DNA of 64,000 bases from Candidatus Latescibacterota bacterium (GCA_965217585.1 OZ244561.1:1728001-1792000); one strand, 5' to 3'. Shown: positions 1 to 64,000, counted from the first letter of the stretch. Made by a program: numbers and translations. The notes: a model not told the origin generated them from the sequence alone.

Positions 1-1432
1 TCTGCCTGGGTACACGCCAACCGACGGCAGCGCCCCCAACGCGTCGCTCAAAACCCGGCTCTGCCGCAAGGGAGGCGACTTTCTCTATCTGCACGTGCCC
101 TTCCTCAGCGCCGCCATGCAGGCCGTGACCGGCGGCGAGATGGCCATTGCCTTGGCCCAGCTAGGCGGCATCGGCATCCTGCCCGTCAGCCAGCCCACGG
201 ACGAGCAGTGCGCCAAAATCAGCCAAGTCAAGCGCTTCAAGGCCGGTTTTCAGACCGATATTCTCACCTTGGCCCCCGAGCAACCCATCGCTGAGGTCGT
301 CGAGATCATCCACCGCACCGGCTATACGACCTTTCCGGTCACCACCAGCGGCCAGTTCCACGACCAACTCCTCGGCATCCTCACCGACAAGGACTTCGAC
401 GAGCGCCGCGACCTCGACTGCCAAGTCGCCTCGCGCATGAAAACCGACGTGCAGGCCGGCCGCGAAATAAGCGACCTCAAGGCCGCCAACGAGCTGATGA
501 TCCGCTATGGCCGCGGCTTCCTGCCCATCCTATCTAAGGGAGGCGTGCTACAAGCGGTGGTCTTCAAAAAGGACCTCGACAAGCACCTGCGGCACCCCAA
601 CGAATCGATCGACGAAAAGAAGCGCCTGCTCGTCGGCGCGGCTGTCTCCACCCACCCGGAGGATCGCGAGCGAGCCGAAGCCCTCATTGAGCAAGAAGTG
701 GACGTGCTGGTCATCGACGCCTCCGACGGCCACACCGAGTACCAGCGGCAGATGATCCAATTCATCAAGGAGCGCACCGACGCCCCGGTCATCGGCGGCA
801 ACGTCGTCACGGCCGAGGGATTTCGCTTCTTGGCCGCGGCCGGTGCCGACGCGGTCAAAGTCGGCATGGGAATCGGCTCGGGCTGCATTACGCAGGAGGT
901 CAAGGCCACCGGCCGCGGCCAAGGCACGGCCCTGATGGAAATCAACGCGGCGCGCAACCAGTGGCAGCAGGATTGCAACGCCTACTTGCCCATCGTCGCC
1001 GACGGCGGCATTTCGAGCCCGGCCGAGATCGCCGTGGCCATGGCCTTGGGTGCCAACGCCGTGATGATGGGGCACTTCTTCGCCGGCTACACCGAGAGCC
1101 AAGGCAACCTCGTGCGCACCGCGGCCGGCGACATCGTCAAAGAGTACTGGATGGAAGGTTCGCTGCGCGCCCACAACATGCGGCGCTATACACAGACGCA
1201 AGAGCACTTCTTCGAGGAGGGCATCGCCGGCTACGTGCCCCACATCGGCTCGCTGCACGACAAATTGCCGATCCGCATCCAGATGCTGCGCGCCACCCTC
1301 GCCACGGCCGGTTGCCGCACCATCGACGAGCTGCACGAAAAGGCCGTACTCGAAATGCAGTCGTCCACCGCGCTGATGGACAGCCAGATCCACGACATCG
1401 TCCCCACCCCAACCGACCAACAGATCCTCTAA
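1..1432 (+). CDS. guaB: IMP dehydrogenase with CBS domains (5'-truncated by window edge)
   Basis: Frame open from position 2 (LPGYTP...VPFLSAAMQAVTG); IDASDGH, GGNVVT, catalytic loop KVGMGIGSGCITQE, ADGGI, KEYWMEGS. Confidence 0.93.
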   Translation, partial: LPGYTPTDGSAPNASLKTRLCRKGGDFLYLHVPFLSAAMQAVTGGEMAIALAQLGGIGILPVSQPTDEQCAKISQVKRFKAGFQTDILTLAPEQPIAEVVEIIHRTGYTTFPVTTSGQFHDQLLGILTDKDFDERRDLDCQVASRMKTDVQAGREISDLKAANELMIRYGRGFLPILSKGGVLQAVVFKKDLDKHLRHPNESIDEKKRLLVGAAVSTHPEDRERAEALIEQEVDVLVIDASDGHTEYQRQMIQFIKERTDAPVIGGNVVTAEGFRFLAAAGADAVKVGMGIGSGCITQEVKATGRGQGTALMEINAARNQWQQDCNAYLPIVADGGISSPAEIAVAMALGANAVMMGHFFAGYTESQGNLVRTAAGDIVKEYWMEGSLRAHNMRRYTQTQEHFFEEGIAGYVPHIGSLHDKLPIRIQMLRATLATAGCRTIDELHEKAVLEMQSSTALMDSQIHDIVPTPTDQQIL

Positions 1433-1435
1433 ATC

Positions 1436-2125
1436 ATGCACATACTAATTACCAACGCCGCTACCTCGCTCGGCCAAGCCCTAGCCGCTGGCCTCGGCGA
1501 CGCACACCAATTGCGCTTGACCGACCCTGAACCTGGGATCGGGATCCAGAGCGATCTAGGCCACGACGAATCAACCGATGCGCTCATCACAGACATCGAC
1601 GCCATCGTTCACCTCGCCTACGCGCCGCGGGCGGGCGACGGCGAGATCACTTGGCTGGACCACAATACGCGCCGCACGTACAATCTGCTCTTGGCCGCGG
1701 CCGCCGCGGAGGTCGAACACGCCATCCTCTTGAGCACCCTCGACCTTTTCGCCCCGTACGCAGAAGACCTCACCGTTAACGAGACTTGGAAGCCGCTGCC
1801 CTCCTGCGCGCCGGCCGTTCTCGGCGCTCACCTAGCCGAGTTTACTGCCCGCGAATTTGCCCACAGCCACGCGCTCCACATCACCATCGCCCGGCTCGGC
1901 CACCTAATCCGCGCCGAAGAGGTCGCCGATCAGGCCTACGACCCCATGTGGCTCGACGAGCGCGACGCCGCCCAAGCCGTAGGCCAGATCGTGCAAAAGA
2001 GACCCGCCAGCCAGTACCGCGCCATCCACATCCAGTCCACTGCAGCGCGCGCCCGCTTTTCCGTCGAGAACGCCAAGAGCCTCCTGACATTCGCCCCCCA
2101 ATACAACTTTGAGGCCAACCCATGA
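1436..2125 (+). CDS. NAD-dependent epimerase/dehydratase-like protein with degenerate motifs
   Basis: Extended SDR layout (AIVHLAY, NTRRTYNLL); Gly-rich loop reads TNAATSLG and there is no YxxxK. Confidence 0.7.
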   Translation: MHILITNAATSLGQALAAGLGDAHQLRLTDPEPGIGIQSDLGHDESTDALITDIDAIVHLAYAPRAGDGEITWLDHNTRRTYNLLLAAAAAEVEHAILLSTLDLFAPYAEDLTVNETWKPLPSCAPAVLGAHLAEFTAREFAHSHALHITIARLGHLIRAEEVADQAYDPMWLDERDAAQAVGQIVQKRPASQYRAIHIQSTAARARFSVENAKSLLTFAPQYNFEANP

Positions 2126-2856
2126 AAGTTTTGCTCCTAGGCGGCAACGGCTTTCTCGGTCCGCACGTGGTCAACCAGCTCCAAGACACCTACGAGCTGC
2201 GCATCACCGACATCGTGCCCATCGACAGCCCGCACGAAACCATGCAGGTGGACGTCTCCGACCTCGACCAAGTGCGCCGCGCCACCGAGGGCACCGATGT
2301 AACCATCAACTGCTCGGTCCTGCGCCCCGACCGCAAGATCGCCTTTGACGTCAACACCACCGGCACGTACAACGGCATCCGCGCCGCCGTCGAAAACGGC
2401 CACACCCGCTTCGTCAACACCGGTCCCCACTTCACCCAAGCCGGCCCCTCCTACGACCACTACGACTTCGACATCAACGAGGAAGTCCCCCTGCATTCGG
2501 GTGTCAACCTCTACGCCCACACCAAATCGCTCGGCCAAGAGATTTGCCGCGTATTCACCGCCAACCACCCCATCCACGTACTCACCACCCTCTTTCTGAG
2601 CTTCCGCGAGGCCGAGCCGTCAGCGGAGCAACTCGGCAGCGGCACCAATCCCTTTTCCGTCACCTTTCCCGACGCCGCCCGCGCCCTGCAAAAGTGCCTA
2701 GAGGTGGCCTTGGCGTCCCTGCCCTCGCGCTGCGAGATTTTTCACATCACCACAGACACGCCCCACGGCCGCTACAGCAACGCCAAGGCCCGGCGTCTGC
2801 TGGGCTGGGTACCGCAGGACCTGCTCGAAGGCTACTGGCGCAAGCCGCAAGGCTAG
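2122..2856 (+). CDS. NAD-dependent epimerase/dehydratase (uronate dehydrogenase-like SDR)
   Basis: GGNGFLG and YAHTK motifs; ATGA overlap with upstream gene. Confidence 0.85.
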   Translation: MKVLLLGGNGFLGPHVVNQLQDTYELRITDIVPIDSPHETMQVDVSDLDQVRRATEGTDVTINCSVLRPDRKIAFDVNTTGTYNGIRAAVENGHTRFVNTGPHFTQAGPSYDHYDFDINEEVPLHSGVNLYAHTKSLGQEICRVFTANHPIHVLTTLFLSFREAEPSAEQLGSGTNPFSVTFPDAARALQKCLEVALASLPSRCEIFHITTDTPHGRYSNAKARRLLGWVPQDLLEGYWRKPQG

Positions 2857-2861
2857 CAGCC

Positions 2862-3887
2862 ATGCCCACGGCCTCCGCACAGATATTCGACGGCCCAAGC
2901 CATCCGCTGCGCGGCGAAAACCTGCCTCTGCCAGACTCCCTCGCGCCCGGTGCAGTGCTCGTCGCGATCGGCCTAGCCACGATCTGCGGCTCCGACCTCC
3001 ATACGCTGTCTGGCCTGCGCTCTGAGCCTGCGCCCCTGATCCTCGGTCACGAGGCCGTCGGCCGCATCGTCGCCTCGCAGCGCCCCACCTTCGCGCCGGG
3101 CGACCGCATAAGCTGGAGCATCGCCGACAGTTGCGGTACCTGTCTGGCCTGCACCCAACATCGCTTGCCGGAAAAATGCGCCGCGCTCTTTAAATACGGC
3201 CACGCCACGCTCACCGACGGCAGCGGGCTCAACGGCTGTTACGCCACGCATCTGCTCATTAGACCCGGCACCCACATCGCCAAAGTGGACGACCGCTTAC
3301 CCGACTCCGTAGTCGCCCCGGCCAACTGCGCCTTGGCCACCGCAGTCAACGCCATCGCAGTACTGCCCACCCCCTGCCACCGGGTTCTGGTCCAGGGTGC
3401 CGGTCTGCTCGGCCTCTATACCTGCGCCCTGCTCGCCGAGCGCGGCATCGAGCAAATCTACTGTACCGATATCGACGCAGATCGCCTAGCGCTGTCCACC
3501 GAGTTCGGCGCTAGGCCCCTAGCCGATCCACCACCGGCAGGACTCGACGCCGTTTTTGAAGTCGCTGGCAACTCGGCCGTAATCCCCGCGGGGATCGCGG
3601 CCCTGCGCCCAGGCGGCAGCTACGTCTTCGTCGGCATGGTCCACCCCGACACCCGGCTAGAACTGACCGGCGAGCAGATCATCCGCAAGTGCCTGACGAT
3701 CCGCGGCGTCCACAACTACAGCCCGCGCCATCTCGACGAGGCGCTCGCCTTTCTCGCCCGCACCGCCGACCGCTATCCGTACCCGTCGCTGGTCAGCGAC
3801 CCCTTTGCCCTCGCAGTGCTAGACCAAGCCATCGCCCTAGCCGAAACCCGCCAACACATCCGCGTCGCCATTGACCCCAACTTATGA
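2862..3887 (+). CDS. Zn-binding alcohol dehydrogenase, phosphonate-catabolism-associated (HpnZ-like)
   Basis: ATG at 2862 just after upstream stop; ICGSD, GHE, CGTCLACTQHRLPEKC, APANCALAT, GAGLLG; adjacent to phnA. Confidence 0.85.
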   Translation: MPTASAQIFDGPSHPLRGENLPLPDSLAPGAVLVAIGLATICGSDLHTLSGLRSEPAPLILGHEAVGRIVASQRPTFAPGDRISWSIADSCGTCLACTQHRLPEKCAALFKYGHATLTDGSGLNGCYATHLLIRPGTHIAKVDDRLPDSVVAPANCALATAVNAIAVLPTPCHRVLVQGAGLLGLYTCALLAERGIEQIYCTDIDADRLALSTEFGARPLADPPPAGLDAVFEVAGNSAVIPAGIAALRPGGSYVFVGMVHPDTRLELTGEQIIRKCLTIRGVHNYSPRHLDEALAFLARTADRYPYPSLVSDPFALAVLDQAIALAETRQHIRVAIDPNL

Positions 3888-5101
3888 TCCAAGTCAATAA
3901 CCGCGGCTATCGCCCACGCGAAAAAGCCATCGTCGGCATCTGCCTCGACGGCTGCGCCCAAGCCTACCTCGACCAAGCCGCCGCCCAGATGCCCAATCTC
4001 CGTTCGATCATAGCGCGCGGCGTCCACGGCCAAGTCCACACCGCGATCCCCTCTTTCACCAATCCCAACAACGTCGCCATCATCACCGGTGCGCCGCCGG
4101 CCATAAACGGCATTCCCGGCAATTTCTACTACGACCTAGACGCCGCTGAGGAAGTGATGATGAACGACCCCCGCTTCCTGCGCGCCCCGACGATCCTCGC
4201 CGCCTTCCATCAAGCCGGCCAACAAGTCGCTGCTATCACCACCAAAGACAAGTTGCGCCTGCTCTTGGCCCACGGCTGGCAAGGCATCAATTTCTCCGTC
4301 GAAAAAGCGCACCAAGCCGCGCTGGCCACCCACGGCATCGCCGACGTCCTCGACCTAGTCGGCCGGGAAAACCCCGGCATTTACGATCCCGAAGCCAGCG
4401 TGTACTGCATCGAGGCTGGCGTGCGTTTGCTCGAGCGCCACGACCTCGACTTACTCTACCTTTCGACCACCGATTTCGTCCAGCACAAGTGGGCACCCGG
4501 CGAGCCGGCAGCCAACGCCTTCTACGCCCGCCTCGACCGCTTTATCGGCGCGCTCGACGCCCAGGACATTATCTTGGGCATTACCGCCGATCACGGCATG
4601 AACGCCAAAACCAATGCCGACGGCTCGCCCAAGGTGCAGTTTATCGAAACCCAACTCATCGCCGCGGGCATCGCCGAAGTTAGGGTCATCCTGCCCATCA
4701 CCGACCCCTATGTCGTCCACCACGGCGCGCTGGGCTCCTACGCCACCGTCTATATCGACGACGAGCACATCGCACGAGCCACTGCGATCCTCCGCGCCAT
4801 CCCCGGCGTCGAACAGGTGCTCAGCCGCGAGCAAGCCGCCGCCACCTACCAACTCCCTTCCGACCGCATCGGCGAACTGGTCGTCCTCGCCGACCAAGAT
4901 ACCGTCCTCGGCCGCACCCCTGACTGGCACCAACTCGCCGACGTCGCCCAAGGCCTGCGCTCGCACGGCGGTCTGCACGAAGGCGTGGTGCCCATGATCT
5001 GCAATAGGCCGCTAACCGACGAATACGCCGAGTTATTGGCCTCGGGCCAAGCGCGCAACTGGGATCTTTTCGACTTTCTCTGCAATGGAGTCCTAGCCTG
5101 A
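3884..5101 (+). CDS. phnA: Phosphonoacetate hydrolase
   Basis: CLDGC, PSFTNPNN, STTDFVQHK, TADHGM, DPYVVHHGALG, RSHGG. Confidence 0.93.
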   Translation: MIQVNNRGYRPREKAIVGICLDGCAQAYLDQAAAQMPNLRSIIARGVHGQVHTAIPSFTNPNNVAIITGAPPAINGIPGNFYYDLDAAEEVMMNDPRFLRAPTILAAFHQAGQQVAAITTKDKLRLLLAHGWQGINFSVEKAHQAALATHGIADVLDLVGRENPGIYDPEASVYCIEAGVRLLERHDLDLLYLSTTDFVQHKWAPGEPAANAFYARLDRFIGALDAQDIILGITADHGMNAKTNADGSPKVQFIETQLIAAGIAEVRVILPITDPYVVHHGALGSYATVYIDDEHIARATAILRAIPGVEQVLSREQAAATYQLPSDRIGELVVLADQDTVLGRTPDWHQLADVAQGLRSHGGLHEGVVPMICNRPLTDEYAELLASGQARNWDLFDFLCNGVLA

Positions 5102-6525
5102 TGCATCAATTCGGCAGCATCATCGGCGGTACCCAAGTCGAAAGTGGGCAGTGGATCGACGTCCATAATCCCTTCACCGGCCAGCAAGTCGGCCGCGTCT
5201 CCGCCATCGCCCCCGCAAAAGCCGACGCCGTCCTGCGCCAGACCCACGCCGCCAAATTCGACCTCAGCCGCTACGACCGCGCCCGAATCCTCAACGAAAT
5301 GGCCGACGCCATCGAATCCCGCAGCGACGCAGTCGCCCATCTGATCACCGATGAGTCCGGCCTCTGCCTCAAGGATACCACCTACGAAGCCAGCCGCGTC
5401 TGCGACGTATTGCGCTTCGCCGCCATCAAGGCCCTCGACGACGACTCCGAGGTCTTCCCCTGCGACATCTCCCAAAACGGCCGCCGCCGCCGCATCTATA
5501 CCACCCGCCAGCCCCTGCACCTCATCGCCGCGATCACCCCCTTCAACCACCCAATGAACCAAGTGGTCCACAAGATCGCCCCCGCTATCGCCACCGCTAA
5601 CGCCGTCGTCCTCAAACCTTCGGAGCAAACCCCGCTCGCCGCCTATTACCTAGCGCAACTCGCCCTCGACTGCGGCTTGCCTGCCGACATGCTCAACGTC
5701 ATCAACGGCCCATCCCCGGCAATCCCCGACCTACTGGTCAGACACGGCCTCGTCGACTTGGTCACCTTCACCGGCAGCAGCGCCATCGGCCGCTCCATCG
5801 CCGCGCGCGCTGGCTACAAGCGTCTGGTCCTAGAGCTCGGCGGCAGCTCGGCCCTGCTCGTCCTGCAGGACGCCGATGTCGAAGAAGCCGCCAGCATCAC
5901 CGTCGCCGGCCTCTATAAAAACTCGGGCCAGCGCTGCACCGCCATCCGCCGCATCCTAGTCCATCGCTCCTTGGCCGACGCCTTCGCCACCGTCCTAACC
6001 GCCAAGACCGCCGCCCTCAAATACGGCGATCCCTACGACCCTGCAAACGACATGGGTACGGTCATCAGCGAGACCGCGGCCAGCGCCATAGAACAGCGCG
6101 TCGCCAACGCCATCAGCAACGGAGCCACCTTATTAATCGGCCATAAACGCGACGGCGCCCTCTACGCCCCCACCGTCCTCGACCACGTCGAAAACAGCCA
6201 CACCCTCGTCGCCGAGGAGACCTTTGGCCCCGTCGCGCCGATCCTCCGCTTCAACACCCTCGACGAAGCCATCGCCATCGCCAACGATACCCCCTACGGC
6301 CTCTCCGGAGGGGTCGTCAGCAACCACTGGCCCTCGATCCAACGCGTCATCTCCGAACTCGAAGTGGGCACCGTCAACGTCAACGAGGCCCCCAGCTACC
6401 GCCTCGAATGGACCCCCTTCGGCGGCATTAAAGCCTCGGGCCTCGGTTACAAAGAAGGCGTCATCGAAACCATGAAGGCCATGACCAACGTCAAAACCTA
6501 TTCACTGCCTTGGGACGCGCCCTAA
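5101..6525 (+). CDS. phnY: Phosphonoacetaldehyde dehydrogenase
   Basis: ALDH motifs ITPFNHPMN, LELGG, KNSGQRCTA, EETFGP, PFGGIKASGLGYKEG; follows phnA. Confidence 0.9.
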   Translation: MHQFGSIIGGTQVESGQWIDVHNPFTGQQVGRVSAIAPAKADAVLRQTHAAKFDLSRYDRARILNEMADAIESRSDAVAHLITDESGLCLKDTTYEASRVCDVLRFAAIKALDDDSEVFPCDISQNGRRRRIYTTRQPLHLIAAITPFNHPMNQVVHKIAPAIATANAVVLKPSEQTPLAAYYLAQLALDCGLPADMLNVINGPSPAIPDLLVRHGLVDLVTFTGSSAIGRSIAARAGYKRLVLELGGSSALLVLQDADVEEAASITVAGLYKNSGQRCTAIRRILVHRSLADAFATVLTAKTAALKYGDPYDPANDMGTVISETAASAIEQRVANAISNGATLLIGHKRDGALYAPTVLDHVENSHTLVAEETFGPVAPILRFNTLDEAIAIANDTPYGLSGGVVSNHWPSIQRVISELEVGTVNVNEAPSYRLEWTPFGGIKASGLGYKEGVIETMKAMTNVKTYSLPWDAP

Positions 6526-6527
6526 AC

Positions 6528-7661
6528 ATGCCCGACCTCAAAGCGGATATCGCCATCGTCGGCGCCGGCATCGTCGGCCTAGCCCACGCCCTTGCAGCCG
6601 CCAATCGCGGCCACCGCGTCGTCCTCTTCGAGCGCACTCCCCAAGCGCAAGGAGCATCTATCCGCAACTTCGGCATGATCTGGCCCATCGGCCAAGCCCC
6701 CGACAAAATCCACCAACGCGCCCTCGCCACCCGCCAAACCTGGCTCAATCTCGCCCCCAAAGCCGATATCTGGTTAGCTCAAACCGGCTCGCTGCACTTG
6801 GCTTATGCCAATGACGAATACGCCGTACTCACCGAATTCGCCGCCCTCGCTCCCGAGCTCGGCTATGATGTCGAACTGCTCGACGCAGCCGGCGTCCTCG
6901 CCCGCAGCCACGCCGTGCAGCCCGCTGGACTCCAAGGCGGCCTCTGGAGCGCGACCGAACTCTGCGTCGATCCCCGCCAAGCCATCGCCGCGCTGCCGGG
7001 CTACCTAGCGCACGAGTGCGGCGTAGCCCTCCGCTTCTCCACCCCAGTCCACCACATCGACCTGCCCCTGATCTACACGCCAACGGAGACCTGGTCCGTT
7101 GACCGCGCCATCGTCTGCAGCGGCACCGATTTTGAATCGCTCTACCCCCAAGTATTTGCCAGCAGCGGACTCTCCCGCTGCAAGCTGCAGATGATGCGTA
7201 CCGCGCCCCAGCCCGGCAACTGGCGTCTCGGCCCGATGCTCGCCGCCGGGTTGACCTTGCGCCACTACTCCGCCTTCAAGCAGTGCCAGACGCTGGCCGC
7301 CTACACCCAGCGCATCGCCGCCGAGCGCCCCGAATTCGACCAGTGGGGCATCCACGTCATGGCCTCGCAAAACGGTCTCGGCGAAATCGTCATCGGCGAC
7401 TCGCACGAATACGGCTGGGTAATAGATCCCTTCGACAAACCCGCAATCGACCAACTAATCCTCGACTATCTCCAAACCTTCCTCGCCGTGCCAGCGCTGC
7501 ACATTGCCCAGCGCTGGCACGGCATCTACGCCAAACACCCCGACCAAGCCGACTTTATCGCCGACCCCGCACCCGGCGTAAAAATCGTCAATGGCATCAG
7601 CGGTGCCGGCATGACCACCGCTTTCGGGCTGGCCGAGGAGGTCTTCGCCGAGTGGGAGTAA
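6528..7661 (+). CDS. FAD-dependent oxidoreductase, TIGR03364/HpnW-like
   Basis: GAGIVGLAHA, GASIRNFG, CKLQMMRT, IGDSHEY, GAGMT; in phn cluster. Confidence 0.85.
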   Translation: MPDLKADIAIVGAGIVGLAHALAAANRGHRVVLFERTPQAQGASIRNFGMIWPIGQAPDKIHQRALATRQTWLNLAPKADIWLAQTGSLHLAYANDEYAVLTEFAALAPELGYDVELLDAAGVLARSHAVQPAGLQGGLWSATELCVDPRQAIAALPGYLAHECGVALRFSTPVHHIDLPLIYTPTETWSVDRAIVCSGTDFESLYPQVFASSGLSRCKLQMMRTAPQPGNWRLGPMLAAGLTLRHYSAFKQCQTLAAYTQRIAAERPEFDQWGIHVMASQNGLGEIVIGDSHEYGWVIDPFDKPAIDQLILDYLQTFLAVPALHIAQRWHGIYAKHPDQADFIADPAPGVKIVNGISGAGMTTAFGLAEEVFAEWE

Positions 7662-7665
7662 GCCA

Positions 7666-8460
7666 ATGAGCCTCCGAGAGCGCGTCTATCACTTTATCGA
7701 GCCAGACTATGAGCCGGGGCGCTTCGTCGATGTGGCCATCATCGTCCTGATCTTGCTCAACATCGTCGCCCTGATCCTCGAAACCGTCGAGCCTATCTAC
7801 AACCTCAATCGCGCTGCCTTTGAACTTTTTGAGGATTGCTCGCTGACCGTGTTCGCGGTCGAGTACTTCGTGCGCCTGTGGGCTATTACCGCTAACCCTC
7901 GATTTTCGCGGCCCGTAATCGGGCGCATTCGCTTTGTCCTCACGCCCCTGGCCATCATTGACCTCATAGCCATCCTCCCCTTATTCCTGCCGCCCATGAG
8001 CGTGGACGCGCGCTTTGTCCGCGTGATACGCGTCCTGCGGATCTTCCGCGTCCTCAAGCTGGTGCGCTACTTCCGCGCCCTGCGCTTGCTCGGCCAAGTC
8101 ATCGCCGAGCGCAAAGAAGAGCTTGTTAGCATCTTCTTAGTGCTGCTGATCCTGTTGGCCCTCTCCTCGTCGCTGATGTACTTCGTCGAGCACGAGGAGC
8201 AGCCCGAGGTCTTTCCCAGCATCCCGGCCACCATGTGGTGGAGCATCGTCACCTTGACGACGGTCGGCTACGGCGACGCCTATCCGATCACCGCCCTCGG
8301 CCAGACTATCGCCGCCGTCATCGCCATCTTGGGGATCGGCATGTTCGCACTGCCGGCCGGCATTCTCGGCGCGGGATTTGTCGAGGCCCTAGCGGCAAAC
8401 CGGTCAGACGACCCAAAGCGCCGCTGCCCGCACTGCGGCGAGCGACTCGACGCGCATTAA
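7666..8460 (+). CDS. Voltage-gated potassium channel / ion transporter
   Basis: Arg-rich S4 (RVIRVLRIFRVLKLVRY), filter TTVGYGD, C-terminal CPHCG. Confidence 0.92.
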   Translation: MSLRERVYHFIEPDYEPGRFVDVAIIVLILLNIVALILETVEPIYNLNRAAFELFEDCSLTVFAVEYFVRLWAITANPRFSRPVIGRIRFVLTPLAIIDLIAILPLFLPPMSVDARFVRVIRVLRIFRVLKLVRYFRALRLLGQVIAERKEELVSIFLVLLILLALSSSLMYFVEHEEQPEVFPSIPATMWWSIVTLTTVGYGDAYPITALGQTIAAVIAILGIGMFALPAGILGAGFVEALAANRSDDPKRRCPHCGERLDAH

Positions 8461-8494
8461 AAAAGCGGCCGAAGCCAAAGCCCCAGCCGCTTCT
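8384..8494 (+). repeat. Direct repeat copy 1: K+ channel 3' end plus terminator
   Basis: Aligns with 11882-11989 (aggccctagcggc...gcgccgctgcccgcactgcggcgag...aaaaaagcggccga...gccgcttct). Confidence 0.9.
8458..8494. terminator. Intrinsic terminator-like hairpin (imperfect)
   Basis: A-tract then AAGCGGC...GCCGCTT stem after the stop codon. Confidence 0.55.
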
Positions 8495-8784
8495 ACACGT
8501 GCCGCAGCTTGCCTTCGAGGTGTCCTTTAAGCATCTACATGGTAAGCCGCCCTAATCGAGTTGTCATCATGTTGTCATCAAAAATGAAGCGTTCCAGTAC
8601 TGCACGAATTGAGGCCGGAGCATAGCCCCCCATTGCCCCAAGCGACACGCGGATAGCAACTGCCAAAGACGGGAAAATCGGAAGCTGCTGGCGCAGATTT
8701 TTTTGTTGGTGGAGTTGCGAAGGTTTTCCCGGTCCTGTCGATCCTATACTTTTGAGCAGAAATTTAACACAAAAAGGATTTACG

Positions 8785-9570
8785 ATGCACGAACGAATAG
8801 CGAAGATATTGTCGACTGCACATGAAAATCCGTCCCGGATTCGACCCACGGAGCTTTACAACGAAGGCTGGATGCTACGGTTGTTGCTCGACTGGGTTGA
8901 AGCCCAGGCTGAATCTAACCACAAACTGTCGTTAAGTTGCGGTGCCCGCTGGTATTCGGAGGCACTCCTGCCATCGCAATTCAAAGGCTATCGTGGACTC
9001 GGTGAGGGCTGGACGAGCGCCGATGGCGTCGTCGGGCACTTCGACATCGGCTGTCGTCACAAGGGAGCCCTTATGCTTGCAGCGGATGCATCCCAGTTCG
9101 TCGTCATTGAGGCCAAGATGTTTAGCCCCCTATCCTCGGGCACGAAAAACGCGCCTGATTACAACCAAGCTGCAAGGAACGTCGCCTGCATTGCCCAGGT
9201 GTTGAAAGAGGCACAGCGCACACCGGACTTGATGAAGTCTGCTTTGGCGTTCTATGTCGTTGCACCCCAAGAACAGATCGAAGGTGACATATTCCGCGAT
9301 GAGGGGAAGGATATCGTCGAACGCGAGGCTATCCGCAGGTGCGTCGAGCAGCGTGTGGAGTCCTATAAGGGGCGGGATGCCACCTCTAAGCGGACTTGGT
9401 TCGAGGAGTGGTTCATGCCGACCATAGAAGTCATCAAGCTTGAGCTGCTGTCTTGGGAGGATTTGATTCGTCCCGCAGGGAGCGAATACGAGAAGTTCTA
9501 CCAGCGATGTCGGAAGTTCAACAAGCCAGGATCCCCCCGTAGCTCAATCGGTAACCAATCGACTCGCTGA
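8785..9570 (+). CDS. Hypothetical protein, PD-(D/E)XK nuclease-like
   Basis: AAGGA RBS before ATG 8785; SADGVVG...FVVIEAK...NQAARN pattern. Confidence 0.6.
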   Translation: MHERIAKILSTAHENPSRIRPTELYNEGWMLRLLLDWVEAQAESNHKLSLSCGARWYSEALLPSQFKGYRGLGEGWTSADGVVGHFDIGCRHKGALMLAADASQFVVIEAKMFSPLSSGTKNAPDYNQAARNVACIAQVLKEAQRTPDLMKSALAFYVVAPQEQIEGDIFRDEGKDIVEREAIRRCVEQRVESYKGRDATSKRTWFEEWFMPTIEVIKLELLSWEDLIRPAGSEYEKFYQRCRKFNKPGSPRSSIGNQSTR

Positions 9571-9586
9571 TAACGAAAAGCTGCAA

Positions 9587-10018
9587 TTACTCGCAACAAC
9601 CACACTGTTGATGGGAGGACGGGTATCCCACGATTTCCCGATGCCTTGAAAAGATTTCATTCCAATTGAATCTTGATCTTTCTTCAGATACATGCCTCCT
9701 AGCTGCTTGTATCAACTCCTCTCTGCAGGCATCTTCTCCGGCTACATCCGCTGGATTCCATCCCCTTTTAAGCCTCATATTGCAGGTCGGGCAACTAAGA
9801 GCATAGTTTTTAATGTCGTCCTGACCATTAGCCCTTCGCGGGATGATATGATCGTTTTGCATTGAAAGATAGTCGTTCTGTGAGGCCAGCATATCTTTGT
9901 CGCAATACTCGCATTTATATCCAGCTCTCTCGCAAACCGTGGCCCACTCTTCGCCCCAGCTTTGGCCCGGATAAATTTCACGGGCAACTTGGTCAATAAC
10001 GTCCTGTCTTATACTCAT
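9587..10018 (-). CDS. HNH endonuclease
   Basis: CEYC...NDHIIPR..NG.DDIKNYALSCPTCN; AAGGAG RBS. Confidence 0.88.
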   Translation of the reverse strand: MSIRQDVIDQVAREIYPGQSWGEEWATVCERAGYKCEYCDKDMLASQNDYLSMQNDHIIPRRANGQDDIKNYALSCPTCNMRLKRGWNPADVAGEDACREELIQAARRHVSEERSRFNWNEIFSRHREIVGYPSSHQQCGCCE

Positions 10019-10097
10019 AAGGCATTCTCCTTTCGATTATGCCGTTTAAGTTGCCGCTCCGCACTGGCACGTATTTTCGGACTACCGACAAGCCCGA

Positions 10098-10694
10098 TTA
10101 TAGCTTTTTGAGTTCGGGTTGGTTGCCGGGTCCTTGGTCGGTAATTTGATAAAACTTGAACTTAAATCCCCTTTCTCCCCTTTCTTCGTCATCGAAATAA
10201 GCAACCAGCAGGTAGGTGTCCCCCTCTGTGCCGTTAAATGCGCCGACAAGTTCGCATAGCCGATCTTTATATTTCTGATCCCAGTCACATCTGGCACGTT
10301 GGAGTCCCTTTGCGTAATACACCATTACCCGAACTTTCGCCCTTGCGAGCAGTAGCTTCTGAAAATCCTCCTCAATTTTTTTAAGATCGCCCCATTCGCT
10401 CTCCGCGACCATTGGGAAAGAAATTATCCGACCGCAATCGTCTAATTTCCACCAGCTAGCGTCATAGAGTTTTTCATATCCATTACCATATTTGTCAGGG
10501 ACACGATTGGGTTTTCGGCCCGCTGCCCATGGCTTGTATTTTAACTCCTTACCGAGTTTGCAAAGGGTAGTGAGTATTTCTTTAGTCCATGGCCCACTGT
10601 CTCCGGGCCTTTGGGCGGGGTCTCGTTGCAGTATCTCTTCTTCCAGTTTTTTGAATTCGGCAACAATTTTGTTCACTATGCAGTCCGGGGTCAT
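10098..10694 (-). CDS. Hypothetical protein, restriction-endonuclease-like fold
   Basis: GAGGAG RBS before ATG 10694; LYDASW...MVAESEWG...DFQKLL resembles a D...ExE variant of PD-(D/E)XK. Confidence 0.55.
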   Translation of the reverse strand: MTPDCIVNKIVAEFKKLEEEILQRDPAQRPGDSGPWTKEILTTLCKLGKELKYKPWAAGRKPNRVPDKYGNGYEKLYDASWWKLDDCGRIISFPMVAESEWGDLKKIEEDFQKLLLARAKVRVMVYYAKGLQRARCDWDQKYKDRLCELVGAFNGTEGDTYLLVAYFDDEERGERGFKFKFYQITDQGPGNQPELKKL

Positions 10695-10726
10695 TGTTTT
10701 CTCCTCGATTATGCCGTTTAAGTTGT

Positions 10727-10833
10727 CGCCACATGCCACTCATGTGGTCGGTCATCCTTGAGCACGTGTAATATGGCGCAGATTTTTTGTTGTCAAGGTC
10801 GCGGAGGTCGAGGCGACCGTAAATTAACGATAA
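10727..10833 (-). repeat. Structured intergenic repeat copy X (hairpin, TTGACA, hairpin)
   Basis: Near-identical to 11687-11794; minus-strand TTGACA at 10791-10796. Confidence 0.85.
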
Positions 10834-10847
10834 GCCCGCTTATTTTT

Positions 10848-11666
10848 TTAGCTTCGGAAAAAGTCGTCCAAATCGGAAAACCATTGTCGGAGAAAGTGGG
10901 CAAGGGTGGGCAGCATAGTCCTTTCAAATCGTTGCCATCGCCCATCTCGGGCAGAGGGGTGAGGACATTGGAGCACCGGAACAAGTTGATTTTCATTCTT
11001 CCAATACCTTAAATACTCCTTTACCTGTGTACAAATCCACGATCCTACGTCTGCATCTTCCCACGTCAAGCTAGGCATATATCCCCGAATCTTCTCCTCG
11101 TCAATTTCCCGATATTCCAATAGATCCCTCGCCTTTGCCCCCTGAGTCACGACGAGTTCAGGATTTAACTCCTTCAGTTCGGCAAGTCCATGGTCCCTAC
11201 AGTTTTTGTATAGCTTGTCCGGGACGCTCTTCATAGATTTATCCTTCCCCGAACATTTCGCACTGTTGGTCATTGCAAATCGCTTTAGAAGATCGCTCTC
11301 TGGTTTGCACCCGTAGAGGTGCCATAGAGTCTTTATCGTTCCCTTCATATGTTGATTCGTACACTTTTCATCATAAGTTACCGCTTGGATAATCTTTCGG
11401 CGTTTTAAAAGGGCTTCACCAAACTCTCTTTCACGGCCCCCGGTATCGAGTGAGACGACGACCAGACGTATTGGATCGCCGTACTTCTCGCCAACGTGTG
11501 CCTCAGCTCCCTTACATAGGCTTCTACCCTCGGCCTTGGCTACTGCTTCACAGCAAGCAAAGTGATCGCAGTCAAATGTAATCCTACTTCTGCTGACTCC
11601 AATCTTCCGGGAATCATATAGTTCTCTCAATTTACAGACATACATCTGGGAATCATTCATATCCAT
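10848..11666 (-). CDS. Uracil-DNA glycosylase superfamily protein
   Basis: RLVVVSLDTG, AMTNSAKC, ELNPELVVTQG, CPHPSAR (UDG motif B-like). Confidence 0.7.
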   Translation of the reverse strand: MDMNDSQMYVCKLRELYDSRKIGVSRSRITFDCDHFACCEAVAKAEGRSLCKGAEAHVGEKYGDPIRLVVVSLDTGGREREFGEALLKRRKIIQAVTYDEKCTNQHMKGTIKTLWHLYGCKPESDLLKRFAMTNSAKCSGKDKSMKSVPDKLYKNCRDHGLAELKELNPELVVTQGAKARDLLEYREIDEEKIRGYMPSLTWEDADVGSWICTQVKEYLRYWKNENQLVPVLQCPHPSARDGRWQRFERTMLPTLAHFLRQWFSDLDDFFRS

Positions 11667-11686
11667 CCCCTAGGCTGTTATGGTTC

Positions 11687-11794
11687 CGCCGCATGCCACT
11701 CATGCGGTCGGTTTTCCATGAACTCGTGTACTCTGGCGCAGATTCTTTTGTTGTCAAGGTCGCAGAGGTCGAGGCGACCGGAGATTAACGATAA
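11687..11794 (-). repeat. Structured intergenic repeat copy Y
   Basis: Near-identical to 10727-10833; minus-strand TTGACA at 11752-11757. Confidence 0.85.
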
Positions 11795-11881
11795 AAATTG
11801 ACTAGTATCCGGGCATCTCGGTACCACCGGGCTCTCACCTTCGCGGTGGTCGCTCTAGTTGGAAGCCGTGGTCTAGGATCA

Positions 11882-11989
11882 AGGCCCTAGCGGCTTACCG
11901 ATCAGAAGACTCGGAGCGCCGCTGCCCGCACTGCGGCGAGCCGCTCGACGAATAAAAAAGCGGCCGAGGCAAAAGCCCCGGCCGCTTCT
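11882..11989 (+). pseudogene. Orphan 3' fragment of the K+ channel gene plus terminator (direct repeat copy 2)
   Basis: Frame from 11881 reads KALAAYRSEDSERRCPHCGEPLDE* versus EALAANRSDDPKRRCPHCGERLDAH*; followed by the same hairpin. Confidence 0.85.
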
Positions 11990-12031
11990 CGTTAGCTGTA
12001 ATCAGGCGTTACCAGCGCATCGTCCCGAATT

Positions 12032-12211
12032 TTAGAAAAACGCGATTTTGACCAGCAGCGCCAAAACGACGGGACCGTATCCAAACTTGAGCAACGCCAA
12101 ATCGCGCTCAATTTTGTCAAAGTGATCGTTGGAGCTGGCTTTCAACTCGTCAATGCTCACTTTCAACTCGTCCAAGTCCTCTTTAGTGGCTAGCCGCTTC
12201 TCTTCTCGCAT
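12032..12211 (-). CDS. Small coiled-coil protein with C-terminal TM helix (DUF1640-like)
   Basis: LATKEDL, heptad pattern, hydrophobic tail GPVVLALLVKIAFF. Confidence 0.6.
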   Translation of the reverse strand: MREEKRLATKEDLDELKVSIDELKASSNDHFDKIERDLALLKFGYGPVVLALLVKIAFF

Positions 12212-12222
12212 TTTTTGCCCAC

Positions 12223-13248
12223 TCAATCGAGCGGCAGTTCCACCCGCCGCCCTTCGGCCATGCTGATCTGCACGGCCTCGGTAAATTCCATGTACTTAAC
12301 CCCGTCGGCGAAGCTGGTGTGGGCCACGGGCCGACCGTCGCGGATGGCATCGACAAAGTCCTCTTCCACCTGCCAGCCGTCGCGCGGATGCTCGGGGATG
12401 TCGAAGGACTGGTACTCGTCGTCGCCCTCGCCAGCTATCCATATCCCATTCTCGTCCATCTTAAACGAGCCTTTGGTTCCGTAAAAGGCAAAGCCAAAGG
12501 AAGGCCCTAAGCGCACGACGCTGCTCAGGTGATAGACCGCGGTCGCGCCGCTTTCCAACTCGGCGACGATGCCCAAGCTCTCCGGCACATCGGCCGCTGT
12601 TCTCTCCCCGGTCTCCTCGTCGAGCCGCTCGGTCGTAAACGTCTTGCCGTAGGCCAGCACGGCCTTCTCGTGCCCGGCATAGCGGCGCACCGTCTCGTTG
12701 CCAATGCCCATCGCCATGATATTGTTGCCCGATAGCTCGCGGCGCTGCCGCCAGTGCAGTGGCGCGTCCGGGTCGTAGCCGCCGGAGAGGCCAGCGAAGT
12801 GAATTTCCAACAAGTCGCCGAAAAAACCGCTGTGCAGCTTGTCGAGCAAGAGCGGCTCGGCCGACAAATAGAAGGGGGCCGGCACGATCATTGCCACCTT
12901 GTCGGTCTGCTGCGAGGCGGCGTACATCTGCCGCGCCTCGGCCAAATTCATGCACATCCGCGCCTCGGTCAGCACGTGCTTGCCCGCTTCGAGCCCGGCC
13001 AGCGTCATCGGACAGTGCATATAGGGCCAAGTGCCGATGCAGATCGCATCGACATCGTCGCTTGCAATCAGCGCCCGCCAGTCTTCGAATACCTGCGGGA
13101 TCCCGTACTCGTCGGCGATCCTTTGGCCCGATTCGCGCGAGCGATTGCAGACAGCGGTTATTTCGACTCCGTCAATACCTTGAAAACCGGGAATGTGCTG
13201 TAGGCGGGTATTGGCCCCCGCGCCGATTAGGCCGATGCGAAGCGTCAT
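12223..13248 (-). CDS. Gfo/Idh/MocA oxidoreductase
   Basis: IGLIGAG, DAICIGTWPYMH, GKHVLTEARM. Confidence 0.9.
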   Translation of the reverse strand: MTLRIGLIGAGANTRLQHIPGFQGIDGVEITAVCNRSRESGQRIADEYGIPQVFEDWRALIASDDVDAICIGTWPYMHCPMTLAGLEAGKHVLTEARMCMNLAEARQMYAASQQTDKVAMIVPAPFYLSAEPLLLDKLHSGFFGDLLEIHFAGLSGGYDPDAPLHWRQRRELSGNNIMAMGIGNETVRRYAGHEKAVLAYGKTFTTERLDEETGERTAADVPESLGIVAELESGATAVYHLSSVVRLGPSFGFAFYGTKGSFKMDENGIWIAGEGDDEYQSFDIPEHPRDGWQVEEDFVDAIRDGRPVAHTSFADGVKYMEFTEAVQISMAEGRRVELPLD

Positions 13249-13324
13249 AGCAGGTTTCCTCCTATGGGTTTGTCGTCCTATCGTGGATTGGAACGGCCTA
13301 AGCTAGCCGCCCCCCTCGCGCCTG

Positions 13325-14785
13325 TCAACGCCACTCATAGAGCGACTTCCGCGCTAGCCGGTAATCATCGGCGGGCCGGTCAATCGCCGTCGCCCCGCCC
13401 GAGGCCACCTCGATTAGGCGCGCACACACCGGTTCATACGCAGCCCTAGGAGCCACCGCCCCCTTAGCCACCAAGATCCGCTGGTGCTCGGGCTGGATCC
13501 CCGCACAGGTAATCTGGTGGATGCTGTTGGGACAAGCGCGCTCGCTGTTGAGCAAAAGCAACCCTTTGCGTCCGGCCCGCTCGACCTGTACAACCGCGGT
13601 CGGCCCCTGGCTAAAATAGCGTCCCCCACCGTGCCGACGCTCGCGCTCTTCGTACGACCCGTCGTGCAGCGTCCGCACCCGGCCGGCAATTTCCAAGGTC
13701 GGCCCGTGCATGTCGTCGGTCTTACCGCCCACGCGGAGCTGTACCTGTCCGCCGACACCGGAGGCAAAGCACGCCTGCACGCTTTCGACATCCCAGATCG
13801 ACACAACCCAGCCGTCCGCCTCCTGCGCGAGCAATTGCTCCAACACAAACGTCGAATCCCCGGACGAGCCGCCGCCGATGTTGTCGCCCATGTCGAGCAG
13901 GCACACGGGCATCTCCGCGCTCTCCACAGCCAACCTTACGGCCTCGGCCGGATCGGGCACCGCGGGCTTTAGCTGGTCGCGGCTGGCCCACATCTGCTCG
14001 CCCAACCGCTCGGCCTCGCGCTGCGCCCTTTCTTCGTCGCCATCGGCAATCACCACCACCGACGGCCCCATATAGGGCACATCCGCGTACTGGTAGCCCC
14101 CGGCGATGCTACACCCGAGAATCCCCGCTGCGGACTCTAACTCAATCGCCGCCTGCATCAGCGGCTGCATGGGCGCGACGCTCGTGTTGTGGAAGTAGAT
14201 ATTGAAAAGCACCTCTGGTTTGACCAACGCCATCTTGGGCTGGACCTCGCCGCGAATCTGCCGCGTCAGGATGGACGCGGCCTGCAAGCCTCGTTCCCGC
14301 TGGTCGATGTGGGGATTGGTCTTGTAGATGATCAAGGAGTCGGCCGCAGCCACCAGTTCCGGGGGCACGTTGGCGTGGTAGTCGTGAGTCACGGCGATGG
14401 GCAAGTCGCCCACCAGCGCGCGTACCCGGCGCACGGTCTCTCCGTCGGCTTGGGGGAACCCCTCGGCGACCATGGCTCCGTGCAGCGCCAACAACACCCC
14501 GTCGAGCTTGGGGGCTGCCTCCAGTCCGCTGAGGATGCGCCCGACAAAGTGCTCGTATGTGGCCTCGGTCACCGGGCCGCCCGGAGTCGCCGACGTCGCC
14601 AAGAGCGGATATAGTTCATAGCCGAACTGCTCGGCCCCGGCGATGTAGCCGGCAATCTCGTGGAAGGTTCCCGCGTACTGGCCGATCACATCCGCGCCTT
14701 CGCAGACCCCGAAATCCGCCAATCGCGTCGGCTGCGAATAGAACGAATTCGACTCGTGAGAAAAACCTGCTGTTGCAATGCGCAT
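13325..14785 (-). CDS. M81 (MlrC-like) metallopeptidase
   Basis: SHESNSF, LALHGAMV, THDYHAN, YKTNPHID, DMGDNIGGG. Confidence 0.9.
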   Translation of the reverse strand: MRIATAGFSHESNSFYSQPTRLADFGVCEGADVIGQYAGTFHEIAGYIAGAEQFGYELYPLLATSATPGGPVTEATYEHFVGRILSGLEAAPKLDGVLLALHGAMVAEGFPQADGETVRRVRALVGDLPIAVTHDYHANVPPELVAAADSLIIYKTNPHIDQRERGLQAASILTRQIRGEVQPKMALVKPEVLFNIYFHNTSVAPMQPLMQAAIELESAAGILGCSIAGGYQYADVPYMGPSVVVIADGDEERAQREAERLGEQMWASRDQLKPAVPDPAEAVRLAVESAEMPVCLLDMGDNIGGGSSGDSTFVLEQLLAQEADGWVVSIWDVESVQACFASGVGGQVQLRVGGKTDDMHGPTLEIAGRVRTLHDGSYEERERRHGGGRYFSQGPTAVVQVERAGRKGLLLLNSERACPNSIHQITCAGIQPEHQRILVAKGAVAPRAAYEPVCARLIEVASGGATAIDRPADDYRLARKSLYEWR

Positions 14786-14865
14786 TCGATATCACCTTTC
14801 TGGCGAACAGATCGCTCCGTCGCCTCGCTTGCGGTAGAATATAGTGTTATCTTTCCCAAACGCTT

Positions 14866-15936
14866 ATGAACCGTTGGCAAAAGATATTCACCTATAAAAA
14901 GACCAAGCGCCTGACGCAAATGGTCGCCTGCGGCGGCTGAGCCTCCAAGCTGCGCCCCGATCAGTTGCGGCGCGCCCTGGCAGGTCTGCCAGAAAACAGT
15001 GATCCCAACCTGCTCGTCGGCTTCAACCTCGCCGACGATGCCGGCGTCTATCGCCTCAGCGACAGTGAAGCCCTCGTGCAGACCGTCGATTTCTTCACCC
15101 CCATCGTCGACGATCCCTACACCTTCGGGGCCATCGCCGCGGCCAACTCGCTCAGCGACGTGTACGCCATGGGTGGCAAGCCTCTCACCGCGCTCAACAT
15201 CGCGGGTTTTCCCGCCAACGAGCTTGATCCAGAGGTCCTCAACCAGATCCTCCTCGGCGGTCAGTCCAAGGCCGATGAGGCCGGCTGCACCCTCGTCGGC
15301 GGCCACACCGTGCAAGACCCAGAGCTCAAGTACGGCCTCGCCGTCACCGGCCTCGTCCACCCCGACCGCATCTACACCAATGCCGGTGCCCAGCCCGGCG
15401 ACCGCCTCATCCTCAGCAAGAAACTGGGCACCGGGCTGATCGCCAACGCTTTCAAGGCCGGTCACCTCGCCGAGGCCGACCTAGCCGAGGCCGTGGAATC
15501 CATGCTCGCGCTCAATAAGGCCGCCGCCGAAACCCTGCCAGACTTCGCCGTCCACGCCGTCACCGACGTCACCGGCTTCGGCCTTTTGGGACACGCCGCG
15601 GAAATGGCCGAGGGCAGCCAAGCGGGGATGATTTTTTACGCGGCTCAAGTTCCGGCCCTAGCGCACAGCCTAGCACTGGCCGCCAAGGGCCTCGAAGGCG
15701 GCTCTCGCGACAACCAGCGTTTCTTGGAATCCAAAATCGCCGTCGCCGATGGCGTCGATCCAGCCCGCGACAATCTCCTCTTCGACGCCCAGACCTCCGG
15801 CGGCCTCCTCATCGCCGTAGCCGCCGCCGCCGCCGAAGCCCTCCTCCACGCCCTCCGCCAAAACGGAGTAGAGGCCGCCGCGCTCGTCGGCGAGGTCACC
15901 GGGGAAAACCCCGGCCGCATCCTCATCGAGCCGTGA
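14866..15936 (+). CDS. selD: Selenide, water dikinase; selenoprotein with in-frame UGA at 14938-14940
   Basis: From ATG 14866: ...KRLTQMVACGG-U-ASKL, continuing in frame into DDAGVY, QTVDFFTP, ANSLSDVYAMGG, GGHT, TDVTGFGLLGH, DAQTSGGLL. Confidence 0.93.
14941..14992 (+). promoter_or_regulatory. Candidate bacterial SECIS region
   Basis: Perfect hairpin CTGGCAG-GT-CTGCCAG (14977-14992) containing the GCAGGUCUGC core known from E. coli fdhF; weaker proximal stems closer to the UGA. Confidence 0.45.
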
Positions 15937-15961
15937 TCTCACCCGCGCCAAACCTTCGTCG

Positions 15962-16016
15962 CACCCGTCCTCCGTAGCAGCGCTACTGCGGAGGGCGGAC
16001 GCCCGAACCTGCGCCA
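15962..16016. repeat. REP-like palindromic element (core of the 25.1 kb and 40.1 kb repeats)
   Basis: cccgtcctccgtagcagcgctactgcggagggcggacgcccgaacctgcgcca; similar copies at ~25186 and ~40239. Confidence 0.85.
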
Positions 16017-16044
16017 ACGCCCCAATAGGAGACAGAGGATTGCG

Positions 16045-17628
16045 ATGAGTAACGGATGGAAGGATATGCGCGGTTATTTTCCTGGAGATTGGGTCAGGCC
16101 CAGGCAGAACACGGGGCATTGGCGTCCATTGGTCGATTGGACGGAGGTTTTTCCGGGCCATCGCTCCGTCGATCGAACGGGCGCGTTCGAACTCTACGAT
16201 GCCCCCATCGGCGTCCGCTTGGCGGTCGAGGAGGCGGACAAATCGGCTCCGCTCGAGTTCGATGGCGCAGTGGATGGTGACGTCGATGACGTAGGCAATT
16301 CCGTGCGGGTGTGGCAGGCGGATGACCGATACCACCTGCTCTACTACCAGGGGAGACACGTCGCTTATGCGGTAAGTGAAGATGCTTACCGCTGGACCCG
16401 TCCCGCCTTGGGCATCATCGAGCAGAACGGCTCGAAAGAAAACAACCTAGTTACCGATGTGGGGGGCGACCTGCTCAAAGCGGTATTCGAGGATCCAACC
16501 GCGCCACCTGAAGAGCGGTTTAAGGGCATGGGTTGTGAGGGGGCTCTGATCAATTCGGAGACCGGAGAGGTCGCCAACGCGGGTGAGGAGGTCGACGATG
16601 AATACATACAAAAGTGGTGGGCCGATCAGGAATACTTGGGTCCAGCCTACAAAGGGCCCAGACTGATTCTCAAGGGCCGGGTAATGGGGTGGGTCTCCCC
16701 CGACCGCGTTCACTGGAAGCGGACCGACAAGATTCTCGCCGATTTTCCCATGGATGGGGGCCTCTCCGCCAGATACGACGAGGAATCCGGTTACTACTAC
16801 GCCTACTGTCGCATCCAGGGCGTCCCCCAAGAACAGTTCGACCTGATCGGCAGCGGCGTTCCGGAGGATGGCATCTTCCACCGGGCGATCGGGCTGACCC
16901 GGACCAAGGACTTCAACCACTGGCCCGCTCCCAAGCTGCTCCTCTTTCCAGATGGTCAGGACGAGCCCGACCTCTCGTTCTACGGCGGCGACTACTTTCC
17001 CTATCCGGGTAGAGACGATCTGCACTGCATGTTGGTACAGGCCTACCATCATGCCACCGACCACGTGGACAGCCAGCTCGCCATCAGTCGCGACGGTTTG
17101 ATTTGGCAGCGGCCGGAGCGCAAGCCGATTATTCCGGTGGGCGGTCCGGGTGCGCCCGACGCGGCCATGGTCTATTCCTGGGGCAGCGGCATCGCGGAAT
17201 TGCCGGACGGCAATTGGGGGTCTCTCTACGGAGGGCACACGTCGCTGCACAACGAACCGCAGAGAGGAGAGGCGGTGTTACAGTGGGCCCGGTGGCGGCC
17301 CCACAGATTCTGCGGCATCGAAACGGATGTGGAGGGTCGGTTTACCTTGCCGACCGTAGTGAGGACCGCCAGTCAGCTGCGGCTCAACTACCGCTGTCGC
17401 CCGGGTGGCTGGATCAAGGTCGAGATTCTGCGCAACATTCCCTCGCGGATTCACCCCGACGTCGATCCGATCGCCGGCCTGACCTTCGAAGAAAGCGATC
17501 TGCTGAAAGGAGATTCGCTCGACCAGACGGTCACCTGGAACGGCAACAGCAACTTGTCCGAGGTGGGTGAGATGTTGGCGATTCGGATCCGGATGTTTCA
17601 GGCAAAGATCTTCGCGTACCACGTTTAA
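16045..17628 (+). CDS. Hypothetical glycoside-hydrolase-like five-bladed beta-propeller protein
   Basis: Repeated Asp-box-like motifs (SEDAYRW, SPDRVHW, TKDFNHW, SRDGLIW) plus C-terminal beta-sandwich. Confidence 0.65.
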   Translation: MSNGWKDMRGYFPGDWVRPRQNTGHWRPLVDWTEVFPGHRSVDRTGAFELYDAPIGVRLAVEEADKSAPLEFDGAVDGDVDDVGNSVRVWQADDRYHLLYYQGRHVAYAVSEDAYRWTRPALGIIEQNGSKENNLVTDVGGDLLKAVFEDPTAPPEERFKGMGCEGALINSETGEVANAGEEVDDEYIQKWWADQEYLGPAYKGPRLILKGRVMGWVSPDRVHWKRTDKILADFPMDGGLSARYDEESGYYYAYCRIQGVPQEQFDLIGSGVPEDGIFHRAIGLTRTKDFNHWPAPKLLLFPDGQDEPDLSFYGGDYFPYPGRDDLHCMLVQAYHHATDHVDSQLAISRDGLIWQRPERKPIIPVGGPGAPDAAMVYSWGSGIAELPDGNWGSLYGGHTSLHNEPQRGEAVLQWARWRPHRFCGIETDVEGRFTLPTVVRTASQLRLNYRCRPGGWIKVEILRNIPSRIHPDVDPIAGLTFEESDLLKGDSLDQTVTWNGNSNLSEVGEMLAIRIRMFQAKIFAYHV

Positions 17629-17632
17629 TCGC

Positions 17633-19600
17633 ATGACATGTAATCAGACGGGTGCATCAGGCGCAACGATCGCCGACGCGGGCTCGGGGTTGGTCGAGGT
17701 CAGGGCGACGCGAGTATCGCCGCCCCCCGGATGGGCGCTTCTGGAACGCCGGTTGATGAAGCTGATGGAGGACGCGGTCGAGCCAATGGTCGACAAGTAC
17801 GCGGAAAAGGGCGGAGCATTCTACTACGCCGACGATGTCGACGACCTGTACGAAAGGGTGTACAACTGGGGCCTGTTCTACGCCATGGGGGCCGATCGAA
17901 AGGTGCTCGACCTCGGGTTGCAGCAATGGCACGCAACCACCCGATTTTTCGCCGACGATATCGCCAGTCGGGTCCACCCCCGCTTTCAACCTCAGATCCA
18001 CAACGAGTACTACAACCAGGCCTCCGCCGGTGCGAATGAGTGGTACCACCAGGGCGAGGGCAACATGGCCTTCTACCATTTCGGCCTGGCCGATCCCACC
18101 ATTTCGGAAAACGTGCGCCGCGTCAGGCGGTTCGCGGCGATGTTCATGGACGAGGATCCCGAGGCCCCCAACTATGATACCCAGCACAAAGTCTTTCGCA
18201 GCCCCATACAGACCAGCGTCGGCCCCATGCGCCACGCCACGGTCGACAACGTGATCATGTGGCTGCAGGGAGGGGAAACGGGTTACGAGAAGGGATACCG
18301 CCCCTACAAGGTGCGGGCCACCCTCGATCCGGTGGTGACAGACCTCGAGGGGAACTGGTTCGAGAATCCCGCGCGCCGGGACGAGATCCTAAAGCTGTTC
18401 GACCACATCGTCCTCAACGGCGACGTCCCCCACAGCCTCGGCGCCACCGGCCTGATCACCAACGCCTTCCTCTACACCGGCGAGGACAAGTACAAGCAGT
18501 GGGTGCTCGACTACACTGAGGGGTGGATGGAGCGCATCGAGCGCAACGGCGGCATCCTGCCCGACAACGTCGGGCCGACCGGCAAGATCGGCGAAAACCG
18601 CAACGGCCTCTGGTGGGGCGGGCTCTACGGCTGGAACACCTTCGTCGGCCACTACATCATGTTCAGCGCCCTCACCATCGCCGCGGAGTGCGCCCTCCTG
18701 CTCACCGGCGACTTCGGCTATCTCGAGCTGCTGCGCTCGCAGATCCGGCTTCTCATGGACAACGCCATCACCCGCGAGGACGGCCAGCTTCTGTTGCCGG
18801 CCCGCTACGGTTCTGACGGCTGGGAGTACGCGAGGGACAACTACGACTACGAAAGAGGCAGGTTCGTGCCCTACCGCATGCAGGAGCTGGCCCACCTCTA
18901 TCACGCCTCAATGGCCCAAGAGGACTACGACCTCATCGTCCGCATTCGGGACACCGACAAAATGCGCGACTGGAACCACGTGCCCGTCCTCGGAGAGAAG
19001 AGCTACGCCGACACCGAACTGGCGCGCTTCCAGTACTACGACGGCAAGAACCCGGACTGGCCCGAGAAGATCCTGCAGGCCGAGTACCAGAATGCCCAGA
19101 CTGACTTCCAGTCGATACTGAACGAAACCCGCGATGCCCAGACCTTGATCGCGGACAACCCCTCTCCCCCCACTACGGTCTACACCAAGGGGTTGACGCA
19201 GGTGACAATGGGGGCGCCGCAATCGGTGTACACCGGAGGGCTGTTGCGCGCCACCGTCCGCTACTTCGATGCAGACCGCACGCGGCCGGGCCTGCCACCC
19301 GACGTGGCTGCCCTCGTCGACAAACTGGGAGCTGACAGCGCAGGTCTTCAGCTTGTCAACCTGAACGCCGGCGAGACGCGCACCCTGATCGTGCAGGCTG
19401 GGGCTTTCGCCGAGCACGAATTTGTCGAACTGACGCATGAAGGGCAGACCGTCGAGGTGGAGTCGAAGTATTTCGCGGTGCAACTCCCCCCCGGCACGTC
19501 CATCCGGCTGGACGTGGGCATGCGCCGCTTTGCTCACCGGCCGACCTATGCCTTCCCCTGGCACGGGGACGCTATCCCGGTGCCGTACCAGTCGGAGTAA
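17633..19600 (+). CDS. Conserved hypothetical protein (probable alpha/alpha barrel)
   Basis: Long ORF with strong GC3 bias; DDLYE, EWYHQGEG, WWGGLYGW, RPGLPPDVAALV. Confidence 0.7.
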   Translation: MTCNQTGASGATIADAGSGLVEVRATRVSPPPGWALLERRLMKLMEDAVEPMVDKYAEKGGAFYYADDVDDLYERVYNWGLFYAMGADRKVLDLGLQQWHATTRFFADDIASRVHPRFQPQIHNEYYNQASAGANEWYHQGEGNMAFYHFGLADPTISENVRRVRRFAAMFMDEDPEAPNYDTQHKVFRSPIQTSVGPMRHATVDNVIMWLQGGETGYEKGYRPYKVRATLDPVVTDLEGNWFENPARRDEILKLFDHIVLNGDVPHSLGATGLITNAFLYTGEDKYKQWVLDYTEGWMERIERNGGILPDNVGPTGKIGENRNGLWWGGLYGWNTFVGHYIMFSALTIAAECALLLTGDFGYLELLRSQIRLLMDNAITREDGQLLLPARYGSDGWEYARDNYDYERGRFVPYRMQELAHLYHASMAQEDYDLIVRIRDTDKMRDWNHVPVLGEKSYADTELARFQYYDGKNPDWPEKILQAEYQNAQTDFQSILNETRDAQTLIADNPSPPTTVYTKGLTQVTMGAPQSVYTGGLLRATVRYFDADRTRPGLPPDVAALVDKLGADSAGLQLVNLNAGETRTLIVQAGAFAEHEFVELTHEGQTVEVESKYFAVQLPPGTSIRLDVGMRRFAHRPTYAFPWHGDAIPVPYQSE

Positions 19601-19609
19601 AACTTCCAC

Positions 19610-20317
19610 ATGAAAACTAAAAAATCACAAGAATCCCAAAGATTACTGGCTTCCGTAGAGGAAAAGTACAATGATCCTGGAGAACTTGAAATCCGAATAG
19701 AAGATCTGAAAATCGGTATCGGAGAGGCAGAACAAGCGTTTGTTGAAAAGTTTCCTGCAGACAGCCGTCTGTTAGACATCGGATGTGCGACAGGACGATT
19801 GTGCTTTGCACTTGCGCGGCAAGGATATAACGTCACTGGTATTGATGTCGCTAAAAAACAGATTGAACAAGCACAGCAATTTGCTGAAAAGGAACGCGTC
19901 AACGCGACATTTCTACAATATGAAATGCCGACTCTGCCTTTTCCCGCTGCCTCATTTCCCGCTGCATTTATGGGGAATGTTTACTGTTATGTCCCGCACC
20001 GCGAATCGCGAATCGCTTTTTTAGAAGAGATCGCGCGTGTGCTATATCCGAATGGCGAAGTTTTAATGTCGCAGACAGTCTTGGATTCTATACTGGAAAG
20101 TTACGAGGAGATTTACGATGACAACCATCATCAATTTGCTCCCGACTATGAGACCTTAGAAGAAGGGGATGGATTCGTGTTGGGAGCCCCACACTATTTG
20201 CACTTTTTCTTCGCTGAAGATCTCATAGCGGAACTGGAAGCATCTCCGTTTCAGATTGTCAATTCAGTTTTGAAGAAAGAGAAATTTACATGTATTTTAA
20301 GGAAGCAAAACACATGA
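19610..20317 (+). CDS. Class I SAM-dependent methyltransferase
   Basis: LLDIGCATGR, VTGIDVA, RVLYPNG; lower GC than flanks. Confidence 0.88.
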   Translation: MKTKKSQESQRLLASVEEKYNDPGELEIRIEDLKIGIGEAEQAFVEKFPADSRLLDIGCATGRLCFALARQGYNVTGIDVAKKQIEQAQQFAEKERVNATFLQYEMPTLPFPAASFPAAFMGNVYCYVPHRESRIAFLEEIARVLYPNGEVLMSQTVLDSILESYEEIYDDNHHQFAPDYETLEEGDGFVLGAPHYLHFFFAEDLIAELEASPFQIVNSVLKKEKFTCILRKQNT

Positions 20318-20371
20318 GGGCGGGCAGAGCCGTAGGCGGAGACCCGGTGAATACCCGAGGAGGGAGCCGCA

Positions 20372-21460
20372 GTGTCCGTCGACCAGCTTGACCAGGACCG
20401 CACGCGGCTGTCGGCGGTGACCGGCGCAGTCTGGCGATCCGTGCAGGTGGCGGTCGTGGTCGCCGTCGTCGTCGTACCGTTCGGCTACGCGACCACCGGC
20501 GTGCACCGCGAGGTCCTGATCGCGGCGGGTTGCGGTTTCGCCATGGGCGTCGGCCTCAGTTTGCGTATGGGCCAACGGAGCGGGAGATCGACGGGCATTC
20601 TGATCGGTTCGGCTGTCAGCATCCTCGCCGCACTCGTCGCGGGTGTCACGTCGGGCGCGTCGGGAGCCTTTTTCATGGCCCCGCCGGTGTTGGCGCCGCT
20701 GGCCCTTGGCCTGATTGACGGACTGGGTCCGTCGCGCCTCTCGGGGTATCGCGAAACGAGCATCGGGGCGTTGATGGTGGCCGCTTTGCTTGGGTTCGGA
20801 TTGTTGCCTGGGTTTGGAGTCTCTGTGTTCATCCTTCTTCTCTACGCGCCGCAGAACGCACTCATTGCGGGCTACTTCAACCGCAACTTGGAAGGCCAAC
20901 TCCATTCCCGGCCGCCGGTGTGGCTGCTCCTCGTGTTCCTCGCCGCCGTGGTCATCAACGGCGGGATCGGGGTGTGGGAGTCCGGCTGGCTGCAGACTGT
21001 CCTATTGATTCCCTTGGGGATGCTGGTTGTCCCTACTGTCATCTTCCTGTCAGCACGCGCATTCGCGATCTGGTTGCAGCCGCGCCTCAACGTATACGTG
21101 CAGCTCGTTGAGTATCTCCGCGTGATGTGGATCCCGATCGGCGGTTTCTCGGCGGGATATCTGGTGATCATTGTCGTCTTCGCGGGGTTCAGCGGCATGC
21201 TGGAGCGCTTCAGCCCCGGCTCGTTCGGCGGTGCCGCCGACGCCGGCATCGGCGACTGGCTGTCGTTCTCGTTCTTCTCGGCTCTCGCCCAGGACTACAC
21301 CGGCATCACCCCGGTTTCCGCGACGGCGCGGATCCTCGTGGGCGCTAGGTTGGTTCTGTCCGTCGGCTGGGCGTTGGTCGTCTTTGCCGCGGTGATGTCG
21401 GCCATTCAACCGCAGCTCGAGCGGATCGCACGGCGAAACACACAACTGGGCGATGAGTGA
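20372..21460 (+). CDS. Multi-pass membrane protein with C-terminal ion-channel-pore-like segment
   Basis: Many TM helices; WLSFSFFSALAQDYTGITPVSATARILV; GGGAG before GTG. Confidence 0.65.
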   Translation: MSVDQLDQDRTRLSAVTGAVWRSVQVAVVVAVVVVPFGYATTGVHREVLIAAGCGFAMGVGLSLRMGQRSGRSTGILIGSAVSILAALVAGVTSGASGAFFMAPPVLAPLALGLIDGLGPSRLSGYRETSIGALMVAALLGFGLLPGFGVSVFILLLYAPQNALIAGYFNRNLEGQLHSRPPVWLLLVFLAAVVINGGIGVWESGWLQTVLLIPLGMLVVPTVIFLSARAFAIWLQPRLNVYVQLVEYLRVMWIPIGGFSAGYLVIIVVFAGFSGMLERFSPGSFGGAADAGIGDWLSFSFFSALAQDYTGITPVSATARILVGARLVLSVGWALVVFAAVMSAIQPQLERIARRNTQLGDE

Positions 21461-21616
21461 CGCGCTTTCTCCGCGTGGCTCTGAACACGCGACGTGAGCG
21501 TGTCACGAACGATCGTCGGTCGTTGAACCAGGGGATTTTCTTGCACCAAAACGACAATCGGCTGGCCCGATCGAATCAGGCCAGCCGATACTTTCCTGCC
21601 GTCTGTCAGGAGGTAA

Positions 21617-22411
21617 TCAATCGCTTGGAGTACGCTCGAGCGTCTCCAGCCAGCGATAGCCGTAGGCCGGAACATAGGGTGACCCGGTCATACTGTCGGG
21701 AAACATGCCGAACCTCTCGACGCGCAGGCGGTAGCCGTAGTCGTGCCAGGGCTGGAAGTCCACGATCTCGCCGCGGAAGGGGGCACCGTTGACGACCTTG
21801 CAGTACCCGGGATAGCCGTCGTCGCACTCGACCCTGTGGGGATCGATGGTTATCTCCTCTTCCGTGCCCGCGGCCTTGGTTCTCGAGACGACTTCACTCA
21901 ACACGTACCGGCCATCGCCATACCTGTTGGCCGCGAGGATGTAGTGGTAGCCGGCCTCGTATTCAAAGCTAGTGATCATGTCGTCGTACGGCGCGCCGTC
22001 CACCACCAGGCAGAAGTCGTCACTCCGGGCGCATCTCACCCGCGTCGGACCCACCGACAAGGTTGCGGGGGTGGATGGTGCCGGGGTCTTCTCCAGTTGC
22101 TCCAGCAGACGGTAGGCGTATAGACCGGCGTCCTGCGGCGGTTCCTCCCCAGCCCAGGGATCGTACTTGCCGATCCGCAGGCGATAGTCGTAGCCGGCCT
22201 CGTATTCGAATTCTTCGATTCCATCGTAGAAGAACTCGCCGTCGACCACCATGCATGACTGCAGGCCCACGCCGTAGCACTTGGCCAGGGTGGGGCCGAC
22301 GGTCACCTCCCGTATCTCGAGGTACCCGGGCCCGTCCGGTTCCGTGGAACGGTCACAGCCGGCAAAGACCAAGGTCAGCAGGAAGAAGGGAGCGGAGCTT
22401 CTGGTGCGCAT
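21617..22411 (-). CDS. Lipoprotein with three DUF4377-like repeats
   Basis: Lipobox FAGC; three units (C...C.VV(D/N)G...I..F.YEAGY.Y); AAGGAGG RBS. Confidence 0.8.
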   Translation of the reverse strand: MRTRSSAPFFLLTLVFAGCDRSTEPDGPGYLEIREVTVGPTLAKCYGVGLQSCMVVDGEFFYDGIEEFEYEAGYDYRLRIGKYDPWAGEEPPQDAGLYAYRLLEQLEKTPAPSTPATLSVGPTRVRCARSDDFCLVVDGAPYDDMITSFEYEAGYHYILAANRYGDGRYVLSEVVSRTKAAGTEEEITIDPHRVECDDGYPGYCKVVNGAPFRGEIVDFQPWHDYGYRLRVERFGMFPDSMTGSPYVPAYGYRWLETLERTPSD

Positions 22412-22486
22412 TGGAGTCCTCCTTCGGTACGGCTGCCGTCGCCATCCTGCGTCCCGCGTTGGCTCGCAACACTTTCGAACTCTCAG

Positions 22487-23824
22487 CTATAGCCCCTGCA
22501 TCGCTGATTCGGGATCGAGAATTACATCAGCAGCAATCAATCGATCCTGTAGCTCGGCCATCGGCACGCCACGACTATCCACACCTGTTGCCCTTGCTAG
22601 CGCAGCGGCAGTGCCAGCAGCCTGCCCCATGCCCATCGAGTTGGCTGTGACTCGACTTGATGCTAGGGCCTCTGAAGTTGCCGAGTGACAACGACCCGCA
22701 ACCCAGAGATTCTCTACGCCCTGCGGCAGCAACGTTCTGTACGAAATATCGTACGGCGCTACGATCGGCTGATCGTGATACCCGGCTGCGTCCTCAGGAT
22801 GCCGGTCTATCCTCCACGCCCCAAGCACTACCACGTCATCCTGTCGTTTCGCAGTTCTTATATCGTCGCCGGTCAGCATGTAATCGCCGACGATTCTTCT
22901 GGATTCTCGCGATCCAGCAGTCGGACCACTGGTAAAAAAGTATGCGTCTTTGAACTCGGGTAGTGCTTCTTTCCAGAGCTCGAACATGGTCCACGCATCG
23001 CGTCGGCCCTGGATTTCTGCGTTCGTCCAGTCTTGCGGATTAGTTGCGTTTCCGGGGGTGCGAATCACATTGAAATAGATGTCTCGACCTGAGAAAGTTG
23101 CCGGCCACGGACCACCATAAAGGCCGATCTTTCCTGCGGCACGTGCCTGCTCCAGAACGGCCGCACATTTACGACGCAGCTCAAATGTAAGTTCAACAAA
23201 GCCAACTCGGAAGTGCAAGCTCATCGGCTGAAGCGACTCGGCGACCTCGTATGGACATCCTGCCCAGGCGGCGACATCGGCATCACCCGTGGCATCGATA
23301 ACGCACCTGGGTCGTATAGCGACGAGGCCGTCTTTGTTACTGACTACGACACTGTCCACCCGGTTTCCCTTCACGATCACGTCAGACACCTGTGTGTGGA
23401 AAAGCGGATTCACGCCAGACTCGACTAAAACGTCATCCGCAGCCTTCTTGAACAACTCCGGATCAGTGCGCGGAATTACGCGATCAGGATGCTTTTCGAC
23501 CTCGGTGAAATCACCGTTCACGTTGTATGAGAGCTGTCGAGCCTGCCCGGGCTCAACCACCCCCATTCGTTCGAGCATCTCAAAGACAAGTCCACCCACA
23601 ACAGGCTTACCAGTCTCTTCGTAGACGAATCCATCGAACGCCGAGCCGATGATGTTGGTAAAGAACCCACCGGCAAATCCCATGCGGTCGACTGCCATCA
23701 CAGAAGCACCGTTCCGTGCCGCGCCAACAGCCGCACCAATACCCGCCAGCCCCGTTCCGCAAACGAGAACATCTGGTTCAGCGACTACAGGAAGTGATTT
23801 TGTGTACTGGATTATGGACGTCAA
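22487..23824 (-). CDS. FAD-dependent oxidoreductase; current TTG start lies inside the IS end
   Basis: DVLVCGTGLAG, IDATGDAD, RESRRIVG, NLWVAGRC, GQAAG. Confidence 0.88.
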   Translation of the reverse strand: MTSIIQYTKSLPVVAEPDVLVCGTGLAGIGAAVGAARNGASVMAVDRMGFAGGFFTNIIGSAFDGFVYEETGKPVVGGLVFEMLERMGVVEPGQARQLSYNVNGDFTEVEKHPDRVIPRTDPELFKKAADDVLVESGVNPLFHTQVSDVIVKGNRVDSVVVSNKDGLVAIRPRCVIDATGDADVAAWAGCPYEVAESLQPMSLHFRVGFVELTFELRRKCAAVLEQARAAGKIGLYGGPWPATFSGRDIYFNVIRTPGNATNPQDWTNAEIQGRRDAWTMFELWKEALPEFKDAYFFTSGPTAGSRESRRIVGDYMLTGDDIRTAKRQDDVVVLGAWRIDRHPEDAAGYHDQPIVAPYDISYRTLLPQGVENLWVAGRCHSATSEALASSRVTANSMGMGQAAGTAAALARATGVDSRGVPMAELQDRLIAADVILDPESAMQGL

Positions 23825-25088
23825 CTACCGCTCCCTGAAGGAGGAGGCTTGTCCCTGGCTCACCCGGCCGCCGCAGCGGTAGGGAGGCCGAAACTATAGG
23901 CTCGTTGACACAGAGCCCTGGCTCGGATGTTCCGAGCCGCGTTGACATCGGCATGAGCTTGGTGTCCACACCGACGACAACAAAACCGAGATTGAGATAA
24001 GCGATTAGCCCGCTCGACATGTTCGCATTGAGAACACATCTGACTGGTATGCTTGGGAGAAACCCTCTTGACCCGCACGCCAGCGGCCTGCGCCTTGTAG
24101 GCGATAAACTGCCTCAGTTGGTCAAAAGCCCATCCCGTCATGCGGGCACGTTGAGGCTTGCGAAACCGGATGCTATCCCGGATGCCCTTGAGGTCTTCGA
24201 GGGCAATACCCCGGATAGTGTCTTTAGCCTGCTCAACGATACGCTTGGAGAGGACGTGGTTGGTATTTCTGCGGAAGTTGGCTTCTTTGAGCGCGCGCCG
24301 ATGCAGCTTCTTGCGGATGCGCTTGCGCGCCCGATGGTTCTTGGCCAGGTCAGCCGCCGATTGAAGGCGCTGGCGCAGCGTCTGGCACGTAAGGCGCACC
24401 CGCTCCACGTCGGCACCCGAGTGCCGTTGACCATCCGAGTCCGTGGCAAGGTTGGCTACGCCCAAGTCGATGCCGAGGAAGTCGTCAGGATCGACCGGCG
24501 GCGCGTCGTCGTATTCGACCGTAGCCATCAAGAACCACTTCCCATCGCGCCGACGCACCAACTCGGCATACCGCTTGACGTGGCCGAGCTGGCTGGCTTG
24601 GTAGTCGCCCATGACCATCGGCACGACGATACGACCCTGGAGCGTAGAAAGGGAGACCTCTTTGAAGTCTCTGTAGTGGAGCAGATGCCGGTCATAGGGC
24701 ATCGACGCCAGCGGGCGAAACGACACCTTTTTGCTCTTGTCGCGCTTGTAGGCCGCTGCCACTTGGGCAAAGGTCAGACAGGCCATTTGCGCGGGCAGGT
24801 CAAACTGCTGGCGCACTTTATAATAGTATAGCTTATGCAGGGCATAACGATTGGCCAGCTTGCGCTCAAAGGCTCGCTCGGCGACCCAATCACACGCGGC
24901 ATTAACGCTGCATGGTCGCTAAGAAAGCCGTGGCCTGATCGGCAGAGGGGAGCAGTTGGATTTGAATAACTCGCTTCATACAGACCAATACAGTTCGTAT
25001 GGAAAACCTTGTCAACCCGTAAAAACCAAAGGGAGAATCGGCGTTTCCTCTGTCGCCTGAAGACGACAGTCTCCACGCCAAAATTTCT
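23820..25088 (-). mobile_element. IS200/IS605-family element, tnpB only (IS1341-like), non-autonomous
   Basis: Minus-strand right end AAGCCTCCTCCTTCAGGGAGCGGTAGTTGAC ends at 23820; left-end hairpin CTGTCG..CGACAG at 25050-25069; upstream flank TTCAT; no tnpA. Confidence 0.85.
23860..24979 (-). pseudogene. tnpB: RNA-guided endonuclease TnpB, frameshifted near 24904
   Basis: ATG 24979 gives MKRVIQIQLLP...MQR then TAA; a shifted frame resumes NAACDW...; RuvC GIDLG, ALEDL, HADVNAARNI and Zn ribbon CSQC/CRRC intact. Confidence 0.88.
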
Positions 25089-25302
25089 ATGAATCGCTTA
25101 TCGTCGCCACCGAATCGTTCGGGGATGCTCAGAGTGCCGTTGTGAAGGAATTGGTGCGTTTCAGGGATCAGCCTGGTACTTCCGCCACCCGTCCTCGGTA
25201 GAGCGCTACTGCGGACGGGTGGATGCCCGAACCTGCGCCATTACCCGAGCCAGATTCCCCTTGCCTGGGAACGAGAGAATGCCGTTTATTCTTCCTATCC
25301 GC
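25089..25302 (+). repeat. ~215 bp direct repeat copy 1 (left of island)
   Basis: Aligns end to end with 40143-40355 with scattered substitutions and indels. Confidence 0.9.
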
Positions 25303-25357
25303 TCGTCCACCGTCAAAAAGCAAGCAAAGTAGAGTGAGAGAATCATCGAAGCAGGGA

Positions 25358-27325
25358 ATGAGCGTCGGCGGCGTTGACCCGTCGATTCTTCGAGAGCTGT
25401 CCGGCGTCTACAAGCCGTTCATCAAAGCATTCAAAGAACTCGTCAGCAACGCGTACGACGCCGACGCGGCCGATGTTTCAATCGAGTTTGCGGACGACTT
25501 CACGTCTGCGACCATTGCGGATGACGGCAACGGGATGAGTCCGTTTGAGTTTCGATCCGACTTCACGCGGATCGGTGGCAGTAGCCGCAAATGGTCAAAG
25601 GGAAGGACGCCGAAGAAAAAGCGAAGCCGCATTGGGAACAAGGGCATAGGCTTCCTTGCACTTGCTCGCTACTGCGATCGGATGGTCGTTACTTCGAGCA
25701 GTCCTCGTCAGTTCAAACAAACACATTCGGTCGAAAAGACGTCACCTTACATCGACATAGTCAGCGTTCTCGGAGTACCAATTGACCCGCAGTTACTCAA
25801 TAAAGTGTGCAAGTTCGAGGTAACGCGGTCTGGAAAACGGTCGAAGGTTGCTGCTACCAACTACGAGTTGAACGCGAATACTGGTCGCCTTGCCTTCAAG
25901 AAGGACTTTGGTCCGGTCGACATTGCAATTACGATCGACTGCAACAGGTTGGGTTTCCAAGCGACTCTGGACTTTGATCGCTTGCTCAAGCTTGCGGATT
26001 CTGCCGACCTCGAAAAGCTGTCCGATTTCACGTTGATCGAAGTCCGCGAGCTGCCACGGGAGTCAAAGGACGGGACAAAGGTCGCGATCGAAGGATTGAA
26101 GTCGTTTGTCAAACGCGAACTCAGAGCAGATCGCCGGAAGGGCTTCGTTCGAAATGTTGCGAGTCGCAGCGGGTTTGAACAGGTCGCGTGGCACTTGTCT
26201 CGTTGCACGCCAATCGACTACGCGACGGCACCAGATCAAGCTGAACATCTTGAAGCCCTCTTGGAGGATGCGTCGCCACCGACACTGGATAAACTGACTC
26301 TTCGACACAACAAAACGGAGAGCGCGTTGACTCGTCCTCTCTATCCGTTCGAGCCGGACGCAGCGACGCTGCACAAAGATATGATCACGGAGGTGGACAT
26401 CAACGAGGGTGGTCTTGTCGCAAAGGGGTTTCTTCTCGGCTACGAAAGCGTCGTGTTCCCAGCCGAGTATCGAGGCGTTTCGATACGCGTCCGCGGTGTC
26501 GCCATCGGCGATCCGACGTTTCTCGGTGCAGAATTCCTCCTAACGGGAGCACATAAGGCCGCATTGAGCCAGATCACTGGCGAGATAAATGTGCTGAGCG
26601 GCTTGGACGCGGTGGATGCACTCAATCCAGGTCGCGAGGATTTCTACGAAGAGAGTGGTGATTTTCTCACCCTGCGTCGGTATTTCCGTGGCGACGGTGA
26701 AAAGGTTGGCGGCTATCTCGGCAGGACGATCGACGCCGTCTTGAAACGAAGCCAAGCGAGGTCGTCACTCAACAGCACCTTGAGTCGTGCGGCGTGCATC
26801 CGGCGTGCGATGGACGATGTGTCGGCGGGGATAACACACCTGATGACCGACGGAGGAAAAGAAGCGAGAGCGATACGTGAGATGCTCAAGTCGAACAAAT
26901 CGCACTCGAACGGGTTGGTATCCGCGAAGCCGGCAGGATTTGACATTCCCAACAAAGTGGCCGGAATGGCGGTCAATCAGGCGAAACGCCAGTCGGAAGC
27001 AGCAGCAATAGACTATGAGAAAGCACAGGTGACAATCGACGTATCTCGCCCTGAATGGGATAACGGACTCGTGTTGTTCAAACGGCGGTTCGACGTCATC
27101 CACAAGAAGGGCACGGCGAGTCAACCGATTGCTGAAATCGACTTCAAGGAGGACCGAATTCTCGTCAATTGGGGCCACGCTGCAAAGTCGCAGATGGACG
27201 AGCGGGGATTCCTGCGGACTGCCCTAGCATGGGTACTGGCACGAACAGCAGCCGATGGCGACGCCGATCAGATGATGGAAATGGCCATAACGTTGTTGTC
27301 TTTCACTACGCAGCCCAATGACTAA
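25358..27325 (+). CDS. GHKL (HATPase_c, MORC-like) ATPase 1
   Basis: KELVSNAYDA, IADDGNGMS, IGNKGIGFLA, GTKV; start could be GTG 25334. Confidence 0.85.
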   Translation: MSVGGVDPSILRELSGVYKPFIKAFKELVSNAYDADAADVSIEFADDFTSATIADDGNGMSPFEFRSDFTRIGGSSRKWSKGRTPKKKRSRIGNKGIGFLALARYCDRMVVTSSSPRQFKQTHSVEKTSPYIDIVSVLGVPIDPQLLNKVCKFEVTRSGKRSKVAATNYELNANTGRLAFKKDFGPVDIAITIDCNRLGFQATLDFDRLLKLADSADLEKLSDFTLIEVRELPRESKDGTKVAIEGLKSFVKRELRADRRKGFVRNVASRSGFEQVAWHLSRCTPIDYATAPDQAEHLEALLEDASPPTLDKLTLRHNKTESALTRPLYPFEPDAATLHKDMITEVDINEGGLVAKGFLLGYESVVFPAEYRGVSIRVRGVAIGDPTFLGAEFLLTGAHKAALSQITGEINVLSGLDAVDALNPGREDFYEESGDFLTLRRYFRGDGEKVGGYLGRTIDAVLKRSQARSSLNSTLSRAACIRRAMDDVSAGITHLMTDGGKEARAIREMLKSNKSHSNGLVSAKPAGFDIPNKVAGMAVNQAKRQSEAAAIDYEKAQVTIDVSRPEWDNGLVLFKRRFDVIHKKGTASQPIAEIDFKEDRILVNWGHAAKSQMDERGFLRTALAWVLARTAADGDADQMMEMAITLLSFTTQPND

Positions 27326-28673
27326 GTCTGTCACAGGACAAACACTGCTGAAGCAGGTGCAAAAGGGTGACCGGATACTGCTGGTAAACCCACCAGTGTT
27401 CGAGACACGCTATAGCTGGCTGCGGTGGAATCAACCACTGGATCTACTCAGGGCCGGGGCGTACCTCAAGAGCAGCAAGAAGTGCAGCGTTGAGCTGTTT
27501 GACTTCATGCTACCCAACGACAAAGGCCGCGTTCAAAAGAAAGGGTTGATTGGGCGAGAGCGATACAAAGAAGTTGGTGACGGAGACTTCGCCTACACAT
27601 ATCCGATGTGGAGATTCGGAAAACCATTCGACGCACTCAATGACTGGCTGGTCGAGCGACGTGCCGGCAACAAGCGAGGCGAGCCAACTCAAGTATGGAT
27701 CACTTCGCTGTGCAGCTATTGGTACGCCAGCATTCACCAATTATGCACGAAGCTACGCCTTTGGTTGCCAGACGCGACACTGGCGGTGCTGGGCAACTAC
27801 CCACGATTTATGCTGGACAACGCAGTGGACTTCTGCGATGCCGACCTGGTCGTCAGGACGCCGCTAAATCATGCCGACGAGGGATCATCACTGAAGCTCT
27901 ACGAAGCCGAGAGACCTCCATTCATTTCGGTCCCCCTCAATCCAGCTACAGCCATCCCTGCGATCGAGGAAGCGATCGAACTCGGAGTATTTCGTGTTGC
28001 CGTATTTGATGCCGAGGACGACATTTGCCGCGACAAGGGCAAGCCACTTCGGGAGATCGTCGAGAGCACGAAGAACCTCCATCAACACCTGAGATTTCAT
28101 GCGATATCGGGAGTGCATCCCGAACGGGTCACGCCAGACTTAGCGAAGATATTCGCGGAACGAACGTTCGCGGAGCTGTACTTTGAGCAGTCCAAGGAGG
28201 AATTGGAGTTAGATGAGGCCGCATACGAGCAGTGTCGGGCCTACCTGCTGGAAGCGGGGATTGATCTTTCTGATGGAAACAAAACCTGCGGATTCGTGTG
28301 GATTGGACGCCCGGACGAAACACTGGAAGGGATCGTCCGTCGTAGTTTCACCGTTCTCAGCACGTTTGGGAGTGTCATCCTCAAGCCGTACACGGCCGTG
28401 CCAGGAACAGAGCTATACGAACGGCACAAGGATTATCTGGACGATCTTCCGTACGCTGATCTGTCTCCACACAGATTTCCGTTCGCCGAGTACAACGGAA
28501 TCACCCGGAACGAGTACCATGACCTCTACAGAATGGCGGCGTTCCTCAACGAGAAAGTACGGAACCGGTCGTTCGACTTGTTGAACGGCAGTATGGGTGC
28601 CGAGTTGCTGCGAAACAGTTTACATCGCGAGGTTTGGAATCTTGAAGCGTCCCCCCTCAGCATTATTGATTAG
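27318..28673 (+). CDS. B12-binding radical-SAM-like protein lacking CxxxCxxC
   Basis: ILLVNPP..QPLDLLR, QVWITSLCSYWY, LGNYP; collinear with the downstream paralog but has no Cys triad. Confidence 0.75.
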   Translation: MTKSVTGQTLLKQVQKGDRILLVNPPVFETRYSWLRWNQPLDLLRAGAYLKSSKKCSVELFDFMLPNDKGRVQKKGLIGRERYKEVGDGDFAYTYPMWRFGKPFDALNDWLVERRAGNKRGEPTQVWITSLCSYWYASIHQLCTKLRLWLPDATLAVLGNYPRFMLDNAVDFCDADLVVRTPLNHADEGSSLKLYEAERPPFISVPLNPATAIPAIEEAIELGVFRVAVFDAEDDICRDKGKPLREIVESTKNLHQHLRFHAISGVHPERVTPDLAKIFAERTFAELYFEQSKEELELDEAAYEQCRAYLLEAGIDLSDGNKTCGFVWIGRPDETLEGIVRRSFTVLSTFGSVILKPYTAVPGTELYERHKDYLDDLPYADLSPHRFPFAEYNGITRNEYHDLYRMAAFLNEKVRNRSFDLLNGSMGAELLRNSLHREVWNLEASPLSIID

Positions 28674-30210
28674 TCCGCCTGTCTACGACGTACAGTATTG
28701 GGCGAACTGGAGCATGCCCTATGGCTTGTTGCGTGTCGCATCGTGGCTTCAGGGCAAGGGCTACATGCTGAAGCTGATCGACTGCATGGAGGCCAACAAG
28801 CGGCGAACCGTACCCAAGCAGATGCGGTGTGTACGAAAACTCGGCTCAGCGGACGAACCCTTCACGCCGGGCAAGTGGACGGACTACGAACCGCAGCCCG
28901 ACGAAAAGATCGAGTACGTGTTCGGCATGCCGCTAAAGGAACTGCGGAAACGGCTCGAAGCGATCAAGGTACGTGCAAGGTATGTGCGTGAATCGCTGTT
29001 CGACGAAGTAGCCTTTCCAGAGCCAGATGAAATCTGGATTTCGTCGATCATGACGTACTGGTGGGAAAGCACTCGCGACGTGATCGAAGTCTGTCGGCAA
29101 GTGTTTCCGAAGGCCGTGTTCCGTGTTGGTGGAATCTACCCGACGCTCATTCCCGAACACGCGATGCAGAACCTCGGGTTGAATGATCCACTGCACTTGA
29201 TGGGTCGCGAGTTGGATCCGCTTAATGCCAAGCAGAAGAAGCGTGACATCGTAGTGTCCGCGACGATCCCCGATGCGAATCCACTCCCACTTGCCATTGA
29301 GTTGTACGACAAGGACGGTGCAGGCGACGACGAAGATGGCGAAGAAGGCGAGAAATTGCCCGATTACCTCATCATGACGACGAGTCGTGGCTGTCCTTTC
29401 AAGTGTGCTTACTGTTCGGCCAACGTTTTGAACGAAGGCCGAAAGATCTGGGTTCGGGAATACGAGGTTGCGTACGATGAGATCAAGCGGCGGTTTGAGC
29501 AAGGAATTCGGGAATTCTGTTTCTATGAGGACAACCTGCTGCTCGGCAGAGATAATTTCAAGCAGCTTTGTCGACTGATTCGTGACGACCGCGATTTGAA
29601 AGGGATCGAGTTGCACGCACCAGAGGGCATTGAAGTCCGCCTGCTGCACGAAGACACCGTCCAACTGATGCGTGACGCTGGCTTCAAGAGGTTATACCTG
29701 CCGCTCGAAACCGTCAATGCGAACATGGCCAAATCGTGGCAACGGACGCACACAAACATGGACAAGTTCTTCTACGCGTTGAACAACGCGGAGAAGGCCG
29801 GCTTCAAGTTGCGTTGCCAAGACATCAACTGCTTCATTCTCTTCGGCCTGCCAGACGAAGACCTGCAAGCGGTGTACGACACAATCACATTTGCCTCAAG
29901 CCGAGTCGGCTCTGTGATTCCCATGCTGTTCACTCCAGTGCCAAGCACGCCATTGTTCGAGCAGTACCGACCGTACATCGAAGACAAAGGTTTCGATCTA
30001 CACCACTTGAATGGAAAGCTGCTTCCTTTCCTCGATTACAATCGCCACAAGTACAAGTCGCTATCAGTACACGACTACAACTCAATCGAAGGGTTGATGT
30101 GGAGACTCAATGCGAAAGTTCGCAACGCGAGTTTCAATCTCGGCGGCGAGGGTCGAGTAGCGAGGGCGTTCCGAGAAGTGTACAACGCGATGGAACCGAT
30201 GTCTGTCTGA
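28642..30210 (+). CDS. Cobalamin-binding radical SAM enzyme (class B-like)
   Basis: GAGG then TTG 28642; LLISPP..MPYGLLR, GGIYPT, TSRGCPFKCAYC, FYEDN, FILFGLP. Confidence 0.9.
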   Translation: MKRPPSALLISPPVYDVQYWANWSMPYGLLRVASWLQGKGYMLKLIDCMEANKRRTVPKQMRCVRKLGSADEPFTPGKWTDYEPQPDEKIEYVFGMPLKELRKRLEAIKVRARYVRESLFDEVAFPEPDEIWISSIMTYWWESTRDVIEVCRQVFPKAVFRVGGIYPTLIPEHAMQNLGLNDPLHLMGRELDPLNAKQKKRDIVVSATIPDANPLPLAIELYDKDGAGDDEDGEEGEKLPDYLIMTTSRGCPFKCAYCSANVLNEGRKIWVREYEVAYDEIKRRFEQGIREFCFYEDNLLLGRDNFKQLCRLIRDDRDLKGIELHAPEGIEVRLLHEDTVQLMRDAGFKRLYLPLETVNANMAKSWQRTHTNMDKFFYALNNAEKAGFKLRCQDINCFILFGLPDEDLQAVYDTITFASSRVGSVIPMLFTPVPSTPLFEQYRPYIEDKGFDLHHLNGKLLPFLDYNRHKYKSLSVHDYNSIEGLMWRLNAKVRNASFNLGGEGRVARAFREVYNAMEPMSV

Positions 30211-30216
30211 TTTGCG

Positions 30217-31068
30217 TCAAGTTGGTCGTTCGACCTGCGGCGGATAGAGCTCGGTCCGCGGGATCATCCTGTCCATTCGACGCAGGGGATAGTTGATTAT
30301 CTCTGCGAGAGAATCTGCTTGCGTCAGATCGGGTAGAGCTCCCGGTTGCTTCACGAATTCGGCATAGAAGTGAACGAGATGGTGCTCTCCATCCGTGCCT
30401 GTTGTGGAACTACTATAAACTGTCGGTATTTCAAAGTGCACAGCGAAACCATATGACATGCCTACTTGCCAGCAGAGAAAAGGAAAGCACAGTTTGAGTC
30501 GCGTTGCCTGGTTTCGCTGGTGAGCTTCACAGCACTCCTCAATACCTTTCCAGCCGCGCAAAGCCTCCGGAACGTTGTCTATGAACTGGGAGTATTCCTT
30601 AGCACCCTTGTCGCGGACGTTAAACGTTGCGATCAAGATGAATGAGTCGCTTCGTTGCGATTGCTGGTGAATAAGGCTGCGAATTGCATCGACACATCGA
30701 GAGTTACCCTCTGCGGTTGGATACACGAATCCACCGTAGAAATCCAAATTGTAAAGGTCATAGACATCGTTCGTATTTACGAGGAACTCCAGAACATTGT
30801 CTTGAACGAAGTGTATGGGCAAATCGAGTGATCTACGATCCCATTCTATACGCATGTCCGACAGGACATCTTCCTCCATTTCCACCGCACACACAGACCG
30901 TAACTCGTCATGCCACGCCGAAATATCCAAAAACTCCACACTTGGCATGCCGCAGTATGTCAGGCCCAGTTGAATCTTGTGCAAGGATCGAAATGCCCTG
31001 ATACTCCGAGCGTCACGCCGACGTAGCTCACGCTTGGCTTGACTGTCTGGAAACCGATTGAATGGCAT
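30217..31068 (-). CDS. SAM-methyltransferase-fold protein A
   Basis: YCGMPS.EFLD, CAVE, YNLDFYG; same motif order as 33333-34169; abuts GHKL2 stop. Confidence 0.55.
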   Translation of the reverse strand: MPFNRFPDSQAKRELRRRDARSIRAFRSLHKIQLGLTYCGMPSVEFLDISAWHDELRSVCAVEMEEDVLSDMRIEWDRRSLDLPIHFVQDNVLEFLVNTNDVYDLYNLDFYGGFVYPTAEGNSRCVDAIRSLIHQQSQRSDSFILIATFNVRDKGAKEYSQFIDNVPEALRGWKGIEECCEAHQRNQATRLKLCFPFLCWQVGMSYGFAVHFEIPTVYSSSTTGTDGEHHLVHFYAEFVKQPGALPDLTQADSLAEIINYPLRRMDRMIPRTELYPPQVERPT

Positions 31069-32672
31069 TACTCTATCAATCCATGTTGGCGAAAGACCTG
31101 ATAGATCCCTTCGCAGATGTCTGTGATAGACTCGTCATCAGCCGGCAGCTTGTTTTCAACCACGTGGACGATGTCAGAAAGCAGTTCTTCAGCGTCGAAC
31201 TCGAGGTGTTCTTCATCACGACTCGGTTGTGCGTCATCGTCCACATCGCCTCCATCGTCATCCGGCTTATCTTCTTCAGTGGCTTCGACATCATCTTTAG
31301 TGTCCTCATCAACCTCGTCTTCAGCTTCCTGTTCCAGCAGCTCCGTGAGTGCGGTAATAAGTCGGTTTCGACGGTCTTTTAAATCCTGCGTTGCTAACAG
31401 TGTACGAAGACGACGCTTTACCTTCTCTTGCGGAGTCCTGCCCCGCGTCAACGTACGCTGTTGCTCAAGCTTCTCCAGTTGATCCGAAATCTTATCGGGA
31501 GTAATTTCATCTGGGGCGTCGACGATTTCTTGTGCGAAGTCTAGTTCCTTCTTCTTCGTATTGAACTGTGACAGTGCTCGGCTGTCCGCGATGCGGTCCT
31601 CATAGAAGCCACGAATCGCTTCGATAGCTCGGCGAGCCATTACATCAAGCTCAAGTGCTGTGCGAGGAGTATCTGGTACGATGGCAGGATTCGTGATGTG
31701 GACCGCACCTACGTGCCAGTGGAGATGTGTGCGGCTGGACAGCTTGAGCTTGTTTACAATCCCGAATGCCGACCCATCCTCATCGTCGTATATCCCAATC
31801 GGCCCAACTGCAAAGTTGCGAATGCGAAGGCGGAAACTGCGATATTGAAAGTCCCGGGGCGTAATCGATCGATGGTCAGAACAATACCAGCAGCGTGCAT
31901 ACTCCTCGCCATTTGCCGTGAGCGTCTTAAAGCAAGGTTTTTCGAGGTCTGCCGGAAACTGTTGGAAGACTTCCCCGCCTTCGACGAGGATCGGAAACTC
32001 TTGATAGCCTTCAATCCCATGTAGGTGTTGGCTGAGCACTGTCGCATGTTCAAACTGCGGGTCAATCTTGCAGGGAAGATTCTGGCTTACAATCCGTTTT
32101 AGCTCCTCAGCATCAGTCAACTTGAGGTAGTCGCCTTGAAGTCCAAGAAGCTTGACGATCGTGTAGTGGTCGGTCTCCGGGGCTCCATCTGCCTCGATGC
32201 GAAAGCGATCGTCAAGTAACTCTTTGATGTTAATGTCTTCATGTACATGTTCGATGATTTTCGCGAAGTCAATCGCAAGACGGTAGCGCTTCCCATCGCC
32301 TTCCTTGGTCGTTTCAATCTCCAACCTGTCACACGCCTGAAACCCGGCCCAAATCCCGATCCCGCGAAATCCAGTCATGTTCCCGTCAAGTTCCGACTTC
32401 GGTGATACGGCGATTTTCTTACACGCCTTTATCGCCGCTTCATCCATCCCGATTCCGTTGTCTTGGATCGATATCGTAAAGTTGTCCACAACGCGAACGT
32501 TGATTGTTGGGTGCTCTGGCAGCGTGTTTAACTCCTGATAGGAGTCACACGCGTTCTGTACGTACTCCCGGAGCACGCCCTCATGTGTGTACATGCCGCG
32601 TGCGAGATTCGCGAGCAAACGGGCACCAATGTCGTCGATGGTGAATTCGTCATCTAGTTGTGTCCAAGGCAT
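31068..32672 (-). CDS. GHKL (HSP90/MORC-like) ATPase 2
   Basis: LREYVQNACDS, IQDNGIGMD, GFRGIG; acidic C-terminal linker; AAAGGAG RBS. Confidence 0.88.
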   Translation of the reverse strand: MPWTQLDDEFTIDDIGARLLANLARGMYTHEGVLREYVQNACDSYQELNTLPEHPTINVRVVDNFTISIQDNGIGMDEAAIKACKKIAVSPKSELDGNMTGFRGIGIWAGFQACDRLEIETTKEGDGKRYRLAIDFAKIIEHVHEDINIKELLDDRFRIEADGAPETDHYTIVKLLGLQGDYLKLTDAEELKRIVSQNLPCKIDPQFEHATVLSQHLHGIEGYQEFPILVEGGEVFQQFPADLEKPCFKTLTANGEEYARCWYCSDHRSITPRDFQYRSFRLRIRNFAVGPIGIYDDEDGSAFGIVNKLKLSSRTHLHWHVGAVHITNPAIVPDTPRTALELDVMARRAIEAIRGFYEDRIADSRALSQFNTKKKELDFAQEIVDAPDEITPDKISDQLEKLEQQRTLTRGRTPQEKVKRRLRTLLATQDLKDRRNRLITALTELLEQEAEDEVDEDTKDDVEATEEDKPDDDGGDVDDDAQPSRDEEHLEFDAEELLSDIVHVVENKLPADDESITDICEGIYQVFRQHGLIE

Positions 32673-33115
32673 CTGGAACTCTCTCCTTTAGCAAACGCGG
32701 CGGCGAAACGCCGTAGCAGGCACAGGGCATGGCGTTAATGACTTTAAGGCGTGCGAGTGGCGTCAATTCCGCTGGATCGCCTTTGCAAAAGGGCGTCAGC
32801 ATCACATCAGAACAGCCCAGTTCGTTAAGTCGCTCGCGAAACCACATGAAAATCTCCGCCTGACGGTGAGTAGGCAGTCGAATCTTCTTTATGTGTTCCT
32901 TACTTCCCTTGGCTTGACGAGCGAGTTCACTTAGTGATATCGTCTCTTCGGGTGCAATCTCACGGGCAAATGCTTCGGCCGCTTCTGGGTATCGTTTCGC
33001 GATGATGGATGCCGTTGTCGGCGCGAATAGTAGGATGTCCAACGTAAGTCGCCAACTAGCTGTGCCAAGTCGCTCTCGGCTCAATTGAAGTAAGTCGGGA
33101 TACTCTTCGATTTGC
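32650..33115 (-). pseudogene. 3' fragment of an SPL-like radical SAM gene (diverged copy of ~35870-36283)
   Basis: QIEEYPDLLQLSRERLG...MPCACYG versus QIEEYPDFLRLCRDRLG...MPCACYG; no N-terminus. Confidence 0.9.
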
Positions 33116-33327
33116 ACTATCTGAACGGCAAGTTACTTCCGTTTCTCGACTACAATCATCGCAAGTACACGTCACTTTCGGTTCACAACTACAACTCCAT
33201 TGAGGGGCTGATGTGGCGATTGAATGCGAAAGTTCGCAATGCCAGCTTCAATCTTGGTGGCGAGGGCAGAGTTGCCCAAGCATTTCGCGAGGTATTCCTC
33301 TATCATGCAGAACTGGTCGCAACGTAG
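33106..33327 (+). pseudogene. 3' fragment of a B12-radical SAM gene (diverged copy of 29992-30181)
   Basis: FDLHYLNGKLLPFLDYN...GGEGRVAQAFREV versus FDLHHLNGKLLPFLDYN...GGEGRVARAFREV. Confidence 0.92.
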
Positions 33328-33332
33328 CAATG

Positions 33333-34169
33333 TCAGTCGAAGATGTTTGGGACTTCCGGTTCCGGCATCATCGCGAATGCGTGCGGAAACTCGTCAAAGT
33401 GAACGTCATCTAGCTTGCGAGAGCTGCCGTCCTTTCGCTCGACTCGGTAGAGCCATAGTCCCATGGGACTTCGACTGTCACGGTACTTGAATTTTCCAAG
33501 CAATTGTGGACTGGGTATTTCTTTCTGACCGAGTTTACGGAGACTACTCTCTCGTCGGCTGAAGCTAATCGCGACGAGTAGGTCAACGTGGTTTCTCCCG
33601 CGAAATTCCTTGTCGAGTCGAGACGGCTGGAAAAACAGTCGGAACGATCGGTCGTACTTCCCCATAATGTTTTGATTGTGAATCACTCGCGGTGTGAGGC
33701 ACGACGTTACTAACAAAAAATCTCCAATTCGCATGAGCCCAGAGTCCAACAGATACTCCAAGTCATTCGCTTCTTTGTCTTTGAATGTGCCCGTATAGTC
33801 GAGAAAGTAAACAAAGGTGCAGTCTGATCGGATTGCTTCCAGCTTCTCTAGTGCCGAGGGAAACTGAGCGGGGATAATGTCTATTGTGATTGTCTTGACC
33901 TTCGATAGTGTTGTGGCGACAGGGCACTCTTGCGAGCGCTGGGCCAAGTCTGTGTCATGTTCATAAGATATGATTCCTATCTCGTGGTCCCGCACATTGA
34001 AGACGCCGACTAGGTCCATCGCGTCATAAAGATCTTCGCCTCCGAACGTGACGTAAGCGAACTTTTGCGGCAGGCCAAAATCCTTGCGAATTAATCGGAA
34101 ACACTGGTTCAACGCCAATCGCTTCTGGATGCGATATGGCTGTGGCACATCGCCATAGGTTGCTGTCAC
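33333..34169 (-). CDS. SAM-methyltransferase-fold protein B (Methyltransf_35-like)
   Basis: YVTFGGEDLYD, ISYE, YFLDYTG, FKYRDS.SPM. Confidence 0.6.
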   Translation of the reverse strand: MTATYGDVPQPYRIQKRLALNQCFRLIRKDFGLPQKFAYVTFGGEDLYDAMDLVGVFNVRDHEIGIISYEHDTDLAQRSQECPVATTLSKVKTITIDIIPAQFPSALEKLEAIRSDCTFVYFLDYTGTFKDKEANDLEYLLDSGLMRIGDFLLVTSCLTPRVIHNQNIMGKYDRSFRLFFQPSRLDKEFRGRNHVDLLVAISFSRRESSLRKLGQKEIPSPQLLGKFKYRDSRSPMGLWLYRVERKDGSSRKLDDVHFDEFPHAFAMMPEPEVPNIFD

Positions 34170-34178
34170 AGAAAGACC

Positions 34179-35855
34179 CTACTTTAAGGATTCGATCTTC
34201 TTGAGGAATTGATCGCGAATGGTGTATGAGAGTTTGCCTATGTCACCATCACATTTGAAGACCTTCAAAGCCTTCTCCAACGTCGGAGCAGGAACGGAGA
34301 GCGCGATTCCCGACAACAAGCAGTCGCGAATCGCGCTCGCCATCTCCTCTTCACAGTTAACTGCAAATCGCTCCAGTAATTCGTCGAACTCGACTGGAGT
34401 AAAAGTCAGCGTCACGACTCGCTCATCATCCTCTTCCGTGACCGCCATCTCTGCCTTGGATTCACTGGGTTCTCTCTTGCGGGCATCACCGTTGGTTTCC
34501 GACGTTTTTTTCGGCCGTGAACCAAACGACCATTTCGGCAATGACGAGGTTCCCGGCTGGCTCACGTTGAGCTTTACTTCCGAGACAGACGCCGCACTCT
34601 CGAGAGGTTTTGCCTCTAGTTCGCTTTGACGAAGACCAGTGTCATTCGCAAACTTGCGTCCGATGTCCGCGTACGCTTTGACGATGGGGCGAAGCGTCTG
34701 CCTCAGCCAAATGCTTACTGGGTGATCATGCATGTACTCACGTTTGTGTGTATCCCATGGGATTGCGAAACTGTGCCCAGTGATGATTAGCTCACCTCGG
34801 AACAAGTCGTGCCCCTTGGTTCCCGTCGCGAGCCCCGACGTACCAAATCCGAATTCCGTCTTAAGGAACTTCTCGATCAGACGACCGTTGCCGTATACAT
34901 CCACGCCCCAATCTGGCTGAAGTCCCTCTTTCTTGCTGGGCAGTTTCCGCGTCAAACCACACTTGAAGCCGAAATCAAGCTTGATGTCATTTCCAGACTG
35001 GAGGAAGTCCTTGAATGTGTGTGAAAACGTATAGACACGCGGGCCAGCGTCCCTTGGGTTGGACCAATCAACATCCATTGCAGGTTCAACCTCAACACCG
35101 TTGACCGTGATGACGATTCGGCGACTCACAATTTCTCCAGCCAGCAGCGGTCGGTAAATGATCCCGACACGTTTGATCAACTCGTCGATCTCATCTTGGG
35201 TTGGCGGTGCAAACAACTTGTAGAAATAGATGTGTGTGTTGCCGGCTCCGATCGGTTTCGCACTCCCGTCCATCGTTTCCCAATTTGGCTTCAATTCCCA
35301 CTTTTCTGGAACCTCGCTTGTGGCGGAAAACGTGGCCGCTGTACATGAAACGATCTTGGCACCATCCGTTAATCGGAAAATACCTTTCTTTGCACCCATC
35401 CCAAACGAACCAATTGTGTTTTTTGAGAAGTCTCGATTTGTTGTCTCACCGGGAATGAACACTTTGTAGACATCGCTCTCGTCCACGCCACCTGCATTGT
35501 CAAAGAATGTTCCCGTAAGCAATTCGAGATCGTAATCAATGTCGATCTTGAGGTTACGCTTGGCTCCTTCAGACCTCCATTTGTCGATCGAGTTGTCGAT
35601 CAATTCAAAGTTGGCTTCATAGAAGGAAAGGTCCCGACGGGCACTGACGACAAGGTCTTTTGGCGGATTGTGTGGGATCGCACGCGGCTCGACGGTCTGC
35701 TGTGGCAAGCTCCCGAAGAACTCACGAACGTGCTGAAAGAAATCCATCGCCTTGTCAAAACGGCCCGCAAGTTCATCGTCGTCCAAGTTCTCTAACAGCG
35801 TCACTTGCTCGTCAGTAGCAAGACGCTCCCAAGCCCGTCTTTCCTTCTTAGCCAT
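34179..35855 (-). CDS. GHKL (MORC-like) ATPase 3
   Basis: FELIDNSID, FDNAGGVD, IGSFGMGAK, DVYGNGRLI; ATG 35855 overlaps the upstream stop. Confidence 0.88.
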   Translation of the reverse strand: MAKKERRAWERLATDEQVTLLENLDDDELAGRFDKAMDFFQHVREFFGSLPQQTVEPRAIPHNPPKDLVVSARRDLSFYEANFELIDNSIDKWRSEGAKRNLKIDIDYDLELLTGTFFDNAGGVDESDVYKVFIPGETTNRDFSKNTIGSFGMGAKKGIFRLTDGAKIVSCTAATFSATSEVPEKWELKPNWETMDGSAKPIGAGNTHIYFYKLFAPPTQDEIDELIKRVGIIYRPLLAGEIVSRRIVITVNGVEVEPAMDVDWSNPRDAGPRVYTFSHTFKDFLQSGNDIKLDFGFKCGLTRKLPSKKEGLQPDWGVDVYGNGRLIEKFLKTEFGFGTSGLATGTKGHDLFRGELIITGHSFAIPWDTHKREYMHDHPVSIWLRQTLRPIVKAYADIGRKFANDTGLRQSELEAKPLESAASVSEVKLNVSQPGTSSLPKWSFGSRPKKTSETNGDARKREPSESKAEMAVTEEDDERVVTLTFTPVEFDELLERFAVNCEEEMASAIRDCLLSGIALSVPAPTLEKALKVFKCDGDIGKLSYTIRDQFLKKIESLK

Positions 35856-37245
35856 GATTGGTCCTTTGGGGTGGAGTCGTTCCGTAGCATGCACACGGCA
35901 TTGCACTGATTATTTTGAGTCTTGCCAGCGGCGTAAGTTCGTTCGGGTCACCTTTGCACGGCGTCAGCATAACGTCTGAACAGCCCAATTCGTTTAGTTG
36001 TTCGCGAAACCACATGAAAATCTCAGCTTGACGATCAGCCGGGGGACGGATCTTTTTTACGTGTTTCTTGCTTCCCTTGGCTTGGCGAGCGAGTTCTCGC
36101 AGCGACGTGGTTCCGTCAGGTGCAATCTCACGTGCGAATACCTCAGCCGCCTCCGGGTATCGCGTCGCGATGATGGACGCCGTTGTTGGCGTGAATCGGA
36201 GGATGTCGAGTGTCAATCGCCAACCAGTTGTTCCGAGTCGGTCGCGGCACAAGCGGAGAAAATCAGGATACTCTTCAATCTGCTGCCAAACGGCTGTCAT
36301 GCGAATGACCGGATCGATAGCTCCGGCTTCCACTGCCCATGCGAGACTTTCGAGCAATTCTTCGGCGGGCGACCCGTTAGGAGCCACCCAGCGGCGAACT
36401 GACTCCGGCATGAGCGAAATCCCCACTTGAACCTTGCCGTTGAATCTCAGGTACTGCGGATATCGAATCTTGGTGAGGAAGAACGGTGTGACTTCGGCTT
36501 CGTTGCAGGCGTCGATGACGAACTGAATCATTGAGCCGTTTCCATCCTCGTCAGAAAACCATTCGTCGTACTCAACGAGACCGCTGGTTTCGCCAAAGTT
36601 GATTGGGTATTCGTACTGAAACCACTTCTGCCGTAGCTCAGCAGCTAGGTCTTCCCAGTTCAGAGCCACGTCCATGCCGTCCGTGTATGGCATGTTGAGG
36701 TAGCAGTACGGGCATTCCACCGGACAAAAGCCGACGGCGACCGATGCCTTCATGAATCCTTTCGTGATCGTCCCGTCCTTGTTCCGTACCATCGGACGAG
36801 TCCATTCGCCACACGTCGTTCCTTGCCCGCCAAGAAACGGGCTGACGAATTTCGCCTTTCCCGTGCCACCGCGATTCGTGAGATACAGGCTCTGCCTCTT
36901 CGCGGTAAATGGGTCCGCGTCCACAATGAACTCGTTTCTGAATAACTCAACCGCATTTCCGACCGTTTGATTGTGTCCGCCTTGTCGTTTGACGATGAAT
37001 CGTGCGAGGCCCGCAGCCGGCCCAGCTTGAAACCGTTCCGCAGCATCAGCTTCGTCATCATCGTGGACGGCGAGCATCACCAGAGGCGGATCGATACCCC
37101 ACTGTTTGCGAGTCTGAAGTACACGCAGGACACGGGAAGCCTGTGACTTGTTGCAGAGCAGCGGACCAGCGACCGTGATCAAGCGAATCCGATTGAGGTT
37201 CTCACGGACGATTTTCCGCGTTTGATCAGAGGCTACTGTTTCCAT
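35848..37245 (-). CDS. Spore-photoproduct-lyase-like radical SAM protein
   Basis: GFCPVECPYCYLN (CxxxCxxC followed by YL), GETS, FFLTK, ISL; C-terminal CAC. Confidence 0.75.
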   Translation of the reverse strand: METVASDQTRKIVRENLNRIRLITVAGPLLCNKSQASRVLRVLQTRKQWGIDPPLVMLAVHDDDEADAAERFQAGPAAGLARFIVKRQGGHNQTVGNAVELFRNEFIVDADPFTAKRQSLYLTNRGGTGKAKFVSPFLGGQGTTCGEWTRPMVRNKDGTITKGFMKASVAVGFCPVECPYCYLNMPYTDGMDVALNWEDLAAELRQKWFQYEYPINFGETSGLVEYDEWFSDEDGNGSMIQFVIDACNEAEVTPFFLTKIRYPQYLRFNGKVQVGISLMPESVRRWVAPNGSPAEELLESLAWAVEAGAIDPVIRMTAVWQQIEEYPDFLRLCRDRLGTTGWRLTLDILRFTPTTASIIATRYPEAAEVFAREIAPDGTTSLRELARQAKGSKKHVKKIRPPADRQAEIFMWFREQLNELGCSDVMLTPCKGDPNELTPLARLKIISAMPCACYGTTPPQRTNHG

Positions 37246-38603
37246 CGCTTCGCCCTTTCCTCAAAACTCTCGACGCGGGTGACGCGGCCGATATTCTCCG
37301 TGACAACATAAGCCCAGCCACGAGGCAATTTCGTCACGACCTCGTAGATGTCGCTGAACGAGTGAGCATTGCGAATCTTCCGGTGTAGTTGCCGCGAGAC
37401 GCTGCTGTTGTCGTCCCCGACCTGAAACACGAGCTTCGTCGCCGTGTTTGCGAACGCAACAGAACTGAAGTCGTCAGGCTGTTGCGACGCAAGAACCACG
37501 CCGACCCCAAACTTTCGGCCTTCGCGAAGCAGCTTCTCGGCCGGTGACCCATTATCGAAAGACAACTTGTGGGCTTCATCCATCACTACAAAGCACCGAA
37601 GCGGTCCCGGACCGAGCGATTCGACATACCCGATGAAGTTCCACAACAGGAACTCAGTCACGGCTTTCTCAAGCGAGTATTCTAGCCCTTTCAGCTTCAC
37701 CACAAATACTCTTCCGTCTGAACGCAGCATATCGCCCCACTGCATGTCCTGTCCGTTTGAACGGAACGTATTGAACACAAACACGGTCGAGATGTGTGAC
37801 GCAACATTCGCAGCGAGTCGCCGATTCGGATGCCCCGGATCATCGGCATAACTTTCAAGCTGATGCTGAAGGTTGAGGAAAGGCGGAGCTTCTTGTCGTT
37901 CCTCGGCATCAGACCCCGGCAGCACATCAAGGACCGCTTGCCGAAGCATCGCGTGCTGTTGGATGCCGATACCTGAATAGATCCGCTTGAACGTGTCTGC
38001 GACTCGTTGGGCGACGCTCACCGGCCCATGTAAGTCAAACGGGTATCCTTGAAGTGGGTTGATGTTGACGCCGTTACGTCCTGCGTCCAGCTCCTCCGGC
38101 TCGCCAAACTGCAGGAACTCTTGTGGTGAATTGTCGAGCGAGAATCCCTGAGAGTAATCGAAAACGATCGATGGAATCCTGCGTTGTGCCAACTCTGTCA
38201 GCAGGCAGGAGACCGCATAGGTCTTACCAAAGCCGCTTTCACCCAGAACGAGCACGTGGGGATTCGCTGACCCACTTGCTGGATCAGGATTCCAGTACAC
38301 CGGCTCTTCGCTTTCCGCGTCAGCCCCAATCAGCACGGGATCGAACGAGGCGTCCGCGCCGTCCAAGTTGCGAGTTTCCTTGAGGATCGCGTCGACTCGT
38401 TCGCGGCTCTGGCGGATCGGTTCTTCGTTGCTGGCACGCGAGGATAGCTCATAAGTACCTATTGTGACGTGAGCGTTGATCGCGGACACCTGAGCCGGCG
38501 TTACGCCGACTCGTGCCGCGATCGTCTTGCGGTCATGGCCCTGCGATAGGAGGTCCAGAACCTCTTCTCGTTGAGACTTACTTATCCTCTTCGCCATTCC
38601 CAT
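37233..38603 (-). CDS. HTH plus HerA/FtsK-like (DUF87) ATPase
   Basis: N-terminal HTH (RKTIAARVGVTPAQVS); Walker A GESGFGKT; Walker B VVMDEAH; REGRKFG; LASQ. Confidence 0.85.
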   Translation of the reverse strand: MGMAKRISKSQREEVLDLLSQGHDRKTIAARVGVTPAQVSAINAHVTIGTYELSSRASNEEPIRQSRERVDAILKETRNLDGADASFDPVLIGADAESEEPVYWNPDPASGSANPHVLVLGESGFGKTYAVSCLLTELAQRRIPSIVFDYSQGFSLDNSPQEFLQFGEPEELDAGRNGVNINPLQGYPFDLHGPVSVAQRVADTFKRIYSGIGIQQHAMLRQAVLDVLPGSDAEERQEAPPFLNLQHQLESYADDPGHPNRRLAANVASHISTVFVFNTFRSNGQDMQWGDMLRSDGRVFVVKLKGLEYSLEKAVTEFLLWNFIGYVESLGPGPLRCFVVMDEAHKLSFDNGSPAEKLLREGRKFGVGVVLASQQPDDFSSVAFANTATKLVFQVGDDNSSVSRQLHRKIRNAHSFSDIYEVVTKLPRGWAYVVTENIGRVTRVESFEERAKRWKQ

Positions 38604-38967
38604 TCGTTTTCAGCTCCTCAGTCTTCTCCTGGATCAGAGCATTGATTATGGCGGTCCTATCTTGAATCACGCCTGCTGCTTCCAATCGTCGGAAATCATC
38701 CCATAGCTCGCGGTCGATCCGCAGCGTGACCGACACACGATCGCAGTGGCAAGAACCCTTCGGCCGCCCGACCCGGCGATCAGGCATGCTCTCCCACGCC
38801 TTTCGAGCAGCGAGGCTCAGATTGGTAAAATCGTCTGGCGTGGTTTCAAACGTATTGCCGGCAACCTCAGTAAGAATCGTCCGTTTCGTAACTCGGACGA
38901 CGACTCCACGTTCATTCGCGTGGGGAGGGATCTTTAAGCGTACCTTGTCCCCGACTTGAGTCTGCAT
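38578..38967 (-). CDS. Small regulator: KOW/SH3-like plus BrnA-like ribbon-helix-helix
   Basis: QVGDKVR...GVVV; RRVGRPKGS...VSVTLRIDRELWDDF. Confidence 0.65.
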   Translation of the reverse strand: MQTQVGDKVRLKIPPHANERGVVVRVTKRTILTEVAGNTFETTPDDFTNLSLAARKAWESMPDRRVGRPKGSCHCDRVSVTLRIDRELWDDFRRLEAAGVIQDRTAIINALIQEKTEELKTNGNGEEDK

Positions 38968-38997
38968 GATTGACTGGCTATCGCATGATCTAATAAA

Positions 38998-39037
38998 TTG
39001 CAATAATTAAATTACAACTTGCAACCGGGGTCGTCAA
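38998..39037 (-). promoter_or_regulatory. Candidate sigma70 promoter with overlapping palindromic operator
   Basis: TTGACG (39037-39032), 17 bp spacer, TAATTT (39014-39009); imperfect IR TTGCAAT-N6-ATTACAA at 38998-39017. Confidence 0.5.
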
Positions 39038-39077
39038 GGGGTAGTCAAGTAAGGAGTTGGCGATAGGGGAACACGAC

Positions 39078-39132
39078 ATGAGCTACAAGCCGAAGACACT
39101 CTTTCGACCGACTGATCGAAGACATCAATGGT
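39078..39132 (+). pseudogene. Possible 5' remnant of a DUF262/GmrSD-type gene
   Basis: GGGGA RBS; reads MSYKPKTLFRLIEDING once a 4-bp duplication (cgac-cgac) is removed, then breaks off. Confidence 0.35.
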
Positions 39133-39309
39133 ACCGCTCACGGCGCAGAGAGCGAATCGCGGAGGAGGTCAGGCGGCGAACTCGAACTGTAGCTGAGGTG
39201 GGGCACCACCAGCAGCCCTACGCGAATCAGCGAAACGGGGTACAACTGGCAACCTCTCAGGCCGGTTCATAAACACACCGACCAGCCCCCAATACCCAAC
39301 CCCCGCTTC

Positions 39310-40047
39310 TCAATGCTTACACGCCACATGTCGATCTTCGTATATTCCCTTTAGAAACTTTTCTGGATTGAGTTCTTCGGGCAAATAATGCCATGCCGTA
39401 CTATAGCGCGTGCGATTGCTGTGGTTATCATAAGCACCGTGCAGGAGATTGGCGGAAAACAGAACAACCGTGCCAGCGGGAATGACCAGATCCACAGCCC
39501 GCGATTCATCGACCTCTGTCCAACTGCCATGCCTGCTTGGATTTCTGCGGTGCTCGACAATCTCACCCATCCGGTGGCTGCCGGGCACCACCCGCAAACA
39601 CCCATTCTCCACATCTGAATCTTCCAGATAAATTCCGCAACTGATAATGCGATCCGTATCAGTCCCAAAATAAAAACTGTCCTGATGCCAGCCCGTTGAC
39701 GTGCCGCCGTTGGGCAACTTTGGAAAAAACTTGGTGCCAAACACATCAAAATTTTCACCAATCAATACTGCTACGCGGTCTAAAATCGCCGTTTCACGCG
39801 CCAGTTCCAACACGCGGGCATCGACCACGCAAATACCCTGAATTTTGTGCAACAAACCCGCCCGGGGTTCACCGCACTCGTCCAACTCGAGCGTCCAGTG
39901 CGGCACCTGCTCGGTCAGCTTGCGCCCCTCTGCGACTAGTTCATCAAACACCTGCTTGTAATAGGCCAATCGCTCGCCTTGTATCAGGGCTTCAAAAACA
40001 AGATAGCCATCTTCTCGAAACTGCCGCACCTGTTCGTCTGTCAACAT
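39310..40047 (-). CDS. Phytanoyl-CoA dioxygenase (PhyH) family
   Basis: WHQD, NGCLRVVPGSH, LLHG..N.S..R. Confidence 0.9.
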   Translation of the reverse strand: MLTDEQVRQFREDGYLVFEALIQGERLAYYKQVFDELVAEGRKLTEQVPHWTLELDECGEPRAGLLHKIQGICVVDARVLELARETAILDRVAVLIGENFDVFGTKFFPKLPNGGTSTGWHQDSFYFGTDTDRIISCGIYLEDSDVENGCLRVVPGSHRMGEIVEHRRNPSRHGSWTEVDESRAVDLVIPAGTVVLFSANLLHGAYDNHSNRTRYSTAWHYLPEELNPEKFLKGIYEDRHVACKH

Positions 40048-40142
40048 TCTTGTTCCTCCTCAAGGTATAGGAAAAATAAGGCACCGCTATCGGTACTATG
40101 CAATTCGCTGAAAACGTACGCAAGGGTCCAGCAGGGTCCCTG

Positions 40143-42548
<2,406 letters not shown>

Positions 42549-42593
42549 TCTCAGCAGGGTGCTCGGTAACGGTGGGCTCCGATGCATCTGAGG

Positions 42594-42644
42594 GCCGCCT
42601 TGCGACTCCGTCGATGATGCCCGCCGACGGAGTCGCAAGGCGGC
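42594..42644. repeat. Perfect 20-bp inverted repeat
   Basis: GCCGCCTTGCGACTCCGTCG-N11-CGACGGAGTCGCAAGGCGGC. Confidence 0.85.
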
Positions 42645-42718
42645 AACCCAAGGCAAAACAACCGGATACGACGCAAAATTCTTTGGCGGCCCCAAGGTCG
42701 CGCTCTTCGAGTCCCACT

Positions 42719-43807
42719 ATGGCCCATCGTCTCCGCATCCTCTTCCTCGCCCGCCGCTACCCGCCCACCATCGGCGGTATCCAGACCCACTGTCACGCGC
42801 TCTATACCCGACTGGCCAACCAAGCCCAAGTCCGCCTCATCGCGCTGGGCCGCCAGTCGCTTCTGCACCTAATTTGGTTCCTCCCCTATTGCTTTGTGGT
42901 CGCCTTTTGGGCCGTGCTCGGCCGCCGCGTCGATGCCGTGTACTTTGCCGACGGGGTCGCCGCGTCGTTGGCTCCACTCCTGCGCCCTTTGGGTCCGGCG
43001 CGATTTGTCACCACCGTCTATGGCCTCGAAATGACCTACAAAAATCCCCTCGCGCGCGCGCTAATGCACTGGGGAGTCCGCGCCTGCGACAAGGTCGTCG
43101 TCATCAGCGAACACAGCCGCCGCATTACCGCTGCCAGCGGCGTCCCCGAGGCTAAGTTGGAAATCATCTATCTAGGGGTTGAACCCCTGGAGTTGGGACC
43201 AGACGAGTTGGAGGCGGTCAGAACGCGTTTTGAGCAGGAACACGGCCTGCGCTTTGGCCAAGACCGCATCCTACTGCTTTTCGGCCGCCAGGTTCCCCGC
43301 AAGGGCATGGTCGAATTTTTGGCAAAGGGGATGCCCCTGCTCGACGCGGATATTCGCCTCTTGATCTGCGGTCCTCCTGCAAGCGAAACCGCGCGCTTGC
43401 AGGAGTGCTGTCAATCGGGCCTAAAGGACCGCGTCGTCCTGCTCGGGCCAGTCCCCGACGATGTGCTGGCCATGCTGCGCACCAGTTGCGATCTTTTCCT
43501 CATGCCCAACCTCCACATCCCCGGCGATGTCGAAGGTTTCGGCCAGACCCAGCTCGAATGTATGTACGCTGGCACCCCGGCCGTGGCCTTTGCCGTCGAT
43601 GCCCTGACCGAGAGCGTGCGCGAAGGCGGCTTTCTCGTCGCCCCGGAAGATTACCCGGCCTTCGTCGCGCAGATCCATCGCTTCCTCGTCCTCGGCCCGG
43701 CGGAGCGCGCCGATCTAGGCCGCCATTGCCGAGCCTACGTGCGACGAGAATACGCTCAGGAAAGAATCGCCGCCCAATACATGGATCTCTTTACTGGAAA
43801 GGCCTAA
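42719..43807 (+). CDS. Glycosyltransferase family 4
   Basis: YPPTIGGI, GRQVPRKG, EGFGQTQLE. Confidence 0.9.
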   Translation: MAHRLRILFLARRYPPTIGGIQTHCHALYTRLANQAQVRLIALGRQSLLHLIWFLPYCFVVAFWAVLGRRVDAVYFADGVAASLAPLLRPLGPARFVTTVYGLEMTYKNPLARALMHWGVRACDKVVVISEHSRRITAASGVPEAKLEIIYLGVEPLELGPDELEAVRTRFEQEHGLRFGQDRILLLFGRQVPRKGMVEFLAKGMPLLDADIRLLICGPPASETARLQECCQSGLKDRVVLLGPVPDDVLAMLRTSCDLFLMPNLHIPGDVEGFGQTQLECMYAGTPAVAFAVDALTESVREGGFLVAPEDYPAFVAQIHRFLVLGPAERADLGRHCRAYVRREYAQERIAAQYMDLFTGKA

Positions 43808-43811
43808 CGCC

Positions 43812-44861
43812 GTGCACTTTACCGAACTCGACACCCCCGCCCTCTGCGTCGATCTCGACGTGTTAGAAAAAAACATCCGCGACTTGCAAAACGCCTGCGA
43901 CCAGCTCGAAATTGGCCTGCGCGTCCACACCAAGACCCACAAGACGCCGGCCATTGCGCGTATGCAAGTCGCCGCAGGGGCCATTGGCATCGTCAGCCAG
44001 AAGCTGGGCGAGGCCGAGGCCATGGCCGACGGGGGCATCCAAGACATCCTGATTCCCTACAACATCGTCGGCCAGCCCAAGCTAGCCCGCCTGACGCGCC
44101 TGATCCAAAGCGGCAAGAGCACCCTGACGCTCGCTGCCGACTCCGCGGTCACCGTTGATGGGCTGTCGCAGGCGGCCACGGCTGCTGGTTGCCGCATCCG
44201 CGTAATCGTCGAGATGGACAGCGGCAGCGGCCGCGTCGGCACCCAATCGCCCGCCGCCACCCTCGCGCTGGCCCAACACATCGACCAGCTCCCGGGGCTG
44301 GATTTTACCGGCGTTATGACCTATCCCAGCAGCGAGCGGGCGCGCCCTTTCCTCGACGAAGTGCGCGACCTAACGCACAACAGCGGCCTGCCGCTGCACA
44401 TCATCAGCGGTGGGGGCACCGGCAGCGAAACCATCTCCAAATCCCTCGGCTGCACCGAGACCCGCATCGGCTCGTACGCCTATGAGGGCATGACCCGCGT
44501 GGGCAAGCGCGAAGACCTCGACCCCACTCGCTGCCCATTGCGCTTGGTCGTCACCGTGGTCAGTACCTCCCGCCCGGGGCAAGCCATCGTCGATGCCGGT
44601 CAGAAGGCCTTCACCAGCTACCCGCCGACTCCTTATGGCTACTGCATCGAGCATCCCGAACTTTTCATCAAAGGCATGTCCGTCGAGCACGGCCACGTCG
44701 ATACCACCGCCGCAAATCGTCCCCCTAACGTCGGCGATATACTCTCTTTCATTCCCCTGCACGGCGGGATGACCACCAACCTCCACGACCGCCTCTTCGC
44801 CCTCCGCAACGGCGAGGTCGTCGAAGAATGGGCAGTCGCCGGCCGCGGCCGCGCCCAGTAG
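43812..44861 (+). CDS. PLP enzyme, D-threonine aldolase/DSD1-like
   Basis: DTPAL, RVHTKTHK, SGGGT, DAGQK, SVEHG. Confidence 0.88.
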   Translation: MHFTELDTPALCVDLDVLEKNIRDLQNACDQLEIGLRVHTKTHKTPAIARMQVAAGAIGIVSQKLGEAEAMADGGIQDILIPYNIVGQPKLARLTRLIQSGKSTLTLAADSAVTVDGLSQAATAAGCRIRVIVEMDSGSGRVGTQSPAATLALAQHIDQLPGLDFTGVMTYPSSERARPFLDEVRDLTHNSGLPLHIISGGGTGSETISKSLGCTETRIGSYAYEGMTRVGKREDLDPTRCPLRLVVTVVSTSRPGQAIVDAGQKAFTSYPPTPYGYCIEHPELFIKGMSVEHGHVDTTAANRPPNVGDILSFIPLHGGMTTNLHDRLFALRNGEVVEEWAVAGRGRAQ

Positions 44862-44882
44862 GGGCAACCCGCGTGGTTGCCC
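44858..44882 (+). repeat. GTAG-type REP-like palindrome
   Basis: GTAG followed by GGGCAACC-N5-GGTTGCCC, overlapping the TAG stop. Confidence 0.6.
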
Positions 44883-44934
44883 TCCGCCGACTTAGAAGCC
44901 CGACATTACCCCTTTTCCACACCGGAAGGACCCC

Positions 44935-45807
44935 ATGGAAATCCAACCCCAACCACAGATATTCGACGTCGATGAGCAAAACTTTGAAGAGCTGGTCCTT
45001 CAAGGCTCGCAGGAGCGCGTCATCGTCGTCGATTTTTGGGCCCCTTGGTGCGGCCCTTGCAAAACCCTAGGCCCCATCCTCGAAGACGTCGTCGCGGCGC
45101 TTGGCCCCGGCGTGGCTCTAGCCAAGATCAACGTCGATGAAAACCAGCAGCTCGCCACGGCCTTTCGGGTCCAAGGCATTCCCGCGGTCAAAATTGTCAA
45201 GGACGGCCAGCTAGCCCAGGAATTCACCGGCGCTCTGCCGAGGGAGCAGATCGAGGCCATTCTCCGCCCCTTGGTCTTCGATGCGCCCATCCCCGAAGCC
45301 CAAGTGGTTGACCAGGCCGACGACTTAGCGGCCATCGGCGACTTCGACGCGGCCGCGCGCCAGTACGAGAACATGCTTGAGGAAAATCCTACCGACGGCC
45401 CCGCCCTCCTCGGCCTAGCGAAGATCCACCTAGAGCAGGGCCGTTTCGAGACCGTGCAAGAGCTGGTCAATCTAGTCGAGGAAGACACCCCCGAACACCC
45501 GCAGGCCCAGGCGCTGCTCACCCAGATCGAGTTTGCCCACCAATGCCAGCAGGCCGGGGGGCGCGCTGCCTGCGCCCAGCGGATGCTCAGTCAGCCAGAC
45601 GACCAAGAGGCCCGCTACCTATTGGCCTGTTGCGCAGCCTTTGAGGGCGACTACGAAACCGCGTTGCAGGAATGGCTACAGGTCGTGGGGAAAAAACCGC
45701 ACGGCGACCAAGCCAAGGACGCCATGGTCGCCGTTTTCCATCTACTCGGCCGCGACAATCCGCTGGTGGCCGACTATCAGCGCAAGCTCTATCAAACCCT
45801 GTACTGA
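44935..45807 (+). CDS. cnoX: Thioredoxin-TPR chaperedoxin (YbbN/CnoX)
   Basis: DFWAPWCGPC plus TPR C-terminus ending YQRKLYQTLY. Confidence 0.88.
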   Translation: MEIQPQPQIFDVDEQNFEELVLQGSQERVIVVDFWAPWCGPCKTLGPILEDVVAALGPGVALAKINVDENQQLATAFRVQGIPAVKIVKDGQLAQEFTGALPREQIEAILRPLVFDAPIPEAQVVDQADDLAAIGDFDAAARQYENMLEENPTDGPALLGLAKIHLEQGRFETVQELVNLVEEDTPEHPQAQALLTQIEFAHQCQQAGGRAACAQRMLSQPDDQEARYLLACCAAFEGDYETALQEWLQVVGKKPHGDQAKDAMVAVFHLLGRDNPLVADYQRKLYQTLY

Positions 45808-45814
45808 GGACGCC

Positions 45815-46870
45815 ATGCAAATTACCCGCCTCGAACGCACCGTCTGTTGCGTGCCCTTCCTCCCGGGCATCCTGCCCCCGCCCGAGTACGACGAGCCTGC
45901 GCCGGGCTATCCCGAACCGCTCTCGGCGCGGCGTCAAGACGTCCTCAGGATCCACACCGACCAAGGACTAACCGGCCTCGGCATGAGCGGACCGTACTAC
46001 GGCGACCACGCAGAGCAACCGCCCGACCTGATCGGCAAAGACCCCAACACCTTTGAGCCACGCACTTTGCGCGGCGGTAGCTGGAACATTGCCCTCCTCG
46101 ACCTGATCGGCAAAACGATCGGCTGGCCGCTGTGCCGCATTTTCGGCGGCAGGCTACAAGACAAGGTACTGGTTGACTACTGGATCAGTCGGATGAGCAC
46201 CACGGATACCGCCCGCGCGGCCCAACGCGCCGCCGAGCTGGGTTTCCACGGCATCAAAATGAAGTGCAAGTGGGAAGATGCCAATATGGAGGACCGGGTC
46301 CGCGCCAGCCTCGAAGTTGCGCCGCACTTGCGGATGGTCCTAGACTTCAACGAGCGCCTCTACAATCTCAACAACGCGCTCGACCTAGCCCGCCGTCTCG
46401 ACGGACTCGACGTGGTCCTCGAAGATCCCCTCCCCAAAACCGATCTCAACGAATATCGCCGCCTTAAGGGAGAGACCAGCGTCCTCGTCGCCCCGCACTT
46501 CCAGAACCCCCGTCAGATCATCGACGCAGTGCATCTTGAAGCGGTTGACGCCTTCAACGTCGCCCCCTCGGATTGGGATTTTCTCGACATGGCGCGCATC
46601 GCCGCAAGCGGGGACATTCCCGTGTGGCAAGCCTCCAATGTCGATCTGGGGATTTTCGACGCCTTCCGCCTCCACGCCTCGGCCGCCGCGCCCAACTGCA
46701 CCTTTGGCTCCGACCTCTGCGGCAACTTCGTCCACGAGCACAGCCTGCTCAAAGAGCCGCTGGTCCAAGACGGCTACGCCATCGTGCCCACCGGCCCGGG
46801 TTTGGGCGTGGAATTGGACGAGGACGCCGTCGCCCGCTATGCCATCTCCGCGCAGCAGTGGCCCGGCTAG
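45815..46870 (+). CDS. Mandelate racemase/muconate lactonizing enzyme family
   Basis: GIKMK, LDFN, EDP, PTGPGLGVELD; GAGG RBS. Confidence 0.88.
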   Translation: MQITRLERTVCCVPFLPGILPPPEYDEPAPGYPEPLSARRQDVLRIHTDQGLTGLGMSGPYYGDHAEQPPDLIGKDPNTFEPRTLRGGSWNIALLDLIGKTIGWPLCRIFGGRLQDKVLVDYWISRMSTTDTARAAQRAAELGFHGIKMKCKWEDANMEDRVRASLEVAPHLRMVLDFNERLYNLNNALDLARRLDGLDVVLEDPLPKTDLNEYRRLKGETSVLVAPHFQNPRQIIDAVHLEAVDAFNVAPSDWDFLDMARIAASGDIPVWQASNVDLGIFDAFRLHASAAAPNCTFGSDLCGNFVHEHSLLKEPLVQDGYAIVPTGPGLGVELDEDAVARYAISAQQWPG

Positions 46871-47637
46871 GCCGGGACCAGCGCCTGTGCGCCAAAGATC
46901 ATCGGATAGCCTGCGCCCGTGTGCACGGAACGCGCGGCCCCGTCCATATAGGCGATGCTAAAGGCGCGGCGCGACTGACCCGTCGGGTTGATTCCCGAGC
47001 GGTGCAGCAGCAGGTTGTTGAGCAAAATCGCCTCGCCGGCCTCGGCTTCGAGGTCGATTTCCGCTCCCGGCGGCGCGCATTCGGCTAGCTGCTCTGCCGA
47101 AGGAAAGTGCCTTTCAGTGATCACCCCGCGCTTGTGGCTGCCGGGCACGATCTGCATACAGCCGTTTGCGACCATCGCCGGGTCGATCGCGGTCCACACC
47201 GTGATCGTCGGATTGTAACCTACGCCCCAACCCACGCCCACATCCTGGTGCCAAGGCAATATCGTGCCCTTTTCCGCCGGCTTGTTCATAAACATCGCCC
47301 GGAAGATCGACACGTCCTCGCCGATATAGCGCCGGGTAATCTGGCGGAAAAGAGGGTGCTGCATGTAGGCGAGATAGACGGGGTCCTGCTCCAAACCCAT
47401 GATCTTGCGGTACTGGAGCGTGGCCCCCTTGTGGCCGGGAGAGACGGTGGGCATCTTCGCGTAGTCGGCGTCCTCCCCGTCGAGTTGAAACTCCATCTCC
47501 GGGTAGGGGATCTCGCCGAGCATGATCTCGTCGATGCGCTGCCGTAATTCCGCCAGTTCCGCCTCGTCGAGTACTTTGCCGAGCCGCGCGTACCCGTGCT
47601 CCTCAAAGTGGGCGTGGTGTTCGTCGCTGTATTTCAT
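46867..47637 (-). CDS. PhyH family dioxygenase
   Basis: PWHQD, NGCMQIVPGSH, LLHRSG.N...RR. Confidence 0.9.
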   Translation of the reverse strand: MKYSDEHHAHFEEHGYARLGKVLDEAELAELRQRIDEIMLGEIPYPEMEFQLDGEDADYAKMPTVSPGHKGATLQYRKIMGLEQDPVYLAYMQHPLFRQITRRYIGEDVSIFRAMFMNKPAEKGTILPWHQDVGVGWGVGYNPTITVWTAIDPAMVANGCMQIVPGSHKRGVITERHFPSAEQLAECAPPGAEIDLEAEAGEAILLNNLLLHRSGINPTGQSRRAFSIAYMDGAARSVHTGAGYPMIFGAQALVPA

Positions 47638-47743
47638 TAGCTACTCCCTTCGTTTCCCTAGAAATCAGCAATGTTCTCCCCTGTGTCAAATTTTCCTACC
47701 TTTCTACCCGCTCGTCCGCTCCGTTCCAAACGAGGAATCCACC

Positions 47744-48580
47744 ATGTCCACAGACCACACGCCCTTTCCCGCGTTGACCCCGTCCCAACGCCTACACCTC
47801 GAAATCTATGGCTATGTCGTCCTCGAAAAGCTCCTGACCGAGGCCGAAGTCGCCGCGCTCCTAGAAGTTATCTACCGGACCGAAGCCGATTTTCAGCGCA
47901 CGGGTCAACTCCCCGGAGCAAACTGCCATTTGTCCAGTTCGACCCAGGAATTTTTCCGCATCGACAACCTTCCCCATCTAGATCCGTGCTTCTACGAATA
48001 TCTGACCCATCCTAGAATTCTGGGGATGGCCGAGGAGATCGTCGGCGGCACGGTCCGCCTAGAGCAATCAGACGCCCATATCCGGCGGCCGGGTGGAGAG
48101 CAAAAGTATGGCTTCCATCGGGGCATCAACCCCGCCTATGCCCACACCGGCAACGGCCTCTATCACTTCTCCTTTGTCAAGACGCTCACCAATCTCACCG
48201 AGCTCGGCCCCGACGACGGCGGCACCACCGTCATCCCCGGAACCCACAAAATCCCCCAAGAAGTTGACAACCAAGCGATCATCGCTGCCGCCTTGGCCGA
48301 CCCCGCGCTCATCCACCAAGTCGAAGCACCGGCTGGATCGACGCTGCTTTTTTACGAATCGCTGATGCACTCCTCCGGCATCATCCGCTCGCAACGGGAC
48401 CGCGTCTTGATCCTCGGCGGCTACACTCCGACGATGTTCCAAGCGTGGAACGGCTACGACCCCGACCCCGAATTCGTCGCCGGCTTACCCGCGGAACGGG
48501 CCGCCTTGCTCACCGGCGGAACCAAATACGGCTGGCAACGCAAACTGCGCGATTTAGCCGTACCCGCGGAGACGGTTTAA
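47744..48580 (+). CDS. PhyH family Fe(II)/2OG enzyme with HxG in place of HxD
   Basis: GFHRG, GGTTVIPGTHK, LMHSS, distal Arg. Confidence 0.85.
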   Translation: MSTDHTPFPALTPSQRLHLEIYGYVVLEKLLTEAEVAALLEVIYRTEADFQRTGQLPGANCHLSSSTQEFFRIDNLPHLDPCFYEYLTHPRILGMAEEIVGGTVRLEQSDAHIRRPGGEQKYGFHRGINPAYAHTGNGLYHFSFVKTLTNLTELGPDDGGTTVIPGTHKIPQEVDNQAIIAAALADPALIHQVEAPAGSTLLFYESLMHSSGIIRSQRDRVLILGGYTPTMFQAWNGYDPDPEFVAGLPAERAALLTGGTKYGWQRKLRDLAVPAETV

Positions 48581-48597
48581 ACGGCGAAGGAATTCAC

Positions 48598-50346
48598 ATG
48601 CGATACGGAAGCCAAACGCGGATTTGGTGCTCTTGGTTTTGTTGCGCTTTGCTCTTAGCGTGCGGTGGTGCCGAAGACCAAGCACAACAAGAGCTAAGTG
48701 TGCGGCAAGTCCCGCGCGACCGGACGCTGATCCTCGGACTGACCCAGATGCTGGACTACGACGCCTTCAACCCCTATATCCCCGGCACGGGGTCTGCGAC
48801 AGGAACCAATTTCCTCTTCGAGCCGCTCTATTACTACAATGCCTATCGCGAAGAAAACAATCTCATCCCCTGGATCGCGAAGAGCCACCAATACAACGAG
48901 GACTACACCGAAGTCACCATCAAAATCCGCGACGGGGTCCAGTGGAGCGACGGCATGCCGTGGACGGCGCGCGACTTGGTCTTCACCATCAATATGCTCA
49001 AGGCCAACGCGCCGGAGTTGCTGCTGTCCACCGACATGGAAACCTGGGTCGCCGAGGCTGTGGCCGTGGACGAGCTGACAGCGCGCATCACACTGCGGGC
49101 ATCCAATCCAAGATTTCTGTTTTCGTACTTCACCGATTGTTTCGGCAATGGGGCCCGCATCGTCCCCGAGCACATCTGGAAAGACCAAGACCCCAAGACC
49201 TTCAAAAACCTCGATCTAGCCAAGGACTGGCCAGTGGTCAGCGGGCCTTATCGCCTGGCGATCGCCGCTCCCGAACAGCGGGTTTGGGATCTGCGGCCGG
49301 ACTGGTGGGCGGTTGGATTGGGATTCCAGAGACTACCCAAGGTGGAGCGCATCATCTACCTGCCCTTCGGCAATGAAGCCAAGTGGTCCCAGCAACTCTT
49401 GGCCAACGAGATCGATTCGAGCATCGACTTGCGCCCCGTCAACATCAAAACCGTTCTCGAGCAAAACCCCAACATCTCCACTTGGACAGGCAGAGAAGCA
49501 CCGTACGGCTATCTGGATTGGTGGCCGTTGTCTTTGGGTTTCAACAATCTCGAAGAACCCTTCAGCGACCCGGAAATTCGCTGGGCCATCAACTACGCGA
49601 TCAATCGCGCCCAAGTAGTGGACGTAGGTTGGCAGGGGGCGGGCACGTTCACGCTCCATCCCTATCCCGAATTTCCCCCGCTGATGCGCTATATCGACCA
49701 GATCCAAGATCTTTTCGCTCAATATCAGCTAAATACCTACGACCCGGCCCGCACGGCGGAGATCATGCAGCGCAAGGGGTGGCACAAGGACGAGGACGGG
49801 TTTTGGAGCAAGGACGGGACGCGCCTTAAGATAGTGGTCGATGTCTTTCCCAACCTTTTCCAGGACTTCACGCCGGTGCTGATCGAACAATTGCGCCAAG
49901 CCGGTTTTGACGCCAGCTTCCGCGCCACCAACGACGCCTATACCCGCATGACCCAAGGCACGGCCCGGGCCTTTGTGATAGGACACGCGGCTTCGGTGCG
50001 AGATCCTTATTTCACCTTGCGCCTCTACCACAGTCGCTTCGTACAGCCGACGGGGACAGCGGCTGAGTACTTCTGGCGTTGGAAAAATGAAGAATTCGAC
50101 GCGATTGTCGATCGCATGGCCGAGGTCGCGCCGGACGACCCGGAGCTAGTCGCGCTCTTTCGCCAGGCGATGGATATCTGGTTCCGCGAACTGCCTTCGA
50201 TCCCCCTGATCCAGTGGTATCACCGGATTCCCCACAACGAAACCTATTGGAAAAATTGGCCCACGGCTGAAAACCCCTACGTCAACAGCGCCTACTGGCA
50301 CCGCACTTGGCTACTTGTCTTACTCAATTTAGAACCCACACAATAA
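48598..50346 (+). CDS. ABC transporter substrate-binding lipoprotein (family 5)
   Basis: Lipobox LLAC; WSDGMPWTARD, SGPY, RWAINYAINR. Confidence 0.9.
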   Translation: MRYGSQTRIWCSWFCCALLLACGGAEDQAQQELSVRQVPRDRTLILGLTQMLDYDAFNPYIPGTGSATGTNFLFEPLYYYNAYREENNLIPWIAKSHQYNEDYTEVTIKIRDGVQWSDGMPWTARDLVFTINMLKANAPELLLSTDMETWVAEAVAVDELTARITLRASNPRFLFSYFTDCFGNGARIVPEHIWKDQDPKTFKNLDLAKDWPVVSGPYRLAIAAPEQRVWDLRPDWWAVGLGFQRLPKVERIIYLPFGNEAKWSQQLLANEIDSSIDLRPVNIKTVLEQNPNISTWTGREAPYGYLDWWPLSLGFNNLEEPFSDPEIRWAINYAINRAQVVDVGWQGAGTFTLHPYPEFPPLMRYIDQIQDLFAQYQLNTYDPARTAEIMQRKGWHKDEDGFWSKDGTRLKIVVDVFPNLFQDFTPVLIEQLRQAGFDASFRATNDAYTRMTQGTARAFVIGHAASVRDPYFTLRLYHSRFVQPTGTAAEYFWRWKNEEFDAIVDRMAEVAPDDPELVALFRQAMDIWFRELPSIPLIQWYHRIPHNETYWKNWPTAENPYVNSAYWHRTWLLVLLNLEPTQ

Positions 50347-50697
50347 GGCCCGGATGTTCAAACGCCGCCTAGCATTGCCTTGGATTGCAAGTCCAACTAC
50401 ATCTGTTTACATTATTCGCAATATAAACATTGCAAAGAGTTACGTAGAACACCCCAACCTCGCAGTATTGGTTGCGACCGTCCACACAAATACGTACTTT
50501 CAGGCTGGAGAAGTAATACTTGGCGACCATTACCCGAACCAATTGTTCGGGTACAAGCAGATATATGACATGGGGAAATGCATCTTCCAAGCGCTACGCC
50601 ACCATATTCTACGGTTTTTAATCTTTAATTTAAAGTTTATCTGGCACAAATCTGACCCTATGTCAACACAAGCTAAACTGAAAGAGTGGATTATTAG

Positions 50698-52053
50698 ATG
50701 ATCACATCAATAGAAATGACAAATTTCAAAGCATTTGATTATGCTTCGCTTGGTCTTGGATCAGTAAATATTCTCTTAGGACCAAACAATAGTGGTAAAT
50801 CATCTGTTATTGCCGCTCCAAGGATGCTAGTTCAAACCTTAGAGAGTTATGATAATGGAGCACCACTACTTCTTAATGGTGTCATGGGAGACTTTGGTAC
50901 TTTCAAAGATATTGTTCACGGAAACCACCGTGCGCGTCGAATTGAGCTAGGGTTGCAGTTGTCTCGAGAACCTTTGGATCCTGAAGAGGGTACTGAACAA
51001 GCTAATCAGAATCAGGACATTACACTCTCTCTCGCATACAAGTACAGAACTCAAAGGCGTGAATTAGTACTACAAGAGTTAAAAATGCTAGAAGGAAGCA
51101 GCAGCCTTTTAGAAACACACTATGGCCCTGACTCAGAACGACAATTGATTGATAGTGTCGGCGGTCGGCGAGTGCCTAATGCCCTAAAATCATCACTCTC
51201 AACGGGTCTGAGGCTTCATAATTTTATTCCTCATGTCTATACTTTTATGCTACGCAGAGCTGAAGAAGGACGTCTTGCCGAGTTTATAACAAAAACTACC
51301 GAGGATAAAATTCGGCGGATTAATATAATTGGCCGTTTTGTATATCAGCAACTTTCCAACTGCGAATATATGGGAGCACTAAGAACTCCTCCTGACCGCA
51401 CATATTTGATAACTGGTGAACGCAGAGGCAGAGTGGGTGCTGCTGGTGAGTATGCTTCTAATATACTAGCTCTTGACGCGATGCGTGGTAAAGGTCGAAA
51501 GCGGCAAATTAAGCAAATTTCCGAGTGGTTTATCAAGGCAGGTATGGCCACTGACATAGCTATCGTGGCCTTATCTGATCGACACTACGAGATCCGTTTT
51601 CAACACCCGATTACTCGTGAATATCAAAACTTTGCTGATGTGGGATATGGTCATAGTCAAGTATTACCCGTTCTAGTTGGAGGGTACAATGTCCGTCCTG
51701 GTTCAACTTATTTTATTGAGCAGCCTGAAATACACCTGCATCCTCGTGCCCAAGCTGAGCTAGGCGATTTTTTAGTAGATCTCAAGGAACGCAGGGTTCA
51801 AACTATAGTTGAAACTCATAGTGAGCATCTAGTTCTCAGATTACAGCAGCACGTAGCTTCAGGGCTTATATCGCCACAAGATATCAGATTTTTCTATGTT
51901 CATGCTAAGAACAAACGCAAATCCACACAAGAAATGTCTATCGATGAAAGAGGCGTCTTTGAGAATGATTGGCCAGAAGGTTTTTTCCCTGAGCGCCTTG
52001 CTGAAGCTACGGCAATTGCAAAACAACGTGCAAAACGGGATACTGAAGAATGA
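50698..52053 (+). CDS. ABC-type ATPase (AAA_21/DUF3696-like)
   Basis: NFKAF, GPNNSGKS, GYGHSQVLP, IEQPEIHLHP, ETHSEH, WPEGFF; low GC. Confidence 0.88.
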   Translation: MITSIEMTNFKAFDYASLGLGSVNILLGPNNSGKSSVIAAPRMLVQTLESYDNGAPLLLNGVMGDFGTFKDIVHGNHRARRIELGLQLSREPLDPEEGTEQANQNQDITLSLAYKYRTQRRELVLQELKMLEGSSSLLETHYGPDSERQLIDSVGGRRVPNALKSSLSTGLRLHNFIPHVYTFMLRRAEEGRLAEFITKTTEDKIRRINIIGRFVYQQLSNCEYMGALRTPPDRTYLITGERRGRVGAAGEYASNILALDAMRGKGRKRQIKQISEWFIKAGMATDIAIVALSDRHYEIRFQHPITREYQNFADVGYGHSQVLPVLVGGYNVRPGSTYFIEQPEIHLHPRAQAELGDFLVDLKERRVQTIVETHSEHLVLRLQQHVASGLISPQDIRFFYVHAKNKRKSTQEMSIDERGVFENDWPEGFFPERLAEATAIAKQRAKRDTEE

Positions 52054-52598
52054 CACAGATGCACGCAGTCATAGATGCAAACGTAGTTGTTGGTTATTTC
52101 AAAGAAACTGTTAAAGATGACACAAACGACTTAACGGCTTCCCCGACTTCATTATTTGAGAGCCTTGGTAGTCTTGTAATTTGTTATGTTGATGATGGTC
52201 GTCTTATTGAAGCTGAATGGCGTGGATCTGTTGACCCTGAGTGGTTTGATGCCTGGTATGGTGGTCTATTGATAGATGACAGCATTCGAACCACAAAGAC
52301 AGATAATTGCCGCGATCTAAAAGCACAACTCGCAGATTTAGGATTTCCTACAACTACTAGAGATTTCTGGTATTGCCGTGTAGGTGTAGCCGTATCAAAA
52401 AAAAATGAAAAAGCGCATCTTATAACCGAAGATCTTGACTTCTATGAACCGAGAGAAAAGGAATGTGGAGATGCCCGCCGCAAAAAATTGTTGTACCACT
52501 CTGCCGGTCAAGTTGCCAAACATTTGCGCCGAAAATCAGATATTGAGGTGATATGCGTAGATAATGCTTGCTCACTCTTAACTCAAATAAGGACTCCC
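52050..52598 (+). CDS. PIN-like domain protein, no stop codon, in frame with the downstream gene
   Basis: ATGA overlap with the ATPase; AVIDANV, E, RD, LITEDLDF acidic pattern; low GC. Confidence 0.55.
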
Positions 52599-53669
52599 AT
52601 GAAGACATCCGATCCATTTGAAAAGGGCCTCGCAGCCGGTGAGGCCGCGGCTTCTGCCGCCGGAGGCGCATCACAAACATCGGCGAACGGCGGGCGTATG
52701 TATGTGCGCACACAGAGTTTTGGCTCAACCGATGCCGAGTTGCGCTTTTTGCAGCGCTGTGGCGTGCGCCACAAGGCCGCCAACTTTCCCTTCCACCCCG
52801 ACCGTGGCTGGGATCTCGACGAGTTGCTCCGAGAAAGAGAGCACCACGAGGCCTTCGGGCTGACATTGGATATGAGCCTGCTACCCATATATGGGCATTT
52901 TCCCAACATTATCTATTTTGGCAAAAGCCCGGAGCGCGACCGGGAAATCGACCTCGTATGCGAAATGATCCGAACCGCTTCGCGCGCCGGCATCAATTCT
53001 CTGCGCTATAACACTTGCATCCTGTCCATCGACCGTACCGAACGAGAAGAAGGTCGCGGCGGCTACTACCACACTGCGTTCCGCCTAGACAAGGTCCCGG
53101 CAGAAGAACAGGCCAAGCTGACTGAGGCCGGGCGCGTCACGGCAGACATGCGCTGGGAACGGATTGAGTATCTGCTCGAACGCATGATTCCGGTGGCAGA
53201 AGAATTCAAGGTTCGAATGGGCAATTCTCAGGAAGACCCTGCCACACCCCTCGGTTATAAGGGCGTTGACAAAGTTCTCAATGAATTTGAGGGCATGAAG
53301 CGTTTCATCGAGATTCAGCGCAGTCCGTATCACGGCTGGAACTTCTGTGTCGGCTCCATCGCTGAAGGGCTCGAAGATCCGGCCAATGAAATCTACCCCA
53401 TCATAGAATACTTTGGCAGCCGTAATACGATCTTCCTGGTTCACTATCGCAACCTCCTCGGGGGGCGCTACAGCTTCCGCGAGGCTCTGCCCGATGAAGG
53501 AGATATGGACTTCCACCGGGTATTAAAGGCCCTCAAGGACACAGGCTACTGTTACGGCATTGATCCCGACCACGTCCCGAGCACCGACGACGATCCGCAG
53601 GGCTACTATCAGTCCTATGCTTACTGCTTCGGCTACATCAATGCCATGATTCAGGCGGTCTACGGTTAA
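52599..53669 (+). CDS. Mannonate dehydratase-like (UxuA family)
   Basis: AAGGA RBS before ATG 52599; MIPVAEE, EDP, NFCVG, VHYRN, DEGDMD, PDHVP, AYCFGYI. Confidence 0.8.
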   Translation: MKTSDPFEKGLAAGEAAASAAGGASQTSANGGRMYVRTQSFGSTDAELRFLQRCGVRHKAANFPFHPDRGWDLDELLREREHHEAFGLTLDMSLLPIYGHFPNIIYFGKSPERDREIDLVCEMIRTASRAGINSLRYNTCILSIDRTEREEGRGGYYHTAFRLDKVPAEEQAKLTEAGRVTADMRWERIEYLLERMIPVAEEFKVRMGNSQEDPATPLGYKGVDKVLNEFEGMKRFIEIQRSPYHGWNFCVGSIAEGLEDPANEIYPIIEYFGSRNTIFLVHYRNLLGGRYSFREALPDEGDMDFHRVLKALKDTGYCYGIDPDHVPSTDDDPQGYYQSYAYCFGYINAMIQAVYG

Positions 53670-53697
53670 TCCATAGGTAGGTGGTAATGGTTCAGAT

Positions 53698-55110
53698 ATG
53701 AAGAACCTCAATCGACCCAACATCGTCTTCATCCTCAGCGACGACCAAGGCCCTTGGGCCGCCGGCTGTTATGGCAACGCGGAAATCCGCACCCCGGCGA
53801 TTGACCGCATCGCCCAAACGGGCATGCGCTTTGACAATTTCTTCGTCGCAACGCCGGTCTGCTCACCAAGTCGCGCAACCTTTTTGACCGGGCGGATCCC
53901 CTCGCAGCACGGGGTCCACGACTGGATCCGCGAGGGCAATGTCGGCGAGTCCGCAGCCGCCTATCTCGACGGCGAGGTGGCTTATACCGACATCCTCGCT
54001 GAAAATGGCTGGAACTGCGGCCTAAGCGGCAAGTGGCACCTCGGGCACAGCCAACTCGCGCAGCACGGCTTTGCGCATTGGTACGTGCATCAGCAGGGCG
54101 GCGGGCAGTACAACAACGCGCCCATGATCCGCGACGGCGAGTTAATCACCGAGCCGGGCTACGTGACGACAGCGATCACCGACGACGCGCTGGCGTTTAT
54201 CGATCGGCACGCTGACGGCGATGCGCCCTTTTACCTAGGGGTACACTACACCGCGCCGCACAGTCCGTGGACTGGTCACCCGCAGGAAATCGTCGATTCC
54301 TACGACAACTGCGCGTTCGACTCCTGTCCGCAGGAAGCGATTCACCCTTGGGCGGTGGGCCACCCGCTGAGCGAGAACTGCTTGGGCAACCGCGAGATGC
54401 TCAAGGGCTATTTCGCGGCGGTGACGGCCATGGACCGCGACATTGGGCGGATCCTCGACAAGCTGGAAGAACGGGGGCTGCGCGAGGACACGCTCGTTGT
54501 CTTCGTCAGCGACAATGGCTTTAGCTGCGGCCACCACGGCTTCTGGGGTAAGGGCAACGGCACCTATCCGCCGAACATGTACGAGAATTCGATCAAGGTG
54601 CCCTTCGTCGTCAGCCACCCCGGCCGCATACCTGCGGGGAGCATCCAAGCGGCCATGGTCAGCGCCTACGACTTTATGCCGACCTTGCTCGACTATCTAG
54701 GGCTGCCGCTGCCCGAGCGCCTCGACTTGCCCGGACAGAGCGTGCTACCGCTGTTGTTGGGAGCGGGCGACACCGGTCGGCAGGAGGTGGTGATCTACGA
54801 TGAGTACGGGGCGACGCGGATGATGCGCACCGAGGAGTGGAAATACGTCCACCGCTATCCAGATGGGCCGCACGAACTCTACGACCTAGTCAACGACCCG
54901 GACGAACGCGCCAATCTGGCGGACGATCCCAACCAAGCCGAGCGAATCGGCGACCTGAAGCGGCGGTTGGAGGCGTGGTACGAACGCTACGTAGTGCCCG
55001 ATCGCGACGGTCGCAACTTCGCAGTGACCGGCAAGGGACAGCTCAGACCGGTGGGCGGTCAGTGGGAAAACCCCGCGACCAGCACAAATCAACCATTCGC
55101 TCAGGAGTAG
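53698..55110 (+). CDS. Sulfatase (FGly-dependent)
   Basis: PNIVFILSDD, CSPSRATFLTG, GKWH, SDNG. Confidence 0.93.
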   Translation: MKNLNRPNIVFILSDDQGPWAAGCYGNAEIRTPAIDRIAQTGMRFDNFFVATPVCSPSRATFLTGRIPSQHGVHDWIREGNVGESAAAYLDGEVAYTDILAENGWNCGLSGKWHLGHSQLAQHGFAHWYVHQQGGGQYNNAPMIRDGELITEPGYVTTAITDDALAFIDRHADGDAPFYLGVHYTAPHSPWTGHPQEIVDSYDNCAFDSCPQEAIHPWAVGHPLSENCLGNREMLKGYFAAVTAMDRDIGRILDKLEERGLREDTLVVFVSDNGFSCGHHGFWGKGNGTYPPNMYENSIKVPFVVSHPGRIPAGSIQAAMVSAYDFMPTLLDYLGLPLPERLDLPGQSVLPLLLGAGDTGRQEVVIYDEYGATRMMRTEEWKYVHRYPDGPHELYDLVNDPDERANLADDPNQAERIGDLKRRLEAWYERYVVPDRDGRNFAVTGKGQLRPVGGQWENPATSTNQPFAQE

Positions 55111-55133
55111 CCAATGGCAGGCGCGTCACGCAT

Positions 55134-55979
55134 TCACTCCGGCAACACACTCCGCGCCGGCACAAATCCCAACTCCGCTTTAATCCGCGCAATATCATAC
55201 ACCGGATCCCGCTCGTGCCCCGCCCGCTCATAATGCGCCATGTCGATCCTCTCAGCATCCGCCCCATACCAAATCCGCATCAACTCCGGCACTGTACAGG
55301 CCACGCAGGCCTGCGTCCCCACCGCGTTCAAAATCCGCACCCCCGCCTCGTGCGCGCTCTCGGCCGCCAGCCGGAAGCACCGCACCGCATCGCTCAAATA
55401 CATGCACGAAATCGCCCCCATCCCCCACTGTCCCACCGGCCCCGGCTGCCGTGGCGCAGCTACCCTGTCCTCGGGCCAAATCGAAGCCAGCCTAATATTG
55501 ATGAAGTCTAGGTCCTCCCGCTGCCGCGCCAGATAGCGGGTCGTCTCCTCCATCATGTATTTGGAAAAACCGTAGCCGTCGCGGTCGAGACACGGATGTT
55601 CATCCGACATCGGCAGTTCGAGCGGCCGAAAATGCACCGACTGCATCCCGACCGCCGCGATCGACGAGGCCAATGCGAATTTGCCGCAACCCCGATCGAT
55701 CAGATAGCGCAACAAGCCGTAGGACCCCATGACATTGGCCCGCATGAGATCCGCTTCGGTGCCCGCGCCCGTCACCGCCCCCAGATGGACCAGCGCGTCG
55801 AAATCCCACCGGTCCAACCGCTGCAGATCCTCCACCCGCGAAAAATCTCCAACCACCACCGCCACCCCCGCGACCTCCGTCGGCTGGCGCGACAGACAGA
55901 CCACCTCGTGGTCCGCGGCCATATCCGCGGCCAACGCCCGGCCGATAAAACCGCTGGTTCCCGTAATCAATACGCGCAT
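55134..55979 (-). CDS. NAD-dependent epimerase/dehydratase
   Basis: ITGTSGFIG, YGFSK; ATG 55979. Confidence 0.88.
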   Translation of the reverse strand: MRVLITGTSGFIGRALAADMAADHEVVCLSRQPTEVAGVAVVVGDFSRVEDLQRLDRWDFDALVHLGAVTGAGTEADLMRANVMGSYGLLRYLIDRGCGKFALASSIAAVGMQSVHFRPLELPMSDEHPCLDRDGYGFSKYMMEETTRYLARQREDLDFINIRLASIWPEDRVAAPRQPGPVGQWGMGAISCMYLSDAVRCFRLAAESAHEAGVRILNAVGTQACVACTVPELMRIWYGADAERIDMAHYERAGHERDPVYDIARIKAELGFVPARSVLPE

Positions 55980-55980
55980 C

Positions 55981-57552
55981 TCAACCTCCCCGCGGGGCGA
56001 TCCGTTCCAGCACCAAGCCTTCGGGGCGCACAAAATCCTTGTAGCGGGCCAGGATTTCCCCCCCATTAATACTGCGGGCAAAACCTGCCCGCGCCTCCAG
56101 TTTCTTCACCTCGATCTCAACCCGATTGGCCCCGCGCCTTACCTCCTCCGGTGCCAGGCGAAAGCGGAACCAGTGCGCCGAAAAACCCAACGGGGCCTGC
56201 ACCGCCATACTGCCGGCGAGCTGAACGGGAATGGTCAACGCGCGCTCGTCGCTGATTTCGGCTTCGGCGCGGGACAGGACCCGGCCATTAAAGCGCATTT
56301 CGATGTCGTCCTCAATGCAGAAAAAGGCAAAGCGCAGCGTCAAGATGGCCGGGCGCATCTCGCCGTCGCGCCGGGCGCTCTCCACATCGTCGGCCACCCA
56401 AATGTCGAGCGCGACCGTCTCGCCCTCCAAGAGCTGTTCCGGCACTTGGCGCTCCGGTGTAGAAGTCTCCTCACCCAACACTCCCTCACGCGGCTGTAAC
56501 AAGTAGCGCTTGTCGCGCCGGGCGTGTACCTGCGGATAGCCGACCTCGCGCAGGATCTGGTACTCGCGCTCGGCAAGGGGCCAAGGCAGATAGCCCAAAT
56601 ACATCCCGGCGTAGCCCTGCCAAGCGAGGGTCTGACCGAGCGCGCGGTACATCTCAATACTCGGCAACCCCACCCGCTCGTCGTAGATCCGCCGCGGCGG
56701 CCGATAATACGCCGCAGCATCGGCATTCTCGGCCACTTCGGCCAGCCACGGTGCCTGAATGCTTGGGTCAACCAGCGCGTTCTCGTCCTGGCCGACGACC
56801 CAGTCGAGGCTTCCCGCTTTGAGCCAAGCCGCCACGTCCAACCCCACCGCGAGATTGTCTTCCTCGTGCAGATGCACCCGCGCCATCAGCGGAATTTCGC
56901 GGCCCTGCCGTGCGCCGATTTCCTCGGCCAACGCCCGCACCTTGGCCACAAACTCGCTCATCAGCGGCGTGTTTTTTTGGATTTCGTCCTGTTTGAAATA
57001 GAAGTTGTCAAAGCAAAAATCCAGTTCCAGCCCATCGGCTCGGTAGCCTTCCAGCACTTCGCCGATGATGGCCAGCTTGTTCTCCTGCACCGCCTCCTGC
57101 GCGTAGTCGTAACACCACTCGGCCCGCCCCGCGTCGCCAATGCACACCGCGGCCCCGCGCTGTTCCTTGAGCCGCCCCGAGCGCTCGTATCCCGGGCGGG
57201 CAGAGTCCTGGAGCTTGAGGCTGGGAAAGACCTGCAACCCCGTCTCCCGGCCGCGCTCAATGACGGCCCGCAATTGGTCAGTGCCCAGTTCCTTGGCCAC
57301 CTCGACCATCCGCATAATCCGCCAGTCGATGTAGTTTTCCCACACCTCCTTGCCCTGCCCCACCACGCGGCCGACCGCGCTCTGATGGAAGAAGACGTCG
57401 CTATAACCCAATCCCAAAACCAGCAAATCCACGCCCGTGCCCAATACCTCATCTACCGGCCAGTTCAGGAGGTGCCGACTGGCTGGTGGTTCGAGTCGCT
57501 TGGCGTGGAAGTGGTGTGCGTCGTTGTAGTGAATCAAACGGGGGTGGTCCAT
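55981..57552 (-). CDS. Hypothetical glycoside-hydrolase-like TIM barrel protein
   Basis: IHYND, CYDYAQEAV, DGLELDF. Confidence 0.6.
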   Translation of the reverse strand: MDHPRLIHYNDAHHFHAKRLEPPASRHLLNWPVDEVLGTGVDLLVLGLGYSDVFFHQSAVGRVVGQGKEVWENYIDWRIMRMVEVAKELGTDQLRAVIERGRETGLQVFPSLKLQDSARPGYERSGRLKEQRGAAVCIGDAGRAEWCYDYAQEAVQENKLAIIGEVLEGYRADGLELDFCFDNFYFKQDEIQKNTPLMSEFVAKVRALAEEIGARQGREIPLMARVHLHEEDNLAVGLDVAAWLKAGSLDWVVGQDENALVDPSIQAPWLAEVAENADAAAYYRPPRRIYDERVGLPSIEMYRALGQTLAWQGYAGMYLGYLPWPLAEREYQILREVGYPQVHARRDKRYLLQPREGVLGEETSTPERQVPEQLLEGETVALDIWVADDVESARRDGEMRPAILTLRFAFFCIEDDIEMRFNGRVLSRAEAEISDERALTIPVQLAGSMAVQAPLGFSAHWFRFRLAPEEVRRGANRVEIEVKKLEARAGFARSINGGEILARYKDFVRPEGLVLERIAPRGG

Positions 57553-57606
57553 GGCTAAGCTCCTAATTTTTACAGGCCCATCGGCCTCATAGTGGTTTCG
57601 TACACC

Positions 57607-58722
57607 TTAGTCCTTTTTGTGCGATAAAACCTGATCCATGTACTTTTCGCGGCCGAAGATCGGCTTTTTGTTGTACATCCGCGAGGGGTTGGGAATGAGG
57701 CGCAGGCTGCGGTCGGTCAGCGGCAGCGCCACGGGCGCACAGCCCTGCCGGTGCGACTCGCGCACCGCGATGGCCATTTCGAGGACCTTGACGCCGTTCT
57801 CGCCGCTGCCCGGCGGGTCCTCGCCTCGCTCCAGCGCGTCAACAATGGCCTTGCAGCTAGCCACGTTGCGGTCCCCAGGCCAGCGCCAGCCCTCGGCGTC
57901 GTACCCGCGTTTGGCGCCGTAGATCGGCCCTTCCGGCAAGACGCCCTCGATTTTTTCCAACTTCTCCCAACTCGCTCCGTCGCCTTCGACGTACCGGTAC
58001 AAGCCGGCGAGATTGTCGTCTGAGTAGAATATCCCGTCCTCACATGCCACCTCGTAGCCGCGGCCCCGCGCATCCTTGTCCCGGTAGGTAAACGCCTCGA
58101 TCCCATTGGTGAAGCGCACGTACCCGGCCCCGCCTTGGTCGTGGTCGCTCAGGGGATCGTCGCTGACCCAGCCCGATACCCACGCCACCTCAGCGCACCC
58201 AGCGAAATGGCGCATCAAGGTAAAGCGCTGACAGCCACCACCCGACATCTCCGTACCCGACCCGCCGAGCAACGTGATGCGCTTGACCGCCCCTAGCTCG
58301 CCCGCACCAATGAACTCCAGCGCCTTTTGGTAGGCCGGCAGGTTGACGTCCAAGTCGCCCGCGCCAAAGGGGATGCGCCGGCGCTTGCACTCGGCGACCA
58401 TGCGGTCGGCCTCTGCGAGTGAGGCCGCGATCGGCTTTTCGCAGAGGATGGCCTTGACCCCAGCTTGAGCGCAGTCGATGACGACCTCCGGGTTGACGCC
58501 GACCGGCAAAATCGGCGCGGCAATGTCGAGCGCTTCTTTTTCTAGCATCTGGCGATAATCGGCATAGCCGGGCACGCCCGTGCGTTTTTGAAACAACGCC
58601 AAATTCTCCGGGTCTCCATCGGCCACGGCCACCAACTCAGTGCGCTCGTCGAGCATATAGGCGCGCGCGTGCTGCGTGCCTTTGCGCCCGGCCCCGATCA
58701 ACCCCACGCGATATTTAGCCAT
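57607..58722 (-). CDS. Gfo/Idh/MocA oxidoreductase
   Basis: VGLIGAG, ILCEKP; AGGAGG RBS. Confidence 0.88.
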   Translation of the reverse strand: MAKYRVGLIGAGRKGTQHARAYMLDERTELVAVADGDPENLALFQKRTGVPGYADYRQMLEKEALDIAAPILPVGVNPEVVIDCAQAGVKAILCEKPIAASLAEADRMVAECKRRRIPFGAGDLDVNLPAYQKALEFIGAGELGAVKRITLLGGSGTEMSGGGCQRFTLMRHFAGCAEVAWVSGWVSDDPLSDHDQGGAGYVRFTNGIEAFTYRDKDARGRGYEVACEDGIFYSDDNLAGLYRYVEGDGASWEKLEKIEGVLPEGPIYGAKRGYDAEGWRWPGDRNVASCKAIVDALERGEDPPGSGENGVKVLEMAIAVRESHRQGCAPVALPLTDRSLRLIPNPSRMYNKKPIFGREKYMDQVLSHKKD

Positions 58723-58774
58723 CGTCGAAACCCTCCTTATTATGTATAGCAACCCTGAATATTGTGAATACTAT

Positions 58775-58801
58775 TCTGCGTCCATCTGCGTCCATCTGCG
58801 G
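58775..58801. repeat. Short intergenic tandem repeat of TCTGCGTCCA (~2.6 copies)
   Basis: tctgcgtcca-tctgcgtcca-tctgcgg. Confidence 0.6.
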
Positions 58802-58807
58802 ATCTCG

Positions 58808-59971
58808 TCAGCCGCTCCGGCCCGCCCGCACCCACAACAACCCTAGCGTCACCGCCACCATCACCAAAAAGGGCACCGCCAAGTGATTGAGCTGGTCCCA
58901 ACCCAGTATCCCCTCCAAAGGTGCCGCCCCGAAGCTAGTCAGCACTATCAGACCAAAGACCAAAAAGTCATTGCAGGATTGCACCCGCGCCTTTTCCTCG
59001 GGCCGGTGCGTCATCGCCAAGAGCGAAGTTGACCCTACGAAAAGAAAATTCCACCCCACGCCCAATAGCGCCAACCCGATTGTATAGTGATAGAGCCCAA
59101 TACCACTCAAATTGACCGCGATAGAGCACCCGAGCAACGCGAGGCCGGCGAACATGATCCGATGCTCGCCCCAACGCGAGATCAGGTGCCCGGTAAAAAA
59201 AGACGGCACGTACATGCCCAGCACATGCCACTGAATCACCCAGGCCGTATCGGCAAAGGAATGCAAATGCCGCTTCATCGCCAGCGGCGTGGCATTCATC
59301 AACAGCGACATCAGCCCCCAAGCAGCCACTGCCCCAATCACTGCCAGCGCAAAATCCGACTGCTGGGCGATCTCCCTGAGCGAACGCCCACCCGCCCGCT
59401 GCTCCTCGGCGCTAGGCGTGGGAAAGGAGACAAAACAGAGCACCGGCAAAACCAGCGCATGAACCGCGGCAATCCCCAAAAAAGAGCCGGCGAATAGATA
59501 ATCGGGAAACCACTCCCGCGACCACGCCGCCAGATTGGAGCCTGATACTGCGGCAATGACGCCCCCGGCCATCACCAGCGAAATGGCGCGACTGCGAAAA
59601 TCCTCGGCCACCACCTCGCCGGCCGCAAAGCGATAATAAGTGGCAAAGCCGTTGACCGCACCAATGCCCAACCCACCCAAACAAAGCAGCGCGAAATTGC
59701 CCTGGTACACGGCCAAGCACCCCACCAAACCCCCGACGATGCCCAACGCAGCACCCAGCGCAAAACCCAGCTTGCGACCTCGCCGCTGCATTAGCTGCGC
59801 CGCGGGCACCGTCATCAGCATCGTGGCTACCGGTGCCAGTGCCAGCGGCAGAGTCGCCAGCGCGGGATTCGGCGTCAACCGCTGGCCGATGAGCGCCATG
59901 CTCGACAGCATGACGATACTGGCAGTGCGCGAGAGGGCCTCGCACAAAAAGAGCAGCGAAAGATTTTTCAA
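58808..59971 (-). CDS. MFS transporter
   Basis: About 12 TM helices; YRFAA, IQWHVLGMYVPSFFTG, GVGWNF. Confidence 0.9.
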   Translation of the reverse strand: MKNLSLLFLCEALSRTASIVMLSSMALIGQRLTPNPALATLPLALAPVATMLMTVPAAQLMQRRGRKLGFALGAALGIVGGLVGCLAVYQGNFALLCLGGLGIGAVNGFATYYRFAAGEVVAEDFRSRAISLVMAGGVIAAVSGSNLAAWSREWFPDYLFAGSFLGIAAVHALVLPVLCFVSFPTPSAEEQRAGGRSLREIAQQSDFALAVIGAVAAWGLMSLLMNATPLAMKRHLHSFADTAWVIQWHVLGMYVPSFFTGHLISRWGEHRIMFAGLALLGCSIAVNLSGIGLYHYTIGLALLGVGWNFLFVGSTSLLAMTHRPEEKARVQSCNDFLVFGLIVLTSFGAAPLEGILGWDQLNHLAVPFLVMVAVTLGLLWVRAGRSG

Positions 59972-60001
59972 ATTAGCCCGGCCAGTCGGCCCCGCCGTTT
60001 A

Positions 60002-61063
60002 CTATTTTTTTTGTCGCCGCGTCCCCACCGCCGCGGCCAACTCCTCCAACACCTCCACCGTATCCTCCCACCCAATACAGGCATCGGTAATGCTCTGCCC
60101 ATAAACCAACTCACTACCCGCCTGCTGTTTCTGATTGCCCTCGATTAGGTGGCTTTCCAGCATCACCCCAAAAATATCCTCCGCGCCCCCTGCCACCTGC
60201 GCGGTGATCGCGCGTGCAACAGCCGGCTGGCGCTTGTAATCCTTGGCGCTGTTGCCGTGGCTGCAATCGATCATCACGCGATGCGGCAAGGCCGCTTCCT
60301 TGAGCCGGGCCGCAGCAGCGTCGACGCTGCCGTGATCGTAGTTGGTCCCGTCGCTGCCACCGCGCAAAATAAGATGACAACTCGCATTGCCCGCAGTCCC
60401 GACAATCGCCGCAATGCCCTGCTTGGTCACCGAGAGAAAGTGATGCGGATGCCGGGCGGCACCGATGGCGTCGAGGGCGATCTGCACATTGCCCGCAGTC
60501 CCGTTCTTAAAGCCAACGGGCATCGACAGGCCCGAAGCCAATTCGCGGTGAACCTGACTTTCGGTAGTGCGAGCGCCAATAGCGCCCCAAGCAATCAAGT
60601 CGGCGATAAATTGCGGCGTAATGGTATCGAGGAATTCAGACCCGGTCGGCAAGCCCATATCCCCCAACTGCACCAGCAAGCCGCGCGCAGCGCGCAAGCC
60701 GCTGTTGATGGCAAAGCTATCGTCCAAATGCGGGTCGTTGATCAACCCCTTCCAGCCGACGGTCGTGCGCGGCTTCTCGAAATACACGCGCATCACCACG
60801 TACAACGCGTCGCTTAGGGCCGCGGCCTTTTTCTTGAGCCGTTCTGCGTATTCGAGCGCGGCTTGGGGGTCGTGGATCGAACACGGCCCGACCACCACCA
60901 CTAACCGGTCGTCCTCTCCGGCTAGTATCGCGTCCAATGTGCGCCGGCCCGCAGCCACAGTGTGGGAGGCCGCTTCTGAAATGGGCAACTCTTCCATCAA
61001 AATCGCCGGCGGGATCAGCGGTTTGAGTTGGGCAATGCGCAGATCGTCAGTTGATTCGAACAA
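60002..61063 (-). CDS. aroG: DAHP synthase class I-alpha (AroF/G/H type)
   Basis: GPCSIHD, RVYFEKPRTTVGWKG, IGARTTESQVHR, DCSHGNS, SITDAC. Confidence 0.93.
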   Translation of the reverse strand: MFESTDDLRIAQLKPLIPPAILMEELPISEAASHTVAAGRRTLDAILAGEDDRLVVVVGPCSIHDPQAALEYAERLKKKAAALSDALYVVMRVYFEKPRTTVGWKGLINDPHLDDSFAINSGLRAARGLLVQLGDMGLPTGSEFLDTITPQFIADLIAWGAIGARTTESQVHRELASGLSMPVGFKNGTAGNVQIALDAIGAARHPHHFLSVTKQGIAAIVGTAGNASCHLILRGGSDGTNYDHGSVDAAAARLKEAALPHRVMIDCSHGNSAKDYKRQPAVARAITAQVAGGAEDIFGVMLESHLIEGNQKQQAGSELVYGQSITDACIGWEDTVEVLEELAAAVGTRRQKK

Positions 61064-61120
61064 GTCTTTCTACTCCTTTAGTAGCAGTTATAAATTCTTA
61101 TCGTCTAAACACTATTCACC

Positions 61121-62344
61121 CTAACCACCAGGCACCCAACCCAAAGCCGCAAAGTTCCTGCCGGTGAGACTCCGCATAAAGCGCGCCCGCTCGCGAGCGG
61201 CCTGTAGCTCCTCCCGCAGGTCCTCCGGCCGATGCACCCGGCCCCGGCGCACGGTCAATACCGGCTCGATTTTGCGATCGCCCTGCTCGCGCCGGCCGCG
61301 CACATCGCTAAACTCAAACGTCCCTTCCAGCACCTCAAACGCCGCCAGATCCGCCACCGTACCCTTCCGCAAGGTACCCAACTCCTCGCCGCGCCCGATG
61401 GCATTCGCGGCCGCGGCCGTGCTCTGCTGCACGACGCGTTCGAGCGGCACGCCCAGATTGAGCAGCTTCGACGCGGTCTCCGGCATACTCTCGATCGGGC
61501 TATCCCAGCTATGCGCGTGCAAATCAGTGCTGATCACGTCGGCGACAAAGCCGTCGGCCAGCGCCTGTATTGCGATCCCGTAGTCGAAACTGCCGCCGCC
61601 GTGCCCCACATCGAAGAGCACGCCCCGCTCCCGCGCGGCCCACACCTGCGGCACCACCGTCCCCGATTCGTCAACCACGCAGTCTCCCGTACCTTGATAA
61701 CAATGAGTGACTATATCACCGGGCCGCAGCAGGGCAAGCACCTCCACAATCGGCACCCCCCGAGCGATGTGTACCATCACTGGCACCCCCGCCCACTCGG
61801 CCGCCTGCACCGCCAACTGCAAGGGCTTGGTCCCATTCTCGCCAACTTGGAAACCGCCCTGCCGCACCTTGACGCCGACGCAGTGCTCCTGCCAGTGGTG
61901 GGCCACAAAAGCCGTGCGCTCTGGATCGCCGTACTGCAAATCGATCATCTCCCCCACCGGCCCACAAGTCAGGCCAATCGCCGAAATGTGCACGTACCCC
62001 AAAACCTGGGTCCGCGCTGGCTCAATGACATAATCGACAAATCCCTCGAAGTTCGCCCATCCCGCGCTTCCAGCATCGACGATTGTCGTCACACCCGTGG
62101 CCAAGCACAGCGCATCACCGCGGATGCCCCAAGTCGTGCATCCCGCGTAGAGGTGCGCGTGAATATCGATCCAACCCGGCGTCAGAATCTTGCCGGACAG
62201 ATCTATCGTCTCCGCTGCCGGAGCCGTTATCGTCTCGGCCACTGCGGCGATCTTCTCCCCGACGATCCCCACGTCGCGGATCCCATCCACGCCCTGCGCC
62301 GGGTCCATCACCCGCGCGCCCTTTAACAACAGATCGTAGGACAT
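61121..62344 (-). CDS. Dihydroorotase-like amidohydrolase/deacetylase
   Basis: DIHAH, GVKVR, VMVH, THC, DVGHG, ISTDLH. Confidence 0.88.
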   Translation of the reverse strand: MSYDLLLKGARVMDPAQGVDGIRDVGIVGEKIAAVAETITAPAAETIDLSGKILTPGWIDIHAHLYAGCTTWGIRGDALCLATGVTTIVDAGSAGWANFEGFVDYVIEPARTQVLGYVHISAIGLTCGPVGEMIDLQYGDPERTAFVAHHWQEHCVGVKVRQGGFQVGENGTKPLQLAVQAAEWAGVPVMVHIARGVPIVEVLALLRPGDIVTHCYQGTGDCVVDESGTVVPQVWAARERGVLFDVGHGGGSFDYGIAIQALADGFVADVISTDLHAHSWDSPIESMPETASKLLNLGVPLERVVQQSTAAAANAIGRGEELGTLRKGTVADLAAFEVLEGTFEFSDVRGRREQGDRKIEPVLTVRRGRVHRPEDLREELQAARERARFMRSLTGRNFAALGWVPGG

Positions 62345-62449
62345 TTCCCGTCCCTCCATTATCCTATTAAAAACCTCTGCGGCTTCTTGACACGACTAGG
62401 CCCAACCCCGTATATAATTCGCTTTTTTTACTCCAACCAGAGAGCTATC

Positions 62450-63448
62450 ATGGGAAACACTCCACCTGCCGAAGGCATCCGCGTCCCAGCCGCTGCCTTG
62501 CGCCAACTCACCGCCGACTTTTTCCAAAAAGCTGGCACTAATCCCACAGATGCCCAGCTCCTCGCCGACCTTTTGACTGCCACCGACCTGCGCGGCGTCA
62601 ATAGTCATGGTACCTGGCAGCTCCCCGGGTACGTGCATATGATGCTCGAAGGCCGCGTCAATCCCCGCCCTAATATAAAGGTGACCAGTTCAACCACCAC
62701 TGCCCGCGTCTATGACGGCGGTGGCGGCATGGGGCACTTTCCCTGCCACCAAGCCATGACTTGGGTAGCCGAGACGGCCGCGGCGTACGGCACGGCTGCG
62801 GCGACCACCCGCAACCACTTCCACTTTGGCAGCGCCGGCAAGTATTCGCGGATCGCCGCGGCGGCTGGCTGCGTGGGGATATCTATCTCCTCGCACCGCT
62901 ACGATCTGCCGTCGGAATCGCTAGTCAAAGGCGTCAACGCCACATCGCCGATCAGCATAGCCTTCCCCAACGGGGAGCAACCGCCCCTCGTACTCGACAT
63001 GGGCGCACACATGCTGCCCTGGGGCGAGGAACTCTTCGCGCAAATCCCCTTCGCCTTCTTCAAGGAGCTAGGCATCGGCGCGGTCAACCGGGCGCTGGGC
63101 GGCGTGCTGGCCGGGATATACTTGCCGCAATTTATCCCGCCGACATCGCCTTGGGAATCCAATCAAGGGGCCTTCCTCGCCGCCTTTGACGTGCGCGCTT
63201 TTATGCCTTTAGAAGAATTCCAAGCGCAGATGGACGCGTTCGTCGCCGCCGCGCGCAACATGCAGCCCTTTCCCGGCCTCGACCGCGCCGAGCTGCCCGG
63301 CAATCTGGAGTGGCAACGGGAGCACGAGTACACCCGCGACGGCGTTCCCATCGGCCCCCAACACCAGCAGAACCTTCAGGACCTAGCCGACGAACTGGGA
63401 GTAGCCACTCCCTTCGCCGCCTACGAACACACCCGCTTCACTGCCTAA
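62450..63448 (+). CDS. Ldh_2 (malate/L-lactate dehydrogenase-like) oxidoreductase
   Basis: DLRGVNSHG, DGGGGMG, NHFHFG, VLDM. Confidence 0.85.
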   Translation: MGNTPPAEGIRVPAAALRQLTADFFQKAGTNPTDAQLLADLLTATDLRGVNSHGTWQLPGYVHMMLEGRVNPRPNIKVTSSTTTARVYDGGGGMGHFPCHQAMTWVAETAAAYGTAAATTRNHFHFGSAGKYSRIAAAAGCVGISISSHRYDLPSESLVKGVNATSPISIAFPNGEQPPLVLDMGAHMLPWGEELFAQIPFAFFKELGIGAVNRALGGVLAGIYLPQFIPPTSPWESNQGAFLAAFDVRAFMPLEEFQAQMDAFVAAARNMQPFPGLDRAELPGNLEWQREHEYTRDGVPIGPQHQQNLQDLADELGVATPFAAYEHTRFTA

Positions 63449-63465
63449 TAGAAGAAGAGGAAGAG

Positions 63466-64000
63466 ATGACTCAACCCCGCATCCTGTCCAGCGTCGAGAT
63501 CGAGTTCCAAGACCAAAGCAAAGCCCGCGAGCTTATTGAACGCGCCGGCTTCGCCGTTGAGGTCCGGCACCCCCAACCCGGCTGGCTCGACGAGGAAACG
63601 CGCGCGAAGCTGGACGGCTTCGACGCCCTGCTGGCCGGTGGCGAAAACCTCAACGCCAACACCATGGACCAAGCAGACAACCTCAAAATCATCGCCCGCA
63701 ACGGCGTCGGCTTCGACAAGGTTGACCTCGATTACTGCACCCAGCGCGGCATCGTCGTCACCAATACCCCCGGCGCCATGGCCGACGCAGTGGCCGACCT
63801 GACCTTCGCCCTGCTCCTCGGGATGGTGCGCTCACTCAGATTAGGCGACCACCGAGTCAAAGCGGCAGACACCTACGACGTTCCCGTCGGCGAAGACCTC
63901 TGCGCCATGACCTTAGGGCTAGTCGGCTGTGGCCGCATCGGTGCCGAGGTCGTGCACCGCGCCCGCGGCTTCAAGATGCGAGTTCTCGTCCACGACCCCT
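63466..64000 (+). CDS. D-2-hydroxyacid/phosphoglycerate dehydrogenase-like (3'-truncated by window edge)
   Basis: Manual translation: LKIIARNGVGFDKVD, VTNTPG, LGLVGCGRIG. Confidence 0.88.
   Translation, partial: MTQPRILSSVEIEFQDQSKARELIERAGFAVEVRHPQPGWLDEETRAKLDGFDALLAGGENLNANTMDQADNLKIIARNGVGFDKVDLDYCTQRGIVVTNTPGAMADAVADLTFALLLGMVRSLRLGDHRVKAADTYDVPVGEDLCAMTLGLVGCGRIGAEVVHRARGFKMRVLVHDP

Follow-up and report, generated by a model that had tools for sequence, protein, structure and literature searches.

Does a gene island that joins three radical-SAM-type proteins, three GHKL ATPases, a DNA-pump-like ATPase and methyltransferase-like proteins constitute a single system, and if so, on what substrate is it likely to act? 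Such an island of about 14 kb is present in the window, by which we mean the whole 64,000-nt stretch of DNA from Candidatus Latescibacterota bacterium that was analysed (GCA_965217585.1 OZ244561.1:1728001-1792000). A sequence-only reading had described two convergent operons at positions 25358-38967 and had proposed a restriction-modification-like system that installs or senses a non-canonical, radical-derived DNA mark. In our effort to assess this proposal, we considered in turn the gene content of the locus, the predicted features of each protein, the distribution of the gene set and the sequences that border it.

Gene content of the island

The observation was confirmed, as every gene that had been listed is present with the motifs and orientations described for it. 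The elements of the island and its flanks are as follows.

23860-24816, minus strand: TnpB (IS605 OrfB / Cas12f-like TNB), 318 aa; a flanking gene, not part of the system
25089-25302: left boundary repeat with a hairpin core, a direct repeat of 40143-40355
25358-27325, plus strand: A, GHKL ATPase (HATPase_c_3); the ORF opens at 25223, but the likely start is 25358
27318-28673, plus strand: B, paralog of C without an Fe-S cluster motif (putative pseudo-enzyme partner)
28597-30210, plus strand: C, radical SAM protein with an N-terminal B12-binding-like domain; start uncertain
30217-31068, minus strand: K, predicted class-I SAM-methyltransferase-fold protein, related to PP_RS20740
31068-32672, minus strand: J, GHKL ATPase with an acidic C-terminal tail, partner of K
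32650-33117, minus strand: I, 3' fragment of a second F allele (scar), which keeps the native F/J junction
33106-33327, plus strand: C', last 73 codons plus stop of a second C allele (scar), 5 nt from the stop of H
33333-34169, minus strand: H, methyltransferase-fold-like protein, a divergent branch of Methyltransf_35 and distant homolog of K
34179-35906, minus strand: G, GHKL ATPase, partner of H; likely start near 35855
35848-37245, minus strand: F, radical SAM protein with a predicted spore-photoproduct-lyase fold, an N-terminal alpha/beta domain of about 120 aa and a Cys-rich C-terminus
37233-38603, minus strand: E, N-terminal HTH plus HerA/FtsK-type P-loop ATPase, closest to the C-terminal motor domain of DndH
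38578-39003, minus strand: D, putative small DNA-binding regulator; likely start 38967
39131-39204: right boundary, a short repeat element that recurs in congeners
40143-40355: right copy of the 214-nt direct repeat, beyond the resident PhyH gene (39310-40047)

Neighbouring genes overlap or lie 9 nt or less apart, the stop of J overlaps the start of K by 1 nt, and the two operons converge with 6 nt between the stops of C and K. The ends proposed for the island (25358 and 38967) fit the starts that orthologs support. Specifically, the first 27 codons of the long ORF of A lie in the boundary repeat and orthologs align from the inner Met, whereas the start of D was supported by an alignment of six orthologs. 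The GC content is 0.51-0.56 inside the island, compared with 0.60-0.65 in most of the rest of the window.

Two gene fragments between the two GHKL/methyltransferase-like pairs had been missed. Fragment I is 81% identical in amino acid sequence to F residues 322-460 and 77-79% identical in nucleotide sequence to 35882-36283, and C' is 77-79% identical in nucleotide sequence to 29992-30179. These fragments are scars of cassette stacking by recombination, through which the second GHKL/methyltransferase-like pair of this window was added.

Predicted features of the encoded proteins

In Pfam searches, A, J and G hit HATPase_c_3 (E values of 2e-15, 3.5e-12 and 1.7e-5, the last at 25.3 bits against a cut-off of 25), and the N-box, G1 and G2 motifs of Bergerat-fold ATPases can be read in the sequences. 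A also scored 63.5 bits against NF050001, the BbrUII/HgiDII-type restriction enzyme family, but on residues 71-162 only and far below the 550-bit cut-off, and therefore it is not a full-length match to that family. Prediction of a complex between J and K gave weak support, with a score of 0.44 against 0.01 for the best of three controls. That mark was reached by 58 of 80 solved complexes and by 2 of 110 mismatched pairs; at 0.60 or under it was reached by only 7 of those 80 solved complexes and by both mismatches that passed. The runs agree in at least 27% of contacts, and the pLDDT of the partner is at least 79.

Protein C carries the cluster motif CPFKCAYC and hits Radical_SAM (PF04055, 3e-17), and C266, C270 and C273 are invariant in 20 sequences. 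The match of its N-terminal, Rossmann-like domain to the B12-binding family PF02310 (4.4e-4) reached only 20.5 bits against a cut-off of 32.1, and PF02310 is precomputed on 4 of the 120 listed relatives. The best NCBIfam hits are P-/C-methylase-type B12 radical SAM proteins such as PhpK and HpnJ, all far below the family cut-offs, and the closest solved relative by sequence is AprD4 (7e-8), which is not known to require cobalamin. The 'B12' designation given in the sequence-only reading is thus a domain-level resemblance only. Protein B is a full-length paralog of C (23% identity) with no Pfam family, and it lacks the whole CxxxCxxC loop in all three orthologs aligned.

Protein F carries CPVECPYC. 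C174, C178, C181 and Y182, as well as C145, C247, C430, C451 and C453, are invariant in 16 sequences, which provides the CxxxCxxCY arrangement of spore photoproduct lyase (SPL; SplB/COG1533; PDB 4fhc, 4rh0). When the AlphaFold model (pLDDT 88) was searched with Foldseek, SPL entries occupied ranks 1-6 (E 6.5e-10 to 6.2e-9; TM 0.71-0.73 over the target, 0.72 for the first), and the next hit was at 9.7e-5. This likeness is by fold only, as identity is 15-16%, a profile search of PDB sequences gave E values of 0.41-0.53, and the Pfam Radical_SAM hit is only 0.023. In that weak, non-significant HMMER alignment, the position of the catalytic H-donor cysteine of SPL (C140/C141) pairs with invariant E219, although other invariant Cys residues (C145, C247) exist. 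The extra N-terminal domain, the Cys-rich C-terminus and the location of the gene in an operon with ATPases on a mobile island also distinguish F from SPL.

Protein E hits DUF87/HerA (2e-7) and HTH_7 (6e-4) in Pfam and has Walker A and B motifs. Its best PADLOC match is DndH (3.2e-42), in which residues 82-386 align to profile positions 1335-1650 of 1715, followed by mad8 (2.3e-16). Protein D has a beta-rich N-terminus, a GRPKG (AT-hook-like) segment and an RHH-like C-terminus. The RHH and AT-hook readings are inferred from the sequence pattern, as BrnA_antitoxin (RHH) was hit only at E 0.047.

The model of K (pLDDT 94) is a class-I SAM methyltransferase fold, with at least 500 Foldseek matches at E up to 0.001 and SAM methyltransferases as the top hits. 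The closest folds are RNA and small-molecule methyltransferases, with modest TM scores of 0.38-0.58, so DNA is not indicated as a substrate for K. K scored 27 bits against a cut-off of 200 for NF047698 (PP_RS20740), yet 50 of 51 aligned relatives touch this family at E up to 0.001. For H, the assignment rests only on profile likeness. H scored 19.4 bits (7e-4) against a cut-off of 27 for Methyltransf_35 (PF20553), 8 of 21 relatives hit PF20553 (best 1.3e-8), and a profile-profile comparison with the K family gave a probability of 76.5% and E 2.2e-5 over 113 columns. H also has the same nearest ESM Atlas clusters as K. Conserved YxG..G, acidic beta-2 end and N-L-D-Y-x-G-G motifs are consistent with SAM binding, which like methyl transfer is an inference from sequence.

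Distribution and modular organization

The sequence-only reading had set co-conservation of the genes, and the absence of a full match to a described system, as conditions for its proposal. Intact full islands with the order D-E-F-(G-H)-J-K|C-B-A were found four times: in the window, in the same-genus genome G141 (contigs L001 and L035), in L002 (= G084), and in locus L020 at only 42-71% amino acid identity. In addition, decayed copies exist (L022, L028). E lies directly upstream of F in 11 loci (L001, L002, L012, L013, L015, L016, L019, L020, L021, L022 and L028), but in none of the six loci whose F is only 47-64% identical (L003, L005, L006, L008, L023 and L024). A GHKL gene follows F in the window and in 10 loci, and a K-family profile finds a methyltransferase-like gene behind every cassette GHKL that is complete in the DNA retrieved (1e-38 in genomes G095, G094 and G090, and 5e-11 in L019).

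Rather than one fixed 11-gene operon pair, these loci represent a modular family. Its hub is one or two fast-diverging pairs of a GHKL and a class-I methyltransferase-fold protein, to which two arms (A-B-C and D-E-F) are joined, either of which can be missing. The A-B-C arm with a GHKL/methyltransferase-like pair occurs without D-E-F within 10 kb in G095, G094 and G090, where K remnants also reside beside C, and D-E-F with a GHKL occurs without A-B-C in L015 and L019.

Compared with L020, C (68%) and F (71%) are the most conserved genes, followed by E (56%), A (54%), G (51%), H (48%), B (46%), D (46%), K (43%) and J (42%). Orthologs of A are 83-94% identical in five genomes. In G141, A-F are 94-97% identical, J is 72% and K 77% identical, and the G/H slot holds a pair that is only 28% identical. 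Fragments of F and C occur in G141 as well as in the window.

Because the arms occur apart, they may not act as one machine. Alternatively, two or three small systems (D-E-F with a GHKL/methyltransferase-like pair, such a pair alone, and A-B-C) could merely sit side by side in a hotspot and act independently. The larger size of the C family (976 relatives at E up to 1e-10, compared with 70 proteins in the F family) and the location of the island in a repeat-punctuated region that collects unrelated cargo are in keeping with this view. However, the convergent junction between C and a methyltransferase-like gene, with 5-6 nt between stops, is kept with three different such genes, namely K, H (scar) and Hx (scar in G141). 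Moreover, the whole set travels together in L020, and a 14,185-nt contig from another study covers 25238-39130 and stops at both borders. We therefore consider independent systems possible but unlikely.

The island is rare and patchily distributed. F was found in 1 of 41 genomes (its own genome plus 40 relatives), and C in 6 of 168 genomes of the phylum, at 92-97% identity across two families. Source names place relatives of C and H, at 49-74% identity, in MAGs labelled Pirellulales, Planctomycetes, Deltaproteobacteria and Pyrinomonadaceae.

Relationship to known systems

No named system in PADLOC-DB 2.0 or NCBIfam matched the island, and no paper found in our literature searches describes it. 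Only E and the N-terminal GHKL domains touch PADLOC models, whereas B, C, F, G, H and K touch none. No nuclease or other effector domain was found in any protein in the Pfam, PADLOC and NCBIfam searches, in agreement with the earlier remark that no clear nuclease is visible.

The DndFGH/SspFGH restriction modules of phosphorothioate systems share a multi-ATPase, DNA-directed logic with the island. However, E leaves the roughly 1,300 N-terminal positions of the DndH profile unmatched, no other protein of the island matched a Dnd model, and Dnd chemistry does not use classical radical SAM enzymes (PMC10853773). The island is likewise not a match to MADS, which comprises a multi-gene mad set, as only mad8 was hit, by E, and no other protein of the island hit a mad model. 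MORC/paraMORC and Tiamat-type GHL ATPases in restriction-modification-like loci (bioRxiv 10.64898/2026.09.30.754977) resemble the island in their HATPase_c_3 / sacsin-like N-terminal ATPase, in neighbourhoods with methyltransferases and in modular partner swapping. The island differs from them in that no PD-(D/E)xK or other nuclease domain was found and the partners are radical SAM proteins and small methyltransferase-fold proteins without a recognizable target-recognition domain. From class B (cobalamin-dependent) radical SAM enzymes and AprD4, C differs in being paired with a cluster-less paralog and a GHKL ATPase.

Radical SAM chemistry is used against phages by prokaryotic viperins, which act on free nucleotides, and by Ophion, which consists of radical SAM, PHP and PRTase proteins (bioRxiv 10.1101/2025.09.30.679545). 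Neither has GHKL, HerA or methyltransferase-like partners, and PADLOC, which holds viperin models, found no family for F or C.

Possible function of the island

With moderate confidence, we favour a horizontally mobile, modular conflict-type (defence-like) system that most likely works on DNA. In this view, ATP-driven clamps (the GHKL ATPases, which are MORC/Hsp90-like) and a translocase (E) would load SAM-using enzymes onto DNA. The slowly evolving radical SAM proteins C and F would perform the chemistry, either writing a carbon-centred mark or damaging or repairing a base, and B and C probably form a heterodimer. The fast-evolving, swappable GHKL/methyltransferase-like pairs would set target choice or self-protection. 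Our analysis establishes the gene content, folds, motifs, co-conservation, cassette exchange with scars and mobility of the island. By contrast, DNA as the substrate, the writing or reading of any mark, restriction of phages, cobalamin use and methylation by C, methyl transfer by K and H, and the division of labour are inferences, made without experimental data and without any direct sign of DNA modification. The earlier interpretation is therefore supported in part: the gene set is co-conserved, mobile, patchy and without a named counterpart in the sources searched, whereas a radical-derived DNA mark remains conjecture.

Defence-type neighbours were found at some loci, including GmrSD_N (5e-31, L012), a DNA N6/N4 methylase (9e-56, L019) and weak Schlafen/AlbA_2, AbiEi and NACHT hits. 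Most neighbours of the island and of the hotspot, however, are metabolic or unknown rather than defence genes.

SPL is a DNA-acting enzyme, but one of repair and not of defence. The island could be devoted to DNA repair or maintenance, with the SPL-like protein reversing a radical-type base lesion and MutL-like GHKL ATPases and a HerA-type motor assisting. The SPL fold is the best match for F, the GHKL domain of A hits MutL and PMS1 weakly, and E has HerA-type hits. Nevertheless, the swappable, fast-diverging cassettes, the decayed copies, the patchy distribution and the low GC content fit accessory conflict genes better than repair, and the pairing of the SPL H-donor position with an invariant Glu, in the weak alignment noted above, also speaks against this reading, which we regard as doubtful.

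Equally doubtful is a small-molecule pathway that yields a modified nucleotide or metabolite, for example an antiviral chain terminator as viperins produce. B12-domain radical SAM enzymes and O-methyltransferase-like proteins are typical of biosynthetic clusters, the best hits of C are AprD4 and PhpK-type enzymes, and the predicted fold of K is close to small-molecule and RNA methyltransferases. However, no scaffold enzyme, precursor peptide or transporter is evident in the island in the DNA retrieved, and the three GHKL ATPases, the HTH-HerA/DndH-like motor and the RHH/AT-hook-like protein point to DNA.

A more far-reaching possibility, which we consider unlikely although it is not excluded, is a new class of DNA modification/restriction-like immunity. 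Here C (with its putative pseudo-enzyme partner) and F would write, and read or reverse, a carbon-centred DNA mark, with loading by GHKL clamps and a DndH-like motor and specificity set by the exchangeable cassettes. This would be the first cellular DNA mark made by radical SAM chemistry. If the radical SAM enzymes do act on DNA, radical chemistry (C-methylation, or C-C bond making or breaking at unactivated carbons) would be added to the known repertoire of bacterial self/non-self marking, and a function would be given to a branch of the widespread but unexplained SPL-like (COG1533) enzymes outside spore formers. Even without this, the locus clearly shows natural cassette exchange, in which GHKL/methyltransferase-like pairs are swapped between two conserved radical SAM genes and leave datable scars, and it defines a testable role for the uncharacterized PP_RS20740/Methyltransf_35-like proteins.

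Borders and flanking sequences

The island lies between repeats in a variable region. The left boundary repeat and its right copy are 87% identical over 218 nt, and copies punctuate the PhyH-katG variable region in congeners. At the right boundary, the short element at 39131-39204 gave multiple matches (query positions 82-155) in other genomes. Contig X5 stops matching at 39130, and loose ends cluster at 39131 and 39204. The flanking TnpB was identified by hits to PF07282 (5.8e-23) and PF01385 (1.5e-12), and a 402-aa version lies beside gene A in G141.

Gene organization of the island

The region holds two convergent strings of genes in which neighbouring genes overlap or lie 9 nt or less apart, and the stop codons of genes C and K are separated by 6 nt. 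The genes are as follows.

A (plus strand), GHKL ATPase (HATPase_c_3, 2e-15)
B (plus strand), 451 aa, no Pfam family
C (plus strand), Radical_SAM (3e-17), motif CPFKCAYC, with a weak B12-binding hit of 4.4e-4 that is below the cut-off
D (minus strand), small regulator
E (minus strand), N-terminal HTH plus a HerA/FtsK-type ATPase
F (minus strand), 465 aa, motif CPVECPYC
G (minus strand), GHKL ATPase
H (minus strand), partner of G (described below)
J (minus strand), GHKL ATPase
K (minus strand), partner of J (described below)

B is a full-length paralog of C with 23% identity, and its cluster-binding loop is deleted in all three orthologs that were aligned. The GC content of the island is 0.51-0.56, compared with 0.60-0.65 in most of the rest of the window. 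The description given in a sequence-only reading of this DNA is therefore correct, and the end coordinates of that reading match the starts that are supported by orthologs. J ends in a long, strongly acidic Asp/Glu-rich tail (31068-31300, the C-terminus of J), and G also has a low-complexity charged segment before its C-terminal domain. When A and J were searched against PDB sequences with phmmer, only the N-terminal GHKL domain was matched, which gives no clue to the C-terminal halves of these proteins.

A scan for promoters and terminators found fewer sites than were found in shuffled sequences, a search with Rfam found nothing in the window, and no inverted repeats that would suggest an invertible switch were observed. 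No RNA data set was listed among the sequencing runs that carry this DNA.

Predicted folds of F, H and K

F has no significant Pfam hit (Radical_SAM, 0.023), and a profile made from 16 of its 70 relatives finds spore photoproduct lyase (SPL) among PDB sequences only at E 0.4. The AlphaFold model of F is good, however (pLDDT 88.4, pTM 0.89), and matches SPL at Foldseek ranks 1-6 (E 6.5e-10 to 6.2e-9, TM 0.71-0.73 over the lyase), while the next hit is at 9.7e-5. To this predicted fold F adds an alpha/beta N-terminal domain of about 120 aa and five further invariant cysteines.

The model of K was built with 51 of the 136 representatives found, which were picked as the near-full-length ones. It scores a pLDDT of 94.4 and is a class-I SAM methyltransferase (MT) fold. 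Of these 51 K relatives, 50 touch the NCBIfam family PP_RS20740 (NF047698) below its cut-off. This family matched none of 14 control genomes. H is a divergent branch of Methyltransf_35, as 8 of 21 relatives hit this family, with a best value of 1.3e-8. H is also distantly related to K: shallow profiles of three sequences showed no likeness between the two, but deeper profiles aligned by hhalign gave a probability of 76.5% and E 2.2e-5 over 113 columns that cover the SAM-binding motifs. Both proteins have the same nearest ESM Atlas clusters. Profile searches of PDB sequences were not significant for either family, with no hits for H and the YrrM O-methyltransferase at E 0.19 for K.

Gene fragments record stacking of a second cassette

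Two gene fragments that the sequence-only reading had missed lie between H and J.

32650-33117 (minus strand), the last 140 or so codons of another F allele
33106-33327 (plus strand), the last 73 codons plus stop of another C allele

The first is 81% identical in amino acids and 77-79% identical in nucleotides to the 3′ end of F, and still carries the native overlap with the start of J. The second ends 5 nt from the stop of H. So a donor island of the form ...F-G-H|C'... recombined into a recipient of the form ...F-J-K|C-B-A, which stacked a second cassette and left scars.

A contig of 14,185 nt from a metagenome of another study covers 25238-39130 with 471 differing letters and 8 gaps and stops matching at both borders, and contigs of two further studies bridge the scar. 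The stacked layout is therefore not an assembly artefact of this genome.

Co-conservation and modularity

Scans of genomes and of metagenomes with the F profile gave 9 and 17 loci. Locus L002 (the same as genome G084) carries D-E-F-J-K|C-B-A at 81-94% amino acid identity, whereas locus L020 carries D-E-F-G-H-J-K|C-B-A at only 42-71% identity and without scars. G141, a genome of the same genus as the window, carries the island on two contigs (L001 and L035), with the same scar-type layout but with a pair in the G/H slot that is only 28% identical to G.

E lies upstream of F in 11 loci, and D is there too where the sequence reaches. E is not upstream of F in loci L007 and L009, where F itself is broken or truncated, and it is upstream of F in none of the 6 loci whose F is 47-64% identical, where the neighbours are SerRS, a HAD hydrolase or unknowns. 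In two of these loci, both from Chloroflexia MAGs, the distant F homolog (47-49% identity; L006 8275-9750 and L008 2972-4417) lies directly downstream of a seryl-tRNA synthetase gene, which is a quite different context for this SPL-like family. A GHKL gene that is G-like, J-like or A-like follows F in the window and in 10 loci.

The two radical SAM arms also occur apart. Three genomes (G095, G094 and G090) carry A-B-C, a K remnant, and then a co-directional GHKL gene (620-627 aa) and an MT-like gene (335-341 aa, K profile 1e-38), with no D-E-F within 10 kb. In the locus of G090, a 2162-aa protein with a weak NACHT/AAA_16 hit lies nearby (L039 2271-8759). Conversely, loci L015 and L019 have D-E-F without A-B-C, and loci L022 and L028 are decayed copies. 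The system is thus modular, in that GHKL/MT pairs form the hub and the two radical SAM arms are optional.

Evolutionary pattern and distribution

C and F are the most conserved genes of the island (68% and 71% in L020), and the GHKL/MT pairs and B are the least conserved (42-51%). In G141 the arms are 94-97% identical, J is 72% and K is 77% identical, and the G/H slot is replaced. This is the pattern expected for conserved catalytic engines with diversifying specificity or sensor modules.

F was found in 1 of 41 genomes (the source genome and 40 relatives, 24 of them of the same genus). C was found in 6 of 168 genomes of the phylum, at 92-97% identity across two families, and in 0 of 401 sampled genomes of another phylum, that of genome G168. 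C was also not found in the genomes that hold distant F relatives (G168, G169 and G170). C relatives were not found in IMG/VR viral contigs or in plasmids, and a tblastn search of phage and plasmid records found no K relatives, although the ESM Atlas lists phage-rich clusters near K and H.

Source names place C and H relatives at 49-74% identity in MAGs labelled from several phyla, and the link between the lists of H and C relatives rests only on a weak proxy, equal lengths of the longest contigs in 12 cases. MAG labels are not fully reliable, as NCBI titles call L001 Latescibacterota and L002 Gemmatimonadota, yet a genome taxonomy search places both in the phylum of the window (same genus and same class, respectively).

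Comparison with known systems and proposed mechanism

PADLOC-DB 2.0 has models only for E and for the GHKL heads. E matches the C-terminal motor part of DndH at 3.2e-42 and mad8 at 2.3e-16, as well as HerA, whereas B, C, F, G, H and K hit nothing. NCBIfam gives only sub-threshold hits. Literature searches found no description of this gene set, supplementary files aside; the papers examined include a reappraisal of Dnd (PMC10853773), the Tiamat preprint and the Ophion preprint. Ophion is radical SAM + PHP + PRTase, which is a different system.

Each ATPase is paired with a SAM-using protein: A with B/C, G with H, J with K, and E with F. The features that point to DNA are the HTH and the DndH-like motor in E, the RHH-like and GRPKG segments inferred in D, the MORC/Hsp90-type GHKLs, and the predicted SPL fold. 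We therefore propose that ATP-driven clamps and a translocase load SAM-dependent enzymes on DNA, where C and F would do radical chemistry and the variable GHKL/MT pairs would set target choice or self-protection.

Prediction of a J-K complex gave only weak support for one of these pairings. The score was 0.44, against 0.01 for the best of 3 controls. That mark was reached by 58 of 80 solved complexes and 2 of 110 mismatches, but at 0.60 or under it was reached by only 7 of the 80 and by both mismatches. Run agreement was at least 27% and the pLDDT of the partner was at least 79.

No nuclease was found in the island, and no sign that DNA is modified was obtained. Our analysis establishes a real, rare, mobile and modular gene system that the libraries and papers searched do not describe, whereas its function, including DNA as the substrate, radical chemistry by C and F, and the roles of the ATPases and GHKL/MT pairs, is inferred from context only. 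We hold with moderate confidence that it is a DNA-directed conflict system. The alternatives are that independent systems are merely neighbours, that this is a repair island, or that it encodes a small-molecule pathway. The interpretation offered by the sequence-only reading, a restriction-modification-like system that installs or senses a radical-derived DNA mark, is only partly supported, and we consider it unlikely on present evidence that the system writes such a mark.

Genomic setting

The island sits between a probably truncated TnpB gene and a resident PhyH gene next to katG. The flanking features are as follows.

23860-24816 (minus strand), TnpB (IS605 OrfB), 318 aa, probably truncated
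25089-25302, left copy of a 214-nt direct repeat
39131-39204, short repeat
39310-40047, PhyH-type Fe(II)/2OG dioxygenase gene
40143-40355, right copy of the 214-nt direct repeat (87% identity)

In five congeners the PhyH-katG interval holds 2-14 kb of different cargo cut up by copies of these repeats. The cargo is mostly metabolic or unknown, with a Prok-E2_C/ThiF gene and a DUF4365 gene. The short repeats (25089-25302, 39131-39204 and 40062-40355 in the window, and loci L051-L055) form a family with a hairpin core that cuts this interval into cargo cassettes of 2-14 kb that differ between species of the genus. In metagenome contigs the boundary bins reach a summed depth of 190-265, against 2-25 inside the island. 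This may be a repeat-mediated integration hotspot.

A TnpB gene lies next to gene A both here and in G141 (402 aa; L035 7405-8613), and no TnpA was seen. A PhyH-type gene lies beside the system in 5 genomes of two genera (including L036 10873-11697, L038 8556-9368 and L039 8874-9644), but not in L002 or among the two upstream ORFs of L020 that were scanned. In the genus of the window it is a resident gene, found in 29 of 30 congeners. It is more likely a hotspot marker than a component of the system. Two further patches of low GC content, at 9000-12000 and 50000-53000 (0.49 and 0.45, against about 0.63), suggest other acquired DNA in this window.
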